Part shown: positions 1-64,000 of the stretch, piece by piece
Layout of the letters: every line of letters begins with the position of its first letter
Numbering within the stretch: the first letter of the stretch is position 1
Source: Nitrososphaeria archaeon
GTDB lineage: Archaea > Thermoproteota > Nitrososphaeria > Geothermarchaeales > JDFR-13
Direction: 5' to 3'
Length of the DNA stretch: 64,000 nucleotides
Assembly (NCBI GenBank): GCA_027078545.1
Contig: JALWXN010000004.1
Span: 142,737-206,736 of the forward strand
Notes under the pieces: generated by a model
What the model was told of the DNA's origin: nothing
The model's input: the letters and a program-made list of their open reading frames with translations, nothing else
The model's database searches: none
Position numbers and translations under genes: made by a program

Positions 1-23
1 GTCTAGATCCTAATAGTCTTGGT

Positions 24-365
24 ATGGGGATCTACGAGTCAGTAGAGAAGATCCTGAGATATAGGGTAGAGAGAACAGCTAAGAAGGGCATATTAAGTAG
101 GGGCAGGATAGGAAACTTCGTAAAAATTGCTATCTCAGGAATATTTGCACTTCTCCTAACCGGTATAATGAATATCAATCCTAGGAACTTCCCAAACACT
201 ACGCTATTCACCGTGGTTAATCTAGTCTACCTAGTGGCCATGTACATGATTTTAACGACAATCGAGAAGAACTCTAGGGATAGAACATTGTTCTATATTG
301 GCGTAGTGCTTGTAATGATGTTGATGATGTTCTCTTCATGGTTCATAACCTTCGCCATCAGGTAG
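24..365 (+). CDS. hypothetical small membrane protein (2-3 predicted TM helices)
   Basis: ORF track; hydrophobic segments; no recognisable family. Confidence 0.3.
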   Translation: MGIYESVEKILRYRVERTAKKGILSRGRIGNFVKIAISGIFALLLTGIMNINPRNFPNTTLFTVVNLVYLVAMYMILTTIEKNSRDRTLFYIGVVLVMMLMMFSSWFITFAIR

Positions 366-836
366 ATCTTCCCTCAATTTCATCCCTGCTGGGGTGGATA
401 GCTTCACATATATCTTGTCGAAGAAGTTGGACAATAGATCGATAAGGGAGGGATCCAGCCGTTCATAGAGCCAGAAAACAACTCCCTGGCTACTCCACAC
501 GTTATTCAGGAGAAGGAGGAGAATAAAGGGGCAGCTCCTACTAGTTAGAGAAAAAAGCTCGGAGCAGGGAATATTATAAATCAGCTTCAACCCACTCTCC
601 GACCAGTTAAACGAGTCGATTAGTACGCTATCAATTGAGAATGGTTTGAATATCCTTAGATTTGTTCTGGGATCTAGCATTGTGGATAGGTCTATAGCTG
701 TCTCAGGATTGATGATATTCAGTACATCCACGATATAGACATCGGGAATCCCCATGCCTACCTCTCTTATCAACCTAGCCAATGCATCCAACTCTCTACG
801 TGGGGGGAGTAGATCCCCATGGACTAGGATCCTCAA
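336..836 (-). CDS. hypothetical protein, likely translationally coupled to xpd (ATGA overlap)
   Basis: ORF immediately downstream of xpd on the same strand with a 4-nt overlap. Confidence 0.3.
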   Translation of the reverse strand: MRILVHGDLLPPRRELDALARLIREVGMGIPDVYIVDVLNIINPETAIDLSTMLDPRTNLRIFKPFSIDSVLIDSFNWSESGLKLIYNIPCSELFSLTSRSCPFILLLLLNNVWSSQGVVFWLYERLDPSLIDLLSNFFDKIYVKLSTPAGMKLREDLPDGEGYEP

Positions 837-2608
837 GCATCACCACCCTTGTCTCTAGGAAATATTATTTTTTCTCTGAACCATTCAGGAATCAAATTCT
901 CTTCTCTGAAATACTTAAGCGCCCTACGCTCAAGCAGATAGATGTTAATACTCCTACGTGGCCTTACAAACCTCCCTATCACCTGGATTATATAGTTGAT
1001 AGCCGGTACTATGTAGCCGTATAGAAACAGTTTTCTCCTCGACCTTGAGGATAGAATCGTCGACAACCTTACATCGTATAGATCATCAATGGGCAGTATA
1101 GAGAGGCCGTAGATTACTATGGATACCTCGCCCCCAACTGATCTAAACAGGTTAACACCTTCTGAATACCGGCCTCTATGAGTCATAAACACAACCTTCT
1201 TTCGGATCCTGATCATATTTTCTATCTCCTTCTCATCCATGATGTCGATTAGGAACGGTGGTGAAAAACTATCTGTCCCAAGCACATAGGAGAGATATTC
1301 ATCATAGACTTGTCTAGACAGATCCTTTGAAGGTAGGAACACGTATATGTCACCCAAGGTTTTCCTCCTAAGCTCGATGAGAAAGTCAACTATTCTACTG
1401 ATCTGCTCAGGTGAACGTTCAACATATCTGCTTGTGAAGGATCTGAGGAGCTTAACAGATATGTTACACTTATCGAGAGGATCGAATAGATAGGGTTTGG
1501 ATAGCTTTATAACAGGTTTCTTCACCCCAAGCTTGCCGAGCATGTCAACATAGAGATCGGTTGGACTTAGGGTTGCTGACATTAGCATCGTTGATAATGA
1601 GGAATTTATCAATTTGGATAGAAAACCGTGGCGACTTGGGAACTGTAGAATCAATTTGTCCCGTAGGATCTTAAGCTCGCCCTCAAACTTCTTAGGCAGG
1701 TGAATTATATCCTGTAGGACATCCATGTATCCATCAAACACTCGGTTGAGAAGCTCCTCGAAAACTAGTATATTCTCTTCCAGCATTCCCTTGGCGAACC
1801 GTCTGTTCAACTGTTCGCTTAGGAATAGGAGGGTCTCATAAGTTCTCTCCTTATCCTTCGCTCCATTCTGTCTCAGCATATCCATTAGAATGGCGACTGT
1901 CCTCGCCTCCTCCTTCCATCCGACACTCTCAAACTTCGTCTGCAGTAGGCGTAGACTTCTAATGTTGAAAACCTTGATTCTGGAATCGATTAGTAGATCC
2001 ATCAAGTTGTGGGCTTCATCTATGAAAACTACATATCTCATGGGGGTAGTGGCTGTAAAGAGGGAACTATCTGTTAAATGGTTGTAGGTAGCGACGATGA
2101 TTGGCGAGTTTTTAGCAATAAATTTAAGCGAGTAGTAGGGGCAGAACCCCTTCTCGATAAGTTTCTCGACGATCTCATTGAAGACCTTGCCCTTGCTGTA
2201 CTCCTTCATATATGTGCTTAATGGATCGCCGGCTACAGTAGCCCTATAATCAGGGCAGTCAAAGCCGTTTCCCCTAGCCCTGCACACTGAATAAGCTATC
2301 GCCGGATTGTTTGGACTCCCATATAAACACATGAGATCCTTACCCATCACAGGGGCTACCAACACGTCTCTATATTCGTAGGACGCGGCGAGATTACGAA
2401 TACGGCTGAAATATTCCTCGACTAGTGTATGGGTTCTTACGAATATGAAGCTGTTTATCCTGCCAAAGTGCCAGAGCTTCATCGCAAGTACACTAGCTAG
2501 TGTGGACTTACCTGCACCAGTAGGCTGTTCAAGTAGGTATACAGCTGGCGATCTTGTCATCTTCCTGAGATAGTACTCAACTACATTGTCATCGATTCCA
2601 GCTTCCAT
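833..2608 (-). CDS. xpd: XPD/Rad3-family 5'-3' DNA helicase with FeS domain
   Basis: Walker A 'EQPTGAGKST', DEAH box 'FIDEAHNL', four-Cys cluster (LMC...SVC...FDC...GFC) between motifs I and II, C-terminal 'VIGRFVRPRR' motif VI-like. Confidence 0.8.
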   Translation of the reverse strand: MEAGIDDNVVEYYLRKMTRSPAVYLLEQPTGAGKSTLASVLAMKLWHFGRINSFIFVRTHTLVEEYFSRIRNLAASYEYRDVLVAPVMGKDLMCLYGSPNNPAIAYSVCRARGNGFDCPDYRATVAGDPLSTYMKEYSKGKVFNEIVEKLIEKGFCPYYSLKFIAKNSPIIVATYNHLTDSSLFTATTPMRYVVFIDEAHNLMDLLIDSRIKVFNIRSLRLLQTKFESVGWKEEARTVAILMDMLRQNGAKDKERTYETLLFLSEQLNRRFAKGMLEENILVFEELLNRVFDGYMDVLQDIIHLPKKFEGELKILRDKLILQFPSRHGFLSKLINSSLSTMLMSATLSPTDLYVDMLGKLGVKKPVIKLSKPYLFDPLDKCNISVKLLRSFTSRYVERSPEQISRIVDFLIELRRKTLGDIYVFLPSKDLSRQVYDEYLSYVLGTDSFSPPFLIDIMDEKEIENMIRIRKKVVFMTHRGRYSEGVNLFRSVGGEVSIVIYGLSILPIDDLYDVRLSTILSSRSRRKLFLYGYIVPAINYIIQVIGRFVRPRRSINIYLLERRALKYFREENLIPEWFREKIIFPRDKGGDA

Positions 2609-2727
2609 CCCATATAGTTATAATTGTATATAGTTTACGAGGAGACGAAGAGTAAGGTGTAAATATTCGCTATCCATGGGAAAAGAGGATATCTAATACT
2701 GATGGGCAACCTATAGATTAACGGGAG

Positions 2728-4959
2728 ATGGCCTATTTCAACCATCCACTTCTAAAGAAGGACACGTTAGAATATCGTGTTTATCAGGACGAACTGGCTA
2801 AGAAGGCGGCGAAGAAAAACACTCTACTCGTCCTCCCAACGGGAACAGGTAAGACTGTAATAGCCCTACTAACTATACTTAGATGGTTGGATGAAAACCC
2901 TGATGGTAGGGCCTTCTTTCTAGCCCCTACAAGACCCCTTGTACATCAACACTATAAATTCTTTAGATCAGTCCTAGAGGGAGGGGTAACTATAGGTGTC
3001 TTGACGGGTGAACAGAGGCCTGAAAATAGGAGGATCCTATGGAATCAGAAAATAGTGTTTGCTACTCCCCAGATACTCTATAACGATCTAGTTAGGGGTA
3101 CAGTCTCAATAAGTAACAATGATATTCTAGTGTTCGACGAGGCTCACAGAGCAGTTGGCAACTATGCATACGTAAAGATAGTTACGTATCTCAGACTAAG
3201 ATCAATAGAGCCTAGGATACTAGCCATGACAGCATCGCCGGGCGATAAGACGAAGACCATGGAGATCATACGTAACCTAGGACTGGAGAACCTTGAGATC
3301 TATACCCATGACGATCCGCTGATCGAGCAGTACTTCCACGGATATAGCGTGAAACCAGTCTTCATAGAGATGGATCCTGTCCTTAGACACATAATCAACC
3401 TGGTGAAGACTGTTATGGAGAGATATGTCGACAGGGCCAACCTCATGCTCGAACCCTACGAGCTGAGGATCGACAAATCCAGAGTCTCATATAGCCAGAT
3501 AGAGGAGATAAGGACACAGCTAAACGAGAAGATAACACCATTTAACGCCGTAGAGGAGAAGAAGATCAAGATGATAAGGAAGATCCTCTATGAGATCATC
3601 CTCCTAGACAAATTCCTAACATACCTGGAGAGCTATACATACCAAACCGCACACAAATACATCTCTGAACTACTCGGATACTCGGGAAGCTCCAAGAAAG
3701 GCCTCAGCCTTAAAAATGAACGGGAGATCAGGGAAGCGTACTACCTCTTAGACTCACTTATCCGAAACGGCAGGATGCATCCAAAGACACAGAAACTGAT
3801 AAACGTGCTCTCAGAGGAGGAGTTTAGACGTGCACTTGTATTTACGACTCTAAAAGAGAACGCCTATGAGCTGAGCAGTATAATTGCAACTAAGCTCGGG
3901 ATCCCCTCATCCGTACTGGTAGGCAGGGGAAACAATGGGAGCAAGGGTATGAAGCAGAGTCTACAGATAAAGACCTTGGAAGACTTCAGCTCAGGAGCGA
4001 TAAGAGTCCTCGTAGCGACAAACATTGGGGAGGAGGGCCTAGACATTTCAGAGGTAGATCTGGTCATCTTCTACGACAACCCAGTAAGCGTCATCAGAAG
4101 GATACAGCGTATGGGTAGAACGGGACGTAAACAACATGGGAAAGTCATATTCCTAATACTCAGGGGGACCAGGGACGAGAAGAAGTACTATGCAGGGATA
4201 CATAGATATAGGAGACTAGTAAGAGAGTTGAAAGAGCTTAAGAAGGAGCTTGAACTGATGAGCACCTCATCAACACTAGACAACTTCATCTCAAGCGAAC
4301 AGAGAAGGGAGGAGTACGTCGTCATAGTAGATACTAGGGAGCAGGGAAGCATTGTAAACAAGCTAGAGGCCATGAGGATACCCGTGAGGATAGAGTCACT
4401 AGAAATAGGTGACTACATCATCGGCAGAACCATAATCGAGAGGAAGACTGTGAAGGACTTTATGAGATCCCTCTATGAGGGTAGGCTATTCACACAGCTT
4501 AAAGAACTATCCACGCTAAAGGACTATAACAAGATCCTGCTCCTAGAGGGAGATAAAAAGGAGCTCCTAATATCAATGGGAACAAATACAGCAATAGGCA
4601 CCATACTAACCATAGTCAACGACTACAAGATCCCTATCTACTACAGCGAGAATGAGGAGGAGACCGCCAACCTGCTAAAGGTGCTCTACAACAGAGCGGT
4701 TAGAAACAAGGAGAAGACGGAGCGCATAAGGATGGATAAGAAGCCTAAGCAGCTAGAGGAGATACAGCTATATGTACTGGCTGGGATACCCGGGATAGAC
4801 AACAAGATGGCCAGGAGACTACTGGAGAAGTTCGGATCTCTAAAAGCAATAGCTAATGCCTCTCCAAACGACCTTATGAAGGTCCACGGAATCGGACCCG
4901 AGCTGGCTATGAGGATATACCGGGTATTCAATCATCACTACCGTGAGAAGGCTTCCTAG
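2728..4959 (+). CDS. hef: Hef: DEAH helicase fused to XPF/Mus81-type nuclease and HhH2
   Basis: 'LVLPTGTGKT', 'FDEAHRA', nuclease motif 'GDYIIGRTIIERKTVKDF', C-terminal HhH 'GIPGIDNKMARRLLEKFGS'. Confidence 0.85.
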   Translation: MAYFNHPLLKKDTLEYRVYQDELAKKAAKKNTLLVLPTGTGKTVIALLTILRWLDENPDGRAFFLAPTRPLVHQHYKFFRSVLEGGVTIGVLTGEQRPENRRILWNQKIVFATPQILYNDLVRGTVSISNNDILVFDEAHRAVGNYAYVKIVTYLRLRSIEPRILAMTASPGDKTKTMEIIRNLGLENLEIYTHDDPLIEQYFHGYSVKPVFIEMDPVLRHIINLVKTVMERYVDRANLMLEPYELRIDKSRVSYSQIEEIRTQLNEKITPFNAVEEKKIKMIRKILYEIILLDKFLTYLESYTYQTAHKYISELLGYSGSSKKGLSLKNEREIREAYYLLDSLIRNGRMHPKTQKLINVLSEEEFRRALVFTTLKENAYELSSIIATKLGIPSSVLVGRGNNGSKGMKQSLQIKTLEDFSSGAIRVLVATNIGEEGLDISEVDLVIFYDNPVSVIRRIQRMGRTGRKQHGKVIFLILRGTRDEKKYYAGIHRYRRLVRELKELKKELELMSTSSTLDNFISSEQRREEYVVIVDTREQGSIVNKLEAMRIPVRIESLEIGDYIIGRTIIERKTVKDFMRSLYEGRLFTQLKELSTLKDYNKILLLEGDKKELLISMGTNTAIGTILTIVNDYKIPIYYSENEEETANLLKVLYNRAVRNKEKTERIRMDKKPKQLEEIQLYVLAGIPGIDNKMARRLLEKFGSLKAIANASPNDLMKVHGIGPELAMRIYRVFNHHYREKAS

Positions 4960-5281
4960 CAAGGTTAAGAAGCCTGACGAGAGACTCTAGCATAGCCAGA
5001 TCCTCCCTACTCAGCTCCTCCTTAGACAGGAGACCCCTAATCTCATTAACCAGCCTATACCTCAGAGTATTCCTGACCTCCCTCTCAAGCTCATCAACAT
5101 ACTCATCAAAAGTATCCACGACCTTAACATCCCTATCACAGACTGCACAGAAATACCTGTCGTCCTTCTTCAAGAGCGGGGACCCACATGATGGACACTC
5201 CAGATCCGTGAGGATCCATCCCTGCTTCATCAACCTACTTATACGTTTCTCCTCTCCTCCCATCCCAGTTAGAATTAGCAT
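4928..5281 (-). CDS. zinc-ribbon protein (UPF0148-like)
   Basis: 'CPSCGSPLLKKDDRYFCAVCD' CxxC...CxxC ribbon followed by a coiled-coil tail. Confidence 0.5.
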   Translation of the reverse strand: MLILTGMGGEEKRISRLMKQGWILTDLECPSCGSPLLKKDDRYFCAVCDRDVKVVDTFDEYVDELEREVRNTLRYRLVNEIRGLLSKEELSREDLAMLESLVRLLNLARKPSHGSDD

Positions 5282-5354
5282 CCACCCGAATTATAATGAT
5301 GCCTAACCCCTAATTCATCGCCTTATAAATCTTCATATTCCCCAACCCTTTATA

Positions 5355-5648
5355 GTGGGAGGTGGTCCTATGCCCAGAAGAATGAGCAAGACAGAGATCG
5401 AGGAACGATTCAAGAAGGCTAAGGAGATCCTCGGGAAGATAGTCAATAATAGACAGATACCTAGGAACATTAGGAGACTCGCCGAGGAGACCATGGCCAT
5501 ACTAGACGACGAGTCCATGACACCAGCCGCCAGAGCAGCATCAGCCATACAGAACATAGAGAACATGGCATATGACCCCAACATGCCCATATTCGCAAGG
5601 ATGTGGGTATGGTCAGCAGTGGCGATTCTTGAGCCTATAAGAGACTAA
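5355..5648 (+). CDS. small conserved archaeal protein (UPF0147-like)
   Basis: 'IPRNIRRLAEE' motif and ~90 aa helical protein; true start probably an internal Met (MPRRMSK). Confidence 0.45.
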   Translation: MGGGPMPRRMSKTEIEERFKKAKEILGKIVNNRQIPRNIRRLAEETMAILDDESMTPAARAASAIQNIENMAYDPNMPIFARMWVWSAVAILEPIRD

Positions 5649-5685
5649 CCAATATAATGACTAGCCATACAATCTAGATTTTGGT

Positions 5686-5807
5686 GGAGGGGTTCCCCTA
5701 GCCTGGCCAACCCCCCACGGGGGGCTATCGGGGGCGGGCTCAAGGTTGAAAGAGGAGAAACCCGCTGGCGTAGGCCTTCGTGGGTTCAAATCCCACCCCC
5801 TCCACCA
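5686..5807 (+). tRNA. tRNA-Leu(CAA) with two introns (one in the D-loop, one after position 37), CCA encoded
   Basis: Acceptor GGAGGGG/CCCCTCC, A73, long variable arm, T-arm GTGGGTTCAAATCCCAC; ~34 extra nt compared with the intron-free tRNA-Leu copy at 49107. Confidence 0.7.
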
Positions 5808-5815
5808 ATGCATAG

Positions 5816-5934
5816 GCCGGGATGCCCGAGTGGCCCAAGGGGTCGCCGCAGCGGCCTAGGCCTCGAGATCCCCCTGCTCGGGCTAGCCGATGGGGCTCCG
5901 CCCCGCGTGGGTTCAAATCCCACTCCCGGCGCCA
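5816..5934 (+). tRNA. class II tRNA (Ser-like: G73, variable stem GGGGC/GCCCC) with an ~31-nt intron; anticodon not resolved by eye
   Basis: Acceptor GCCGGGA/TCCCGGC, D-arm CCC-GAGTGGCCCAA-GGG, T-arm GTGGGTTCAAATCCCAC, CCA encoded. Confidence 0.6.
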
Positions 5935-5940
5935 ACATAC

Positions 5941-7410
5941 TTGATCCAGGTGCACCTAAAGGTGAGGATTGAGGAGGTAGTACGATACATCAACAGCCAG
6001 GGATACATAGTACCTACAACCGTCATAAAGAGGTTTGAAGGTGTAGAGATAGATCTTGACGAAGACAGGATAACCCAGTTCCTCCTCGAACAGGGAAGCA
6101 TCATAATTGACGAGGAGAGTATAACGTCCTTCCTAGAAAGATACGTAACCAAGACGGGAGAAACCGAGGAGGAACTAGAGATCGATATACTCTTGGAACA
6201 TGATAACACGAGGATAAATGATCCAGCGGTTTTCCAGGAACTCCTCAGGAGCAGATATGAGGACCTGAGAAAAAGGGTCGTCAGATCCATCGGGACATCC
6301 CAGATCTATACTGCGTCATCCCTCTTCACCGACATAGCCCTAAAGAAAGATATTAAAACGGTCTACGTAGCCGGCCTGATATACTCGAAGAGAGTCATGG
6401 AGGACAGAGTAACAATAGAGCTGGAAGATCTATCAGGCATGATAACCGCAACAGTGTACAAGAATACAAGGCCACAGGTATACAATACGGTGGTTAGACT
6501 CCCCCTAGACAGTTTAGTTGGACTCAAACTCAGAGTTGGTAATGAGGGCCGGTTAGCAATAGAGGACGTATATTTACCCAAGACCAAGAGCCTAGGCCAG
6601 ACGAGGAATGTCGATGCATACATAGCCCTTATATCTGATATTCACGTTGGAAGTAAGAAGTTCAACGAGGAGCTCTTCCTAGAATTCATAGACATACTGA
6701 GGGGGGAGACCGACAACACAGTACTCAGGGAGATCGTGAGGAAGACCGAGGCCCTCCTAATAGCTGGAGACCTTGTCGACGGTGTAGGAGTATACCCAAA
6801 CCAAGAGAAGGAGTTGGATATAGATGATCTATGGCAACAATATGAGTATGCATATAGCCTGATATCTAAGATTCCCCGCCGGATCAGGGTCATAATCATA
6901 CCAGGTAACCACGACGCAAGCAGAAACGCCCTGCCACAGCCACCAATCTTCAAAAAATTTGCTGGAAAACTCTATGAAGACACACGTGTTTACATGCTCC
7001 CAAACCCTGTAAACATAGGTTTGCAGGGTGTAAACACGTACATCTACCACGGAGACTATATCCAAGACCTATTAACATCAACGCCTACCGTGGATCTAGA
7101 CGACGTGGCCTCAGCCACAAAGATAATGATCAACACAGGCCACGTAGCCACCAACCTATCGCTAAACACCAAGGTGTTCCCCACACCAAACGACACCCTA
7201 GTACTACCTCCCAATATCGACCTGCTACACTTCGGCCATACGCATAAATTCAGGATCATGAAGATCAACGGCGTACTAGCCATAAACAGTGGGACATTCC
7301 AGGAACAGACAACGTTCCAGAAGATGATGAAGATAGAGCCCGATGTAGGGAAAGTGGCGTTCATACATCTAGACGGCCTGAAACCCTTGACTCTAGACCT
7401 AACCGCCTAG
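5941..7410 (+). CDS. polD1: DNA polymerase D small subunit DP1 (calcineurin-like phosphoesterase)
   Basis: 'ISDIHVGS', 'IIPGNHD', 'GHTH' phosphoesterase motifs; the ORF-track start overlaps the tRNA, so the real start is probably TTG/GTG near 5941-5962. Confidence 0.8.
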   Translation: MIQVHLKVRIEEVVRYINSQGYIVPTTVIKRFEGVEIDLDEDRITQFLLEQGSIIIDEESITSFLERYVTKTGETEEELEIDILLEHDNTRINDPAVFQELLRSRYEDLRKRVVRSIGTSQIYTASSLFTDIALKKDIKTVYVAGLIYSKRVMEDRVTIELEDLSGMITATVYKNTRPQVYNTVVRLPLDSLVGLKLRVGNEGRLAIEDVYLPKTKSLGQTRNVDAYIALISDIHVGSKKFNEELFLEFIDILRGETDNTVLREIVRKTEALLIAGDLVDGVGVYPNQEKELDIDDLWQQYEYAYSLISKIPRRIRVIIIPGNHDASRNALPQPPIFKKFAGKLYEDTRVYMLPNPVNIGLQGVNTYIYHGDYIQDLLTSTPTVDLDDVASATKIMINTGHVATNLSLNTKVFPTPNDTLVLPPNIDLLHFGHTHKFRIMKINGVLAINSGTFQEQTTFQKMMKIEPDVGKVAFIHLDGLKPLTLDLTA

Positions 7411-7413
7411 ACG

Positions 7414-8619
7414 TTAGAGAATATCCTCGATCAATGGATCTTCGGACAACGACTTCAACAATTCCTCCCTATCAACAAGAAGCCTGACAGTGCTAACCCT
7501 CCCACCTCTACGGCCATAGTTGTAGATCCTCCTACTTACAAGACCCATAACAGCCAACTCGGAGACGAGGCTATAGAACCTCCTATAGGAGAGTGGATCC
7601 TCCCCCACCAGTTTACACAACCCGGTATATATGCTGTATAGCTTGGAAGACTGGATATTAGTTGATCCAGCCTTGACTAGAGACACTAGGATGATCTTGC
7701 TGTGGAAGGGAAGCGTCTTGATCACCTCGGCGGTCCTCTCCACATCAATCCTCTCATAAGCCTCCCTAACATGCTCCTCAACAACTCTATGATCACCCCG
7801 TTCCTCAGCGATCTCACCAGCAACCCTGATGATGTCGAGGGCCTTCCTAGCATCCCCATGCTCGGATGCTGAGAGGGCTGCGGCCAGCTTGATACTACCG
7901 TCCTCAACAACGTTCGGCTTGAAGGCAAGCTTAACCCTCTCCCTGATAATCACCTCAAGCTCAGAAGCGGTATAGGGTTTAAACACGATCTCCTCCTCAC
8001 TAAGACTGGAGAGTACCCTAGGATCCATAAGATCCTTAAACCTAAGGTCGTTGGATATCCCGATGATCATGTAGGGAATATCGGCACCCTCATATCCAGC
8101 CCTTGTGAAGGAGTATAGAAGCTGATCACCATACCTAGTAACCAACACGTCTATCTCATCCAGCACTATGACTATCGGAATCCTATCCTCCCTCAGCCTC
8201 AGAAGAACCCTAGAAATACCCTCCTCAACCGATAGGCCGGTGAAGGGTAGATCAACCCCAATATCCGAAGCGATGCTAGCGACGACCCTATACTCGGTTC
8301 CGGCCATCCTACAGTTGACATATGAGATGTAGGCCGGGATACTATTCCTCTCGAGAAAGTCTCTCAGCCGGCCCAGTACATACTTAGTAACCGCGGTCTT
8401 ACCCGTACCTGGCTTACCATAGATAAAGACGTTAGAGCTCTTCTCACCACGTATTATAGGGGAGATCAGCCTACCAAGCCTAGCAATCTCCTCATCCCTA
8501 AACGGTAGGCTACTCGGAATATAGTCGTGGAACAGGACCTTCTTGTCACGGAATATCGGGCTCTCAGACACCGCCCGCTCAAAGATCTTGTCAAGAAAAT
8601 CATCCGACACACCTCCCAC
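7414..8619 (-). CDS. cdc6: Orc1/Cdc6 replication initiator
   Basis: AAA+ 'YGKPGTGKT', Walker B 'IVLDEID', C-terminal winged helix. Confidence 0.9.
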   Translation of the reverse strand: MGGVSDDFLDKIFERAVSESPIFRDKKVLFHDYIPSSLPFRDEEIARLGRLISPIIRGEKSSNVFIYGKPGTGKTAVTKYVLGRLRDFLERNSIPAYISYVNCRMAGTEYRVVASIASDIGVDLPFTGLSVEEGISRVLLRLREDRIPIVIVLDEIDVLVTRYGDQLLYSFTRAGYEGADIPYMIIGISNDLRFKDLMDPRVLSSLSEEEIVFKPYTASELEVIIRERVKLAFKPNVVEDGSIKLAAALSASEHGDARKALDIIRVAGEIAEERGDHRVVEEHVREAYERIDVERTAEVIKTLPFHSKIILVSLVKAGSTNIQSSKLYSIYTGLCKLVGEDPLSYRRFYSLVSELAVMGLVSRRIYNYGRRGGRVSTVRLLVDREELLKSLSEDPLIEDIL

Positions 8620-8939
8620 CTAGTCAATTCAAGTGTTTCAAATGTTCTTTACTCTTCTGTGACTAGTGAGCACATAGGGTTAGATACATACTATGAACAT
8701 CACTCTAGAACTTCATCCGCTTTTCCTACGTTCAGTATATGAAATATCATACTGAAACAGATGAAACCAAGGGGTGGGGAGTTTCACATGTTTCGCAGCT
8801 TTTCACAGGAAAGGCCTAAACCCCTCTGTTTCAAGTGAAACCTGTGAATAGCTATCAAGATTCCTCCAGGAATGTAACCCTTTAGGAGGCTTGCCTAACA
8901 CAAGCTTTATCACTTCACAGATCTACACTATATACAGTC
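8620..8939. promoter_or_regulatory. putative replication origin with ORB-like dyad repeats
   Basis: Repeats GTTTCAAATGTTC, GAAACAGATGAAACC, GTTTCACATGTTTC and the palindrome GTTTCAAGTGAAAC in the intergenic region next to cdc6. Confidence 0.4.
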
Positions 8940-9347
8940 ATGAAGCGAAAAGTGAAGATCGAGGTCGAGGCCGACGATGGTACGAAGATCAGGATAGAGG
9001 TTCCCAACAATGATCCTGAGAAGATATACATGTATCTCAAGGCCCTCAACATGATAACCGGTGGTAAGGATCTCCAAGAGGCCGGATCTGAAAAGGCCGG
9101 ATCCAGGGAAGCCACCCTCATTGTAGACAGGGTACGCGAGATAATCCTATCTGAATTCGGTATGAGCACCTTCACCTTACATGATCTCTACAAGATTTAC
9201 GAGATGAAGTATGGTGAGTCTATCCCGAAGTCGACACTATCGACATATCTATCGCGCTTTGTAGATGATGGGTTGATAGAGAGGATCGGTAGAAGAGGGA
9301 GCTACAGGTATAGGGTAGCATCACCCGCTTTGTTCCATACCCAATAA
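8940..9347 (+). CDS. winged-helix DNA-binding protein
   Basis: C-terminal 'STLSTYLSRFVDDGLIERIGRRGSYRYRV' wHTH-like segment. Confidence 0.4.
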   Translation: MKRKVKIEVEADDGTKIRIEVPNNDPEKIYMYLKALNMITGGKDLQEAGSEKAGSREATLIVDRVREIILSEFGMSTFTLHDLYKIYEMKYGESIPKSTLSTYLSRFVDDGLIERIGRRGSYRYRVASPALFHTQ

Positions 9348-9920
9348 CTCTCTTATCTCGTCAATCCTGTCAGGGTTGACACGATATCTATAGGGCTTGG
9401 ATGTCTCAATCCTAACAACGTATCCCTTACTATACAGCATCTTGAGGACACGGGAAATATGCTCCCTAGACTTTCCTAGACTTGAACTCAGCTCCGATGA
9501 TGTAGCCTCACCCCTATCCATTAGGAGTGATAAGACCTCTACCTCTGCCCTGGATAGTGCTGCCGATCTCCTAGGCCTCCTCTCCATAGCCTCAGTAGGT
9601 CGCATACTACTGGGAACTGGTACTGGTTCAGGTGTAGCCTCACGAGCAGTAGATACTATGGATTCCTTGCCTTCTGATCCTACTCTCCTCTCGTTGGAAA
9701 GTTTGGCCTCTAGTAGTGAGACTCTACTCTTAACAGTCTTCAGATCCTCCCTGAGTCTGGATATGCTTTGTTGGAGAGAATAGATCTCGGAGTAGCTAAG
9801 GCCTTCGATATGCTTCCTTGTATCTGATATTATCCTCATCATCATGATGATGACTAGTGACGTAGAGATGACAAACACTGTAAGCGCTATATCCATGAGT
9901 GATATCATGACAATATACAT
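9321..9920 (-). CDS. membrane-anchored coiled-coil protein with C-terminal winged-helix HTH
   Basis: N-terminal TM helix, central coiled coil, C-terminal 'LSRAEVEVLSLLMDRGEATSSELSSSLGKSREHISRVLKMLYSKGYVVRIE'. Confidence 0.45.
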   Translation of the reverse strand: MYIVMISLMDIALTVFVISTSLVIIMMMRIISDTRKHIEGLSYSEIYSLQQSISRLREDLKTVKSRVSLLEAKLSNERRVGSEGKESIVSTAREATPEPVPVPSSMRPTEAMERRPRRSAALSRAEVEVLSLLMDRGEATSSELSSSLGKSREHISRVLKMLYSKGYVVRIETSKPYRYRVNPDRIDEIRELLGMEQSG

Positions 9921-10034
9921 TTTGTGACGTCATCATTATAAACAGTGATGCGGCTCCTCAATACGGAAATAATAAGATGTGGACCTGGATCACTAGACCA
10001 GCAAAAAGATCCGCATGTCTATATTCTCTCGCGA

Positions 10035-10439
10035 CTATTCAAAGCTCTTCCTGAGATGCTCTCTGATGATCCTAAATAGGTGCTCAGGATCGATATCCTC
10101 ATCTAAGAGTGATGTGATGCGTTGTATGATCGCTATGATGTCATCAAGTGATATCACATCACATGCCACGAGTAGGGATAGTGTCATCATGGATTTCGTC
10201 ACATTGTCGATTCCCTGATTCCTAACCCTATGGAACGTCCCTCGCTTCACCTTTTTACCGAGGATTTGATAGGTCTTGCTTTGTCTCTGCACCGTTAGTG
10301 TGTAGAGTTGTCTCGATGTTATGCTGCTTATCCTGTCTATTTTTTTACCTAGTCGTGTAAATTTGCAGGCCTCCGACATATGCTTTAGCCCCCCTTCTAT
10401 TGTAATACAGAATTGTCTACGGGGGAAGATTATATACAT
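10035..10439 (-). CDS. hypothetical protein
   Basis: ORF only; start uncertain. Confidence 0.25.
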   Translation of the reverse strand: MYIIFPRRQFCITIEGGLKHMSEACKFTRLGKKIDRISSITSRQLYTLTVQRQSKTYQILGKKVKRGTFHRVRNQGIDNVTKSMMTLSLLVACDVISLDDIIAIIQRITSLLDEDIDPEHLFRIIREHLRKSFE

Positions 10440-10467
10440 TGAGTATGGAATAATTGATTAGGTGTAG

Positions 10468-10722
10468 TTGATGGGTCGTAGAAGGAGGAAGAAGGTTGTT
10501 AAGATCTACAAACCTAAGATCCCTAAAATATTCACATGCCCAATATGCGGAGCTACCGCTCTGAATATAACAATAGATAAGAAAAGTAGGAAAGCAGTAG
10601 CCAAATGTGCCGAGTGCGGTCTTCTATGGGAGACAGAAGTAAAGGAGTATGAGGAGAAGATAGACATTTATCACAGGCTCTTCGACGAATACATTGATGC
10701 CGGGGGAGCTGAGGAGACGTGA
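10468..10722 (+). CDS. elf1: Elf1-like zinc-ribbon transcription elongation factor
   Basis: 'MMGRRRRKKVVKIYKPKIPKIFTCPICG...CAECG' matches the Elf1 basic N-terminus plus C4 ribbon. Confidence 0.7.
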   Translation: MMGRRRRKKVVKIYKPKIPKIFTCPICGATALNITIDKKSRKAVAKCAECGLLWETEVKEYEEKIDIYHRLFDEYIDAGGAEET

Positions 10723-11510
10723 AGATTGGGCCTACTGAAAAGTATCTATGGAGTGAGATCGAGTCTAAAGGATCGATACATCTGAGCCTTCTCGACCCTG
10801 AGGAGTTTCAGGATCGTGAAAAGCTTATTGAAACGGTCTCTATAGCCGAAGAAGCAGGTACCTCTGGCTTCATGATAGGAGGCTCTACAGTCTTCGATCA
10901 GAGCCTCGTTGATCGTGTTGTCATGATGATAAAGGAGGTGACGTCACTACCCGTCATATTGTTTCCAAATGACATCACAGGATTGTCACGTCATGCAGAT
11001 GCCTTGTGGTTCATGTCGTTGCTAAACAGCATCAATCCCTACTTCATAACAGGGGTTCAGATGAGGGCCGCCTTCCTTGTGAAGGCTATGGGTCTAGAGG
11101 CCATCCCAATGGCATACCTGATTGTGGGTGAGGGCAAGACGGCGGGATACATGGGATATGCCCATAACATACCCTTAGATGAGCCTAAGATCGCGGCTGC
11201 CTATGCATTGGCCGCCAGATACATGGGGTTTAGATTCGTCTATCTCGAGGCCGGCTCGGGAGCGGGGAACAGAGTAGACACTAGGGTTATTAGGATAATC
11301 AAGAAGGCCGTCGACGAAATCGGACTCGTAGTAGGGGGAGGCATAAAAACCTATGAGGATGCCTTCGACGTAGCTAGTTCCGGTGCAGATATCGTTGTTA
11401 CGGGGAATATCCTGGAGGTGGATCCCAAGAGGATCTTCGACATCGTTAGAGGGGTAAGAGAGGGTGGAAAAGAGAAGCTTAGAACCCTTCATCGAAAAGC
11501 TCAGGACTAA
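10719..11510 (+). CDS. geranylgeranylglyceryl phosphate synthase (PcrB family)
   Basis: 'GFMIGGST', 'YLEAGSGAG', 'VVGGGI' motifs; 3' end overlaps the polD2 start by ~47 nt. Confidence 0.85.
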   Translation: MKIGPTEKYLWSEIESKGSIHLSLLDPEEFQDREKLIETVSIAEEAGTSGFMIGGSTVFDQSLVDRVVMMIKEVTSLPVILFPNDITGLSRHADALWFMSLLNSINPYFITGVQMRAAFLVKAMGLEAIPMAYLIVGEGKTAGYMGYAHNIPLDEPKIAAAYALAARYMGFRFVYLEAGSGAGNRVDTRVIRIIKKAVDEIGLVVGGGIKTYEDAFDVASSGADIVVTGNILEVDPKRIFDIVRGVREGGKEKLRTLHRKAQD

Positions 11511-14500
11511 GGATCTGGATCCAACACTTCAGAGCTATTTCCAATCCATTATAAATGAGGTTCTTAGACAATACGATCTCGCTAATAAGCTGCGATCACA
11601 GGGTTCTGACCACGTACCTCATGTGGAGACTGAGCTTATCTGGGATATGGCTGAACGTGTTGAGAAGCTTATAGGCATAGATGGGATAGCCGAGTTTATC
11701 AGGTCCAATAAGGACTTATCAAGGGAGAGACTGGCGATTAAGGCCATAGACAAGCTTATAGACGGTGAGTTCGGAGATTACGAGCTAGGTAGACTCGTGG
11801 ATCTAGGTGTTAGACTTCCCCTAGCCATCCTAACCGAGGGTATGACTGTAGCCCCTCTAGACGGGATAAAGAAGGTGGTGATTAAGAGGGGGCCTTTCGG
11901 AAACTATCTCTCCATATATTACGCAGGCCCGATAAGATCAGCCGGTGGTACTGAGACCGGTCTATCAATAGTTTTGGCGGACTATCTTAGGAGGAGGCTG
12001 GGCCTAGAGAAATATTATCCAACAAAGATGGAGATCCATCGTTTCATCGAGGAGCTAAGGCTATATGAGAGGAATGTAGCTAGGTTCCAGTACCACCTGA
12101 CGGATGAGATGCTGTTCTACATCCTTAGCAATCTACCTGTAGAGGTTACGGGCGTACCTACTGATAACATCGAGGTGCTTGTGTATAGGGACATCCCCTC
12201 GATAGAGACTAATAGGGTTCGTGGGGGAGCGCTCAGGGTAGTTAATGATGGGATCGGGGGTAAGGCTAAGAAGCTTCTAAAGATCATCGATGAACTGGGT
12301 CTTGAGGGCTGGGAGTGGCTGGAGGAGGTTGCTAAGGGTGTGGCTGGCCAGGGTAAGGGTGACGAGGAGGAGGACAAGGTGCTTAATGATCTCGTCATAG
12401 GTAGGCCGGTCATCTCCCTCAAGTCTAGCACACACGGCCTACGTCTAAGGCTGGGGAGACTGCCCAATACAGGGATCTCAGCCGTAGCTGTCCATCCGGC
12501 CGTCTTCTCCGTATTAAGATACTTTATAGTCCCAGGGTCTCAGCTTAAACTGAACATCCCTGGTAAGGGAGGAATAGTAGTCCCGTCAAGAATAGCAATG
12601 CCACCAATAGTTGAGCTAGATAACGGTGATGTAGTCGAGGTAGAGACGGAGGAGATTGGTGAGGAGCTCTCCCAGAGGATAAAGAGGATCCTTTTCCTAG
12701 GAGACATAATCGTCTCCTATGGAGATTTCCTGGAGAACAACCAGCCGATACCTCCGCTACACTATACCCCTGAGTGGTGGATAGGCGAGCTGGAGGAGGC
12801 CACGGGGAGGAGATATGACACGCAACTCCCTTATCAATTATCATATGGAGAGAGTTTTGAACTCTCCGAGAGGTATGGGATTCCCCTCAACCCCTACTAT
12901 GTACCCTCCTTTGAATACCTAAATGTGGATGAAACTGAGAGTCTCGTCTCCCAATTGAGCGATGGATATGTTAAGCATGGAGAGGGCGAGCTAATAGTCA
13001 GTGGCTCTAGGGAGCTATCCCACCTACTTAAAAAGGCTAGGATCCCCTTCCGACGGAAGGGTGAGCTTATCGAGATCCGGCATAGATACTCCTACATCCT
13101 ACATGACTTGATAAGGGGCTATAGGAGCCAGAGGTTGTATAAGCCTAGATTCACCAATTCCTCCGACGTAGTCTCATTCTACCTAGGCGTTAGGGTTAGG
13201 TGCCTAAGAGGGACCTATGTATCGGCTAGGCTAGGTAGGCCGGAGAAAGCTAAGATGCGGAAGATGAACCCACCGGTACACGCCCTCTTCCCCATAGGAA
13301 GCTATGGGGGTGACCAGAGGAACATCGTCAAGGCATACAAGCAGAACGAAATAGTTGTAGTCCAGCTATCCATCCTCTACTGTGAGACCTGTGGGAAGTA
13401 CACATATAGGAACAGGTGTGAGACATGTGGATCCAGGACTGTCCAGGCCTACTACTGCTACAACTGTAAAGTAGACACCCGATCCGAGAGTTGTCCCAAA
13501 TGTGGGAGAGAGACGAGGCCATACAAGAACTGGTCCATCAACCTTAGAGATCTTGTCAGGGAGATTAGGGAGAGACATGGCCTAAGGATCCCATCCAAAG
13601 TAAAGGGTGTAAAATCACTCCTAAGCGGATATCGGAGATATGAGGAGCTATCCAAGGGAGTACTGAGGGCTAAACATGGCTTATCAGTATTTAAGGACGG
13701 TACATGTAGAATAGATATCACTAACGCTCCTCTCACAAGTGTCTCTCTCAGGGACATAGGGATAGATGTGGATAAGGCAAGAGAATTGGGATACCAGGTC
13801 GACAGTATAGACGATGTTATAGACTTGATGCCTATGGACATACTGATCCCCGAGTCGATAGTCCCAGACCTCATCAACATGTGCAGTTTTATAGACGAGG
13901 AGATAGTGAAGCTGTATGGCGGTGAGCCTATCTACCGGGTGAGGGATAAGACAGACCTCATCGGCAAGTTGGTCGTCGGCCTCTCCCCACATACCTCCTC
14001 AGGAGTTATAGGCAGGATAATCGGCTTCACCAAGGCCAACGTCCTATATGCCCATCCACTCTGGCACGCTGCTAAGCGGCGTGACTGCGATGGGGATCAA
14101 GACGCAATTATGCTGCTTATGGACGTCCTACTAAACTTTAGTAGAGAGTACCTACCCTCCTCATCTGGAGGCCGGATGGATGCCCCCCTCTTCGTCTCCG
14201 TAGTTGTACATCCGGAGGAAGTTGATACACAGGTCCATAACCTAGACGTCGTTGATAGATACCCATTGGTCCTATACGAGAAGTCATTGGAGAACGTGTC
14301 GCCTAAGTTGCTTAGAGAATATATCGCTGTGGTTGAGGACTTCCTTGGAGAATCGAAGGCCTATTATGGCTATGGAGCCCTGGATAGGGCGCCTATCCTA
14401 TCTACAATAAAGAATGTCAACATGTATTCCAAGCTCAAGAGCATAGAGGCTAAGCTGGATAACCAGCTTAAAATAATGGAGAGGATCTTTGAGGGCGACG

Positions 14501-14874
14501 ACAAGGCCCTCATCGTTGAAAACCTGCTTAAGAACCACGTGCTGAGGGATATAATGGGTAACCTGAGGAGCTTCTACCACCAGAGCTTTAAATGCTCCTC
14601 CTGCGGAGCCACATACCGTAGAACCCTGCTCAAGGGGACATGCATAAAGTGTGGCGGAAACCTTAGGCCGACAGTCCACACTAAAAGCGTGGTTAAATAT
14701 CTGCCCCTCGCCAAGAAGCTGTCTAGCTATGTGAGGAGCCGCTACATCTTGTCCTATATCTCCCTTATTGACTCTATACTGGCTTCAACGTTTGAGCTGG
14801 ATACACCGCTTGGTACCAGTATTTTCGACTATGTTGAGAGGGACGCTACTCAACAAGATAGAACTGATCAGTGA
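11464..14874 (+). CDS. polD2: DNA polymerase D large subunit DP2 (intein-free)
   Basis: 1136 aa, Zn fingers 'CETCGKYTYRNRCETCG...CYNCK...CPKCG', C-terminal 'CSSCGATYRRTLLKGTCIKCGG'. Confidence 0.9.
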   Translation: MEKRSLEPFIEKLRTKDLDPTLQSYFQSIINEVLRQYDLANKLRSQGSDHVPHVETELIWDMAERVEKLIGIDGIAEFIRSNKDLSRERLAIKAIDKLIDGEFGDYELGRLVDLGVRLPLAILTEGMTVAPLDGIKKVVIKRGPFGNYLSIYYAGPIRSAGGTETGLSIVLADYLRRRLGLEKYYPTKMEIHRFIEELRLYERNVARFQYHLTDEMLFYILSNLPVEVTGVPTDNIEVLVYRDIPSIETNRVRGGALRVVNDGIGGKAKKLLKIIDELGLEGWEWLEEVAKGVAGQGKGDEEEDKVLNDLVIGRPVISLKSSTHGLRLRLGRLPNTGISAVAVHPAVFSVLRYFIVPGSQLKLNIPGKGGIVVPSRIAMPPIVELDNGDVVEVETEEIGEELSQRIKRILFLGDIIVSYGDFLENNQPIPPLHYTPEWWIGELEEATGRRYDTQLPYQLSYGESFELSERYGIPLNPYYVPSFEYLNVDETESLVSQLSDGYVKHGEGELIVSGSRELSHLLKKARIPFRRKGELIEIRHRYSYILHDLIRGYRSQRLYKPRFTNSSDVVSFYLGVRVRCLRGTYVSARLGRPEKAKMRKMNPPVHALFPIGSYGGDQRNIVKAYKQNEIVVVQLSILYCETCGKYTYRNRCETCGSRTVQAYYCYNCKVDTRSESCPKCGRETRPYKNWSINLRDLVREIRERHGLRIPSKVKGVKSLLSGYRRYEELSKGVLRAKHGLSVFKDGTCRIDITNAPLTSVSLRDIGIDVDKARELGYQVDSIDDVIDLMPMDILIPESIVPDLINMCSFIDEEIVKLYGGEPIYRVRDKTDLIGKLVVGLSPHTSSGVIGRIIGFTKANVLYAHPLWHAAKRRDCDGDQDAIMLLMDVLLNFSREYLPSSSGGRMDAPLFVSVVVHPEEVDTQVHNLDVVDRYPLVLYEKSLENVSPKLLREYIAVVEDFLGESKAYYGYGALDRAPILSTIKNVNMYSKLKSIEAKLDNQLKIMERIFEGDDKALIVENLLKNHVLRDIMGNLRSFYHQSFKCSSCGATYRRTLLKGTCIKCGGNLRPTVHTKSVVKYLPLAKKLSSYVRSRYILSYISLIDSILASTFELDTPLGTSIFDYVERDATQQDRTDQ

Positions 14875-15211
14875 TGTCCACGAATTTGATGGCCCCGTCC
14901 TGGAAGACAAGTTTATAGACGTTGTTAACATTGAAGTTTATGCCGAGGGCCTTCTCCTCCTCGGGTAAGAGGAAGAGGACCATCTTTAGATTCCTAACCT
15001 GTTGGAAGGGCATCACCACCCCCATGTTTCTAAGCTGGTTGACCATCTCCCTAACCATCCTAACCTCGGGCGACTGATACCCCTGCTCCTGCCTAGTCTC
15101 TATAATGGAGAACTCTATCCTCTTCCCCCTCCCACCGCCTCTATTGTCGACGTAGGACTCTATCCTGGTTACTACTACATAGGTCTCTTTATCCATTTGT
15201 CTCGCCACCAT
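14846..15211 (-). CDS. hypothetical protein
   Basis: ORF downstream of the previous one, same strand. Confidence 0.35.
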   Translation of the reverse strand: MVARQMDKETYVVVTRIESYVDNRGGGRGKRIEFSIIETRQEQGYQSPEVRMVREMVNQLRNMGVVMPFQQVRNLKMVLFLLPEEEKALGINFNVNNVYKLVFQDGAIKFVDITDQFYLVE

Positions 15212-15587
15212 CCTCCTTCTTTAGAACCCTAATATCCCTAATACCCGCTTCATATAAGTTTACGATGGTGTTTGGACTAGCCTCTCCAAACAGCTTCCCG
15301 AAATCCTTGTATAGCTGTCTCCACTTCAGACGTGTCCGGCCACTCCTCGATATATACTCGACACCTAGGACATTGTTGACCTCCACCACCACTATATCCT
15401 CTATCTGCTCAAGATCCTTCTTGCTCTCCGCCTCAATGTATACCTTCCCAACGTCATTCCTCCTCTCAAAGAGTATGTTTGGATTGTCCATATACTTCCT
15501 AGGAAACTTGGTCTTCCCTGTGCTCTCCACCAGGAACTTCTTCAGCTCTTCTAGGGTGCAATATACTTCTATCTGCATCTCCCACAA
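15189..15587 (-). CDS. hypothetical protein
   Basis: ORF, coding-like composition; overlaps the next ORF by ~23 nt. Confidence 0.35.
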   Translation of the reverse strand: MWEMQIEVYCTLEELKKFLVESTGKTKFPRKYMDNPNILFERRNDVGKVYIEAESKKDLEQIEDIVVVEVNNVLGVEYISRSGRTRLKWRQLYKDFGKLFGEASPNTIVNLYEAGIRDIRVLKKEDGGETNG

Positions 15588-15816
15588 ATCAGTGATGGGA
15601 GCTTGGTAGGATTTAAACGGTTATTGAGTTGTTAAGCCCTAATAGCTGGTTCCTAATTATTACTAGGTGGGGGCGATGATCGCGTTGGCCGCAACGACGG
15701 CCCTATCAACGGATGACTGAGATCTTGAGTTGTGAGCCCCCACTTCCATGAGATTTTAATATTATTTGCGGCGATTGGTATAGGATTGAAAAGAGGATAG
15801 AATCGCTGGTGACAGG

Positions 15817-17934
15817 GTGATGAGTGCCCAGTCATTATTCTCTAGGCTGAATAGGATCCGCCTCACATCCCTAGTTATCGATTCACAGACCGCGCTGCAC
15901 TATATCTCCCTATCACTCCTCGCGGTCATAGCTTTTCTCATAAGGATCCTGCCAGCTAGGTACGGGATCTACATAAACGAGTTCGACCCATACTTCCAGT
16001 ACTACGCCACCAAGGTAATAATCTCGGGTATCGAGGAGAAGGGGTTACTAGGCCTCTTCGAGTTCTTCAACCATAAGATCGAGCTAACCTGGTACCCATA
16101 TGGAGTCGATATGGGTGAGAAATACTATTTTGGGGTGCCATACTTCGGAGCGTTTACCTATCTCTTCCTAAAGGCCCTAGGCCTCCCTGTAAGCCTATAC
16201 GACGTAGCAGTCTTCATGCCCCCCGTCGTCGGAGTAATAACCACGTTGATAGTCTACAAGATCGCTGAGAGGTATGTCCAGTCGAGATATGTGGCCATGA
16301 TCGGCGCCCTCTTCTTCACCACGGCCTTCAGCGTACTGGCTAGGAGCGACCTAGGATGGTACGACACCGACGGGTTGGGCATGGCTTTCCTCGTGGGATC
16401 CATATATTTCTTTATAAGGGGTATAGAGTCGTCAAAGCCTAGCTTCAAAGCTCTATATGGAGTGTTGGCAGGACTATTCACCGGCCTATTAGGCGCTACA
16501 TGGGGCGCACATCAATATCCCTATCTAGCAGTAGCGATCTTCGTAATACTGGCGGTTATACTGGATCTAGATGTGAAGAATATCGAGGTCCTCTACTTCC
16601 CCTTCTTCGCAGTCTCGACGATAATGCTTCTATCAGTCCCTACAAATGGTCTTAGCTATCTGGTAGGGGCGGTAGCCGTTATCCAGTACCTAGCCGCACT
16701 GATCCTACTCATAAGGAATGTAGTTGATATTAAGGTGTTTACAGGCCACCTTAGTAGGATCATTGGCCTAGGCATATTTGGGATGATAGGCCTCATCTTC
16801 GCCGTGGGTCTACTACCCGATGTAGGCCTAAAATCCAGGCAGATAATAACGGTTCTACCCTTCCTAAAGGAGGCCTTCGTGGTAGCCACAACTGTTCAGG
16901 AGCAGGCCGGATCCACATTCCTAGTCTTCTATAGGGATCTCCACGTAATCATCCCCTTTGCGATCGGTGGCTTCGTTATAGTGGCAAAGAGGTGGAGGGA
17001 TCCGAAGTACCTATACCTACTGATCCTATCGGCTTCCGCAGCCTATGTGGCAAACTCCTTCGTAAGGCTATCCATCATCTTCGATGTATTCGCAGCGGTC
17101 CTAGCTGCAATAGCGTTGAAGGAGCTGATGAGCTACCTGGTCACCAACCTGAAGAAGGGAGACACAAACTATAGGATAGTGGCGTTCACCTTCGTAACTC
17201 TGTTCATACTACTGTCCTCCTCCATGATATACCTATACTCAATAGTCCCCATGTCTAGGACGACGGTCTCACTAATCTCCCATGGATCCCCAATAGCACA
17301 GGAGAGGGTGTCGTACGACTGGATAGAGGCCCTTGAATGGATCCGGAACAACGTTGCCCCTGACGAGGTAATAGCGAGTTGGTGGGACTACGGATACTGG
17401 ATAAGCTTTATAGGTGAGAGGAAGAGCTTGGCTGACAACGGTACACTCAACGCCACCAGGATCAAGGAGCTGGCCGAGATGTTCATGACTACCGATGAGG
17501 ATAAGGCTATAGAGATGTTGAAGGAGATGGGTGCAGACTATGTACTAGTATATATAGGTGTGGCCCCCGTAGCCCCAGACAACAATGACCTAGTCATGCT
17601 CGCAGGCTTCGGCGAAGATGGTAAGTTTGTTGCTATAGCTAAGATAGCGGGTGTGAACTCCTCAGAGTTTATAAACGAGGATGGCCAGGGCCCAAGGCTG
17701 ACCGATGCCTTCTGGGAGACGTTCCTAGGAAGGCTGATCCCCTATGAATACCAGTCTACCCAGCCGGTGGGGGCCTTCTCGGTAGACGTATATGTATATT
17801 CACCGAAGTATCCAGAGGCATGGAACCTAGAGAGCCTAGAGGGTGAGAAGCTGGTCATGGTGTTCAGATCCAGCGACCCAGCACCGGGGGAGGTAGTCAT
17901 ATACAAGATAGTGGATAGTGAGGAGTCAGAGTGA
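15817..17934 (+). CDS. aglB: oligosaccharyltransferase AglB (STT3 family)
   Basis: 13 TM N-domain, 'WWDYGYWI' motif. Confidence 0.85.
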   Translation: MMSAQSLFSRLNRIRLTSLVIDSQTALHYISLSLLAVIAFLIRILPARYGIYINEFDPYFQYYATKVIISGIEEKGLLGLFEFFNHKIELTWYPYGVDMGEKYYFGVPYFGAFTYLFLKALGLPVSLYDVAVFMPPVVGVITTLIVYKIAERYVQSRYVAMIGALFFTTAFSVLARSDLGWYDTDGLGMAFLVGSIYFFIRGIESSKPSFKALYGVLAGLFTGLLGATWGAHQYPYLAVAIFVILAVILDLDVKNIEVLYFPFFAVSTIMLLSVPTNGLSYLVGAVAVIQYLAALILLIRNVVDIKVFTGHLSRIIGLGIFGMIGLIFAVGLLPDVGLKSRQIITVLPFLKEAFVVATTVQEQAGSTFLVFYRDLHVIIPFAIGGFVIVAKRWRDPKYLYLLILSASAAYVANSFVRLSIIFDVFAAVLAAIALKELMSYLVTNLKKGDTNYRIVAFTFVTLFILLSSSMIYLYSIVPMSRTTVSLISHGSPIAQERVSYDWIEALEWIRNNVAPDEVIASWWDYGYWISFIGERKSLADNGTLNATRIKELAEMFMTTDEDKAIEMLKEMGADYVLVYIGVAPVAPDNNDLVMLAGFGEDGKFVAIAKIAGVNSSEFINEDGQGPRLTDAFWETFLGRLIPYEYQSTQPVGAFSVDVYVYSPKYPEAWNLESLEGEKLVMVFRSSDPAPGEVVIYKIVDSEESE

Positions 17935-17937
17935 CTC

Positions 17938-18114
17938 TTAGGGATCTATACGCCTCAGCTCCTCCACCAAATTTTTTACCTTGAGGTCTAGGTAGGGGTC
18001 GTCCGGAGAGAACTTGGCTGGATGGGCTACATTAGTAGATCCTCCACAGATGGGGCACCTCTCCTTCAAAGTGTATCGGCCACATTCTCTACAGATCCTT
18101 ATCCTACTCTTCAT
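17938..18114 (-). CDS. nop10: H/ACA RNP protein Nop10 (58 aa, not in the ORF track)
   Basis: Manual translation MKSRIRICRECGRYTLKERCPICGGSTNVAHPAKFSPDDPYLDLKVKNLVEELRRIDP; the ATG overlaps the aIF2-alpha stop (ATGA). Confidence 0.75.
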   Translation of the reverse strand: MKSRIRICRECGRYTLKERCPICGGSTNVAHPAKFSPDDPYLDLKVKNLVEELRRIDP

Positions 18115-18932
18115 GTCTTAGTCTTAAGATTCTCCTCAAGGATCTCTATATTAACGTCTCCCTTCTTACCCAGCTTCTTAACCACCTGGTTAACGGTTGG
18201 TATGACCTTCTTCTTAATCGTCTCCGGCTTATAGCTCCACGTTGTTAGACGATATCTCGGGCTGCCAATCAACACGATCTCTGTATTCTCCAGCTTGGTG
18301 GCTGATGCCAGCTCTTTATCCAGCTGCCCAAGGGCCTCCTTTATCCTATATACACCTCCCCTTCTAATGCTGCTGACTGAGATCACGGCCTCATAGAAAT
18401 ACTTCTTCAGATGGATCTTCTTGGAGAAGAACTCTATCAGATCATTCTTGATGTCTGATAATCCAACCTCGTCTAGAAGGCCTGGGTTCAGCATTATATT
18501 CTCCAGGGCATCGTAGACAGTCTGCTCCCTATCTATTATTGGTTCTAGCTTCTCCTCCAAGTTAATGTTGATCCCCTTCTCCCTAAGGTGTTTCTCGGCC
18601 TCCTTTATTATCCTGATTCCCCTCTGATTCCTCTTCCAGAGCCTCAGGATCTTGTTCTTCTCAGACTCCGAGACGTCTTTATAGGAGACGTCTACACTCT
18701 TTGTGAACTTGTCTATCCTGATTACCTTGACTACGATCTTCTGGCCCTCCTTTATAACATCCTCAATATCCCGGACAAACTTGGTTGAGACCTCTGTTAT
18801 GGGGAGGTATCCCTCGATGTTATAATCCTCGATATGGAGATATGCGCCGTGACCAACTATCTCCTTTACAGTGGCGACTACTAGTTCTCCCCTCCTCGGG
18901 AATATGATTCTCTCCTCCTTATCCATACTCAT
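18111..18932 (-). CDS. eif2a: translation initiation factor 2 alpha subunit
   Basis: N-terminal S1 domain 'GELVVATVKEIVGHGAYLHIE', typical length. Confidence 0.85.
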   Translation of the reverse strand: MSMDKEERIIFPRRGELVVATVKEIVGHGAYLHIEDYNIEGYLPITEVSTKFVRDIEDVIKEGQKIVVKVIRIDKFTKSVDVSYKDVSESEKNKILRLWKRNQRGIRIIKEAEKHLREKGININLEEKLEPIIDREQTVYDALENIMLNPGLLDEVGLSDIKNDLIEFFSKKIHLKKYFYEAVISVSSIRRGGVYRIKEALGQLDKELASATKLENTEIVLIGSPRYRLTTWSYKPETIKKKVIPTVNQVVKKLGKKGDVNIEILEENLKTKT

Positions 18933-19128
18933 CTATTATCTCACCGAGTATCTCGGCCTTACCACCCGTAGGCCTGGCTAGTGGCTCGCCGCAGACTATA
19001 CAGTACACAACCCTGGAGGCGTGTGAGAATATGATCATCTCATTGCCGCACTCCTTACACTTAACCCTTAGGAACTTGCTTCTAGGCTTAGGCAGGTATT
19101 TGTCCAGCTCACCACTCACCAGGATCAC
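18919..19128 (-). CDS. rps27e: ribosomal protein S27e
   Basis: C4 ribbon 'CKECGNEMIIFSHASRVVYCIVCG'. Confidence 0.85.
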   Translation of the reverse strand: MILVSGELDKYLPKPRSKFLRVKCKECGNEMIIFSHASRVVYCIVCGEPLARPTGGKAEILGEIIDEYG

Positions 19129-19403
19129 CTGGCTATCTCGATCTTCTTAATCCTAATACCCTCCTTATGTAGGATGTATCCACACTCTGTACAGGTGAGT
19201 TTTAGTACCGCCTTCTTGGTGGTCTTAGCCTTCCTCCTAAGGAGTGGCCACTTCTGGCCTCCATAACCCTTCTTCTCCCACTCGTGCTTCCTAACACCCC
19301 ACCTGAATGGGCTGTCCTTCCCCTTCTTATATAGCGATACCTTATGAACAGTGTGCCTCCTACATCTCGGGCAGTATGTCCTAATCTCCTTAGGTACGAT
19401 CAT
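19125..19403 (-). CDS. rpl44e: ribosomal protein L44e
   Basis: 'CPRCRRHTVHKV...CTECG' and a lysine-rich core. Confidence 0.85.
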   Translation of the reverse strand: MIVPKEIRTYCPRCRRHTVHKVSLYKKGKDSPFRWGVRKHEWEKKGYGGQKWPLLRRKAKTTKKAVLKLTCTECGYILHKEGIRIKKIEIAR

Positions 19404-19749
19404 ATGTATCCACCCCTTCGACTACCCCGGTCTCTCTAAGTCTATTATACAGTTCTCTATTTAACCCTACTAGATCCCCCGGCTTGAGGGGGCCTAGGAC
19501 ATCTCCATTGTCAAGGATAGTCTTGAAAGTAGTCTTAACTATTCCCAGGACAATCTTGTCCTTCTCTACATTCTGCTGGGCCGGTGTCTGCGTATCCACA
19601 CCGTCACGTTTCTCCAGGGAGGATGTATGTGGAGGCCTATCCGATGCGTCTCCAGGCTTCTCCCCTGTTTTTATGAATGTTTCTAGCGGTAGCTCTCCCC
19701 TCAGGATCATGTTTATAATCTGCTCCTTGGTGAGGTTGGGTGAGGCCAT
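19390..19749 (-). CDS. hypothetical protein in the ribosomal gene cluster
   Basis: ORF; no recognised motif. Confidence 0.35.
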   Translation of the reverse strand: MASPNLTKEQIINMILRGELPLETFIKTGEKPGDASDRPPHTSSLEKRDGVDTQTPAQQNVEKDKIVLGIVKTTFKTILDNGDVLGPLKPGDLVGLNRELYNRLRETGVVEGVDTYDRT

Positions 19750-19890
19750 AGGTAGACACCTTTATAGAGGGGCTAGGGCATCGGGATACTTAAAGCAGCT
19801 ATATAATATCAACTATCGAGATGGGATTATAATGGTTCAGCGGTGAACATAGTGGCTGGTAACCAGTCTAGGGGGTCAAACACCCACGTG

Positions 19891-20934
19891 ATGGATCTGC
19901 CGGGTCGCGTAGTGATTGGTAAGGGTGTGATCACAAGTATCTCCAAATATTTGGATCCCCTCCTCCCAGATGGTGGTGGGGTATACGTAGTCACTGGACC
20001 CAAGCTTAGAGAGACAATCCTCCATAGACTGACCGAGAACCTTGGGATGGACTACAAGGTTCTAGTGGTTAGACACTCTTCGAAGGAGGAGTATGAGTCC
20101 CTACTAACCTCGTTCCAGGAGATACATGCGTCTCTGGAATATCCTGTAGTTATAGGGTTTGGAGGGGGCAAGTCGATAGATATGGCTAAACTCCTGGCCT
20201 ATAGATATGGACTCACATTTGTAAGCATACCTACAGCGCCCTCGCATGACGGTATAGCAAGTCAATTCGCCTCCCTAAGAGGGGCTAACAAGGCTTTCTC
20301 AGTTAAGACCCTCCCTCCAAAGCTCGTCGTGGTGGATATAGACCTCATAATCGGAGCCCCGATGCGCCTCATAGCCAGCGGCGTCGGCGACGTATTGGCT
20401 AAGTTCACGGCGGTAGCCGACTGGCAGCTGGCTAGGGATGAGGTGGGGGAGTATTACGGGGAGTACTCAGCCAACCTAGCACTAATGTCCGCCAAACTAG
20501 TCCTAGACAACTATGAGGGGATCGCATCCCGCGACGAGGATAGTATCAGAACCCTGGTGGAAGCGTTGATAAGCACTGGTGTAGCCGCAGGTATAGCGGG
20601 TAGTAGCAGGCCCTGTAGCGGGTCAGAACATCTCTTCAGCCATGCCATAGACCTCCTATACCCTGAGAACGCCGCCTATCACGGGGAGAAGGTGGGGCTT
20701 GGGACTATAATGATGGCGTATCTCCATGGGCTCGACTGGGAGGGTATCAGAGAGGCTATCATGGCTGTAGGCGGCCCCGTAGACTATAGATCGGCTAATC
20801 TAACTAGAGAGATGGTTATAACAGCCATAGTGGAGGCCAGGAAGGTTAGGCCGGAGAGATACACCATATTGCATAAATTGATGCCAGATAGGATGGCCGC
20901 CGAGAAGATCGCTAGGGAGACGAAGGTATTATAG
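19891..20934 (+). CDS. egsA: sn-glycerol-1-phosphate dehydrogenase
   Basis: 'GFGGGKSIDMAKL' and 'PTAPSHDG' of the dehydroquinate-synthase-like fold; start likely at MDLPGRVVIG. Confidence 0.8.
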   Translation: MDLPGRVVIGKGVITSISKYLDPLLPDGGGVYVVTGPKLRETILHRLTENLGMDYKVLVVRHSSKEEYESLLTSFQEIHASLEYPVVIGFGGGKSIDMAKLLAYRYGLTFVSIPTAPSHDGIASQFASLRGANKAFSVKTLPPKLVVVDIDLIIGAPMRLIASGVGDVLAKFTAVADWQLARDEVGEYYGEYSANLALMSAKLVLDNYEGIASRDEDSIRTLVEALISTGVAAGIAGSSRPCSGSEHLFSHAIDLLYPENAAYHGEKVGLGTIMMAYLHGLDWEGIREAIMAVGGPVDYRSANLTREMVITAIVEARKVRPERYTILHKLMPDRMAAEKIARETKVL

Positions 20935-20970
20935 GAGCGCCCAAATCCCTAATTATATAGGGTTAGGATA

Positions 20971-21432
20971 ATGGCCAAGGAGCTATACTTCCTAGTCGGC
21001 GAAAATTCAGAGGTCGGGGACAAGTTTCGGATACAATGGAACGAGGTCTGTAGATCCTGTCGCTACAATAAGATATGTTTCAACGAGAAGAAGATCGGCC
21101 ACTACTACAAGATCGTGGAGATAAGGAAGCCTAAGTCCCAAATCTATTGTAAGTTGATAGAAGCCCCAGCTATGCTGGCCGTTGTGGAGGAGACTGCGAT
21201 ACAGATCTCAATGGGCTCGTCCTCAGCTGTTGAAGGGGTCTCAGTACTCTACTCCCCAATAACATGTAGTGAGAGACAGTGTCCCTACATCAAGTACTGC
21301 GTAGATAACGGACAGGCTCTAACGGGTAGGGTTAGGATAGAAAAGGTGATTGAGCGTCTAGACTGCCCTATAGGGCTGGATCTCACCCTTGTTGAGGTTC
21401 GGCCTGAGCCTCCTGAACACTCTCCTCCTTAG
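20971..21432 (+). CDS. Cys-rich small protein (UPF0179-like)
   Basis: 'CRSCRYNKIC' and 'CSERQCPYIKYC' motifs. Confidence 0.35.
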   Translation: MAKELYFLVGENSEVGDKFRIQWNEVCRSCRYNKICFNEKKIGHYYKIVEIRKPKSQIYCKLIEAPAMLAVVEETAIQISMGSSSAVEGVSVLYSPITCSERQCPYIKYCVDNGQALTGRVRIEKVIERLDCPIGLDLTLVEVRPEPPEHSPP

Positions 21433-22189
21433 CGATCACATCCACAAACTTCACGGCCTTTGTGCCCTCGATATACTTTAGGATATCATCAGCCACGTGC
21501 TTCTTCTCCAGGTGTAGCTGAGGCTTCTTGATAGCGAGGTCTCGTAGGTTGAGTACGACCTCTCCATCCACGATCTCTATCGATATCTTCTCGACATCCT
21601 CGTTGATATGCCTCTCCACCAACGCCTTGATCTTACCATTTGTATCAGTGATCTTCTCCCGGATCTTCACCCAGTATTTAAGCCTCTTCCCGGCTAGTGG
21701 TGGGTTGAAATCCAGCATTACCCTGCCCCCAGCTATAGCCCTAACAACTGCGGGGGCCCCATCGACATTTATGACCATTCCAGGGGCGATGTCTCCCTGG
21801 AGCCCGGCTCTCTGTAGCTTCCTAATAGTCGTCGTGACTATCTTCTTACTATCCCTACGGCCAAACCCCTTCTCGGGAGGTATCTCCACCTCGTATTCCT
21901 CACCCACCTTCCTACCTATCAGGCTCTCATCCAGCCCCTCAACTACCCACTTCTCCCCAACCACCACTAGGATAGGCTTGTATCGAGAGTCGTCTCCACC
22001 TAGGCCCGCCTCGACAGCCTTCTCCTTAATAGTTGTGTCGAAAACCTCGCCAGTATCTAAAACCTGGCCTACATAGTCGATCTTTATGAAGTCGCCCTTG
22101 TTAACCACGTCCTCCTTCGGTTTAGATCCAGTCTTCTTAGTCTTTTTAGCCCTAGTCTTCTTAGCTGTTTTACCCGTCTTCTCAGCCAT
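21383..22189 (-). CDS. FKBP-type peptidyl-prolyl isomerase (long type with insert domain)
   Basis: 'GDFIKIDYVGQVLDTGEVFDTT' FKBP core; lysine-rich N-terminus. Confidence 0.8.
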   Translation of the reverse strand: MAEKTGKTAKKTRAKKTKKTGSKPKEDVVNKGDFIKIDYVGQVLDTGEVFDTTIKEKAVEAGLGGDDSRYKPILVVVGEKWVVEGLDESLIGRKVGEEYEVEIPPEKGFGRRDSKKIVTTTIRKLQRAGLQGDIAPGMVINVDGAPAVVRAIAGGRVMLDFNPPLAGKRLKYWVKIREKITDTNGKIKALVERHINEDVEKISIEIVDGEVVLNLRDLAIKKPQLHLEKKHVADDILKYIEGTKAVKFVDVIAKEESVQEAQAEPQQG

Positions 22190-22242
22190 CGGCCAGACAC
22201 CTCTTCAAGAGTATTCATAAATATTCGACTAGCCAAGATTAA

Positions 22243-22779
22243 TTAAGCCTCGGACTTATCGTCCCTCCAAAGCTCAACCAGCCTCTCGATCAGCCCCTCC
22301 CTAATAAGTATCTCCTTCACCGGGGTGGGGATCAGCTCGCTCCACTCCTCTCCAGCCACAACCCTCCTCCTAAACTCCTCACCCGAGAATACTTTCCTCT
22401 GGTATAGGGGGATACGCCTCACCTCGTATCCACTCCTCCTCATGAGGCTCCTCGTCAGGGGGTCGTTGCTATAGACCCTCTTGAAGGGGGGAACTATGGT
22501 CTCTACAATGCTGACCCATGTAGTGTGTATATCGGAGTCTGGGATGGGGAATATGTAGTACCTCGAGCTGTCGATCCCCTCCTCCCTAAGTGTAGATACG
22601 ATCATCCTGAACCTCTCTGCAAAGGTGAAGGGGTTCCTCTTCGTATATGCCTCTAGGGCGCTACCCACACCTATATATACGCCTCCCTCCCTCTCCAACA
22701 CGTATTTAACCGCATGTAGATGACCGTAGTGGAAGGGCTGGAACCTACCAATTATCAACGCCTCGAACTCCATGTCCAA
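22243..22779 (-). CDS. nadM: nicotinamide-nucleotide adenylyltransferase
   Basis: 'IIGRFQPFHYGHL' HxGH nucleotidyltransferase motif. Confidence 0.85.
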   Translation of the reverse strand: MDMEFEALIIGRFQPFHYGHLHAVKYVLEREGGVYIGVGSALEAYTKRNPFTFAERFRMIVSTLREEGIDSSRYYIFPIPDSDIHTTWVSIVETIVPPFKRVYSNDPLTRSLMRRSGYEVRRIPLYQRKVFSGEEFRRRVVAGEEWSELIPTPVKEILIREGLIERLVELWRDDKSEA

Positions 22780-22843
22780 GAAAATTAGTGCTCCCCCTTT
22801 TAATCCCAGCTTTAAGCCGGCCCCCCATAATTCTATATGGACA

Positions 22844-24178
22844 ATGTCTGAGCAGATACAGGAACGCTTCAGAAGACTGATGGATAGGATCAGAGGCGCC
22901 CCCTACATCGATGAGAAGGAGCTAGACAACCTTCTAAGGGAGCTCCAGAAGATCCTTCTACAGTCAGACGTCAACGTAAGGGTCGTCTTCGACCTGACAA
23001 AACGTATAAGGGAGCAGATAAAGGAGGAGAGGAAGCTCTCAACGAGGGTCCCCCTGAAGGACCTTGTGATAAAGGTTCTCTACGAGGAGCTGGTGAAGAT
23101 CCTGGGTGGTGAGCAGAGCCGGCTAGAAATCTCTAGGGATAAGAAGCCCTTCAACATCCTATTCATAGGTTTGGAGGGTTCTGGTAAGACCACTACCGTG
23201 GCTAAACTGGCGAAACTCCTCTCTAACAAAGGGTACAGAGTAGGTGTGGTAAGCCTCGACCTCTATAGACCCGCGGCCATAGACCAGCTTAGACAGTTGA
23301 TAGAGTCTATAGACTCGGAAAACGTGGTCTTCATAGATCCGGATGAATATGGAGACGTTGGCAATAGACTTAGGAAGGCCCTAGACACTGCTAAGACCCT
23401 GGAGATAGATGTCTTACTCATCGACACGGCCGGGAGGCATAAGAATGAGGAGTCCCTACTAGAGGAGTTATCGGAGATTAATCGACTCCTCAATCCGGAC
23501 TACACCATACTGGTTATAGACGCCTACATGGGTCAGAAGGCCTACGACCACTCCAAACACCTATCCGATAGAGTCAGGATAGATGGGATAATAATAACCA
23601 AGATGGATGGGACTGGTAAGGGTGGAGGAGCAATCTCAGCAGCATACGCATCAGGTGGAAAGGTAATCTTCCTAGGGATGGGTGAGAAGCTTGACGACTT
23701 GGAGGAGTATAATCCAAAGAGCTTCGTAGCTAGACTACTAGGCCTAGGCGACCTAGAAGGATTGTTGAAGAGGGTGGAGAGACTAGCTAGACAGGAGGAT
23801 GAGGCAGAGCTACTAAAGAGGCTCTCCAAGGGTAGGATAACCCTCATCGACGTGATAAACCAGCTAGAACAGATCGAGAGTATGGGCGGGCTCTACAAGG
23901 TTCTATCATACCTACCTGGGATAGGCGACAAGGTGAAACGTGAAGAGATAGAGGAGATGGAGAAGAAGCTGAAAAAGTGGAGAGTAGCGGTGGACTCGAT
24001 GACCCTGGAGGAGAAGCTGGACCCGACACTCATAAAGGGGTCGAGACTCACAAGAATCAGCAGGGGCTCGGGAGTCGATGAGAGGACTATAAAGGAGCTT
24101 GTGAAGCAGTATAACCTTATGCGCAAAGCGTTTAGAGACAGGAGGCATAGAAGGCTCCTAAAGGATGTCTTTAGATAA
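22844..24178 (+). CDS. srp54: signal recognition particle protein SRP54
   Basis: 'GLEGSGKTTT', 'DTAGR', 'TKMDG', C-terminal Met-rich M domain; start at MSEQIQERF. Confidence 0.9.
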   Translation: MSEQIQERFRRLMDRIRGAPYIDEKELDNLLRELQKILLQSDVNVRVVFDLTKRIREQIKEERKLSTRVPLKDLVIKVLYEELVKILGGEQSRLEISRDKKPFNILFIGLEGSGKTTTVAKLAKLLSNKGYRVGVVSLDLYRPAAIDQLRQLIESIDSENVVFIDPDEYGDVGNRLRKALDTAKTLEIDVLLIDTAGRHKNEESLLEELSEINRLLNPDYTILVIDAYMGQKAYDHSKHLSDRVRIDGIIITKMDGTGKGGGAISAAYASGGKVIFLGMGEKLDDLEEYNPKSFVARLLGLGDLEGLLKRVERLARQEDEAELLKRLSKGRITLIDVINQLEQIESMGGLYKVLSYLPGIGDKVKREEIEEMEKKLKKWRVAVDSMTLEEKLDPTLIKGSRLTRISRGSGVDERTIKELVKQYNLMRKAFRDRRHRRLLKDVFR

Positions 24179-24234
24179 TCTGAAGTGATATTAAATACTT
24201 TGGCCAGGCCTATACAAGATTGTGGTGGATATAC

Positions 24235-24519
24235 ATGCCCCAGTCCAAGGGATATAGGGTAAAGACTAGGAGATTATTGACTAGGAAGGGTAATCCCGGC
24301 TTCAGCGATAAACTCTTGAGACTGAGAGAGTTGAAGCCAGGGGACAAGGTTCTGATCTATATAGATCCTAGGTTTCACAAGGGGATGCCCCATAGGAGAT
24401 ACCACGGCAAGATAGGGATTGTACAGAAGCGGAGAGGCCGTGCATTCGAGATAGACGTGGGGAAGGGGGATAAGATAGTCCGGCTAATAGTGCCTCCTGA
24501 GCATCTAAGACCCCTCTAG
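24235..24519 (+). CDS. rpl21e: ribosomal protein L21e
   Basis: 'MPQSKGYRVKTRRLLTRK'. Confidence 0.85.
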   Translation: MPQSKGYRVKTRRLLTRKGNPGFSDKLLRLRELKPGDKVLIYIDPRFHKGMPHRRYHGKIGIVQKRRGRAFEIDVGKGDKIVRLIVPPEHLRPL

Positions 24520-24541
24520 AACCTGCCCAGGTGGTCCCGTC

Positions 24542-24901
24542 ATGGAGGAGGAAGTTGGTAGGAAGATACTGGAGCAGAAGCCAATCTCCATTCCCGAGCT
24601 CAAGGAGGAGCTGGAGAATATCGGGGAGGTGGACTACGAACTATTCGCAGTCCCAAAGAGGGTGAAGGAATATCTAAACAGGTTCTCCAAGGTAGACGCA
24701 GAGACGGCGAGAAGGCTGAGGGAGAGGCTGGTGGAGGCTCTGGAGCCCGAGTTTGGCCAGGAAGCAGATGACTATGCCGTACAGATAATAAACATCCTCC
24801 CTCGCTATCCAGAGGAGGTACGCCTAATACTGGGTAGGGCGATAGCCGGAGAGTTGGAGAAACGTGTAATAGAGATTCTGAAGGAGGAAGGAGTGATATA
24901 G
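24542..24901 (+). CDS. rpoF: RNA polymerase subunit F (Rpo4)
   Basis: Position directly after rpl21e, ~115 aa acidic helical protein. Confidence 0.6.
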   Translation: MEEEVGRKILEQKPISIPELKEELENIGEVDYELFAVPKRVKEYLNRFSKVDAETARRLRERLVEALEPEFGQEADDYAVQIINILPRYPEEVRLILGRAIAGELEKRVIEILKEEGVI

Positions 24902-24917
24902 AGAGGCTGGACCAGGG

Positions 24918-25502
24918 ATGTATAGGCCGGGAGCCAGAGAGACGCGAGAGACCTACGGAATCCTACTCGGCCATTCAAGGAGGAGCATAACGGTTAGGAA
25001 GGGAGGAGAGGTAATAAGGGTTCGGGACGGGCTTATCGGGGACGTGGTGGGGGAGGAGCACTTCAAACTCCTAAGGGTACAGCTAGCCAACGACGTGGTG
25101 ATAAACGGTCTAGACCGTGTATCGCTGGAGACTGGGATGCGTAGGAAAGTTGTAAGGATACTAACAACGATAAAGTATGGCGAGCTTCTAGACGAGTCTA
25201 TGGAGATGCTTGAGAACGCAGTTAAGAAGATTGTGTTGATGAGGGAGCCCGAATGGGTAGAGTTCCTCAATAAGGCCGGCTTACTTACCCATAAGGTCCA
25301 TACCCTAGAACTCCTACCCGGGATAAGTAGGAAGAAGGTGGCACTTATCCTGGAGGAGAGGGACTCACGACCATTCACCAGCTTCAAAGACTTCAAGGAG
25401 AGGGTTGGGGTAGACCCTCTGGATAGCATATCCAAGAAGATTGTGGAGGAAATGAGGGGTGAGGCCAAGAAATATATCTTCCTGGAGACACAGCATCCTT
25501 AG
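24918..25502 (+). CDS. DUF655-like HhH protein that usually follows rpoF
   Basis: Conserved archaeal L21e-RpoF-DUF655 gene order; size. Confidence 0.45.
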   Translation: MYRPGARETRETYGILLGHSRRSITVRKGGEVIRVRDGLIGDVVGEEHFKLLRVQLANDVVINGLDRVSLETGMRRKVVRILTTIKYGELLDESMEMLENAVKKIVLMREPEWVEFLNKAGLLTHKVHTLELLPGISRKKVALILEERDSRPFTSFKDFKERVGVDPLDSISKKIVEEMRGEAKKYIFLETQHP

Positions 25503-26560
25503 TGAGTCTTGAGATACACTACATCCCCATCCCTCAACTCATGTGTTGGGCTTACCCGTACCACCTCGCCATCCCTTATAATTAGAGCGTATCTAAGGCT
25601 CTCAGCTACTCTAGAGTGTATATGCCTGGCCAGGTCGGCCACCGTTGCACCACTCCTAAGTATTATAGGTTTAGACGTCTTTTCACGGATATTCCTAACA
25701 GGATAGACCCTTATCAGGCCCAGCTTCTCTACGACCATGTCCCCCATCTTAGATACGTGCCACTCCCTCCCAGTCTGTAGCTCCACTAGACTATCCCCGC
25801 TCCATAGATATGCACCGCCAAGGATGAAGGTCTTAACACCAAGGACAATGTCCTGGAAGAGCTCCGGATCCACGTTCCCATCCACCTTCACCACGGCATT
25901 GTATATCCCATAGTCCCGTAGGATACCCCTAATCTCCTCAATCCATTCCGAGTCGACGCCATAAACCCTTATCCCTCCGGAGGGCGTCCTAGATATCTTC
26001 ACATCAATAGGGTGTGGAGTGATATGTATACCCTCCTCTTCAAGCAGGCCAACCATCCTAGAGACGTCGTCCCTATTCCCAGCTATCAAGAGGGTGTAGT
26101 TAACCTTCTTAGCCAGGTTGATCACCTTCCTATCAACACTCGGATTGATGCCTATGGGTGGGGCCACTATATACTGGATCTCAACATCGTTAACCACCTT
26201 GTTATACATTGTGGGCAGCATCCTCCAATGCATATACCTATCCGGCCTCCCGAAGGTGCTATCCATGAAGCTGGTCAGGATGCTGTAGTCTGTAGATATT
26301 ATCCCAAGTGTGACGTCCCCAGTCTTCTCGAACTCCCAGGGACTTAGATAACCACCCCTCCTCCTCTTTTTAGACTCCTCGATCTCCTCCCTAAGCCTAG
26401 CCATCTGGCTCCTGACGGACCTCACAAGGTTCTTAGTACCCTTGTGCTTGGGGATCAGGCTATAGAACTTCTGTAGCTCCCTAAGCTTCTCCTCAGGGGT
26501 CCTAGCCTCCATAACCCTTCTCCACTGTGCCTTTGCCTCCGCTGGTAGATTCGTTACCAT
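25499..26560 (-). CDS. DRG-like protein with TGS domain and degenerate P-loop
   Basis: N-terminal 'LVRSVRSQMARLREE', C-terminal TGS 'ELRDGDVVYLKTH'; the G1 position reads 'GDVTLGIISTDYS' instead of GxxxxGKS. Confidence 0.5.
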   Translation of the reverse strand: MVTNLPAEAKAQWRRVMEARTPEEKLRELQKFYSLIPKHKGTKNLVRSVRSQMARLREEIEESKKRRRGGYLSPWEFEKTGDVTLGIISTDYSILTSFMDSTFGRPDRYMHWRMLPTMYNKVVNDVEIQYIVAPPIGINPSVDRKVINLAKKVNYTLLIAGNRDDVSRMVGLLEEEGIHITPHPIDVKISRTPSGGIRVYGVDSEWIEEIRGILRDYGIYNAVVKVDGNVDPELFQDIVLGVKTFILGGAYLWSGDSLVELQTGREWHVSKMGDMVVEKLGLIRVYPVRNIREKTSKPIILRSGATVADLARHIHSRVAESLRYALIIRDGEVVRVSPTHELRDGDVVYLKTH

Positions 26561-26629
26561 TCCGCACCCTCCAATTATTTACTATACCGGAGACGACCCC
26601 ATTAGATTTCTAGGCCAAGGGCGGTCAAG

Positions 26630-27343
26630 ATGGATGAGAAGATAGACATAGTCATGGTGGAGCCGGAGGGCGGCGTAAACCTAGGCCTGATATGTAGGCT
26701 CGCAGACAACTTCGACGTGGACAACATCATCCTCGTCAACCCAAACTTCATGGATGAGGATTATGACCTGGCCGAGGTATTCGCCTCAAGAGCGGCGCAC
26801 AGGCTTGAGAAGATAGTCGTCGTAGACAGTCTGGAAAAAGCGGTTGAGAATTCAGACATGGTCATCGCAACCACCGGGATAAGATCGCTGTCGTATCCAT
26901 TCAGGGGTAGCATAGACGTGCGGGAGCTGGGAACAGTCCTGAGAAACGCTTCGCCCAGTAGGATATCAGTAGTCTTCGGGAGGGAGAGTATAGGGCTAAC
27001 CAAGGATGAGCTTGGTCTCGCCGACGTCCTCGTCACCATACCCACGTCCAAGAGGTACCCCTCCATGAATGTGGCTACAGCAGCGGCGATCGTGCTACAC
27101 CACATATATACCTATAGAATAAAGGGTGAGAGGGGTGGGGAGGGTCTAAGAGAAGGGAATGAATATAGGTTGATAAGGAGATATGTCTACGACCTGGCCG
27201 AGAGGGCGCTGGACAGGCCCAATATAGCCTCTACAATCAGCCAGGTAGTGGTTAAATGTGTATACCGGGGCGTGGATAGGAAGGAGGATCTCAAGCTGAT
27301 ACTGACACTATTCCGCAGACTACATACACTACTCGTTGGATAG
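26630..27343 (+). CDS. SPOUT (TrmH/SpoU) RNA 2'-O-methyltransferase
   Basis: 'IVMVEPEGGVNLGLICR' and 'IPT' knot motifs. Confidence 0.7.
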   Translation: MDEKIDIVMVEPEGGVNLGLICRLADNFDVDNIILVNPNFMDEDYDLAEVFASRAAHRLEKIVVVDSLEKAVENSDMVIATTGIRSLSYPFRGSIDVRELGTVLRNASPSRISVVFGRESIGLTKDELGLADVLVTIPTSKRYPSMNVATAAAIVLHHIYTYRIKGERGGEGLREGNEYRLIRRYVYDLAERALDRPNIASTISQVVVKCVYRGVDRKEDLKLILTLFRRLHTLLVG

Positions 27344-27387
27344 GGGTACCGGCTTTAATACTCCTAGTAATACTCAATCTATAGAGG

Positions 27388-27903
27388 GTGGCCGGAGTGA
27401 AGGCGAGGAACTTCAGGGAGATCAAGGGGATGCCATACACCAGGCTGGAATATATCCATGGAGCTCCACAGTCTAGGATCACCAGGTTCAACATGGGTAC
27501 ATGGAAGGAGGACTATGACGTGGTGCTGGAGCTGAAGGCCAAGGAGCAGGCATATGTCAGGGACGTGGCCCTAGAGGCCCTCAGGGTAAACGTGAACCGT
27601 CTACTCCAGAAGAAGCTAGGCACACAGAACTACTACTTCACAATAGTGGTGTATCCCCACCACGTCCTCAGGGAGAATAAGATGATGACCGGCGCCGGTG
27701 CAGACCGTCTACAGGAGGGTATGAGGAGAGCCTTTGGGAAGCCTGTCGGTAGGGCGGCGGCGGTATGGAAGGATCAGGTCATAGCTAGGGTATATACATA
27801 TAGTGGCAACGTGGAGTATGCCAAGCAGGTCTTGAAGGTTGGGGCTTCAAAGATACCTAAAGGGGCCTATATAGATGTCAAACCACTCAATAAGCAGGCT
27901 TGA
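27388..27903 (+). CDS. rpl10e: ribosomal protein L10e (L16 family)
   Basis: 'ARNFREIKGMPYTR...RFNMG'. Confidence 0.85.
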   Translation: MAGVKARNFREIKGMPYTRLEYIHGAPQSRITRFNMGTWKEDYDVVLELKAKEQAYVRDVALEALRVNVNRLLQKKLGTQNYYFTIVVYPHHVLRENKMMTGAGADRLQEGMRRAFGKPVGRAAAVWKDQVIARVYTYSGNVEYAKQVLKVGASKIPKGAYIDVKPLNKQA

Positions 27904-28921
27904 GACAAGCCTATCCACTGTAGTATCAGAAATAATCAAGAGGAACAGGGGTAAGAGGATAGTTATCGAGGGGTCTGAAACCTACATATACAGGCTGATA
28001 AGGGAGGGCCTAGAGGCTCCGCCGGATACCCATGTCGAGATAAATCTAGAGCCTAGGTTTGGGGCCTGCGACATAGATATCCAGCACTACCTCGAGACGA
28101 GGCCCGATATAGTTATCCACCTTGGGCATAACCCATTTCCAAATACCTATGGAGAGCTACGTAGACTACCATTCAAAATATTCTTCATACCCGTTGTAGA
28201 GGAGCCTGACCCTAACCTTATAGAGAGGGTTGTCAGGGACGCTTGGGAGAACTATCTGGCAAACATATCCAACGAAAGGATCGGCCTAGTCTACTCCATC
28301 CAATACTATAGGGTGGCCAGGATAGCCATGGATATGCTTCTCGAGATGGGGATGGACCTATTCGTCCCTAGACAGCCAGGTATGCTCAGCGGCCAGATAC
28401 TGGGGTGTACCACAAAGCCTTTGAGACAGGAAGGGGTAGATAGATTCATAGTAGTGTCTTCTGGCCTCTTCCACGCCCTAGGGGTCAGCCTCTATACCGG
28501 TCTCCCAACACTCCTACTGGATATGCATAACGGCGTGGTTAAGGACATGTACGACGCTACGAGAAGGGTCAGGGCCCTAATCTCGTGGAACGTCTACCAG
28601 GCCAGGGGCTATAGAAGGGTCGCGGTGGTAAGGATAGTTGATAGTCACCAGCCATTGATAGGTGGGTTGACAATAATCGAGAGGATCCTACGCAGTAGGG
28701 GGTGGGCCTACCGTGTATACACCGCCTCGAGGCTGGGCGAGGATATACTCGCCAGGATCCCGGAGGATGAGCTGGTCATCGTCGCTGGGTGCCCCAGGAT
28801 ATCTACTGACGACCTGACACGTTTTGGGAGACCGGTTCTAAACCTCGAGCAGTTATTAATCGCGATGGACGAGAAAGATTTTAATGACGTGTATCCTCCA
28901 CCTAGACGGTGGTCTACATGA
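27875..28921 (+). CDS. dph2: diphthamide synthesis protein Dph2
   Basis: Three-domain repeat with conserved Cys ('GACDI', 'ILGCT', 'AGCPRIS'); conserved neighbourhood with L10e and Csl4. Confidence 0.65.
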   Translation: MSNHSISRLETSLSTVVSEIIKRNRGKRIVIEGSETYIYRLIREGLEAPPDTHVEINLEPRFGACDIDIQHYLETRPDIVIHLGHNPFPNTYGELRRLPFKIFFIPVVEEPDPNLIERVVRDAWENYLANISNERIGLVYSIQYYRVARIAMDMLLEMGMDLFVPRQPGMLSGQILGCTTKPLRQEGVDRFIVVSSGLFHALGVSLYTGLPTLLLDMHNGVVKDMYDATRRVRALISWNVYQARGYRRVAVVRIVDSHQPLIGGLTIIERILRSRGWAYRVYTASRLGEDILARIPEDELVIVAGCPRISTDDLTRFGRPVLNLEQLLIAMDEKDFNDVYPPPRRWST

Positions 28922-29529
28922 AGAAGGATGGTGAAAAAGTCTCTCCCGGCGATCCATTAGCCCTTATAGAAGAGTTCATCGGAGGTAGGAACACCTATAT
29001 AGACGACTCCGTTATCAGGAGCTCCGTAGCAGGGGTTGTGAAGGTAGACTGGAAGAACAGGGTAATAGATGTTGAGCCTATAAAGCAGCCCCTAACCATA
29101 GATGTGGGGGACGAGATACTCGGCAAGATATTCCACATCTCAGGAGTCTTCGGATATGTAGAGATAGAGCTCGTGAGGAAGGAGGGGAAGGGACCATGGA
29201 TACTCCTAAGGGGTAAATACACAGGCGTCGTCTACCCACCCACAAGGGTCACCGACGTAGGATCAACCTACCACATAAGGGACGAGATCCTGGCGAGGGT
29301 TGAGAGCACGCTAAACAGGACCCTACACCTCTCAATAAGGGGTCCGAGATACGGCGTTGTAAGGGCTTTCTGTAAAACCTGTAGAACCGAGCTTGTAAGG
29401 GGCGATGAGCCTGGTAAGCTCGTGTGCCCAACCTGTAGATCTATAGAGACGAGAAAGGTTTCCAGGCTATATGGAAACACAACCATAATCAAGACCCTCC
29501 ACAAAGAGAAAGTTTTAAATACGTGGTAA
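28909..29529 (+). CDS. csl4: exosome cap subunit Csl4
   Basis: S1 domain plus Zn ribbon 'CKTCRTELVRGDEPGKLVCPTCR'. Confidence 0.8.
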   Translation: MVYMKKDGEKVSPGDPLALIEEFIGGRNTYIDDSVIRSSVAGVVKVDWKNRVIDVEPIKQPLTIDVGDEILGKIFHISGVFGYVEIELVRKEGKGPWILLRGKYTGVVYPPTRVTDVGSTYHIRDEILARVESTLNRTLHLSIRGPRYGVVRAFCKTCRTELVRGDEPGKLVCPTCRSIETRKVSRLYGNTTIIKTLHKEKVLNTW

Positions 29530-29546
29530 CTGATGTGTGGTTTAGT

Positions 29547-29852
29547 ATGGAGATTCAGGTACTTAAGGTAGAGGGAGGGAGGCTACGCCTCAAGATAATA
29601 GGGGAGACATTCACATTTGGAAACCTCCTGCAGAAGGCCCTCCTAGAAGATGAGAGGATTCTAGGGGCCGGGTTCCACAGGCCCCATCCATTGAAGAAAG
29701 AAATCGTTTTCGACATATACTTCAAGGATGATGTGAAGCCTGAGGAGTATCGATCAATAATCATCGAGAATGTTGAGCGTATGTATAACTATATCTCCGA
29801 GTTGAAGTCGGAGGTACTCAACGCCCTTGAGAAGGCTGGTGAGAATAAATGA
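29547..29852 (+). CDS. rpoL: RNA polymerase subunit L (Rpo11)
   Basis: 'MEIQVLKVEGGRLRLKIIGETFTFGNLL'. Confidence 0.8.
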   Translation: MEIQVLKVEGGRLRLKIIGETFTFGNLLQKALLEDERILGAGFHRPHPLKKEIVFDIYFKDDVKPEEYRSIIIENVERMYNYISELKSEVLNALEKAGENK

Positions 29853-30163
29853 AGTACTGCCCAAAGTGTAAGGAGATAATGTCTCTTAAACAGATAGATA
29901 ACCAGCTCTTCTACGTATGCGACTCCTGTGGATATAAGGAGCCCTACGACACCTCGAACCTATATGTAGACGTCGTGAGGGAGGAGAGGGTTCTGGTTCT
30001 CCAGAAAGACACGACCGCCGAGCCCACGGTGAAGGTGGAGTGTCCAAAGTGTGGGAATGACGAGGCCTATACATGGATAGTCCAGACAAGATCGGGAGAC
30101 GAGGGTGGCACAGTCTTCTACAGGTGCACCAGGTGTAAGTATACCTGGAGAGTGTATACATAG
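29849..30163 (+). CDS. tfs: transcription factor S (TFIIS/RpoM-like)
   Basis: N-terminal 'CPKCKEIM...CDSCG', C-terminal 'CPKCGNDEAYTW...RCTRCKYTWRV'. Confidence 0.85.
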   Translation: MKYCPKCKEIMSLKQIDNQLFYVCDSCGYKEPYDTSNLYVDVVREERVLVLQKDTTAEPTVKVECPKCGNDEAYTWIVQTRSGDEGGTVFYRCTRCKYTWRVYT

Positions 30164-30229
30164 GCCGGGTCGGAACCGTTATTATAAGCCGTCTATAACA
30201 ATATATCACTATCACACAGGTGGTACCAA

Positions 30230-30994
30230 ATGTTTAGAGGCGTCCTAGACAAGGACAAGCTTAAGAGATGGATAAAGATCGTGACGACTATAGACGCCCT
30301 AGTCGAGGAGGCCTGCTTCAGGATATCCCCCGAGCAATTCATGTTCAGAGAGGTGGACAGCACCAGGGTCTCCATGATAAACTTCGTGGCCGAGAAGGAC
30401 TACTTCGACCTCTATGAGTTCAACGCTGATAGCGACATAACCATATGTGTCCAGAGCGACAGGCTCCTCAAATTCTCCAAGCTACTCTCAAAGGCGGACG
30501 AGCTGATCATAGAGGTGGAGGATGGAAAGTTCATACTTGCTAGTACCAAGCCCTATGAGAAGAGGTTTATACTCCCAGCAGCCCTGGAAGAGAGGGAGGC
30601 CCTGAGAATACCCCAGGTAGACTTCAAAGCCAGGGCTAGGATAGTGGTCCCCACCTTGAAGGACATATTCAACGATGCGAGGGCATTGAGCGAGACGATA
30701 ACGATACATGCTGAGGGCAGCGAGATAAGCTTCATAAGCAAGAGTGAGGAGGGGTTCCAGGCAGAGCATAAGCTTAAATATCCTGACAACGTGGAGATCC
30801 TCGACATAGTGGTGGATGAACCCTCCACATCCATATACTCCCTCGAGTATCTATACAGGGTGGTTAAGGAGCTGGCAAGCATCTCAGGCGTAGTCACCCT
30901 AAGCTTCTCCACGGACTACCCCCTCAGCCTAAACTTCGAGATGCTGGAGTATGAGACCTACCAGTTCATCCATGCACCTAGGAGCGAGGAGTGA
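30230..30994 (+). CDS. pcna: DNA sliding clamp PCNA
   Basis: 254 aa, typical PCNA N-terminus 'MFRGVLDKDKLKRWIKIVTTIDALVEE'. Confidence 0.85.
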   Translation: MFRGVLDKDKLKRWIKIVTTIDALVEEACFRISPEQFMFREVDSTRVSMINFVAEKDYFDLYEFNADSDITICVQSDRLLKFSKLLSKADELIIEVEDGKFILASTKPYEKRFILPAALEEREALRIPQVDFKARARIVVPTLKDIFNDARALSETITIHAEGSEISFISKSEEGFQAEHKLKYPDNVEILDIVVDEPSTSIYSLEYLYRVVKELASISGVVTLSFSTDYPLSLNFEMLEYETYQFIHAPRSEE

Positions 30995-31030
30995 TAATAC
31001 CTCCCCACATCCACACATTTATATTTAGGA

Positions 31031-32041
31031 ATGGTGCGTGACCCGATAGAGGAAGAGTTTCTCTGGATGGCTAGATACCCCTTCCACCCCCTTACGAGGG
31101 AGCGGGTATTCGGCCAGCTCCAGGGGTCCATCGAAGACCTGGAGGAGTTCTACAGCGATGCAGTGTCTAGGCTAGGTAGGGCTCTGGCCGGTGAGAAACC
31201 AGTATTAGACGAGAACCCCCACCGCTCACTCGTAGTATTCTATACTACGGTACTGCTGGTGAAGTATCTAGATAACTGGCTGGTGGAGAGACGGTTCGTG
31301 GAATACGAGGCTGAACGGGCCTACAACTATCTGAGGATGGCTGATAAAGACGAGATCCTCAAGGTTTTCAGGGGTATGGGTATCGATCTCAAGATGATTG
31401 ATAATAGGTATGGGGTATACTTCAGGGACTATATACAGGCGACTAGGGATCTCCCCCCAGGCTGGAAGATGATCTACTTCCCCATGGAGAGGGGATATGT
31501 ATACCTCAACAAAAAGTCACTAGCCAGGATAGGTAAGGAGGTGTTTAAAGACGAGATTATCAAGACGATAGAATTGGTCGAGTCTGTCCCATCCTCCATA
31601 GGGGAGGCGGCCAAGGCCTTGGCGGAGGCCTATTCAGACATACTGGAGAGGCTGAGGCCCGAGACCACGTCTATCCAGACGAGGGATGTGGAGAGGTTCC
31701 CGCCATGTATGAAGTATCTATACGCCAATATTGGAAAGGGCCTCCCACACCCTGGCCGCTTCACCATAGTGACCTTCCTACACAAGATGGGGTTCACGGT
31801 AGATGAGATAATATCGCTATTCGCTAGGACACCCGACTTCAATGAGAGGGTGACTAGGTACCAAGTCGAGCATATACTGGGGATGAGGGGTGGAAAGATA
31901 AAATACGATGTACCCAGCTGTAGAAAAATAAAGAGCTTCGGATTCTGCTTCCCAGACGAGATATGTGTCAAGCATAGGATACGCCACCCACTAACCTATG
32001 TGAAGAAGGTGGCTAGGATTGGCGAGCCAGGTGGATCATAG
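31031..32041 (+). CDS. priL: DNA primase large subunit PriL
   Basis: FeS Cys 'FPPCMKY', 'CRKIKSFGFCFPDEIC'. Confidence 0.8.
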   Translation: MVRDPIEEEFLWMARYPFHPLTRERVFGQLQGSIEDLEEFYSDAVSRLGRALAGEKPVLDENPHRSLVVFYTTVLLVKYLDNWLVERRFVEYEAERAYNYLRMADKDEILKVFRGMGIDLKMIDNRYGVYFRDYIQATRDLPPGWKMIYFPMERGYVYLNKKSLARIGKEVFKDEIIKTIELVESVPSSIGEAAKALAEAYSDILERLRPETTSIQTRDVERFPPCMKYLYANIGKGLPHPGRFTIVTFLHKMGFTVDEIISLFARTPDFNERVTRYQVEHILGMRGGKIKYDVPSCRKIKSFGFCFPDEICVKHRIRHPLTYVKKVARIGEPGGS

Positions 32042-33173
32042 ATATATTGAGAGGCTCTTCAGAGCATACTACAGCGAGGAAGTCGCGGAGAAGATATTCC
32101 ACAGCGCGCCGGAGCCTGAGAAGAGGGAGTGGGCATTCCTAAGACTCGATGGGCCGATGGTGAGGCATGTCAAGCTAACCAGTATAGATGATCTATATAG
32201 CCAGCTAGACCCCCCGCCAAAGGGGATATACTACTCACTATCCACATATGAATACCCCGACTATCCAATGCCTGACAAGCAGAGGATAAAGACCGATGTG
32301 GCGTTCGACCTCGACGCGGATCACATTAGGGGGGCCGTCCTACAGGAGGTCTCTAGATGCAAATCCTGTGGATGGATAGGAGAGGGAGACGTGTGTCGAA
32401 AATGTGGGGGAGAGGTTAAGAAGATCCAGTTGGTCGATGATAGGACTATCGAGAGCATCTCTGGAGAGGTCTCCAGGCTCCTAAACAGGCTGGCCGACTA
32501 TCTAGACGTGGATATAGATAGGCTCCGAATATTCTTCAGTGGGCTTAGGGGTTATCACATACATCTCGAGGAGGAGCCCTACAGGTCGCTAGACTCGGTC
32601 GAGCGTATAGAGCTCAAGGACTTCCTCACCCTCGACGGGGTCGAGATACACCTTGCCAAGGAACCCGACTCAGCTATAATCAGGATCCTGGAGGAGTGTA
32701 GAGACATGCTAAGCGAGGTGGAGGACGTATCGGTTAGACAGGTCCTAGAGAGCCTAGTCAATAATACGGGTGATCCTAGGCTCTACGCCAGTATAAGGAA
32801 GAGGCTGAAGGAGGACAGGGTTCTAAGGGAGCGGGTCTCCAGAACAGTTAGGGAGCTCTGCGGAGTAAACATAGACCCGGTAGTAGTGACCGATATGAGC
32901 AGGCTGATCAGGGCTCCATACTCACTACATGGAAAGTCATCCCTCATCAAGACCCCCCTAGATATCGAGGCTTTAGAGGCTCAGGACCCCCCTGTAATAG
33001 CCTTGGCATCGCCATCTAACAACATGGTTAAGGTCCATGTACACTATGTGCCACGCCTAATCTGGGGAGGTAGGGAGATACCCAGTATCCATGACGAAGA
33101 CGTGATACTCCCGGAGCCCCTAGCCATATACCTGGTGAATATGGGTCTAGCCCAGGGTCTTAGACATGTCTAG
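32019..33173 (+). CDS. priS: DNA primase small catalytic subunit PriS
   Basis: 'FDLDADH' catalytic acidic motif; Zn knuckle 'CKSCGWIGEGDVCRKCGG'. Confidence 0.85.
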   Translation: MASQVDHRYIERLFRAYYSEEVAEKIFHSAPEPEKREWAFLRLDGPMVRHVKLTSIDDLYSQLDPPPKGIYYSLSTYEYPDYPMPDKQRIKTDVAFDLDADHIRGAVLQEVSRCKSCGWIGEGDVCRKCGGEVKKIQLVDDRTIESISGEVSRLLNRLADYLDVDIDRLRIFFSGLRGYHIHLEEEPYRSLDSVERIELKDFLTLDGVEIHLAKEPDSAIIRILEECRDMLSEVEDVSVRQVLESLVNNTGDPRLYASIRKRLKEDRVLRERVSRTVRELCGVNIDPVVVTDMSRLIRAPYSLHGKSSLIKTPLDIEALEAQDPPVIALASPSNNMVKVHVHYVPRLIWGGREIPSIHDEDVILPEPLAIYLVNMGLAQGLRHV

Positions 33174-33260
33174 CCCCGGCCTGAGGATCAGTACATAAAC
33201 TATTTATTAACCCCCTCAATTATTTGATGGTTGGTAATCCCTCATCCTACTGATCTATAG

Positions 33261-33908
33261 GTGTACAAGGAGATGAAGATGAACTATACCACGGGTACGA
33301 CCACCCTAGCCCTTAAATACAGGGACGGGGTGGTACTAGCAGCGGATACCAGGGTGACCGCGGGATACCTGATAGCCCATAAGAAGGGTAGGAAGATCCA
33401 TATGATCAAGCCCTACCTCGCCGTGACCATAGCCGGGGTAGTAGCGGATGCCCAGGTTCTAATCGAGCAGCTTAGGAACCACCTGAACCTCTATGAGAAT
33501 ATGTATGGAAGACCCCTATCACTAAGGGCCGCGGCCAACTATCTAAGTCTACTCATGTATTCACACCGCCTCCTCCCCTTCATAACGGAGATGATACTTG
33601 CGGGTAAGGATCGGGATGGCTACAAGATATTCAAGCTGGACCCCCTAGGGAGCGTGATAAGCGATGACTACATGGTATCCGGATCAGGCTCCATGTTCGC
33701 CCTAGGTGTGTTGGAGAACGAGTATAGGCCCGATCTCACGGAGAAGGAGGCCGTGAAGGTTGCCCTGAAGGCCTTGGCAGCCGCCATGAAGCGTGACATA
33801 GCTAGTGGAGACGACTTCATGATAGCCATTATAGATAATAAGGGGTTTAGGGAGGTGTCCACCCCTGATAAGGCGAAGCTCCTGAGTGAGCTGGAGCTTA
33901 GGACATAG
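33261..33908 (+). CDS. psmB: proteasome beta subunit with propeptide
   Basis: 'TTGTTTLALKYRDGVVLAADTRVTAG'. Confidence 0.9.
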   Translation: MYKEMKMNYTTGTTTLALKYRDGVVLAADTRVTAGYLIAHKKGRKIHMIKPYLAVTIAGVVADAQVLIEQLRNHLNLYENMYGRPLSLRAAANYLSLLMYSHRLLPFITEMILAGKDRDGYKIFKLDPLGSVISDDYMVSGSGSMFALGVLENEYRPDLTEKEAVKVALKALAAAMKRDIASGDDFMIAIIDNKGFREVSTPDKAKLLSELELRT

Positions 33909-33948
33909 ATAGGTGATAGTGGCTCGGAATGGCCCATCCACCTAGGAG

Positions 33949-35925
33949 GTGGTTATATTGAGTGTGACTAAGGATAACAAGAAACTATCAGTCCAGGAGT
34001 TGACTCTCCAGATATACCTCCGCCTACAGCAGGAGGGGGTCACGCCGACGAAGATAGAGTATGAGGGACCCGCACTAGCGATATTCACGAAGAATCCAGA
34101 GGTGTTGATAGAGGATCCGGCCAAGATAAGTAGGATTGCGACTGACTATAAGCGGCGCTTAGTCTTTAGATCCTCCCCCAACTACCGTATGGATGCTAGC
34201 CAGGCCAGGGAGAAGATCCTCGAGATACTTGCCAACGAGGGTATAAACCGGGAGCAGGTAAAGATCTTCTTCGACTCTCTCAGGGGAGAGGTACATATAT
34301 TCTTATCAGGCGTGAACGGCCTAGACTTTAGGCGTCTCAGCTACGTAATAGCGAAGGAGACGAAGTGGATACCCAAGTTTAGAAGCTACTACTCCGACGT
34401 CCCAGACGTCCTTAGGGACATATACTCGTCATACAGGAAGAATGGGACCAAGGGTAGGAGGATACTCTCGAGGATAGGTGAGAGGATCTTCAGGGAGCCC
34501 GTCAGGATGAGTAGGGATATCAGGATAATGGGTCTGGGTGGTGTGCAGGAGGTTGGGAGGTCCGCCATTGTACTCGAGACGTCGGAGAGCAAAGTGTTGA
34601 TAGACTTCGGTGTAAAGGTGAATGCAGATGGACTACTGGACTACGTGCCTAGGATCGACGCTATAGACTATCTCATAAACGACCTCGACGCCATCATCCT
34701 GACCCATGCCCACCTAGACCACTCGGGGATGATACCACTCCTCTATAAATATGGGTATCGGGGCCCGGTCTACATGACGGAGCCCACACTACCACTATCC
34801 GTACTCCTGATCAAGGACTTCATGGAGATCTCGAGGAAGAACGGGTTCCCCTCACTCTACAACATGAATGATGTGAAGGAGATGATTAGACACTCGATCC
34901 TACTGAGGTATAAACAGGTCACCGATGTATCGCCAGACATCAAGCTCACCTTCTACAATGCGGGGCATATCCTAGGCTCGGCCATGCCCCATATACACAT
35001 TAGGGAGGGGGTCTACAACATCCTCTTCACAGGGGACTTCAAGTTTGGTAGGACTAGGCTCCTGGAGACGGCCCATTCAGACTTCGCCCGTGTAGAGACC
35101 CTGGTGATGGAGAGTACATATGGAGCGGATACTGATAAGCTGCCTAGCAGGCCAGAGGTTGAGAGGCGCTTCGTAGAGTTCGTCAACAAGATATATGCCC
35201 AGAAGGGTAAGATCCTCATCCCCACACCAGGCGTTGGGAGATCCCAGGAGATGCTCGCCGTGATCCACCACTACATGAAACGGGTAGATCCGGACAGTAA
35301 GCTTAGGATACCTAGTGACATGAAGATCTATATAGATGGGATGATCGACGAGGCCAACAAGCTCCACCACATCTACTCCGAGTATCTACGGAGCGATATC
35401 CACGCAGCCCTCCGCTCAGACGACAATCCATTCAACAATGAGAATATAATCCCCATAACCAACTCATCCAGGAGGGCCGAGGCAATAGAGGATGAGGATC
35501 CAGCCATAATACTATCCACCTCAGGCATGATGCAGGGCGGGCCCGTGATCGAGTACTTCATAAACCTGGCCGGGTCGGAGAGGAACGCGATAGTCTTCGT
35601 GTCCTACCAGGCGCCGAATACCCTGGGACGTAAGATAGTGGATGGCGCCAAGAAGGTGGATATCCTCTATGAAGGCAGGATAAAGACGGTTGATATCTCT
35701 ATGCAGGTCGTGAAGTTCGACGGCTTCACAGGGCATAGTGATAGGAACCAGCTGGTAGGCTTCGTCAGCAGGCTGAAGAGCAAACTGGGTAAGACGTTTA
35801 GAAACGTGTATCTAGTCCATGGAGAGCCGAGTAAGATAGACTCACTATCAAGATTCCTAACAAGGAGGGTTGGCATATACTCCGAGGGGATGAAGCTTCT
35901 ATCGACGGTCCTGCTGAAGGAGTAG
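33949..35925 (+). CDS. aCPSF1/FttA (KH + metallo-beta-lactamase + beta-CASP RNase)
   Basis: 'LTHAHLDHSG', 658 aa, directly after psmB as in most archaea. Confidence 0.9.
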   Translation: MVILSVTKDNKKLSVQELTLQIYLRLQQEGVTPTKIEYEGPALAIFTKNPEVLIEDPAKISRIATDYKRRLVFRSSPNYRMDASQAREKILEILANEGINREQVKIFFDSLRGEVHIFLSGVNGLDFRRLSYVIAKETKWIPKFRSYYSDVPDVLRDIYSSYRKNGTKGRRILSRIGERIFREPVRMSRDIRIMGLGGVQEVGRSAIVLETSESKVLIDFGVKVNADGLLDYVPRIDAIDYLINDLDAIILTHAHLDHSGMIPLLYKYGYRGPVYMTEPTLPLSVLLIKDFMEISRKNGFPSLYNMNDVKEMIRHSILLRYKQVTDVSPDIKLTFYNAGHILGSAMPHIHIREGVYNILFTGDFKFGRTRLLETAHSDFARVETLVMESTYGADTDKLPSRPEVERRFVEFVNKIYAQKGKILIPTPGVGRSQEMLAVIHHYMKRVDPDSKLRIPSDMKIYIDGMIDEANKLHHIYSEYLRSDIHAALRSDDNPFNNENIIPITNSSRRAEAIEDEDPAIILSTSGMMQGGPVIEYFINLAGSERNAIVFVSYQAPNTLGRKIVDGAKKVDILYEGRIKTVDISMQVVKFDGFTGHSDRNQLVGFVSRLKSKLGKTFRNVYLVHGEPSKIDSLSRFLTRRVGIYSEGMKLLSTVLLKE

Positions 35926-35929
35926 CGGC

Positions 35930-36592
35930 ATGGCTATGGAGCGTCTAGTGGATCATCTAGTCGCCATAGGGGCTCTGAAGACGGAGAAGTATATCGAGGT
36001 CTTTAGACGGCTGGATAGGAAGCTATTCATGTGGCCCGGATATGAGGACGAGGCATATCTAGACTCGCCCTCACTCCTCGGGGAGACTGGCCAGACCATA
36101 TCGGCTCCACATATGCATGCATACTACCTCGAGTATAGCGGCGTGTCTGAGGACGACGTAGTCATGGAGGTGGGTGTAGGGAGCGGCTACCTATCAGCCC
36201 TGATAGGCCTATTGATAAAGATGTATGGGGGACGGGGCCACGTATATGGCCTGGAGTATGACCCCCGTCTATACAGCTTCGCAAGGACAAACATATCTAG
36301 GGTGGGCCTCGAGGACCAGGTAACCGTTATACTGGCCAATGGCTACTGGGGCTGGCCACCTAGGGAGGAGAGGGAGCTCTACGACGTCATACTGGTATCA
36401 GCAGCAGTTGATACCCCGCCTCAATACCTACTGGCCCAGCTCAGGGAGGGTGGGCGGATGGTAATACCGGTCGGCCCAGCCCTATACCAGGAGCTCAGGC
36501 TATACATGAAGAGGGGTGGAGCCATAGAGTATAAACCCCTCTTCCCCGTATCCTTCGTGAAGATGAAGGGCTATGAAGGAGGTAGTCTTTAG
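35930..36592 (+). CDS. pcm: protein-L-isoaspartate O-methyltransferase
   Basis: 'VMEVGVGSGYLSA' SAM motif. Confidence 0.85.
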   Translation: MAMERLVDHLVAIGALKTEKYIEVFRRLDRKLFMWPGYEDEAYLDSPSLLGETGQTISAPHMHAYYLEYSGVSEDDVVMEVGVGSGYLSALIGLLIKMYGGRGHVYGLEYDPRLYSFARTNISRVGLEDQVTVILANGYWGWPPREERELYDVILVSAAVDTPPQYLLAQLREGGRMVIPVGPALYQELRLYMKRGGAIEYKPLFPVSFVKMKGYEGGSL

Positions 36593-36992
36593 GGCAAGGG
36601 GGCATCCAAACATATCGGCAACACATAGATCCACATTCGAGATAACCAGGGAAGACTTCCTAACCCCCAGGGGAGACTGTATAATAGGAGTCGAGGCAGA
36701 GCTGGCCTGCAGAGACCTACCAACCACGTTCAAAGAGGCTCTACGAAGTGGAGAAGCCTCACTAGTGATAGAGCTGGAGGTGGAGGGTGTAAAGGAGGTA
36801 GTCAATGCGAGGGGCTCACCCAGGCTGAGCCTAGCATCACCCACATCAATGGTCATCAGAAGGTCGGACTACATAGACGACAGGACACTAGCTATCAAGG
36901 CGGACAAGGCCGCCAGAGACCTCAGCAGAGAACTGGTAAACAGGCTAAAGAATCGAGACGCAACCCTCACCATAAGGCTCAGGATCATTTAA
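36573..36992 (+). CDS. conserved archaeal protein (DUF371-like)
   Basis: ORF, 139 aa; weak family assignment. Confidence 0.4.
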   Translation: MKEVVFRARGHPNISATHRSTFEITREDFLTPRGDCIIGVEAELACRDLPTTFKEALRSGEASLVIELEVEGVKEVVNARGSPRLSLASPTSMVIRRSDYIDDRTLAIKADKAARDLSRELVNRLKNRDATLTIRLRII

Positions 36993-37056
36993 GACCACTC
37001 AATAGATAATCATCTTTAAGTGGGGAATACCCATCAAATATAATATCTATAGAAGT

Positions 37057-37154
37057 GGGCCCGTGGCCTAGCCTGGTCAGAGCCCCTGCCGGGCGGCTAG
37101 GGCGCCCGGCTGATAACCGGGAGGTCGCCGGTTCAAATCCGGCCGGGCCCACCA
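37057..37154 (+). tRNA. tRNA-Ile(GAU) with ~20-nt non-canonical intron between D-stem and anticodon stem (about 25/26)
   Basis: GGGCCCG acceptor, D-arm GCCT-AGCCTGGTCA-GAGC, insert CCTGCCGGGCGGCTAGGGCG, anticodon arm CCCGG-CTGATAA-CCGGG, T-arm, CCA. Confidence 0.7.
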
Positions 37155-37354
37155 ATTAATTCCTTTTTGGTCGCGCTCCTTTTCTTCCCATTCCTTCCCG
37201 AGAAGTTAATCAATATTCGGAAAAATGTAAAGAAAAAGAGGACGTGATGGGTTACAAGTATTGCATAAGTCATGCCTCCCGGGGGGCGCTGAGTTAAGTA
37301 AAAATAGACTGCAATCAGTTTATAACGATTGTGACTTAACTTACATTTTTAAGC

Positions 37355-37948
37355 TTGAAAGGGAGAATGAGATTTGTAAGTGAAATGAGTCTCGGAAGAG
37401 AGACGCAACTTATGACCTATAAAGATAAGGGTAAAACCATTAGGCCTATAAGCGTAACAATGATTAATGACAGTTTTATAGTTGCAGTCTATAAGGGTAA
37501 GAAAAGCGCAGCAGATATAGTAGTAAGATATAGACAAAGATTAAAAAACGGTGGTTGGTCTAGGATTCGAACTCCAAAACATATACACTGGACTGTGGAC
37601 ATTTTATTGAAGATGCTAAAATGTGACAAACTTACTAAAAAATTTCTAGACGAGCTAATAAAAATCTGGGAGAAAGATGTTCATCCACTATCAGAAGAAG
37701 ATGTAAAGAAATTAGACCTTAATCAATTGGTAATCAGTAAGAAAGATATATTGGAAAGGTTTAAAGAACTAAATAGATATGGAGAATATAGTGTTGATTT
37801 CCTCTTATTAATAGCAGAACTTCTCATGTTACAAGAAAAAACAAACTATCCAAGTGGAAAACTATTCCTCATATTGCTAAAAAAACTAAAGGAAGGTGAA
37901 GATCTGTTCAGTATTGTTCAAACAGCTTCACTTCGAAGACTTCAGTGA
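37355..37948 (+). CDS. hypothetical protein in the AT-rich islet
   Basis: ORF in low-GC DNA; no motif. Confidence 0.3.
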   Translation: MKGRMRFVSEMSLGRETQLMTYKDKGKTIRPISVTMINDSFIVAVYKGKKSAADIVVRYRQRLKNGGWSRIRTPKHIHWTVDILLKMLKCDKLTKKFLDELIKIWEKDVHPLSEEDVKKLDLNQLVISKKDILERFKELNRYGEYSVDFLLLIAELLMLQEKTNYPSGKLFLILLKKLKEGEDLFSIVQTASLRRLQ

Positions 37949-38098
37949 GGATAATTGTTGCTTCCTCTACTAGTTAAAAAGGCCAAGCCTGAATAGTTAT
38001 GTTAAAGGCCCTCGTTACAAAAACTGAGTTTATGGTTTCGACTACATTTACTTAGTCTATGAATGGCTCGATAAGGCAGCCTAGTTGTCTATGTTTAA

Positions 38099-39784
38099 TT
38101 ATTTAATTATATTTGCTAGTATGCCCGCTAACAGACTCGTTCTTTTCTCTATTTCTTCTCCGCTCCATTTCTTATATTTATCAACTAAGTATTTGGTGTT
38201 TAATGCTAAACCCGATTTTTTATAAGTCTCTTCCTTTTCATTATAGTTTTTAGAACCTAACTTGATGTTTTCATCCTCCTCTAAGAGAGTTAAATTTCCT
38301 ATTTTATAAACTAATTCAGGATTATCTAGTTTATCACGACGACTAATTGGATAAATATGCTCTAGTGTCAGGTCTTTTGAGGGGCGTTTCGTGTTCTCAG
38401 AGCTCTCAATTTCAAACAGCAAAGCTTTAGCTAATCTTTCATGTTTTCTTTCCTTAAATAAGAATTTAAGTAAACTTTGCTTAAACTCGTTATCCTCTGG
38501 AAATAGGTTACGCAGTTCTTGGTAATATTTTTCAGTGTTATTATTCTCAATAAGCTCTATCAATCGTCGTATTTTCTTTTCAAATTCACTTGGTGATTTA
38601 GAACATATTGTTCGTCTTATAAGTGTATAATATAAAGGTTTTAGTTTCTTCTCTATCTCTTTGTCGTTTATATTTCCTTTAGGATCTGCATATTTTTCAA
38701 GAAGAGCAAACATAATGGGAATGTGTTGTCTTATACCGATGGAGAAAAGAGTAGTTAAATAATCCACTATTGTCTCTTTCTTCCAATATATTTTCGATGG
38801 TGCTGAGATGTTCCTGTAATATATATTAAGAAATCGTTCTAGTTCGTCGAAAAATTGTCTGACATCATCAAGATTATTAATCCTCTTTTTTATTTCTTTA
38901 AAAATATCCTTTTCTCTTACAAAGTCATATTTGTATATAAGATAATATCTTATAACATATTTCAGTTCTCTACTTTCATATTCTGAGAGGAAGCTATTCC
39001 ACTTTTCATCAAAACGTATAACCTGTGTTTGATCCTCAGAATTACTTAGAATACCTAGAAGATAGTTTTTTATAAGGTCTAGTGGAGCTAAGGTAAGCCC
39101 TCTAGCGTTTAAAGTTTCGAAAATTAGAAAAGCGTTATGTTCAGAGTCCACTTCTACTACTACAGTAATTATATTCTCTTTTATCCCGATGTCAACAATC
39201 TTACTTAACCATTCTTCAATTTTCTGATTATTTTTCTTTATTTCTCTATCTATAATTTTATAGGACTCTACATAAGTTGTTAACATATTATTCCATGATG
39301 TATATTTTTTATCGTTTAGAAGTTTTCGCAGTTCCCTTTCCTTTTTCTGTAAAGAACCTTCTTTGATTGTTATAATTTTTTCGTAGAATTGTCTATCAAT
39401 CTTATTAGGAATGACACTTAGTTTCTCATTGCCTACAACATCATGATGACGCATAAGAAACAGTGAATGGATCCTATTGCTAAATTTTGTATAATTCATA
39501 TTAATAAGGTAGTCTCTTAGAGCAGCCAAGAAGAGACAGGTAGTTATTAGTCGTTGTTGACCATCGATTACAACATATTTATTCCTACCCTTTGATGTTA
39601 GAACCATCGGACCAATAAAATATTCCTCTCTAGACCCTTGCTCTATGATATCTAAAATAAATTCCTTTGCTTCCTCTTTCCAAGAATAGCTTCTCTGATT
39701 AATAGGAACTTCAAAATCTCTTGTCTGCAACAACTGTCCTAATGTTTCACTCCTAACATCTGTTACAACTTTTTTGTTACTCAT
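38099..39784 (-). CDS. GmrSD-like DUF262 (ParB/Srx-like NTPase) + DUF1524 (His-Me finger nuclease) defense protein
   Basis: 'KYVVIDGQQRLITT' DGQQR motif at the N-terminus; C-terminal 'TLEHIYPIS...NPELVYKIGNLTLLEE' H..N..H-like motif; low-GC context. Confidence 0.75.
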   Translation of the reverse strand: MSNKKVVTDVRSETLGQLLQTRDFEVPINQRSYSWKEEAKEFILDIIEQGSREEYFIGPMVLTSKGRNKYVVIDGQQRLITTCLFLAALRDYLINMNYTKFSNRIHSLFLMRHHDVVGNEKLSVIPNKIDRQFYEKIITIKEGSLQKKERELRKLLNDKKYTSWNNMLTTYVESYKIIDREIKKNNQKIEEWLSKIVDIGIKENIITVVVEVDSEHNAFLIFETLNARGLTLAPLDLIKNYLLGILSNSEDQTQVIRFDEKWNSFLSEYESRELKYVIRYYLIYKYDFVREKDIFKEIKKRINNLDDVRQFFDELERFLNIYYRNISAPSKIYWKKETIVDYLTTLFSIGIRQHIPIMFALLEKYADPKGNINDKEIEKKLKPLYYTLIRRTICSKSPSEFEKKIRRLIELIENNNTEKYYQELRNLFPEDNEFKQSLLKFLFKERKHERLAKALLFEIESSENTKRPSKDLTLEHIYPISRRDKLDNPELVYKIGNLTLLEEDENIKLGSKNYNEKEETYKKSGLALNTKYLVDKYKKWSGEEIEKRTSLLAGILANIIK

Positions 39785-40291
39785 TAGAATAACCTCCTAA
39801 CGACTCTGAATATGTTACCTACTAGCTTGTAATATCTGTTAAATATTTGCTTCAATTACATATATAAGTCGATTCCTTACACAAACACTGGGAAGAAAGT
39901 TCAAAGACTATATTAATTCCTTTATGTAAATAATTATTTCGAACAAGTTCCTCATTTAAGAACATGGGTGGGAAACCTATTATAAACCTGAGTTTGCAAC
40001 ACTTTGTCTTATAGGTGTTCAGCTACGAGAAATATAGTATATTATATGCATATGAACATCTCCATTGACAATAGTGATAATAATGATGTAAAAGTTTGAA
40101 TGAATCTTCAAGAACATCCAGGACTTTCAGATAAATTGTGAAGGGGGAAAGGGTAGTCTGATATATATTCTACTTTCAATTAGATACTTCCAACCAAGAC
40201 TTATCTATAACAAGTTAAAAAAATCAATGAAGAGGCCATAGAAAACCGGACAAACTTTATAAAACCGGAGTCTGAAAATATAGAGTTGACT

Positions 40292-40389
40292 GCCCCGGTG
40301 GTGTAGCCCGGCCAGCATACCGGCCTGTCGACAAGTATCCACGGGCGGTCAGCCGGTGGACCCGGGTTCAAATCCCGGCCGGGGCGCCA
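40292..40389 (+). tRNA. tRNA-Asp(GUC) with ~20-nt anticodon-loop intron
   Basis: GCCCCGG/CCGGGGC acceptor, G73, anticodon stem CCGGC/GCCGG enclosing CTGTCG+intron+A, CCA encoded. Confidence 0.75.
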
Positions 40390-40459
40390 AAAGTCCTAAT
40401 TATAACGGAAGGATTGAGAATACCTATGAGTCTAGCCCCTAGGATCTCTGATTCATTTT

Positions 40460-41860
40460 TCACTCTTCTACTCGGGTTATGGAGTTTCTTATTATCTTTA
40501 TAAGCTCATTATCCGTCACCCGTTCGTCTCTCAGGTTCTTGAAGTCGTATCTGGTGATGATCAGTTTGTTTATGCCTCTTCCATCTATTATGAATTCGAA
40601 CTCGAATTGGGGGTGGTCATCAAACACCTCGTTGAAGACCCCCTCTAGATAGGGATATATAAGAATAGTATTGGGTATAGGGGCTTTCCCATCATCCTTG
40701 CCCTCCAAGACCCTATTTACCTTATGAGCCAGCCTCGAGTAGACATACATCTGCCTGACATCATTAACATCTATCGGGATCTTGTCATACCCCTCCTTAT
40801 CCTGGTCCTTAGATCCCTTCAGCTCTTTGTACTTTACATCCACTACCAGTAGGATCCTACGGTTCTTGGATACCGTGATGTCCGGATACTGTGCAAAGAC
40901 TTCACTGTCCCTATTGATGCTCATGTCTCGTAACAGCTTACCGATGGGCCTTTGATGCACCACGTCATACCCAGTGAGCTCACGCTTCAGCAGTTGATAG
41001 ATGAATCGTTCGAAGAGATCGTTCATCTTGATGAAGAATCCATAGACCTCCCTGCCCCTCCCCACCTCTATCCTGTGGAGGAGTAGTCTCGCCAGATTGT
41101 ATGGCCTCCTAAACCTCTCATTTAACCTGTTGAAGACCGGTTCCCGATTAGTTGCTAACACCTTTGTATCCCTGTACATTGTTACTTCGCTCAACATATG
41201 TGATATCAGCTTTGCATAGGTCACCGTATCCCTATGTCTAGACATCTGTTCACATAGAGCGGCTGCCAGACGGAGAACCCTATTTAGTTCGTTATCCATG
41301 GACAGTGTATACTGCTCCTGTGTAAAGGTTATGAGCTGGTGTGGAAGCTTCCTAATCTGTCTAGAGACCAGTAGCTTCCCCCTAAGGAATGGCTCATCAT
41401 AAACCCTCCTAATGTATCTACGGTATACCCCGTTCTGAAGCTCCCTATAGAGCATGAACGTATATAGATACATTAGAACCTCGTGCAACGCCCTCTCAGA
41501 CACCCCTCTCTTCCTGAGCATAGCATGGGACTCCTTCAACTCCAGCTGTAGCGCTGTGTCGAGCATCCTAATGAACGCGATAGCCTCATCCTGTGTATCG
41601 AACAACCCTCTATCCCTAGCCCTCTTAAAAACCTTGGGGAATATGGTGAGGTTTATCCCATCTACATGTCCAAACCCGACATACTGGTTAGTATAGATGT
41701 TGACCTCTCCCCCCAGCCCAAGCTGGATCCTCAATATTCTCTCACGATTGATTACAACCCTCTCCTCTATCAGGGCTAACTCCCTCTCCGATACTCCTAG
41801 CTCCTCCTTCTTAAACGTAGCTCCTGGCTCGTAGATCGCTAAATCCTTAGCTCTCCTCAT
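40460..41860 (-). CDS. mcrC: McrC-like PD-(D/E)xK nuclease partner of McrB
   Basis: Start overlaps the mcrB stop; C-terminal 'YPDITVS...ILLVVDVKYKEL' D...D.K motif. Confidence 0.6.
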   Translation of the reverse strand: MRRAKDLAIYEPGATFKKEELGVSERELALIEERVVINRERILRIQLGLGGEVNIYTNQYVGFGHVDGINLTIFPKVFKRARDRGLFDTQDEAIAFIRMLDTALQLELKESHAMLRKRGVSERALHEVLMYLYTFMLYRELQNGVYRRYIRRVYDEPFLRGKLLVSRQIRKLPHQLITFTQEQYTLSMDNELNRVLRLAAALCEQMSRHRDTVTYAKLISHMLSEVTMYRDTKVLATNREPVFNRLNERFRRPYNLARLLLHRIEVGRGREVYGFFIKMNDLFERFIYQLLKRELTGYDVVHQRPIGKLLRDMSINRDSEVFAQYPDITVSKNRRILLVVDVKYKELKGSKDQDKEGYDKIPIDVNDVRQMYVYSRLAHKVNRVLEGKDDGKAPIPNTILIYPYLEGVFNEVFDDHPQFEFEFIIDGRGINKLIITRYDFKNLRDERVTDNELIKIIRNSITRVEE

Positions 41861-43845
41861 CAGCCCTCCTCTTCTTTTCTGGCCTGTGACGAGCCGCTAC
41901 CCTTCAACCTCTCCCGGAATTTTTCAAGACCTTCTATATTGTTGAGCTCTTCCATCCACTCTCTTGGATCCTTCAGATGGTACTTACCACCCCTTTCACT
42001 GAGGAAAACACTTGATAGGCCTCCCAATACAACGGCGAGGTCATCCCACCTATTATAGAAATACTCCTGTAAAAGAGGCATTATCCTATACACCCATACC
42101 TCTTTAAACGTCTCAAATGCATCATTTTCGTTTTTGGATCCAGCTAAGACCTCGAGGAAATAGCTATGCCCAATCCTATGATCCCTATCCAAGTAACTCT
42201 CAATTCTCTCGTTCAAAACCTCCAGGATCTCCTTCAGATGCTTTGCCAGCTCCTCCTTCTCCTCGCCAATCTTTCTAGCCACTTCTACCAGGGTATCGGG
42301 ATCGGGGGGTATCTCGAGGAATGCAAACCGTCTCCTCAATGCATAGTCGACAAGGGCGATACTCTTATCCGCAGTATTCATGGTACCGATAATATAGAGG
42401 TTTGGAGGAACCGCGAATAGCTCCTTTGAATAGGGCAGGGTTACCAACACGTAATTCTCTCCAAACAGCCTCTTATCCATCTCCAGGCAAGTAATCAACT
42501 CACCAAGTATCCTAGCCAAGTCACCCCTGTTTATCTCATCAATAACCAGATAGAACTTGCGAACAGACTCACCTGATTCGTCATATTTTTTCTTATACTC
42601 ATTAAGATCATCTGGGTTTTTAAGAATCTCACTAACGCCTTTCTTATAGCCTAGATCTTCAAGTAGGGCTTCTAAGGCCCTACGAGCCAGATCCTTAAAC
42701 ACACCATCCTCAACCTTATACATTATTCTACCCTTTTCATCGGTCACGGCTCTATAGCCCTCAACAAACTCCTCATAACTATATGATGGATGGAAAGTGA
42801 CAACCTCATAGAGATCTTTATTGCCACAAGTCACCCCATCCACGTATTTCAGAGCAAGAAAAGTCTTACCCGTACCAGGAGGACCATACAAAACAACCTG
42901 TCCATACATCTTTAGAAGATTATCAATATCTGAATATCTTTCCTCCTCTCTTAAGTTATCCTTCTCTTGATCATTATGGTTGCCATTGTGGTTACCCTCT
43001 TCCTTCGAGTGTTGGCCATTATTGTGTGTATAGAGATATATGAAACCAGAAAACCAAACAGTTTTGTATTTCACCCTACAAATCATATTTTTATTCAGTA
43101 TTTCGTTGAAATTCAAATAATGAATTTCCATAAGATATTTTCTCACATAAATTTCGGGTTCATTTTCAATTTCTTTCACCTTTGGAAGATGGTTACATGT
43201 TTTTGAAAAGGCTATGGCATTACTATCATATGGACAAAATATCTTCGGATTAATCAAAAATAATCCTTGAGTTAATTTTGGTACTCTTATCCCAGGTTCT
43301 GATCGTATTTCCTTAAATCTTTTAGAAAAGTAGCTTATGTCATTAACAAGATCCTCTATGGTATCATAATTACTTATTCTTTCCCCAAATTCCCATAACT
43401 TGGGGACGATGTCCTCGATGTTATTGCTATCGGGATCAAAGAAGAATCTTCGCTTTGGGGAGGGTTGTAATGGCTGCCCGGTTCCAACTGGTAAATCATA
43501 TTTTTTGCTAGTTCTTTTAATGCGTATCTCTTCTGGACGGATAGGTTTTTTACTTCTTCCTGCAGTATGGATAGAATAAATTATCGTAAATGGATCAATT
43601 AAATATTTTCCTTCTTTACTCTTAAACTTCTCCTTTTCCATTTTAATGCTTACTATTGATGTTAGTTCATCCACTAGTTCTTCATAAAACAATGCTTCTT
43701 CCTCGGGATCGGTCTTGACCTTCCTCCATTCGTCGAACAAATCTTTCCAGAACTCTAAGTATTTCTCGACCCAGTTATCATTATAACCTTTCATTAATGC
43801 CCTAATTTTTTGGTCGTGTTTCTTAATGCATTCCTCTAATGGCAT
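41860..43845 (-). CDS. mcrB: McrB-like AAA+ GTPase (type IV restriction) with novel ~300-aa N-terminal domain
   Basis: 'LYGPPGTGKTF', 'FHPSYSYEEFVEGYR', 'VIDEINRGD', 'IIGTMNTADKS...ALRRRFAF'. Confidence 0.85.
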   Translation of the reverse strand: MPLEECIKKHDQKIRALMKGYNDNWVEKYLEFWKDLFDEWRKVKTDPEEEALFYEELVDELTSIVSIKMEKEKFKSKEGKYLIDPFTIIYSIHTAGRSKKPIRPEEIRIKRTSKKYDLPVGTGQPLQPSPKRRFFFDPDSNNIEDIVPKLWEFGERISNYDTIEDLVNDISYFSKRFKEIRSEPGIRVPKLTQGLFLINPKIFCPYDSNAIAFSKTCNHLPKVKEIENEPEIYVRKYLMEIHYLNFNEILNKNMICRVKYKTVWFSGFIYLYTHNNGQHSKEEGNHNGNHNDQEKDNLREEERYSDIDNLLKMYGQVVLYGPPGTGKTFLALKYVDGVTCGNKDLYEVVTFHPSYSYEEFVEGYRAVTDEKGRIMYKVEDGVFKDLARRALEALLEDLGYKKGVSEILKNPDDLNEYKKKYDESGESVRKFYLVIDEINRGDLARILGELITCLEMDKRLFGENYVLVTLPYSKELFAVPPNLYIIGTMNTADKSIALVDYALRRRFAFLEIPPDPDTLVEVARKIGEEKEELAKHLKEILEVLNERIESYLDRDHRIGHSYFLEVLAGSKNENDAFETFKEVWVYRIMPLLQEYFYNRWDDLAVVLGGLSSVFLSERGGKYHLKDPREWMEELNNIEGLEKFRERLKGSGSSQARKEEEG

Positions 43846-44386
43846 CTTAAAATAAATTATAACACCCTATTTCCTTAAATAGATGTTTTAGGGTCTCTAA
43901 CAACTAGCTGATTATACAATAGTTTTCAGTTTTCACCGCTATTCTTAAGAAATGTTGCATGGGAGAAAAAATTCGCTATTAGTTCTTATGTTGAGTTGTT
44001 TAGTTGCTTTCTATAGACAGGATGTGGTTCAAGTGAGTATATGAGATCATCTTAATTTATATTTTATTGAATTAGTATGTTTAACTGATAACATTATATG
44101 TTTCATTTACTCAAATAGTTCTCGGAAGCTATTCATGGAGAATATCCATTATATCATCGTTTCTGTCATATATAGTCACTCGTTATATAGCGTGAGGTTG
44201 TCTTTATAACAACAGGTTAGAGATAACGGTCCTCCTGTTTTTGAATGTCTAGGAACTAGCTCTCAGCTTTGTAACACGTGTACCATACACAGATCTGGAG
44301 GGTGCATAGCATTAAGCAATGCATGTGGAGATTTCTAAGTCCGATGTAAGTTTTAAAAGTTTCTTGTGGGGTAGAATATTGGTGGG

Positions 44387-44543
44387 CCCCCCGTAGCTCA
44401 GTGGCTAGAGCGGCCGGCTGTAGCTGTCTCGGCCCACGGATGACTGGGCGTATGCCTTGGGTTGAGTCCGTGGCGGCCGGCGGAGACAGGGCGATGTCCC
44501 CTCCAGCGGCAGGTCGTGGGTTCAAATCCCACCGGGGGGACCA
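44387..44543 (+). tRNA. tRNA-Tyr(GUA) with C1-G72 and two introns (~52 nt after position 37 and ~29 nt in the variable/T-arm region)
   Basis: CCCCCCG/CGGGGGG acceptor with A73, D-arm GCTC-AGTGGCTA-GAGC, anticodon stem GCCGG...CCGGC enclosing CTGTAG, T-arm GTGGGTTCAAATCCCAC, CCA. Confidence 0.55.
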
Positions 44544-44630
44544 GGCCTCCTACTCCTCCCATGGATTAATAACCACGTTTGTGTAATCGATTATCCTATT
44601 ATGTATTCCTAGTATATCCGGTGGTGGGTA

Positions 44631-47039
44631 GTGTCTAGCCAGGTGGATTTCAGGCCGAGGCTTAGGGATAAGCGTTGGGACAAGTCTAGGGAGGAGGAGC
44701 TCCTTAGGAAGTGGGTGGAGGAGGGTCGGTACGAGTTTAGGCTGGATCCTTCTAAGCCAGTATTCTCTATAGATACTCCCCCGCCATATGCCAGTGGGAC
44801 GTGGCATGTGGCTGCTGCCGCCCACTATGTGCAGTTCGATGTGTTCGCTAGGTACTATATGATGAAGGGGTATAACGTCCTCTTCCCCATGGGGATCGAT
44901 AGGAATGGCCTCCCGGTCGAGATGAAGGTTGAGCAGGAGTATAGGGTCCGGGCGAGGGATGTGGAGAGATCCGAGTTTATAAGGCTCTGCCGAGAGCTCC
45001 TGGACAGGTATGAGAAGTATATCTTGGAGGTTATCCGTAGAACCGGTATGCTGGCCAACTATCTCGAGCCCTATAGGACTGATGCCCCCGACTATAGGGC
45101 GCTTACCCAGGCCACCTTCATAGAGCTGTGGAGGAGGGGTCTGATCTATGAGGATGACCGGCCCACTATATGGTGCCCCGTATGCTACACCCCCATAGCC
45201 GAGGCGGAGATCAACTATGTAAAGAGGATGGGTAAGCTGTACAAGGTGAGGTTCCCACTGAAGGACGGCTCAGGATACCTAGTCATAGCGACCACCAGGC
45301 CGGAGCTGATAGGCGCCACGGGCGCCGTCCTATTCCACCCTGACGACGAGAGGTATAAGAAGTATGAGGGTAGGGAGGTGGTTATCCCGCTCTATGGATA
45401 TACAGTCCCGGTGCTGGCCAACCCCATCGTGGATCCTGAGTATGGGACCGGCGTCATGATGCTCTCAAGCTATGGAGACCTGGACGATGTAAGGCTCTTC
45501 AGGGAGCTGGGCCTGAAGCCCAGGGTACTCATCACCCCTGACGGCAGGATGAACAGTCTGAGCGGTAGGTATGAGGGGATGTCCGTCGAGGAGGCTAGGG
45601 AGGCCATTGTGAAGGATCTTGAGAGGGAGGGCTATCTAGAGGGTGTGGAGGAGGTTGAGCAGAACGTACCCACATGCTGGAGGTCTAAGAATCCTGTCGA
45701 GTTCATAAATGTGAGGGCCTTCTACCTGAAGCAGCTGGAGTATAAGGATGCTATCCGGAGGATAGCCGATGAGATAGTCTTCTACCCCGAGTTCCATAAG
45801 CAGATCCTACTGAACTGGCTAGACTCGATCTCTATAGACTGGGCCATAAGTAGGGATAGGGTCTATGGGACCGAGATCCCTATCTGGTACTGTAAACGCT
45901 GTGGCCACCCGAATCTCCCGGAGCCTGGGAGGTACTACGTCCCCTGGAGGGATCCGCCCCCCTTCGATAAGTGTGAGAAGTGTGGGCACAACGAGTTTAG
46001 GGGTGAGGAGAGGACCTTCGACACCTGGATGGACTCCAGCATCTCCTGCCTCTACATAAGTGGATATATGAGGGATAGCCAGCTATTCGAGAAGGCCTTC
46101 CCAGTATCTGTCAGGCCCCAGGGAATCGACATAGTCAGGACGTGGCTCTACTACACCCTGCTCAGGGTCTACCAGCTCACCGGTAAGCCGGCCTTCAAAT
46201 ATGTGAGGCTCTCAGGGATGGGTCTCGACGAGAAGGGTAGGCCGATGAGTAAGAGCCTCGGCAACGTCGTGGAGCCCATACCCATACTGGATAAGTGGGG
46301 GGCCGACGTCTTCAGGCTATGGGCCTGTGGAGACACTAAGCTGGGCTACAACTACCGCTTCTCTGAGAATAGGCTCGTCCCGGCCCAGCAGTTCATAACC
46401 AAGCTGTGGAACATAGCCAGGTTCATATCCAACTTCCCCGACACTAGTGGGGAGCTCGGGGTGGACGGCCTGATAGAGGCTGACAAGCATATGATAGAGG
46501 CTCTGAACGAGGTTATCGACCTGGCTAATGAGGAGTACTCCAGGCTGGACAGCTTCGAGACGGTAACCAGGACTAGGCACTTCACCTGGGAGGTCTTCGC
46601 ATCCAACTATCTAGAGCTGGTTAAGAAGCGGGCCTACAACAGGGATGGTGAGTTCACCCTGGAGGAGCAGAGGTCTGCATGGGCAGCTCTACACATTGTC
46701 CTGAAGAATATCCTCCTGATCCTACACCCCGTGATACCCTTCGTGACCGACTATATATGGAGGGAGCTCTACGGCGCCTCTGCCCTCGACCAGCCCTTCC
46801 CCGAGAGGATGGATACCGGGCTTGGGAGGAGCCTTATACCCATGGTTATGGAGCTGAACTCGGCGATATGGAGGTATAAGGAGATGAATGGGCTGAAGAG
46901 AAAGGACCCGATATCCCTGGTGGCTATCCCTAGGGAGCTGGAGCCCTTCGCCAAGGATATCAAGGCTCTCCACAACATTGGCGAAGTGGTTATAGACGAC
47001 TCGATAAGGAGTGTAGAGGAGGTTAGGATAGAGAGGTAG
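44631..47039 (+). CDS. valS: class I aminoacyl-tRNA synthetase, most likely valyl-tRNA synthetase
   Basis: 'PPPYASG', editing-domain-like 'WCPVCYTPIAEAEI', KMSKS as 'MSKSLGN', C-terminal 'LHPVIPFVTDYIW'; the HIGH region is atypical (TWHVAAAAHY). Confidence 0.65.
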   Translation: MSSQVDFRPRLRDKRWDKSREEELLRKWVEEGRYEFRLDPSKPVFSIDTPPPYASGTWHVAAAAHYVQFDVFARYYMMKGYNVLFPMGIDRNGLPVEMKVEQEYRVRARDVERSEFIRLCRELLDRYEKYILEVIRRTGMLANYLEPYRTDAPDYRALTQATFIELWRRGLIYEDDRPTIWCPVCYTPIAEAEINYVKRMGKLYKVRFPLKDGSGYLVIATTRPELIGATGAVLFHPDDERYKKYEGREVVIPLYGYTVPVLANPIVDPEYGTGVMMLSSYGDLDDVRLFRELGLKPRVLITPDGRMNSLSGRYEGMSVEEAREAIVKDLEREGYLEGVEEVEQNVPTCWRSKNPVEFINVRAFYLKQLEYKDAIRRIADEIVFYPEFHKQILLNWLDSISIDWAISRDRVYGTEIPIWYCKRCGHPNLPEPGRYYVPWRDPPPFDKCEKCGHNEFRGEERTFDTWMDSSISCLYISGYMRDSQLFEKAFPVSVRPQGIDIVRTWLYYTLLRVYQLTGKPAFKYVRLSGMGLDEKGRPMSKSLGNVVEPIPILDKWGADVFRLWACGDTKLGYNYRFSENRLVPAQQFITKLWNIARFISNFPDTSGELGVDGLIEADKHMIEALNEVIDLANEEYSRLDSFETVTRTRHFTWEVFASNYLELVKKRAYNRDGEFTLEEQRSAWAALHIVLKNILLILHPVIPFVTDYIWRELYGASALDQPFPERMDTGLGRSLIPMVMELNSAIWRYKEMNGLKRKDPISLVAIPRELEPFAKDIKALHNIGEVVIDDSIRSVEEVRIER

Positions 47040-47045
47040 TGGGGC

Positions 47046-48314
47046 TCAGTAGCTCAGGGGGTATCTAAGCAGGGCTGCCACGCCTCCGAACTGGCTGAAG
47101 ATCTTGCCATGCTCCGTCTCGGGGGTTATCAGGACTACCTTGAACCCCATCTCCTCACCCTTATCGGCGAGGTAGTCTATCAACCCCTTCTCCTCAGCTA
47201 TGGACATCTCGGCGCCGCACTTGTCGCACTTGGGTGGGCGGTACTCAAGCTTCAATGCATCTGAGGGGTCGAGGATCAACTCCTTCTCATATCCACATTT
47301 TGGGCATCTAAGCCTTACATACCTCTTGTCGATATCCTCCATCACCAGTACCGTGTCTATGGCCCCGCTGTATATGTTCCTAACCACCTCGTCGATGCCG
47401 TAGAGAACCATGTTGTGCCTCTTGCTCAGCCTTGTTAGGAACTCGTCGACCAGCCTCTTCTCCCTGACATACTTCATCCCCGATAGGATGTCCCTAGCCC
47501 TGTCGAGGATCTCCCTGAGCCCCTCCTCCCCCGAGTAGTTCGTGTCTATGACAGCCACGATCTTGTTCTTGATCCTATAGTCTAGATCCGCCTCCTCGAT
47601 GAACTCGTTCTTAGTAAAGCCTGGCCCACCGACTATGACCCCCCTCAGCCGGGGATAGACATCATCCCTGAGGAACTCTTCATTCACGTGTTTAGCCACC
47701 CTGTCGAAGTATTGGTGGACAGCCATCTCCCTCAGCCGCTCGAACCTCCTGGCCGACTGGCCACCTGCCCTATGCTTACCGGGTATCCCAGAGGTGTATT
47801 TACCCAGCACCTTGATCCTACTCCCCTCCAGTAGGCCTATCGCCGCCTCGTTCACATCTATCGATATGAGGCCGAAGACCTCCTTCTCCCTGAGGGTCTC
47901 CTCTAGATACTCGGTGTGGAAATGGTCGTCACACCTGTAGAGGTTGACGTTCACCGGCTCGGGGGGCTCCACCACGTATATCTCCATCTTCTCAGTCCCC
48001 GGGCCCGATACGGGTATGGCTCCACAGAAGACTACGAGCCCGTTCTCAGGGGCCTCGTCATAGTACTTGAGCCTCTCAATAACCTTGGTTATAGCGTCCT
48101 TCACATGTTTACGGGTCGTGTCGGACTTTATGTTCTCGGCGGTGGCATACTCCTGCCTAAGATAGTTTATCACGTCGGACATCCTCTTCCTAGGAGGTAT
48201 GTATAGGGAGATAAGCTCGGTCCCCCTACCCTTCTTCCTCTTAATCTCCTCAATCATCTTCTTTATCCTATAACGCCTGAGATCCCGCTCCTCAACCTTC
48301 TCCTCTCTAGCCAT
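47046..48314 (-). CDS. prf1: peptide chain release factor aRF1
   Basis: 'GIPGKHRAGGQSARRFERLR' GGQ motif; NIKS-like region; start taken at MAREEKV rather than the 559-aa ORF. Confidence 0.85.
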   Translation of the reverse strand: MAREEKVEERDLRRYRIKKMIEEIKRKKGRGTELISLYIPPRKRMSDVINYLRQEYATAENIKSDTTRKHVKDAITKVIERLKYYDEAPENGLVVFCGAIPVSGPGTEKMEIYVVEPPEPVNVNLYRCDDHFHTEYLEETLREKEVFGLISIDVNEAAIGLLEGSRIKVLGKYTSGIPGKHRAGGQSARRFERLREMAVHQYFDRVAKHVNEEFLRDDVYPRLRGVIVGGPGFTKNEFIEEADLDYRIKNKIVAVIDTNYSGEEGLREILDRARDILSGMKYVREKRLVDEFLTRLSKRHNMVLYGIDEVVRNIYSGAIDTVLVMEDIDKRYVRLRCPKCGYEKELILDPSDALKLEYRPPKCDKCGAEMSIAEEKGLIDYLADKGEEMGFKVVLITPETEHGKIFSQFGGVAALLRYPLSY

Positions 48315-48354
48315 ACCAATTATATTTCGAGGCGGCCTCCATAATAACCTCTGG

Positions 48355-49044
48355 ATGGTCGGGATGGCCGGGTATGTAGTCAAGCTGACCGGCTCACTAT
48401 TCGAGGAGGAGAACTGGGAGACACTGGTATCGATAGCCGAGACAGCCCGCCTCGCCAGGGGTAGGGCGAGGCTACTCTTCGTATGTGGAGGTGGGAGGCT
48501 ACTTAGGAAGTGGCTATCCCTCCTGAGGAGGGAGGGCGGGGCGAGTGAATACGACCTGGACATGCTCGGCATAATGTTTACAAGGGTCAACGCAAGGATA
48601 TTCAGCCTCCTCCTCAAGCCCGAGTCGGAGGAGAGGATACCCGAGACCGTGGAGGAGGCGGTGATGCTGGCTCGGAACACTGATAGACACATCGTCATGG
48701 GAGGCGTATCCCCAGGCTTCTCCACAAACGCGGTGGCAGCCTTCCTAGCAAGGGAGCTGGGCTACAGCTTCATAAACATGACTGGCGCCGGAGGCGTATA
48801 TGACAAGGACCCCACGATACACAGCGACGCGAAGCTCTTGAGAAGGGTCGACACGGAGAAGCTGGCGGAGATACTGGGAGCAACATCCGAACATGCGGGG
48901 CACTACCCACTCCTCGACAAGACCTCCCTAGGGATAATAAGGAGGTACAGGGTCAAGACCTACATAATCCCACCCGACCCTGAATCCCTAGGAGACATAC
49001 TGAGCGGCAGAGAGCCGAGGAGGGGGAGCATAGTCACCCCATAA
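48355..49044 (+). CDS. pyrH: uridylate kinase (amino-acid kinase fold)
   Basis: 'LFVCGGG', 'GVSPGFSTNAVAAFLA', ~225 aa. Confidence 0.75.
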   Translation: MVGMAGYVVKLTGSLFEEENWETLVSIAETARLARGRARLLFVCGGGRLLRKWLSLLRREGGASEYDLDMLGIMFTRVNARIFSLLLKPESEERIPETVEEAVMLARNTDRHIVMGGVSPGFSTNAVAAFLARELGYSFINMTGAGGVYDKDPTIHSDAKLLRRVDTEKLAEILGATSEHAGHYPLLDKTSLGIIRRYRVKTYIIPPDPESLGDILSGREPRRGSIVTP

Positions 49045-49106
49045 GACGGGCCAAACGTTAATAAAAACCGGGGATCCAAATACCTATTGACAGCCCCACC
49101 ACCCGT

Positions 49107-49195
49107 GGAGGGGTTCCCCTAGCCTGGCCAACGGGGCGCGGTTCAGGCCCGCGTGGCGTAGGCCTTCGTGGGTTCAAATCCCACCCCCTCCACCA
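49107..49195 (+). tRNA. tRNA-Leu(CAG), intron-free
   Basis: Same acceptor and D-arm as the 5686 copy; anticodon arm CGCGG-TTCAGGC-CCGCG; long variable arm; CCA. Confidence 0.8.
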
Positions 49196-49380
49196 CCCCT
49201 ATCAACACTCCTAGACACCCAACCACCAACACAGTAAACCATTTACAGACACCAGACTTGCAAAGCTAGACTAAACAATTATTCACCACTTCGAATCCGA
49301 AATAGAAATTTTATATAAGAAGACTTAGGAAATAGCTTATATAGAAAAGAAATATGCTAGGTCAGTGAAGGTGGAACGAG

Positions 49381-49734
49381 ATGAAAATGTCTAGCCGGAA
49401 CTACAAGGTATTCGCGTTGATCCTGGGCAACGCCCTACTAGTCCTAGCAATATTCCTAGAAACCAGCTTCAGACCCGAAGCCGTCATAGTATTCTCATCA
49501 TACTTCGTAATATCATCCATACTATCCAGGTACATAGAAAGCCCTGGATCCCTATTCCACATCACAGTCTCCCTCCTCGTACTATCAATCGTAATATACA
49601 ACAGGCTCATCGGAGACACGAGAAACATACACATAGACATCGCAGTCTTATCAACATACATGGCAGTCACAACAGCAAGAGAAATATACCACGAAGCAAG
49701 GAAGAGACGGCAAACCAACAAACCAAAGCCATAA
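49381..49734 (+). CDS. small membrane protein (3 TM helices)
   Basis: Hydrophobic ORF. Confidence 0.35.
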   Translation: MKMSSRNYKVFALILGNALLVLAIFLETSFRPEAVIVFSSYFVISSILSRYIESPGSLFHITVSLLVLSIVIYNRLIGDTRNIHIDIAVLSTYMAVTTAREIYHEARKRRQTNKPKP

Positions 49735-49967
49735 AACCCCCGGCATAAATACCGAGGGACACCAAGCCACCCAAAAACATCAACAATACAGATAAACAAC
49801 ACCCTCCACCCTTGAGACAGGACAACCAATAGAGGATCGAGGCACGAATCCACAAAGCTGTTGATGGGTTGCTAGGATAATGGAAGCCGTCTGATGATTC
49901 GGTAGGGGGATTTTAGACAGGTTGTTAAATAAATAATGCCATTATAGTTATTTGGGGGCTAAAACCC

Positions 49968-51068
49968 GTGTATAAGCAAGGTATTCCCCTAATACTTATA
50001 GCAATACTCGTAACCGGGTTAACTCCCATCCAGGCCGTGTCGATTGATGATGATCCTCCCGTAAGGGTGTTGCTGAAGTATATTGATGAGGGCTTCACCC
50101 ATATAGGGGATGGGGTCTATGTCATCGACTACATGGAATATCTAAAGCCTCGTAACAGGACTGTATTAGTAAATGGCGAGAAGCTCCCCCGCGAAGCGGA
50201 GGAGTTCATGAGTAACCACGTACTGAATTCCCAGATCATGAAGATGTATGAAAAATACGTGTCTAGCATAAAGTCCCTAGTGGTCACGGCCCTCGAGATC
50301 GAGCAGAGCGTCACCGTGATACCCACGATACACCACTACAACGAGAAGAAGGATATAGTCCTCCTGAGATACCGTATAAACCTCTTCATGGACGACAAGT
50401 ATAGAGACTTTGTAGAGGCCAAGATAAAGGAGCTCTACCCAGTCCTGATCAGACACTTCAGGGCATGGTCGTCAAAGGCAGCTGAACAGTTCTACTACAT
50501 GACGGGGATAGACATCAGCGGCGAGTATAGGAACGAGACCATCATAGTCCTCATAGCAGACATGAAGACGGAGCCCCACTACATAGTGGGGAGGGAGGTA
50601 TATATCCCCAAGGGCTCCAGAGTAGTCGAGGACCCGATCAACGTCACCCACCTAAAAGAGGTGCTGAGAGACGCCATGAATAGATGGCCAGAGCTGGTGG
50701 GCCATGACTACTCATTCGGAATACTCAGGATATTCCTCACAGCATACGACAACCCCCCAACAGAGGAGATACTGGCGAAGGCAACCATGCTGAGGAGGGA
50801 GATACTGGGGAGGGACGACCTACCCATACAGGTAGTCCTCTTCAGAAAAATTCGCATCACCGACATAGAGATAGCCCCATACAGACCAGCAGAGACATCG
50901 CTACAGCCCCCCACAGACCCTGAGACCCAGCCCCAAACCCAGGAACAGCAAGACCCAGCGGCCGAGGAAGACCCGAGCCCAATCACCGCCATAGCCATAA
51001 CAGCCACCACAGCCACGATACTAGCAGCACTAACCCACATACTGAGACGCATCAGGAGAACAGGGTAG
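49968..51068 (+). CDS. secreted surface protein with Pro/Thr/Gln-rich linker and C-terminal membrane anchor
   Basis: N-terminal signal peptide; 'PPTDPETQPQTQEQQDPAAEEDPSP' linker then 'ITAIAITATTATILAALTHILRRIRRTG'. Confidence 0.5.
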   Translation: MYKQGIPLILIAILVTGLTPIQAVSIDDDPPVRVLLKYIDEGFTHIGDGVYVIDYMEYLKPRNRTVLVNGEKLPREAEEFMSNHVLNSQIMKMYEKYVSSIKSLVVTALEIEQSVTVIPTIHHYNEKKDIVLLRYRINLFMDDKYRDFVEAKIKELYPVLIRHFRAWSSKAAEQFYYMTGIDISGEYRNETIIVLIADMKTEPHYIVGREVYIPKGSRVVEDPINVTHLKEVLRDAMNRWPELVGHDYSFGILRIFLTAYDNPPTEEILAKATMLRREILGRDDLPIQVVLFRKIRITDIEIAPYRPAETSLQPPTDPETQPQTQEQQDPAAEEDPSPITAIAITATTATILAALTHILRRIRRTG

Positions 51069-51104
51069 GAGCCAAGAACCAGCCGGACAACCCCCCACTA
51101 AACA

Positions 51105-51125
51105 AGGTAAAACTTATATACCCAC
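51105..51125 (+). promoter_or_regulatory. candidate BRE/TATA box of the 16S rRNA promoter
   Basis: 'AAGGTAAAACTTATATA' about 200 nt upstream of the mature 16S 5' end. Confidence 0.3.
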
Positions 51126-51263
51126 CCCCATAAACATAAAGATGGAACACCAGTCCGTGTGGCGGTATCCAGGCGACAGAGGCGCCCGCCTCGAATGACC
51201 CCTGGATCTCCACACACGGACACACCACCAGATGTCGGTCCAACCGAGGAAAAGATGGTTGGG

Positions 51264-51303
51264 CCGGAGGAGGGACACGCACAGACAACCCACCAACCCC
51301 CCG
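51264..51303 (+). other. 16S pre-rRNA processing stem, 5' strand
   Basis: CCGGAGGAGGGACAC and CAACCCACCAACCCCCC are exact reverse complements of 52866-52880 and 52841-52857. Confidence 0.8.
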
Positions 51304-51325
51304 CACAGGCTATACTCCCCGCCAA

Positions 51326-52824
<1,499 letters not shown>

Positions 52825-52840
52825 AGGTGTTCTGGGTGGT

Positions 52841-52880
52841 GGGGGGTTGGTGGGTTGGTGTTGGGTGTCCCTCCTCCGGT
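52841..52880 (+). other. 16S pre-rRNA processing stem, 3' strand
   Basis: GGGGGGTTGGTGGGTTG ... GTGTCCCTCCTCCGG pairs with the leader. Confidence 0.8.
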
Positions 52881-53300
52881 TTTGTTATGTTGTTTGTTGT
52901 GCTATTGTTTTGATTGTTGTTTCTAGGTGTTTGTTGAGTTGTTGTGTTGTTTTTGGTGGGTTGGTTGTTTCTATTCTGTTTTTTCGGGTTTGTTTGTAGT
53001 TGTGGGGTTTTAGTGTTTTTTTGAGTTTTTGTAGGGTTTTTTGTTTGTTGGTTTCGATTCTTATTATGTATCCTTGTGGTTCGTCGTAGATCATTAGGGT
53101 TATGTGTGTGTCTGGCTGGGGTTTGTAGTGTGCCTCTATTTGTGGCCATCCCCAGTTCTGTGTTGATTCTAGGATTGGTGGTAGGTTGTTTTTGAGTGAT
53201 TCTTCGAGTATTTTTCGGGCTATGTCTAGGTATGTCCTCATCTTCTCCCTCTTTGTTTGTTGGCGTGGGCGGGTGTGTCTTGTTATTCGTTCTTGTGTTA
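52881..53300. repeat. extreme strand-asymmetric low-complexity tract (plus strand G+T rich, almost no A, few C; degenerate TTG/GTTT-like repeats)
   Basis: Direct reading, e.g. 'gttttgttatgttgtttgttgtgctattgttttgattgttgtttctaggtgtttgttgagttgttgtgttgttttt'. Confidence 0.8.
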
Positions 53301-53820
53301 CTTGTTTGAGTGTGTCTATTCCTTGTCTGACTAGGTTTTTTATGTGGGTTGTGTCGAGGGTTTCTAGTCTGTATCTGAGGATGGTGAATGCTACTCCGTC
53401 TGGGTGGATCTGTTCCTCTATGTCTAGTCCTTGTTGCCGTAGCTTCTCCGCGTTTTTTCTGCGTATGTGGTGGTATTTGAAGGCTTCTGGGTATTTCTGC
53501 ATTAGTTGTTGTAGGAATTCTCCTTTCCATGCTCCTTCCATTGGTTTTACTTCTTCCCATTCCTGGTCTAGGTCGAAGAGGATTGTTTCGAAGATCTTCT
53601 CTTTTGGTGTCTCGAGGGCTAGGATCATGTTGTCCATGTCTATCCAGATGGCTTCTATGGAGTAGTCCTCGATCAGGCTTACGGTTACTGATCGGTGGTC
53701 TATGGCTGTGGCTATCTCTGGGGGTATGGTCTCGTCCTCTAGTACTAGCTCGGTTATGACCCTCATCAGGTCGTATGCCTTTGTTAGGCTCCTCATAACT
53801 CCCCCCTCTTCTCCTCCCAA
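52885..53820 (-). CDS. hypothetical protein, paralog of 54557..55486; the C-terminal third is a Q/T/K/N/P low-complexity tail encoded by the T-depleted strand (possibly decaying)
   Basis: Shared 'YPEAF(K/R)...LR(Y/L)RL' segment with the 309-aa ORF; the tail lies in the tract where stop codons cannot occur. Confidence 0.4.
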   Translation of the reverse strand: MGGEEGGVMRSLTKAYDLMRVITELVLEDETIPPEIATAIDHRSVTVSLIEDYSIEAIWIDMDNMILALETPKEKIFETILFDLDQEWEEVKPMEGAWKGEFLQQLMQKYPEAFKYHHIRRKNAEKLRQQGLDIEEQIHPDGVAFTILRYRLETLDTTHIKNLVRQGIDTLKQVTQERITRHTRPRQQTKREKMRTYLDIARKILEESLKNNLPPILESTQNWGWPQIEAHYKPQPDTHITLMIYDEPQGYIIRIETNKQKTLQKLKKTLKPHNYKQTRKNRIETTNPPKTTQQLNKHLETTIKTIAQQTT

Positions 53821-53929
53821 TGTAAGATGTAATCTTGGGGTATGGCTGTTTTAACTTATTTCTTGACTAGGTTATCTGTGTCTGGAGAGTGTATTGGTTA
53901 AATTTTGATTTAGATATCTATTTTTTGGA

Positions 53930-54595
53930 ATGAGGCTTGCTTTACTGTCTCTCGCTTTGGGAGCCATATTTCTATATGTTGTCCTTAGTTATCCTCTGGT
54001 CTATCCTCTAGCTGAAAAAGATGGTAGAAGGGTATGTCTCGACTTAGAGGCGCTGGAGATAGATATGACGATTATCGTTGTTGGTGAGACTAGTGCCTAT
54101 GTAGATGGGGTTATAGAGGTGTATATAGATAGGGGTATGGGGGTTGTACGTCTAGAGCCTGATGATCTAGATGATTTTGACTGGATGGAGGTTGATGGGC
54201 TCGGCATAGTCGTGTTCTATGGCGATTGGCTGGCCAGCCATGTGTCAGACCCGAGGATAGCAGGCTTTATTGCTGAAATCGAGTTTGATAGGATAGGTCT
54301 TGTAGCGATCGATGGCAATACATCTAGCCTCTTTACCCTTCTGGATATGGTGGGTATCTATAAACTTGTACAAGAGGGTGGTGTAAAGTGGAACCCTGCA
54401 TATTCAAATCCTCATGTGGTGGGGTATATGCATCTTGAGGGGGTGATGCCTAATGGAAGCATATACTACTTCCCCTCGATCTTAATGTCGAATAGTAGGC
54501 TTGAGATAGATGCGGCTATCGCGATTGCCAATTGGATGGCTGGTGAAGACTACGAGTCAGAGCTGGACTGTGAATGGGTCCAGCTCCCGGGGTAG
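53930..54595 (+). CDS. secreted/membrane-anchored hypothetical protein
   Basis: N-terminal hydrophobic 'LALLSLALGAIFLYVVLSY'. Confidence 0.4.
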   Translation: MRLALLSLALGAIFLYVVLSYPLVYPLAEKDGRRVCLDLEALEIDMTIIVVGETSAYVDGVIEVYIDRGMGVVRLEPDDLDDFDWMEVDGLGIVVFYGDWLASHVSDPRIAGFIAEIEFDRIGLVAIDGNTSSLFTLLDMVGIYKLVQEGGVKWNPAYSNPHVVGYMHLEGVMPNGSIYYFPSILMSNSRLEIDAAIAIANWMAGEDYESELDCEWVQLPG

Positions 54596-55486
54596 TGTAT
54601 CCCTAATCCACTGCCTCAGTCTTAGTGTTCCTATGAATACTTCTCTGTATAGTAGCTTCTCTGTATGGAGTGTCTCTTTATACCTGCCCGTCTCTAGTAG
54701 TTCCCGGCGTTTCTCGGGTGTCGCGGGCCTCATCACTACATGGTATTTATGGCTGTCCATCTCTATCTCTAGGGCTTTGACCAGCCTGCTCTTCTCCGTT
54801 CTGATATGGATCGCCGTGGGGGTCAGGTTGGATAGGTATACTGCCTGGGGTGTCTCGCCGATCCTGAGTAGGCTCTTCAGAGCAGTCTTCGCGGTCTCGT
54901 ATAGCTCGTCTGTCGTCCTGGTCTCCCCCCTCCTATAGTAGGGATCGGCGGCGTCTCGATCCCTACCCATCTCCCTACACCATCTCTGGAATGCCTCGGT
55001 GGCCTCCCTTGTCCTTGCGAGTATCTCGCCCGGCCCCCACCTGGCTATACGGAGCTTTAGCCTCGTATATGTATAGCTGTTCCGATCCACAATCGTCTCC
55101 AGCCTAATATTCATCTCCCTCGAGACTTTCTGAGCCGCCTCACGGGACATATCTAGATGTCTGAAGGCCTCGGGATACCTCTCCCTAAGGCTCTCTAGGG
55201 TGCTGGGGCTACTCCAGTCATCCACGTCCGAGAACTCGTCCTCCGCCCCGGGGTATAGCTGGGCTATCATCTCGGCTAGCTCATAGCCACCGCTCCTCGC
55301 CTCTAGCAGCCTGCCCTGCCGCCTAAGCTCCAGCTCCTCCAGCCTATCATCATCTAGGGTGATGAGGACCCTCCCCTCGTTTATGGATATGGAATAGTAT
55401 GGGGCGAATATCGTCTCCCCGATTAGGTGCTTGGCGGCCAGATACGACATATCCAGGTTCTCCCGGATCTTCCCATGTCTAGTCAT
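54557..55486 (-). CDS. hypothetical protein, last gene of the TGT-like operon
   Basis: Start overlaps the stop of the upstream 408-aa gene by 8 nt. Confidence 0.45.
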   Translation of the reverse strand: MTRHGKIRENLDMSYLAAKHLIGETIFAPYYSISINEGRVLITLDDDRLEELELRRQGRLLEARSGGYELAEMIAQLYPGAEDEFSDVDDWSSPSTLESLRERYPEAFRHLDMSREAAQKVSREMNIRLETIVDRNSYTYTRLKLRIARWGPGEILARTREATEAFQRWCREMGRDRDAADPYYRRGETRTTDELYETAKTALKSLLRIGETPQAVYLSNLTPTAIHIRTEKSRLVKALEIEMDSHKYHVVMRPATPEKRRELLETGRYKETLHTEKLLYREVFIGTLRLRQWIRDTLPRELDPFTVQL

Positions 55487-56705
55487 CTCGATCCCTCCAA
55501 AGGATTATGTATCCCTTATTACTCCTATGGTCGTAGCCAATTATTACGACAATTCTGGATAGTTTTTCCACCCGCCGATTCAGTAGGTCCTTTCCAACTA
55601 CTCGTGTCAGCAGATCATAGTATTCACTGACTTGTTTAACGGCATTCTTTAAGGATCTCCTCCCTTCCCTTTCTTCAAACCTATACTTTATCTCTGCTAC
55701 ATACATCTCATTCTCGATAAATCCTATTATATCGGGTCTGCGATTAGCGAGGATCTCCCTTAATACATCTTTATAGGGATCGTGTTTAGTGGGCTCAACA
55801 TACACTTCACGTATTCCGATGCTGTACAGGAAATTGATGGCTAAACTCTTCCCCAGGACGTCTCTTTTAGTCATGAACCCATCATTCCTTCCTTCTAGAC
55901 GGTCTTTATGACTCTCCCTCATTATGGTGTCGGCTAGACTTCTAAGATTTTCATCCCTTATCCTGTATGTATACCTCTCTACTTCCAAGCCCGCTATTCT
56001 GGTTTTCTCTTTTTCGAGTATCTCCAACGAATCCGAAATAGGTTTAAAAAGCTTCTTCTTAACATTCTTCTCGACGTCAAGAGACGTCTTCTTAAGCTTC
56101 TTTCCATGTCTGTAGTATAGATCGATGCTATATAGGGAGCTCTCTAACTTCTCGACTCTGTAAACTGCTGGTCTAGATCCTCGCCTAGGTTCTACTATCC
56201 ATAAATTAGCTTTTCCAAGTTTCATCTGAAACTTGAGTGTTACTACTTGACCTGCACGTGTTTTGCTGGGATACTCAGCTAGTAGTGCCACTCCACATCC
56301 TCTCTCCTTTTCATAGCTCCATCTCTCAGTGGATAGATATACGTCTCCCATCTTGACTACTATCTGGTTTATGTTGATGCTTAGAACTATTGGTAAGGTT
56401 TTCCTTATCGCTTCGTTAAAGTCTTTTATAAAATTGTAGACGTTGAAGGGTTTGATATTTACCCAATATTCCCCAGGCTTAAGGCCGCTAAACATTATTT
56501 CCTTCTCTTTCTCGCCCCCAAGGTGTCTCCAGTAGTAGATATACTGTTCTCCATCGTGGATCTCTAATTTGAAGACATCTGTACCCAGCATGTCGCGGGC
56601 ATATTCAAATGTCAGACCGTGAATAACCAGTGTAGGGTATTTACCTCTCCTAATGACCGCGTTTGCAAGTATCTCAATGGACTCAGGCCTTATAGTTTCT
56701 CCCAC
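55479..56705 (-). CDS. hypothetical protein with C-terminal PD-(D/E)xK nuclease-like motif
   Basis: 'EVYVEPTKHD...RRPDIIGFIENEMYVAEIKYR' (D325...E338.K340). Confidence 0.5.
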   Translation of the reverse strand: MGETIRPESIEILANAVIRRGKYPTLVIHGLTFEYARDMLGTDVFKLEIHDGEQYIYYWRHLGGEKEKEIMFSGLKPGEYWVNIKPFNVYNFIKDFNEAIRKTLPIVLSININQIVVKMGDVYLSTERWSYEKERGCGVALLAEYPSKTRAGQVVTLKFQMKLGKANLWIVEPRRGSRPAVYRVEKLESSLYSIDLYYRHGKKLKKTSLDVEKNVKKKLFKPISDSLEILEKEKTRIAGLEVERYTYRIRDENLRSLADTIMRESHKDRLEGRNDGFMTKRDVLGKSLAINFLYSIGIREVYVEPTKHDPYKDVLREILANRRPDIIGFIENEMYVAEIKYRFEEREGRRSLKNAVKQVSEYYDLLTRVVGKDLLNRRVEKLSRIVVIIGYDHRSNKGYIILWRDRDD

Positions 56706-56708
56706 GGT

Positions 56709-58301
56709 TTACACACCGTGTTCCTTAGATTTTCCAAATAGTTGGAATGGATTTACACCCTCTAGGATCTCCACTTCTCCGCTATGGGTGATGTATACTC
56801 CTCCGGGTCTTAGTAGTCTGGCTGGTTCTCTGTAGGATCCCCACCTCCCAGGCGTGGCTATCCTCCTCTCCCTGTCTATGTAGGGCTCTTCGATATAGTC
56901 TGTTACTAGCCATCCATCCTCACCTATCCCCCTGCCTAGATCCTCGATGGCCGCCTCCCTGGGTTTTCCACTGGGGCCTAGAAGCCTAATAGTCACGTCG
57001 AAGCCTCCTCCCCAGGTCTCCTTCCTTATGGTCATGGATCCCCATCTAGCTGTTAGGACTAGTCTGGTGACTAGTTCTCTAACCTGGGCTTCACCCTGGT
57101 CAGGACTCTCCTCTACTAGGTCTATACCCCTGTATAGGAGGCTGTCGAGTAGGCGGCCTATGTTGGCCCTGCCTGGCGGCATGTCCCATACCAGGATTAT
57201 CCTGGTGTCCCGATGTGTATCTATCCATGCTCTAAACTCTTCCAGCACTTGTATGGATATCCGGCTGGTGTCGAATACCCGGCCCGTCAGGACTAGGTAT
57301 CTAGGCCTATGCTCACCAGCCATCTTGAGGCCCAGTCTCCATAGGCTGTGCCTCCCACCTATCATGAGGTCGTTTAGTATCAAGAGGTCGTCATACGTCT
57401 CTAGGATGAGGTCGTATCTCTCCACCCTGTAGTCCCTACTCTCCTCCCCAGCGTAGTGCCTAATCAGTTCACGGCTTATCATGAGGTTGTGGAGGGATAT
57501 GTACCGCCTCTCCCTCCTGAGCCTAGGCCCCGTGGCCAGGCACACATCGCAGTTACAGTGGTAGAACCCCCTCCTAATGTCTATGGCCTCGCCCAGCCCT
57601 CCATACACCGTCATCCTAGTGGCGTCGATAAACCATGAGTATCCAGCCAGCCTTATCCTCTCCGGATCCAGAGCCATCAGGTCGGGGATGTGCCTAGGCC
57701 CGGCCCCACCAAGTACCAACACCTCCTTGAATGGGTATTCGAGGATGAGCTCTAGGAGGTGCTTCAGATATTCATGGGTGTATCTGATGCCTGCTAGCCC
57801 AGCCCTCCTGAGGTAGGGCTCTATATACTGGTTTGTGGATAGGTAGGGAGACGCATGTATAGCCACGGTCTCGAAGCCCAGCTCAGCCAGCCTCTCACAT
57901 GCATATCTCTTATGCTCGGGGTAAGCCCCCTTTACAAGGGGTATTATGTTGAACCTCCCCCTAAGCCTCTCCACCACCTCTAGAGACTTCAATGTGTTTC
58001 GCCAGCTGGCCTCCTCATCGTCTAGATATGTGGGGGTGTCCCAGGCTATTATATAGTCGAAGCCATGCTCCGAGGCGAATCCTAGGAAGTCTTGTAGCGT
58101 CTCCTCCCTCTCCAGATACTCGTCAGGCATGATGCTTGAGAGTATCAGCTTTATACCGGGGTTGGCCTCCCTAATAAGACGTATATCCTCCGGGCTTATC
58201 ACCACCTCGTAGTATGGTAGGACTGCATATCCAAAGTGGTGGGCCGCCTCGGCGAAGATCCTCAACGCGTCTCTACCGACTATGGGGATGAAGTGGTCCA
58301 T
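56709..58301 (-). CDS. divergent tRNA-guanine-transglycosylase-family protein (DpdA/ArcTGT-like) with extra ~230-aa C-terminal domain
   Basis: Zn subdomain 'YHCNCDVC...(x19)...ISLHNLM', 'VLVLGGAGPRHIPDL' resembling the TGT 'LFGAGHP' region. Confidence 0.6.
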   Translation of the reverse strand: MDHFIPIVGRDALRIFAEAAHHFGYAVLPYYEVVISPEDIRLIREANPGIKLILSSIMPDEYLEREETLQDFLGFASEHGFDYIIAWDTPTYLDDEEASWRNTLKSLEVVERLRGRFNIIPLVKGAYPEHKRYACERLAELGFETVAIHASPYLSTNQYIEPYLRRAGLAGIRYTHEYLKHLLELILEYPFKEVLVLGGAGPRHIPDLMALDPERIRLAGYSWFIDATRMTVYGGLGEAIDIRRGFYHCNCDVCLATGPRLRRERRYISLHNLMISRELIRHYAGEESRDYRVERYDLILETYDDLLILNDLMIGGRHSLWRLGLKMAGEHRPRYLVLTGRVFDTSRISIQVLEEFRAWIDTHRDTRIILVWDMPPGRANIGRLLDSLLYRGIDLVEESPDQGEAQVRELVTRLVLTARWGSMTIRKETWGGGFDVTIRLLGPSGKPREAAIEDLGRGIGEDGWLVTDYIEEPYIDRERRIATPGRWGSYREPARLLRPGGVYITHSGEVEILEGVNPFQLFGKSKEHGV

Positions 58302-58453
58302 TCCACTTAATACTATGGCCTCGTGAGAGATTCATATCCTCGGCGTTTCTGCAACACCCCTAGACTGGTGAAACTGTTCATGAATCAGCCTAGTATCCGG
58401 GTCTCCACACTATTTATTTCTGGATCTACCCATGTATACCTTGGTGTACCAAT

Positions 58454-58705
58454 GTGCTGGTAACGGTGTCTATAAAGGTTAGGAGGGAGGTCGTGGATCT
58501 GGCTGATAAGATGGTCCGCCTCGGCCTGGCTAGGAGTAGGTCCCACGCCTTCAACAGGATGATTGAGAAGGGTCTGGATAAGATTCGGGAGGAGGTGGGC
58601 TTCTGGGAGGATACGCTCATTAGGCTTGAGGATCTCTCCAGATCTGGTTATAGGATCAGGCATGGAGGCCTCTCGAGGCTTTTGGTGGAGGGTAGGAGCA
58701 GGTGA
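58454..58705 (+). CDS. vapB: VapB-like ribbon-helix-helix antitoxin
   Basis: 'VSIKVRREVVDLADKMVRLGLARSRSHAFNRMIEKG'; 4-nt overlap with vapC. Confidence 0.6.
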   Translation: MLVTVSIKVRREVVDLADKMVRLGLARSRSHAFNRMIEKGLDKIREEVGFWEDTLIRLEDLSRSGYRIRHGGLSRLLVEGRSR

Positions 58706-59103
58706 TATGTCTAGACACAGATATAATTATCTCCTACCTCGACGAGCTGGATCCTAACCATCAAACAGCTGTGGAGCTCCTATCAGGGATACGTGGCAGG
58801 AGAGTGGTGAGCTGGTTGACCATAGTCGAGCTATCCAGCGTCTATTCACGGGCGGGTATGGAGTCTCCAGCAGCGCTGGCCCTATACTCCATCGAGAAGG
58901 TAGGAGCCGAGCTGGTCGACCTAGACATGGAGACGGTCATTAGGGAGGCCCTCAAACTATCCAGCCGGCTACGCCTTAAGACACTCGACCTGCTACACAT
59001 ATCTGCCTCCCTACAGGCCGGGTGTAGGTTCTTCATGACGCTGGACAAGGAGATTAGGAAGGCGTCTGATGAGATTGGGAAGATGGGGATTAGGATAATA
59101 TGA
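58702..59103 (+). CDS. vapC: VapC PIN-domain toxin
   Basis: 'CLDTDIII', 'TLDLLHISAS', C-terminal acidic residue. Confidence 0.8.
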   Translation: MICLDTDIIISYLDELDPNHQTAVELLSGIRGRRVVSWLTIVELSSVYSRAGMESPAALALYSIEKVGAELVDLDMETVIREALKLSSRLRLKTLDLLHISASLQAGCRFFMTLDKEIRKASDEIGKMGIRII

Positions 59104-59215
59104 ACTCGTGTAAGGCTTGCTGACTACTCCTCATGGTTTGGGGGACTGGGTTCTCGGCGCCAGAATATGTGGATAAGAGATTTATTAGAGATGTGTGGAT
59201 TATAGACAGTTGGAT

Positions 59216-59292
59216 GGGCCCGTAGCTCAGCCTGGCGGAGCACCGGGCTCATAACCCGGGGGTCGTGGGTTCAAATCCCACCGGGCCCACCA
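59216..59292 (+). tRNA. tRNA with CAU anticodon; the acceptor stem is identical to tRNA-Ile(GAU), so probably tRNA-Ile2 (agmatidine) rather than tRNA-Met
   Basis: GGGCCCG/CGGGCCC acceptor, anticodon arm CCGGG-CTCATAA-CCCGG, CCA encoded, no intron. Confidence 0.85.
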
Positions 59293-59337
59293 GGGATATC
59301 TACATATCTCCCTTGGCTGTGAATAGTTTTCCTGGCT

Positions 59338-59886
59338 ATGGTTCTCAGGGTGGGGCTCTACACCAATAATAGGGCTAAGATAGAGGGTGTCTATAGGGTC
59401 TTCGAGGAGCTCTATAGGGATGTCGAGCTGGTGACTAGTGGATCCGGGCTAGTCTTAAAGGATCAGCCCACATCCCTCGAAGAGATTGTGGAGGGAGCTG
59501 TTGCTAGGGCTAGGCATATGATACACAACTTCGATGTGGACTATGGCGTGGGTGTGGAGGCCGGTGTCTCCCCCCTAGGGCTATATGGTGTATACATAGT
59601 TCTACAGGTAGCCGCTGTGACGAGGGATGGGATAGGCTTTGGGCTGGGCGGCTCCTCAGCCTATTTCATAGACCATAGCCTAGGCTCCAGGATCGTTAGT
59701 AGCTCCATGGCGCGTGTACTGGAGAGTATAACTGGTGATCCTAGCATGAGGGAGTCGAAGGGCTTCATAGGCTACCTGACCCGGGGAAAGGTTGATAGGG
59801 CTGTGCTGACATATGAGGCTACCCGGAACGCGCTCCACACCTTTCTAAATGGCCATGTATTCAAGATGCCTAGTAAGGATCTCTAG
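59338..59886 (+). CDS. YjjX-like non-canonical purine NTP phosphatase
   Basis: 'VGLYTNNRAK', 'SGSGLVLKDQPTSLEE', 'GVGVEAGV'. Confidence 0.45.
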   Translation: MVLRVGLYTNNRAKIEGVYRVFEELYRDVELVTSGSGLVLKDQPTSLEEIVEGAVARARHMIHNFDVDYGVGVEAGVSPLGLYGVYIVLQVAAVTRDGIGFGLGGSSAYFIDHSLGSRIVSSSMARVLESITGDPSMRESKGFIGYLTRGKVDRAVLTYEATRNALHTFLNGHVFKMPSKDL

Positions 59887-60630
59887 GAGGGCTGTCTCCA
59901 CCGCTCCGCCATAGATGAGTAGGGCTGTGGCTATGGATAGGGAGGCCGCCACGTAGATCACATCCCAGAACCCTATCTTCATGGTGGTGAAGGGGGTGTG
60001 TCTAGCCCCCTCCCTGAAGCCCCGTAGCTCGAGGGTCTCGGCCACGCTTATACTCTTCCTTACACTTATGATGATGAGTGGTATGAGGATCGCTGTATAG
60101 TTCCTTATCCTCGTGGTTATGCCGCCAGTATCTAGTCTATGGCCACGGGATAGCTGTGCCTCCACTATCTCTGTCAACACCCTTGCCAATACATGTATGA
60201 AGCGGAGTGAGAGTGAGAATGCTAGGGTGATGGTTAGGGGCATACCCATCTTCTCCAGTGTTATGGCGAAGTCGTCGGGATTGGTGGTTAGGAAGAACGT
60301 GTTTAGGCTCATGACTAGGTTTAGGAGCTTCTGGGTGGGTAGGAGACTCGCCATCGGGTCTCCGGAGACTAGGTAGTTGGCTAGGAAGACTAGGGTCATG
60401 AGTGGAGCCAGGGTCACCAGGTTTTTCACCAGTTTTCTCCCTAGCCGCCCCAGTAGTAGTAGCGTGGCTAGTAGGAGGGCTGTTATGAGTAGCTGGATCG
60501 CTTGGCTGTTAACCAGTATGGTGAGGACCATATAGATGAATGCTACTAGTAGCTTGGCCCTAGGATCCAGCCTGTATAGGGCTGCGTCTCGCTCCTCGAA
60601 TCTGAAGGCCTCTAGCCCGATCCTATACAT
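59845..60630 (-). CDS. ecfT: ECF transporter transmembrane T component (CbiQ/EcfT)
   Basis: Multi-TM protein with 'ARAMESRGF'-like 'ETLELRGF' signature; downstream of two ABC ATPases. Confidence 0.7.
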   Translation of the reverse strand: MYRIGLEAFRFEERDAALYRLDPRAKLLVAFIYMVLTILVNSQAIQLLITALLLATLLLLGRLGRKLVKNLVTLAPLMTLVFLANYLVSGDPMASLLPTQKLLNLVMSLNTFFLTTNPDDFAITLEKMGMPLTITLAFSLSLRFIHVLARVLTEIVEAQLSRGHRLDTGGITTRIRNYTAILIPLIIISVRKSISVAETLELRGFREGARHTPFTTMKIGFWDVIYVAASLSIATALLIYGGAVETALLEILTRHLEYMAI

Positions 60631-61438
60631 TGTCGAGCACCCCCGCCACCTCGGCGAATACTCCGCAGTATCCGTGATAGTCCCTGATGACGCCGCTGGT
60701 CTTCATGTAGCTTGTTGAGCGGGCATATGTAGGCTTGACCAAGCCATACCTTCCCAGCTGGCCGGGATCTAGGTCTATGAGCTCCTGTGTATAGCCCCTA
60801 TACACGACTTGGCCGCCGCTGAGTATGACTACCCTCCCCTCCCTCTCTAGAACCAGCTCCATGTCATGTGTCACTATGACTACGGCCCCTCCTCTTGAGA
60901 GGTGTCTATCTATGGCCCATTGGAGCCTCCTCCTATAGTCGCCGTCGAGCCCTATTGTGGGCTCGTCCAGGACTAGGTATCGGGGGCTCCAGCCAGTCAT
61001 TATGGCTATGGATAGTATCCTCTTCTCTCCCCCGCTGAGGGTGAAGGGTGATCTGTCCCGGTATCTTGATAGGCCGTACTCCCTTAGGATCTCCTCGGCC
61101 CGTTGGTCAGGGTTCTCCACGCCGAAGTTCCTGAGTGTCGTGGATATCTCCTCGATTACTGTGGGCATGTAGAACATCTTCTCGGGGTTTTGGAATACTA
61201 TGGAGACCTTCTCGGCCAGTCTGGATACTGGTGTCTCCCTTGTGTCTAGGCCGTCCACCAATACTCTTCCCCTACTCGGTTTTAGGAGGCCGTTTAGATG
61301 TCGTATCAGGGTTGTCTTGCCCGAGCCGTTGTCCCCGAGGATATAGTATATCTCCCCCTCCACTATCTCGAGGGAGACGTCTCTAAGGACGTAGTTCCCG
61401 CCGTCATAGGTGTACCAGAGGTTCTCCACCCTTATCAA
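60623..61438 (-). CDS. ecfA: ECF transporter ATPase
   Basis: Walker A 'GDNGSGKTT', signature 'LSGGEKR', Walker B 'LVLDEPT'. Confidence 0.85.
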   Translation of the reverse strand: MIRVENLWYTYDGGNYVLRDVSLEIVEGEIYYILGDNGSGKTTLIRHLNGLLKPSRGRVLVDGLDTRETPVSRLAEKVSIVFQNPEKMFYMPTVIEEISTTLRNFGVENPDQRAEEILREYGLSRYRDRSPFTLSGGEKRILSIAIMTGWSPRYLVLDEPTIGLDGDYRRRLQWAIDRHLSRGGAVVIVTHDMELVLEREGRVVILSGGQVVYRGYTQELIDLDPGQLGRYGLVKPTYARSTSYMKTSGVIRDYHGYCGVFAEVAGVLDNV

Positions 61439-62259
61439 CTGTTTACACCCCTGGTGTTGACCACCTGTTTAAGGTCGTGGCTCAGGCGGATGTGTAGGGG
61501 TATGTTCAGCCTATGTTCCTCCGAGCCTAGGAGGTTGAGTAGCCTCCCCGGACTACCCGTGTATCTGACCACTCCCCTGTCTATGTAGATCACTGTGTCG
61601 ACGAATCCTATCCAGTAGTCTAGTCTATGGTCTATGACGAGGAGTGTGCTCTGGCCCGGGATATAGGTGTCTAGGAGGCTCTGGAGGTTCTTCACCGCCA
61701 TTGGTGATAGGTATGCCGAGGGCTCGTCGAGTATAAGCATCTTAGGCTCTAGCACCAGCATACTGGCTATAACCACCTTCTGTAGCTCGCCTCCCGAGAG
61801 TGTGTCTGTGGTTCTCCCCCATAGATGTGATATTCCTAGGTTCTCCATCACCCGCCTAGTTATCCTCTCCATCTCCTCTGTGGTCAGCCCCCTAAACTCT
61901 AGGGAGAAGGCTATCTCCCTCTCGACCTTGGTCATCAGGACCTGCTCCTCAGGGTTCTGCCTGAGATAGCCCACTGTCTCGGCCAGCCTCTGTATAGGTG
62001 TCTCTGACACCTTCATCCCGTCCACCACGACCTCGCCGGAGTATTCCCCCTGGTAGAAGTGGGGTATTAGGCCGGTGATGCACCTGGCCAGAGTGGTCTT
62101 ACCGGATCCGCTGGCCCCTACAAGTAGGTATCTCCTCCCCCGCTCGAGTCTCAGGTCTATCCCTCTGAGGGCTTTATCCCTGGCCCCTAGATACTTGAAC
62201 TCTAGGTTCTCTATGGATACTATCTCCTTCATCACGCCTCTCCTAGCTAAGCCTTTCAA
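61435..62259 (-). CDS. ecfA: ECF transporter ATPase (second)
   Basis: 'GASGSGKTT', 'LSGGELQ', 'LILDEPS'. Confidence 0.85.
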   Translation of the reverse strand: MKGLARRGVMKEIVSIENLEFKYLGARDKALRGIDLRLERGRRYLLVGASGSGKTTLARCITGLIPHFYQGEYSGEVVVDGMKVSETPIQRLAETVGYLRQNPEEQVLMTKVEREIAFSLEFRGLTTEEMERITRRVMENLGISHLWGRTTDTLSGGELQKVVIASMLVLEPKMLILDEPSAYLSPMAVKNLQSLLDTYIPGQSTLLVIDHRLDYWIGFVDTVIYIDRGVVRYTGSPGRLLNLLGSEEHRLNIPLHIRLSHDLKQVVNTRGVNS

Positions 62260-63265
62260 TTCTATAGCCGAGGTCTTTAACCGTTTCCCCCAGGCTTTCG
62301 ATAATTATCTCCCTCAGCTCCTCCCTATCCATCTTCCCAAATTCGATGTTGTAGATCGTTTCGTGCCCCCCTCCTGACGCCGTGATCCCCCTCTCCCTCA
62401 GTTTCTCGCCCAGCTTCTCCACCAGACGTTTAACCAGTCCGCCCTTCCCGTCGACCGCCCTGATATGGATCTTACCCCTCTTCTTGTATCCATATACTAT
62501 TGCTACGTCCCCGCCTATGGATAGTAGCTGTCTAGAGACCTTGTTGTGGTGGGAGCTTACATCGGTCAGGAGTATTATGGTCCCATCCGCCTTCCACCCC
62601 TCCAGCCTGAGCATGGCCTTGACTATAGCCATCCTCTCCGAACTGTCCCTCTCCTCCCTGGGTAGCTTGGCGTAGATGTCCTTGATCGTGTAGCCTGTAA
62701 GCTCCATGAGCCTAGCCACCCTATACATCGTCATCGGGGTGGCTAGTTGGAGGAACCTGGTCTCAACGTATATAGCTGCGAGTGCCATGACTAGGAGGTT
62801 GTCATCCATCTCTTCCATTCCGAGGATCTGGTCTACTATGTCTAGGACGATCTCGATTGTGGAGGACGCGTCTACACCATGTATGAAGCATCGGCCCGGG
62901 GGCTTCTCCATGGCTAGGTGATGGTCTATCCAGACGACCCTATCCCTGATCTCATGGATCTTCTCGGCCAGATCCCCCAGTAGCTTTGGGTTCGAGGTGT
63001 CTACCATGATGTAGAGGTCGTAGTCCGGCGATGCTTCAGTGATATACTCTATCCCCACGTCTAGGTTGTCTAGGAGGCTTAGGGTTATGCCGGAGAGACC
63101 CTCCGGCACGTATATATCAACCCTCTCAACCCCCCTCCTTAGGAGGAGTGTTCTAAGTAGTTCTGCCGATGCCACTGCATCTATATCCGCGTGTCTATGG
63201 GTTGTGATTAGGGCTGAACCGGCCTTCTCGAGCAGGCCTGTTAGACAGTCTACCCCCATCACCAT
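62243..63265 (-). CDS. DHH/DHHA1 phosphoesterase (NrnA-like)
   Basis: 'ITTHRHADIDAVAS', 'DHH', DHHA1 'GGGH' motifs. Confidence 0.7.
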   Translation of the reverse strand: MVMGVDCLTGLLEKAGSALITTHRHADIDAVASAELLRTLLLRRGVERVDIYVPEGLSGITLSLLDNLDVGIEYITEASPDYDLYIMVDTSNPKLLGDLAEKIHEIRDRVVWIDHHLAMEKPPGRCFIHGVDASSTIEIVLDIVDQILGMEEMDDNLLVMALAAIYVETRFLQLATPMTMYRVARLMELTGYTIKDIYAKLPREERDSSERMAIVKAMLRLEGWKADGTIILLTDVSSHHNKVSRQLLSIGGDVAIVYGYKKRGKIHIRAVDGKGGLVKRLVEKLGEKLRERGITASGGGHETIYNIEFGKMDREELREIIIESLGETVKDLGYRIERLS

Positions 63266-63303
63266 CTAAGATGACTGGTGATCCATCGTTATATCTGGCT
63301 AGT

Positions 63304-63663
63304 CTATGACACCTGTGCCGGCCCTCCCCCCATCAACTTCCTTATCTCGGCCTCAGCCTTCTTCATATCTTCTAGGAGCTTCTTCTCCTGGTCCTCCAGG
63401 ATCTTTATCCTGGTCTCTAGGAGCTTTATCGACTCTTCAAGCTCCTTAGCCACGTCCTCCTTCTTGACCTTTATGAATACTCCTCCCACTAGTCTATATA
63501 CATATTCGTCCTCACTGTTCTTCATGGCCTCGTAGGCGTTCTTGTTCTCTAGGAGTGTTACCTGTAGCTGCTGTTTCTGTAGGGCTATGCTCTGATAGGT
63601 CTTCTGCATATCGTTGAGCTGTTTGAGGAGCTGCTGCACCTTCGGGGGTATCTCTCTGCTCAC
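63304..63663 (-). CDS. pfdB: prefoldin beta subunit
   Basis: 119 aa coiled-coil protein 'QQLLKQLNDMQ...LETRIKILEDQEKKL'. Confidence 0.8.
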   Translation of the reverse strand: MSREIPPKVQQLLKQLNDMQKTYQSIALQKQQLQVTLLENKNAYEAMKNSEDEYVYRLVGGVFIKVKKEDVAKELEESIKLLETRIKILEDQEKKLLEDMKKAEAEIRKLMGGGPAQVS

Positions 63664-63702
63664 CGCTTCTCACCTCGCCGTGCTGTTTATGTAAGGGTCT
63701 CT

Positions 63703-63936
63703 CTATAGATTCTCCTTCTCTGGTAATAAATTCTCAAGCATCGCGACTCCTCGTAGAATGCTGTTTATTATGCCTCGGAACTCGGTCTGGCTTTTGCTCT
63801 CGACCTCGAGGACGACTTCTCCATCGATCCTAACAATCCTTATCAGTGGGTCGTCGACAGCTATCGCCGTGGCTATACGTATCTTCTCCTCTCCCCTGCC
63901 TAGGAAGATTCTCGCTCTATATCTACACCCCTCCAT
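63703..63936 (-). CDS. pcc1: KEOPS subunit Pcc1-like
   Basis: ~77 aa, 'AIAVDD...VLEVESKSQTEFRGIINSILRGVAMLENL', conserved position upstream of pfdB. Confidence 0.5.
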   Translation of the reverse strand: MEGCRYRARIFLGRGEEKIRIATAIAVDDPLIRIVRIDGEVVLEVESKSQTEFRGIINSILRGVAMLENLLPEKENL

Positions 63937-64000
63937 CTCCTCACCCTTATAACTGGGTATAGCTCCTCCTCCCCATGTCTAAACACTATCCTGTGCTCCT

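Follow-up and report, generated by a model that had tools for sequence, protein, structure and literature searches.

The described proteins closest to the one considered here belong to the TGT superfamily. DpdA (PDB 7UI4), which occurs in phages and in the bacterial Dpd system, is a DNA-guanine transglycosylase (PMC10164549, PMC10516641). Cap10 (PDB 9NTN), an ancillary protein in type IV CBASS, is a TGT-family member that reads its base with K154, D122, and S74 (bioRxiv 10.1101/2025.04.06.647259). TGT, DpdA, and Cap10 all depend on a nucleophilic Asp that is invariant. In both TGT and DpdA the three active-site Asp residues are reported to be invariant, and the substitutions D95A and D256A abolish DpdA activity (PMC10164549). 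In archaea, DpdA4 is present in viruses (PMC10516641), and TGT homologues in defence loci have been proposed earlier, in the BRC systems (PMC12839542). The last point tempers the novelty that the original prediction saw in an archaeal TGT-like gene linked to a nuclease gene and a third gene: the trio did not turn up in the literature that could be searched, but the idea of TGT homologues in archaeal defence loci is not new.

I will refer to the three genes as A, B, and C. They lie on the minus strand of the window (the whole stretch of 64,000 nucleotides that was analysed) at 56709..58301 (A, 530 aa), 55479..56705 (B, 408 aa, with a GTG start), and 54557..55486 (C, 309 aa). The close packing first described for these open reading frames proved exact in its coordinates, in the gap of 3 nt between A and B, and in the overlap of 8 nt between B and C. 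Homologues of all three are conserved, and they are therefore genuine genes rather than chance reading frames. Gene D (52885..53820, minus strand, 311 aa), a paralogue of C, is part of the same story, and between C and D lies gene E (53930..54595, plus strand), which encodes a predicted membrane-anchored protein of 221 aa. The host is a hot-spring archaeon, and the window is nearest to a Candidatus Geothermarchaeota MAG. The expected neighbours, a 16S rRNA gene (51327-52825, plus strand) and a VapB/VapC(PIN) module (58454-59103) adjoining the operon, are in place. The GC content at 53-57 kb (0.44-0.50) is lower than in the flanks (0.53-0.55), as claimed for an island of atypical composition, but the deviation is only mild. 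The reading of the neighbourhood as a variable, defence-type island is supported.

The interpretation I favor, at a probability of roughly 0.42, is that the trio is a conserved accessory module of Thermoproteati that encodes a nuclease-based, restriction-like defence complex, with A as its recognition subunit. It looks like an undescribed defence-type module, not a standard DNA-modifying system. The original prediction is supported in part. The observations behind this interpretation are direct ones: folds, the conservation and loss of motifs, gene linkage, and the instability of the locus.

The TGT-like domain of A, a TIM barrel with a zinc subdomain, occupies aa 1-285 (57447..58301, minus strand). 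The zinc motif reported for it, C249-x-C251-xx-C254 ... H271-N272 (57489..57557, minus strand), is indeed present, invariant at the named residues in 15 homologues, and aligns with the zinc site of ArcTGT. The 'LGGAGP'-type segment was likewise recovered ('GGAGP', residues 197-201). A belongs to a small, separate, and rare clade (signature LSSIMPD...WDxPTY...KG), whose profile aligns both to ArcTGT (E=1.4e-9, residues 26-322) and to E. coli TGT. D88 of A aligns with D130/D143 of ArcTGT/E. coli TGT, and K124 aligns with the TGT Gln. Across 46-77 clade members, the sole invariant residues of A are D60, D88, Y92, and G125, with S55 and K124 conserved in about 91%.

Two independent profile alignments place the TGT nucleophile (D249/D264) in the column of Ala219 of A, each at the maximal posterior probability, and across the clade this column is filled by Ala, Ser, Thr, or Cys. 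The general acid/base Asp of TGT (ArcTGT D95) aligns to Ser55, in a region around S55 and D60 where confidence in the alignment is only moderate. Against the reading that I favor, the invariant D60 may conceivably act in hydrolysis or in some other non-canonical catalysis.

These substitutions bear on the proposal that A acts like DpdA, inserting host-made preQ0-type bases into the organism's own DNA, while B restricts DNA that is unmodified. The conserved zinc site and base-recognition Asp would suit such an enzyme, as would the nuclease partner in a conserved operon, the link to restriction-type genes, and perhaps the conserved H149 of A, whose position is probably close to that of DpdA His181. 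In two relatives (L005 and L006) B has been lost and A is intact, which fits restriction-modification logic, where loss of the nuclease is tolerated. As it stands, the proposal is nonetheless not supported, and I consider it unlikely: A lacks an equivalent of the D256 nucleophile and has no acid/base Asp at the aligned position, the PADLOC model for DpdA gives no hit to it, and no DpdB, DpdC, or Que-pathway gene occurs in any of about 20 loci. Near A itself, the DpdB ATPase, DpdC, DpdD-K, and genes of preQ0 synthesis are all absent. Another locus (L032) carries a nonsense codon in A, with B and C intact, which argues weakly against A as a protective modifier. Where A is disrupted, the cause may be a faulty assembly, or another copy may make up for the loss; L032 and L028 are on the same contig.

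By structure as well as by profile, A matches ArcTGT (PDB 1IQ8) best, and the two share the zinc motif and D130 (D88 of A), so one might think of a divergent ArcTGT or ArcS paralogue that acts on tRNA. This is very improbable. A lacks C2, C3, and the PUA domain, gives no match to Pfam TGT at E<=1, and has Ser and Ala in place of the catalytic D95 and D249. It is joined instead to an Mre11-like domain, and its linked partner is a PD-(D/E)xK nuclease. Moreover, its gene decays in close relatives, unlike that of a housekeeping tRNA enzyme. The absence of PUA and of a Pfam TGT match, together with the separate clade, upholds the initial view of A as a divergent member of the TGT superfamily that is not an ArcTGT/ArcS orthologue.

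The C-terminal domain of A, about 230 aa, had been called unrelated. It is instead a degenerate Mre11/calcineurin-like metallophosphoesterase fold (aa ~290-515; 56757..57434, minus strand), which in Foldseek matches Mre11, SapH, and PF1218608-type phosphoesterases. In A, DxH has become DLM, GD has become GR, and GHxH has become TDYI; two distant homologues (P0035 and P0042) match Pfam Metallophos and retain DxH, GDxxD, HG, and GHxH. Since DxH, GDxxD, and GHxH, in contrast to Mre11/SbcD-type nucleases, are replaced both in A and in the whole Thermoproteati subfamily, the prediction is that this domain lacks activity.

The active-looking domain of the distant homologues raises the thought that the ancestor joined a TGT-like protein to a working Mre11-like phosphoesterase, and that the module serves DNA repair or processing, or the maintenance of a mobile element, rather than defence. 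The tRNA genes, rRNA genes, and toxin-antitoxin modules close to the locus, common around integrated elements, are in keeping with this. I regard it as quite improbable, considering that neither an integrase nor flanking repeats were found around the island, that no viral relatives were found in IMG/VR, that the module is rare and patchily distributed (14 close homologues among 5.8 billion clusters), and that close relatives show decay and variation in copy number.

The defence complex that I favor would draw its activity from B. The restriction-endonuclease-like motif claimed for this protein was confirmed as part of a PD-(D/E)xK nuclease domain (aa ~252-408; 55482..55952, minus strand), in which P324-D325 ... 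E338-I-K340 (nt 55686-55733, minus strand) is intact and is kept in all full-length homologues. Its nearest described counterparts are the PD-(D/E)xK nucleases related to Hjc, AHJR-like proteins, YraN, and Cas4, among them such defence effectors as HamA and Shedu SduA. Unlike any of these, B has a beta-rich N-terminal region of about 250 aa, which stands alone as a tandem duplicate in two loci (L004 and L017), and a conserved Gly2 tail, (M)GETIRPES (56679..56705, minus strand). The tail is predicted to be flexible (AF2 pLDDT below 50 for residues 1-5, as against 81.5 overall). First-set B homologues, at 26-47% identity, all begin M-G-[EQ]. Non-homologous genes directly downstream of other clade members also begin M-G-[QG]: MGQYKT in L021, MGGGLK in L035 (a LAGLIDADG protein), and (TTG)GGGYR in L019. 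The exceptions are L016 (MDSF), L036 (MSKS), and the second-set copies of B (MSVF and MKQY), and Gly at position 2 is generally not rare in proteins.

These starts matter because Gly2 is the site at which CdnD is conjugated and the proposed site in QatB (PMC13376578). Conceivably the tail of B enters the TGT-like pocket of A, as in Cap10, and A thereby licenses, sequesters, or completes the nuclease, whether through a 7-deazaguanine-protein conjugate (as with CdnD in Cap10) or through the alpha-amine, serving in trans as the missing nucleophile. PADLOC model PDLC00912 matches A (E=4e-12, aa 50-165) and 8 of 10 wider-clade members tested. The tool calls it only 'TGT', and from its name and the literature I take it to be the CBASS type IV TGT (Cap10) model, in which case the family closest to A by sequence model would be Cap10, not DpdA. 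Both proteins would read a base with Asp and Lys, if D88 and K124 of A are equivalent to D122 and K154 of Cap10, and both occur in a defence context with a partner protein that has a conserved Gly2 N-terminus. Several differences make this Cap10-like arrangement rather unlikely all the same. The zinc subdomain, lost from Cap10, is still present in A, which also carries the fused metallophosphoesterase domain and has Ser55 and Ala219 where Cap10 has D73, which is essential, and D248, its nucleophile. CD-NTase, Cap9 (QueC-like), and OGG genes are absent here, and a QueC-like or Cap9-like ligase occurs in 0 of about 20 loci.

That the genes belong together is borne out by the recurrence of the trio in about 12 independent archaeal loci. 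The order A->B->C is found in the window, in L001-3, L005, L007, L017/18, L023, L024, L025/28, L027, and L032, and in the distant L016, while L014/L030 has two sets, one of them in the order B-C-A. The locus is in flux. At the same site in L006 (16S 97% identical), B is frameshifted, the B/C junction deleted, and D absent; L005 has lost B by a precise deletion and has another set, A2-B2; and the operon of L001-3 is interrupted by an inserted toxin-antitoxin pair. Decay, deletion, insertion, and change in copy number suggest the behavior typical of defence loci. Elsewhere in the clade, PIN/MazE genes lie near L021. Pairing with nucleases is also seen in other clade members: the L035 member is paired with the LAGLIDADG protein, and a pAgo together with a wHTH protein adjoins the gene in L019. 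PADLOC recognised no complete defence system.

In the defence complex as I picture it, A would be the recognition and scaffold subunit, a reader rather than a modifier. Its TGT-fold barrel retains a zinc subdomain of the nucleic-acid-binding type, along with a base pocket of the guanine type (D88, K124, and S55/S56, with the clade-invariant D60 and Y92), but lacks the Asp nucleophile required for base exchange in TGT and DpdA, and it is fused to an Mre11-like domain predicted to be catalytically dead in the Thermoproteati lineage. B, with its motif intact, would be the effector, a DNA nuclease probably coupled to A through the Gly2 tail. DNA is the presumed target, and the context of the locus points to a role in defence. 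C and its paralogue D may serve as variable accessory or specificity subunits.

E is 46-48% identical to proteins in the same position in L005 and L006 and is absent from other trio loci. Kept in place in the closest relatives only, it is therefore probably no core component. C, the fast-evolving third component, accompanies A and B in the roughly 12 loci; it has no match in Pfam, PDB, PHROG, or NCBIfam, and the one strong motif in its sequence, W-S-x-P-...-Y-P-E-A-F, lies near aa 93-108. D is identified as its paralogue by tblastn, blastp, and HMM (E=9.9e-94 with the C-family HMM), and its true start is probably M9. A2 and B2 are absent from the window, and the L005 orthologue of D (95% identical) is the third gene of the second set, A2-B2-D.

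The three open reading frames of the original prediction are present on the minus strand with exactly the coordinates that it gave: A, a TGT-like protein (56709..58301; 530 aa), B, a nuclease (55479..56705; 408 aa, with a GTG start), and C, a third component (54557..55486; 309 aa). Between A and B lie 3 nt, and B runs 8 nt into C. All the diagnostic residues cited for them are found as well: C249, C251, C254, H271 and GGAGP in A, and P324-D325 and E338-I-K340 in B. Nearby lie a 16S rRNA gene on the plus strand (51327-52825), a VapB/VapC(PIN) pair (58454-59103) and a tRNA-Met gene (59216-59292). The region had been described as an island of atypical composition; its GC content is indeed below that of its flanks, but the drop is only mild. 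I read the locus, with a probability of about 0.4, as a restriction-like, nuclease-based accessory module. A would provide recognition and a scaffold, its TGT-derived base pocket lacking the transglycosylase nucleophile; the effector would be the nuclease B, with its Gly2 tail as the probable link to A; and C, together with its paralogue D, would be a variable accessory subunit.

Neither A, B nor C has a significant match in Pfam, NCBIfam or PHROGs. Single-sequence searches of the PDB returned only spurious antibody Fab matches for A and no match for P0042, a distant homologue. The AlphaFold model of A (pLDDT 84.9, pTM 0.81) displays the (beta/alpha)8 barrel and the C-terminal zinc subdomain (CxCxxC...H) by which the TGT superfamily is recognized, and the predicted fold places A firmly within it. 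A profile of 46 sequences from the clade (the TGT-like relatives of A) matches ArcTGT with E=1.4e-9 over residues 26-322. By hhalign, the A family gives a weak match to the single sequence of E. coli TGT, co-linear around D88, and no match to that of phage 9g DpdA.

I examined the positions of three aspartates in TGT enzymes: the general acid/base after beta3 (Z. mobilis D102, ArcTGT D95, DpdA D95), the base-recognition residue after beta4 (Z. mobilis D156, ArcTGT D130, DpdA D130) and the nucleophile at the end of beta8 (Z. mobilis D280, ArcTGT D249, E. coli D264, DpdA D256). The base-recognition column (D143 in E. coli) is occupied in A by D88, the conserved TGT Gln aligns to K124, and the glycine of LFGAGHP aligns to G198 (with both ArcTGT and E. 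coli TGT). The nucleophile is gone: its column falls on Ala219, with maximal posterior probability in both alignments, and holds Ala, Ser, Thr or Cys across 77 clade members. ArcTGT D95 was aligned by HMMER to Ser55, at a posterior probability that is only moderate; D60, invariant in the clade and located five positions further on, may be a displaced equivalent of the general acid/base. The only residues invariant in the 77 members are D60, D88 (99-100%; motif W-D-x-P-T-Y), Y92 and G125, with S55 and K124 about 91% conserved, and the signature of the clade is LSSIMPD...WDxPTY...KG. Two other aspartates were considered as a displaced nucleophile, D226 (invariant in the close family only) and D212, and both were dismissed, since the wider clade conserves neither.

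A TGT-like protein beside a nuclease had suggested a DpdA-type modification-restriction system. All three aspartates are reported to be invariant in TGT and DpdA, and the substitutions D95A and D256A to abolish DpdA activity (PMC10164549), so that A, having lost the nucleophile, lacks a defining catalytic feature of a DpdA-type inserter. Dpd systems combine DpdA with DpdB (a ParB-like ATPase), DpdC (DUF328), DpdD-K and usually the genes of preQ0 synthesis, and no such genes were found by PADLOC among A to E, by Pfam or NCBIfam among A, B and C, or in the neighborhoods of the related loci. With both observations weighing against it, the DpdA-type reading is weakened, and I consider it rather unlikely.

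A role of A on tRNA is also unlikely, despite the profile match to ArcTGT. That enzyme carries C-terminal C2/C3/PUA domains, ArcS carries DUF5591 plus PUA, and both would be expected to show housekeeping conservation. A has no Pfam TGT, PUA or DUF5591 match at E<=1, its C-terminus has the fold of a metallophosphoesterase, and genes of the locus are decaying in close relatives. No canonical arcTGT lies within the 64-kb window.

The C-terminal domain of A, thought at the outset to be unrelated, thus has an identifiable fold: residues ~290-515 match Mre11, SapH and archaeal calcineurin-like phosphoesterases by fold comparison. Of the metallophosphoesterase motifs sought (DxH, GDxxD, GNH(D/E), H and GHxH), A has replacements (DLM, GR, TDYI), and they are absent from all 12 aligned members of its subfamily. 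Five distant, full-length homologues (P0035, P0038, P0042, P0043 and P0053) match Pfam Metallophos and keep DxH, GDxxD, HG and GHxH. Since the motifs are kept there and lost here, the ancestor would have joined a TGT-like domain to an active Mre11-like phosphoesterase, and the domain is predicted from the motif losses to be inactive in A's lineage. In one related locus (L017 6752-7438), a few kb upstream of its trio, the phosphoesterase-like domain also occurs as a stand-alone copy of 212 aa.

Searched by word index, 5.8 billion protein clusters yielded only 14 homologues of A, none annotated; exhaustive profile searching of 1.84 billion representatives gave 128 relatives. Forty of these, at E<=1e-30, share the two-domain plan of A, either over their full length or as fragments; the weaker ones are mostly stand-alone proteins of 250-390 aa that match the N-terminal domain only. 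The closest genome match for A is to a Candidatus Geothermarchaeota MAG (95% identity), and further matches are to Nitrososphaeria or 'Thermoprotei' MAGs and to Ca. Scotarchaeum otlingeri, the module being mostly limited to uncultivated thermophilic archaea. A scan of IMG/VR gave no relatives. The 120-kb contig of the closest genome (L010, WAKB01000010.1; 10001-11374) stops within A at residue 458, as could happen if the assembly broke off at a locus that is variable or repeated. Distant clade members have a Cys-rich N-terminal extension of ~100-140 aa (P0042 aa 20-60, P0090 aa 10-35, P0035 aa 15-45) that is absent from A; two of these three contain CxxxCxxC, a pattern suggestive of a site for a metal or an Fe-S cluster.

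The nuclease assignment of B was upheld. P-D...E-x-K is kept in every full-length homologue of B, and these homologues match Pfam AHJR-like (1.9e-6), Hjc, NERD and PDDEXK_9. The structure model of B, for which the alignment was built from database homologues, has the alpha-beta-beta-beta-alpha-beta core with D...(D/E)xK of the PD-(D/E)xK superfamily. The N-terminal ~250 aa are beta-rich and strongly conserved, and structure comparison gave no convincing fold match for them. A 437-aa protein at two loci (L004 1662-2975, L017 831-2144) consists of two tandem copies of this N-terminal region without the nuclease. At three others (L001, L002 and L003), a 61-aa duplicate of the N-terminus of B lies just upstream of B.

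Homologues of B in the first set of genes at each locus have an identity of only 26-47%, and all begin M-G-[EQ] (MGETIRP, MGQTKK, MGQYK, MGQFR, MGEKLK). Genes unrelated to B that lie directly downstream of other clade members also encode a glycine at the start: MGQYKT (L021), MGGGLK (L035) and, from a TTG start, GGGYR (L019). The exceptions are MDSF (L016), MSKS (L036) and the second-set copies of B.

This regularity bears on a comparison with CBASS. The sole library model matching A is PADLOC 'TGT' (PDLC00912; E=4e-12), which also matches 8 of the 10 wider-clade members tested; nothing else came up when A to E were scanned with PADLOC, E being a plus-strand frame at 53930..54595. From its name and the literature, I take the model to represent Cap10, as the TGT homologue in type IV CBASS is now named. 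E. coli TGT matches PADLOC's DpdA model, which is separate from 'TGT', and phage 9g DpdA matches none. Cap10 has a remodelled TGT fold that binds the Gly2 N-terminus of a CD-NTase conjugated to 7-amido-7-deazaguanine, reading the base with D73, S74, D122 and K154 and employing D248 as its nucleophile; Gly2 is the 7-deazaguanine conjugation site of CdnD (bioRxiv 10.1101/2025.04.06.647259) and the proposed modification site of QatB (PMC13376578). A shares with Cap10 an Asp/Lys pair but lacks equivalents of D73 and D248, and it keeps the zinc subdomain that Cap10 has lost. A type IV CBASS comprises a CD-NTase with an M(G/S)G(G/S)GG N-terminus, the QueC-like Cap9 and zinc-less Cap10, often with OGG, plus a cyclic-nucleotide effector. 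Here only the TGT-like component matches, with CD-NTase, QueC and OGG absent from every locus examined, and the Gly2 N-terminus of A's partner is a resemblance only.

By analogy with Cap10, the pocket of the A clade might act upon, or jointly with, the Gly2 N-terminus of the directly downstream gene's product, which is B in the window and a LAGLIDADG or unrelated protein elsewhere. Possibly the tail bears a 7-deazaguanine-type nucleobase, as in CdnD, and A would read it and so control the nuclease. Alternatively, the alpha-amine of the tail may supply the missing nucleophile by entering the active site, and the pair would then be a two-protein glycosylase/lyase against guanine-type or 7-deazaguanine bases in invading DNA. 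Because a QueC-like gene is missing from all loci, the Gly2 regularity is a lead rather than a finding, and I think such a use of the tail unlikely.

C has no detected relatives outside these loci. Searching the PDB with a profile of its family, and Pfam with nine members, produced nothing above noise, and C has a single strong motif, WSxP...YPEAF. D (52885..53820, minus strand, beside the 16S gene) is a paralogue of C (C-family HMM, E=9.9e-94). Its C-terminal ~120 aa form a low-complexity tail rich in K, T, Q and N, and the AT skew is -0.52 in the kilobase around 52885-53560; a 247-aa ORF read in a different frame at 52817-53560 is probably a compositional artefact.

The linkage of the trio was established by HMM scans of all fetched loci and extends to related genomes. 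A, B and C occur in that order in the window and in L001-3, L007, L017/18, L023, L024, L025/28, L027 and L032. The trio takes the form A2-B2-D in L005 (A2 and B2 being second copies), L014/L030 have two convergent sets, the second ordered B-C-A, and A followed by B stands at contig ends in L004, L012, L026 and L029. In L016, a distant homologue with its phosphoesterase motifs kept precedes a PD...ExK protein of 203 aa and one that resembles C. Short clade members adjoin a LAGLIDADG-domain protein in L035 and, in L019, lie divergent from a pAgo (684 aa, Piwi domain, Pfam E=3e-12; 1-2052, minus strand) and a wHTH protein (DUF7347; 2075-2809, minus strand). The pairing of a TGT-like pocket with a nuclease is the recurring theme.

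The loci change readily. L006 shares the flanks of the window and has a 16S of 97% identity; there B carries a frameshift, the B/C junction has been deleted and D is absent. L005 shows a precise deletion of B and has a second A2-B2 pair upstream of a 95%-identical orthologue of D. In L001-3 a DUF3368/UPF0175 toxin-antitoxin pair and a 364-aa gene lie between A and B on the opposite strand (L001 5899-8154), and in L032 A has a nonsense codon (Leu in L033 and L034), with B and C intact. Toxin-antitoxin genes flank several loci. Such dynamics fit an accessory, conflict-type locus and not a housekeeping tRNA enzyme.

TGT-fold proteins were long seen as tRNA enzymes, and their reuse is now known in DpdA, which inserts 7-deazaguanine into DNA, and in Cap10, which handles a nucleobase-protein conjugate in CBASS. 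Some archaeal viruses are known to have 7-deazaguanine bases. The accessory module proposed here would be a third reuse, with the nucleophile gone, a dead Mre11-like domain fused and a nuclease wired in. TGT homologues in defence are themselves familiar, from Dpd, Cap10 and the BRC systems with archaeal classes (PMC12839542), and DpdA4 is present in archaeal viruses (PMC10516641); full-text searches on TGT, DpdA, Cap10 and defence yielded no description of the trio, of a TGT-metallophosphoesterase fusion or of a nucleophile-less clade. Should the locus serve in defence, the short list of archaeal immune systems gains an uncharacterised family, and D60, D88 and K124 with the partner's Gly2 offer a handle on whether archaea sense or use 7-deazaguanines in conflicts with viruses. 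If either version of the tail reading is true, the nucleobase-protein chemistry of bacterial CBASS and Qat extends to archaeal nuclease systems, which would have no dedicated QueC-like ligase. Even if the locus is merely decaying and accessory, the corrected domain annotations guard against its being catalogued as a Dpd system of archaea.

The surroundings deserve a few remarks. A 39-nt inverted repeat, 87% complementary, flanks the 16S gene like a processing stem (51264-51302 / 52841-52879); a repeat search at the island boundaries found it to be the sole strong inverted repeat and found no flanking direct repeats. No 23S gene occurs in the 11 kb that remain downstream, and D, on the opposite strand, lies only 6 nt past the stem, so the 16S gene seems to stand alone as an unlinked rRNA unit, and L006 is arranged likewise. 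The sequence of the 3' half of tRNA-Leu(CAG), whose full gene spans 49107-49195, recurs exactly as a direct repeat over 42 bp at 5766-5807 and 49154-49195, 43 kb apart, the copy at 5766 lacking the 5' half. One possibility is a pair of att sites from a large integrated element, another a remnant of a tRNA; a partial copy upstream of the intact gene is an unusual orientation for an att pair. Two sharp low-GC patches (37000-40000 and 43000-44000; GC 0.31-0.38 against ~0.50 around them), which may be foreign insertions, adjoin tRNA genes at 37057-37151, 40292-40386 and 44387-44540. At 95-154 nt these genes exceed standard tRNA length and so may hold introns. The tRNA finders conflict, Rfam calling 40292-40386 and 44387-44540 without the tRNA-Leu at 49107, and ARAGORN the reverse.
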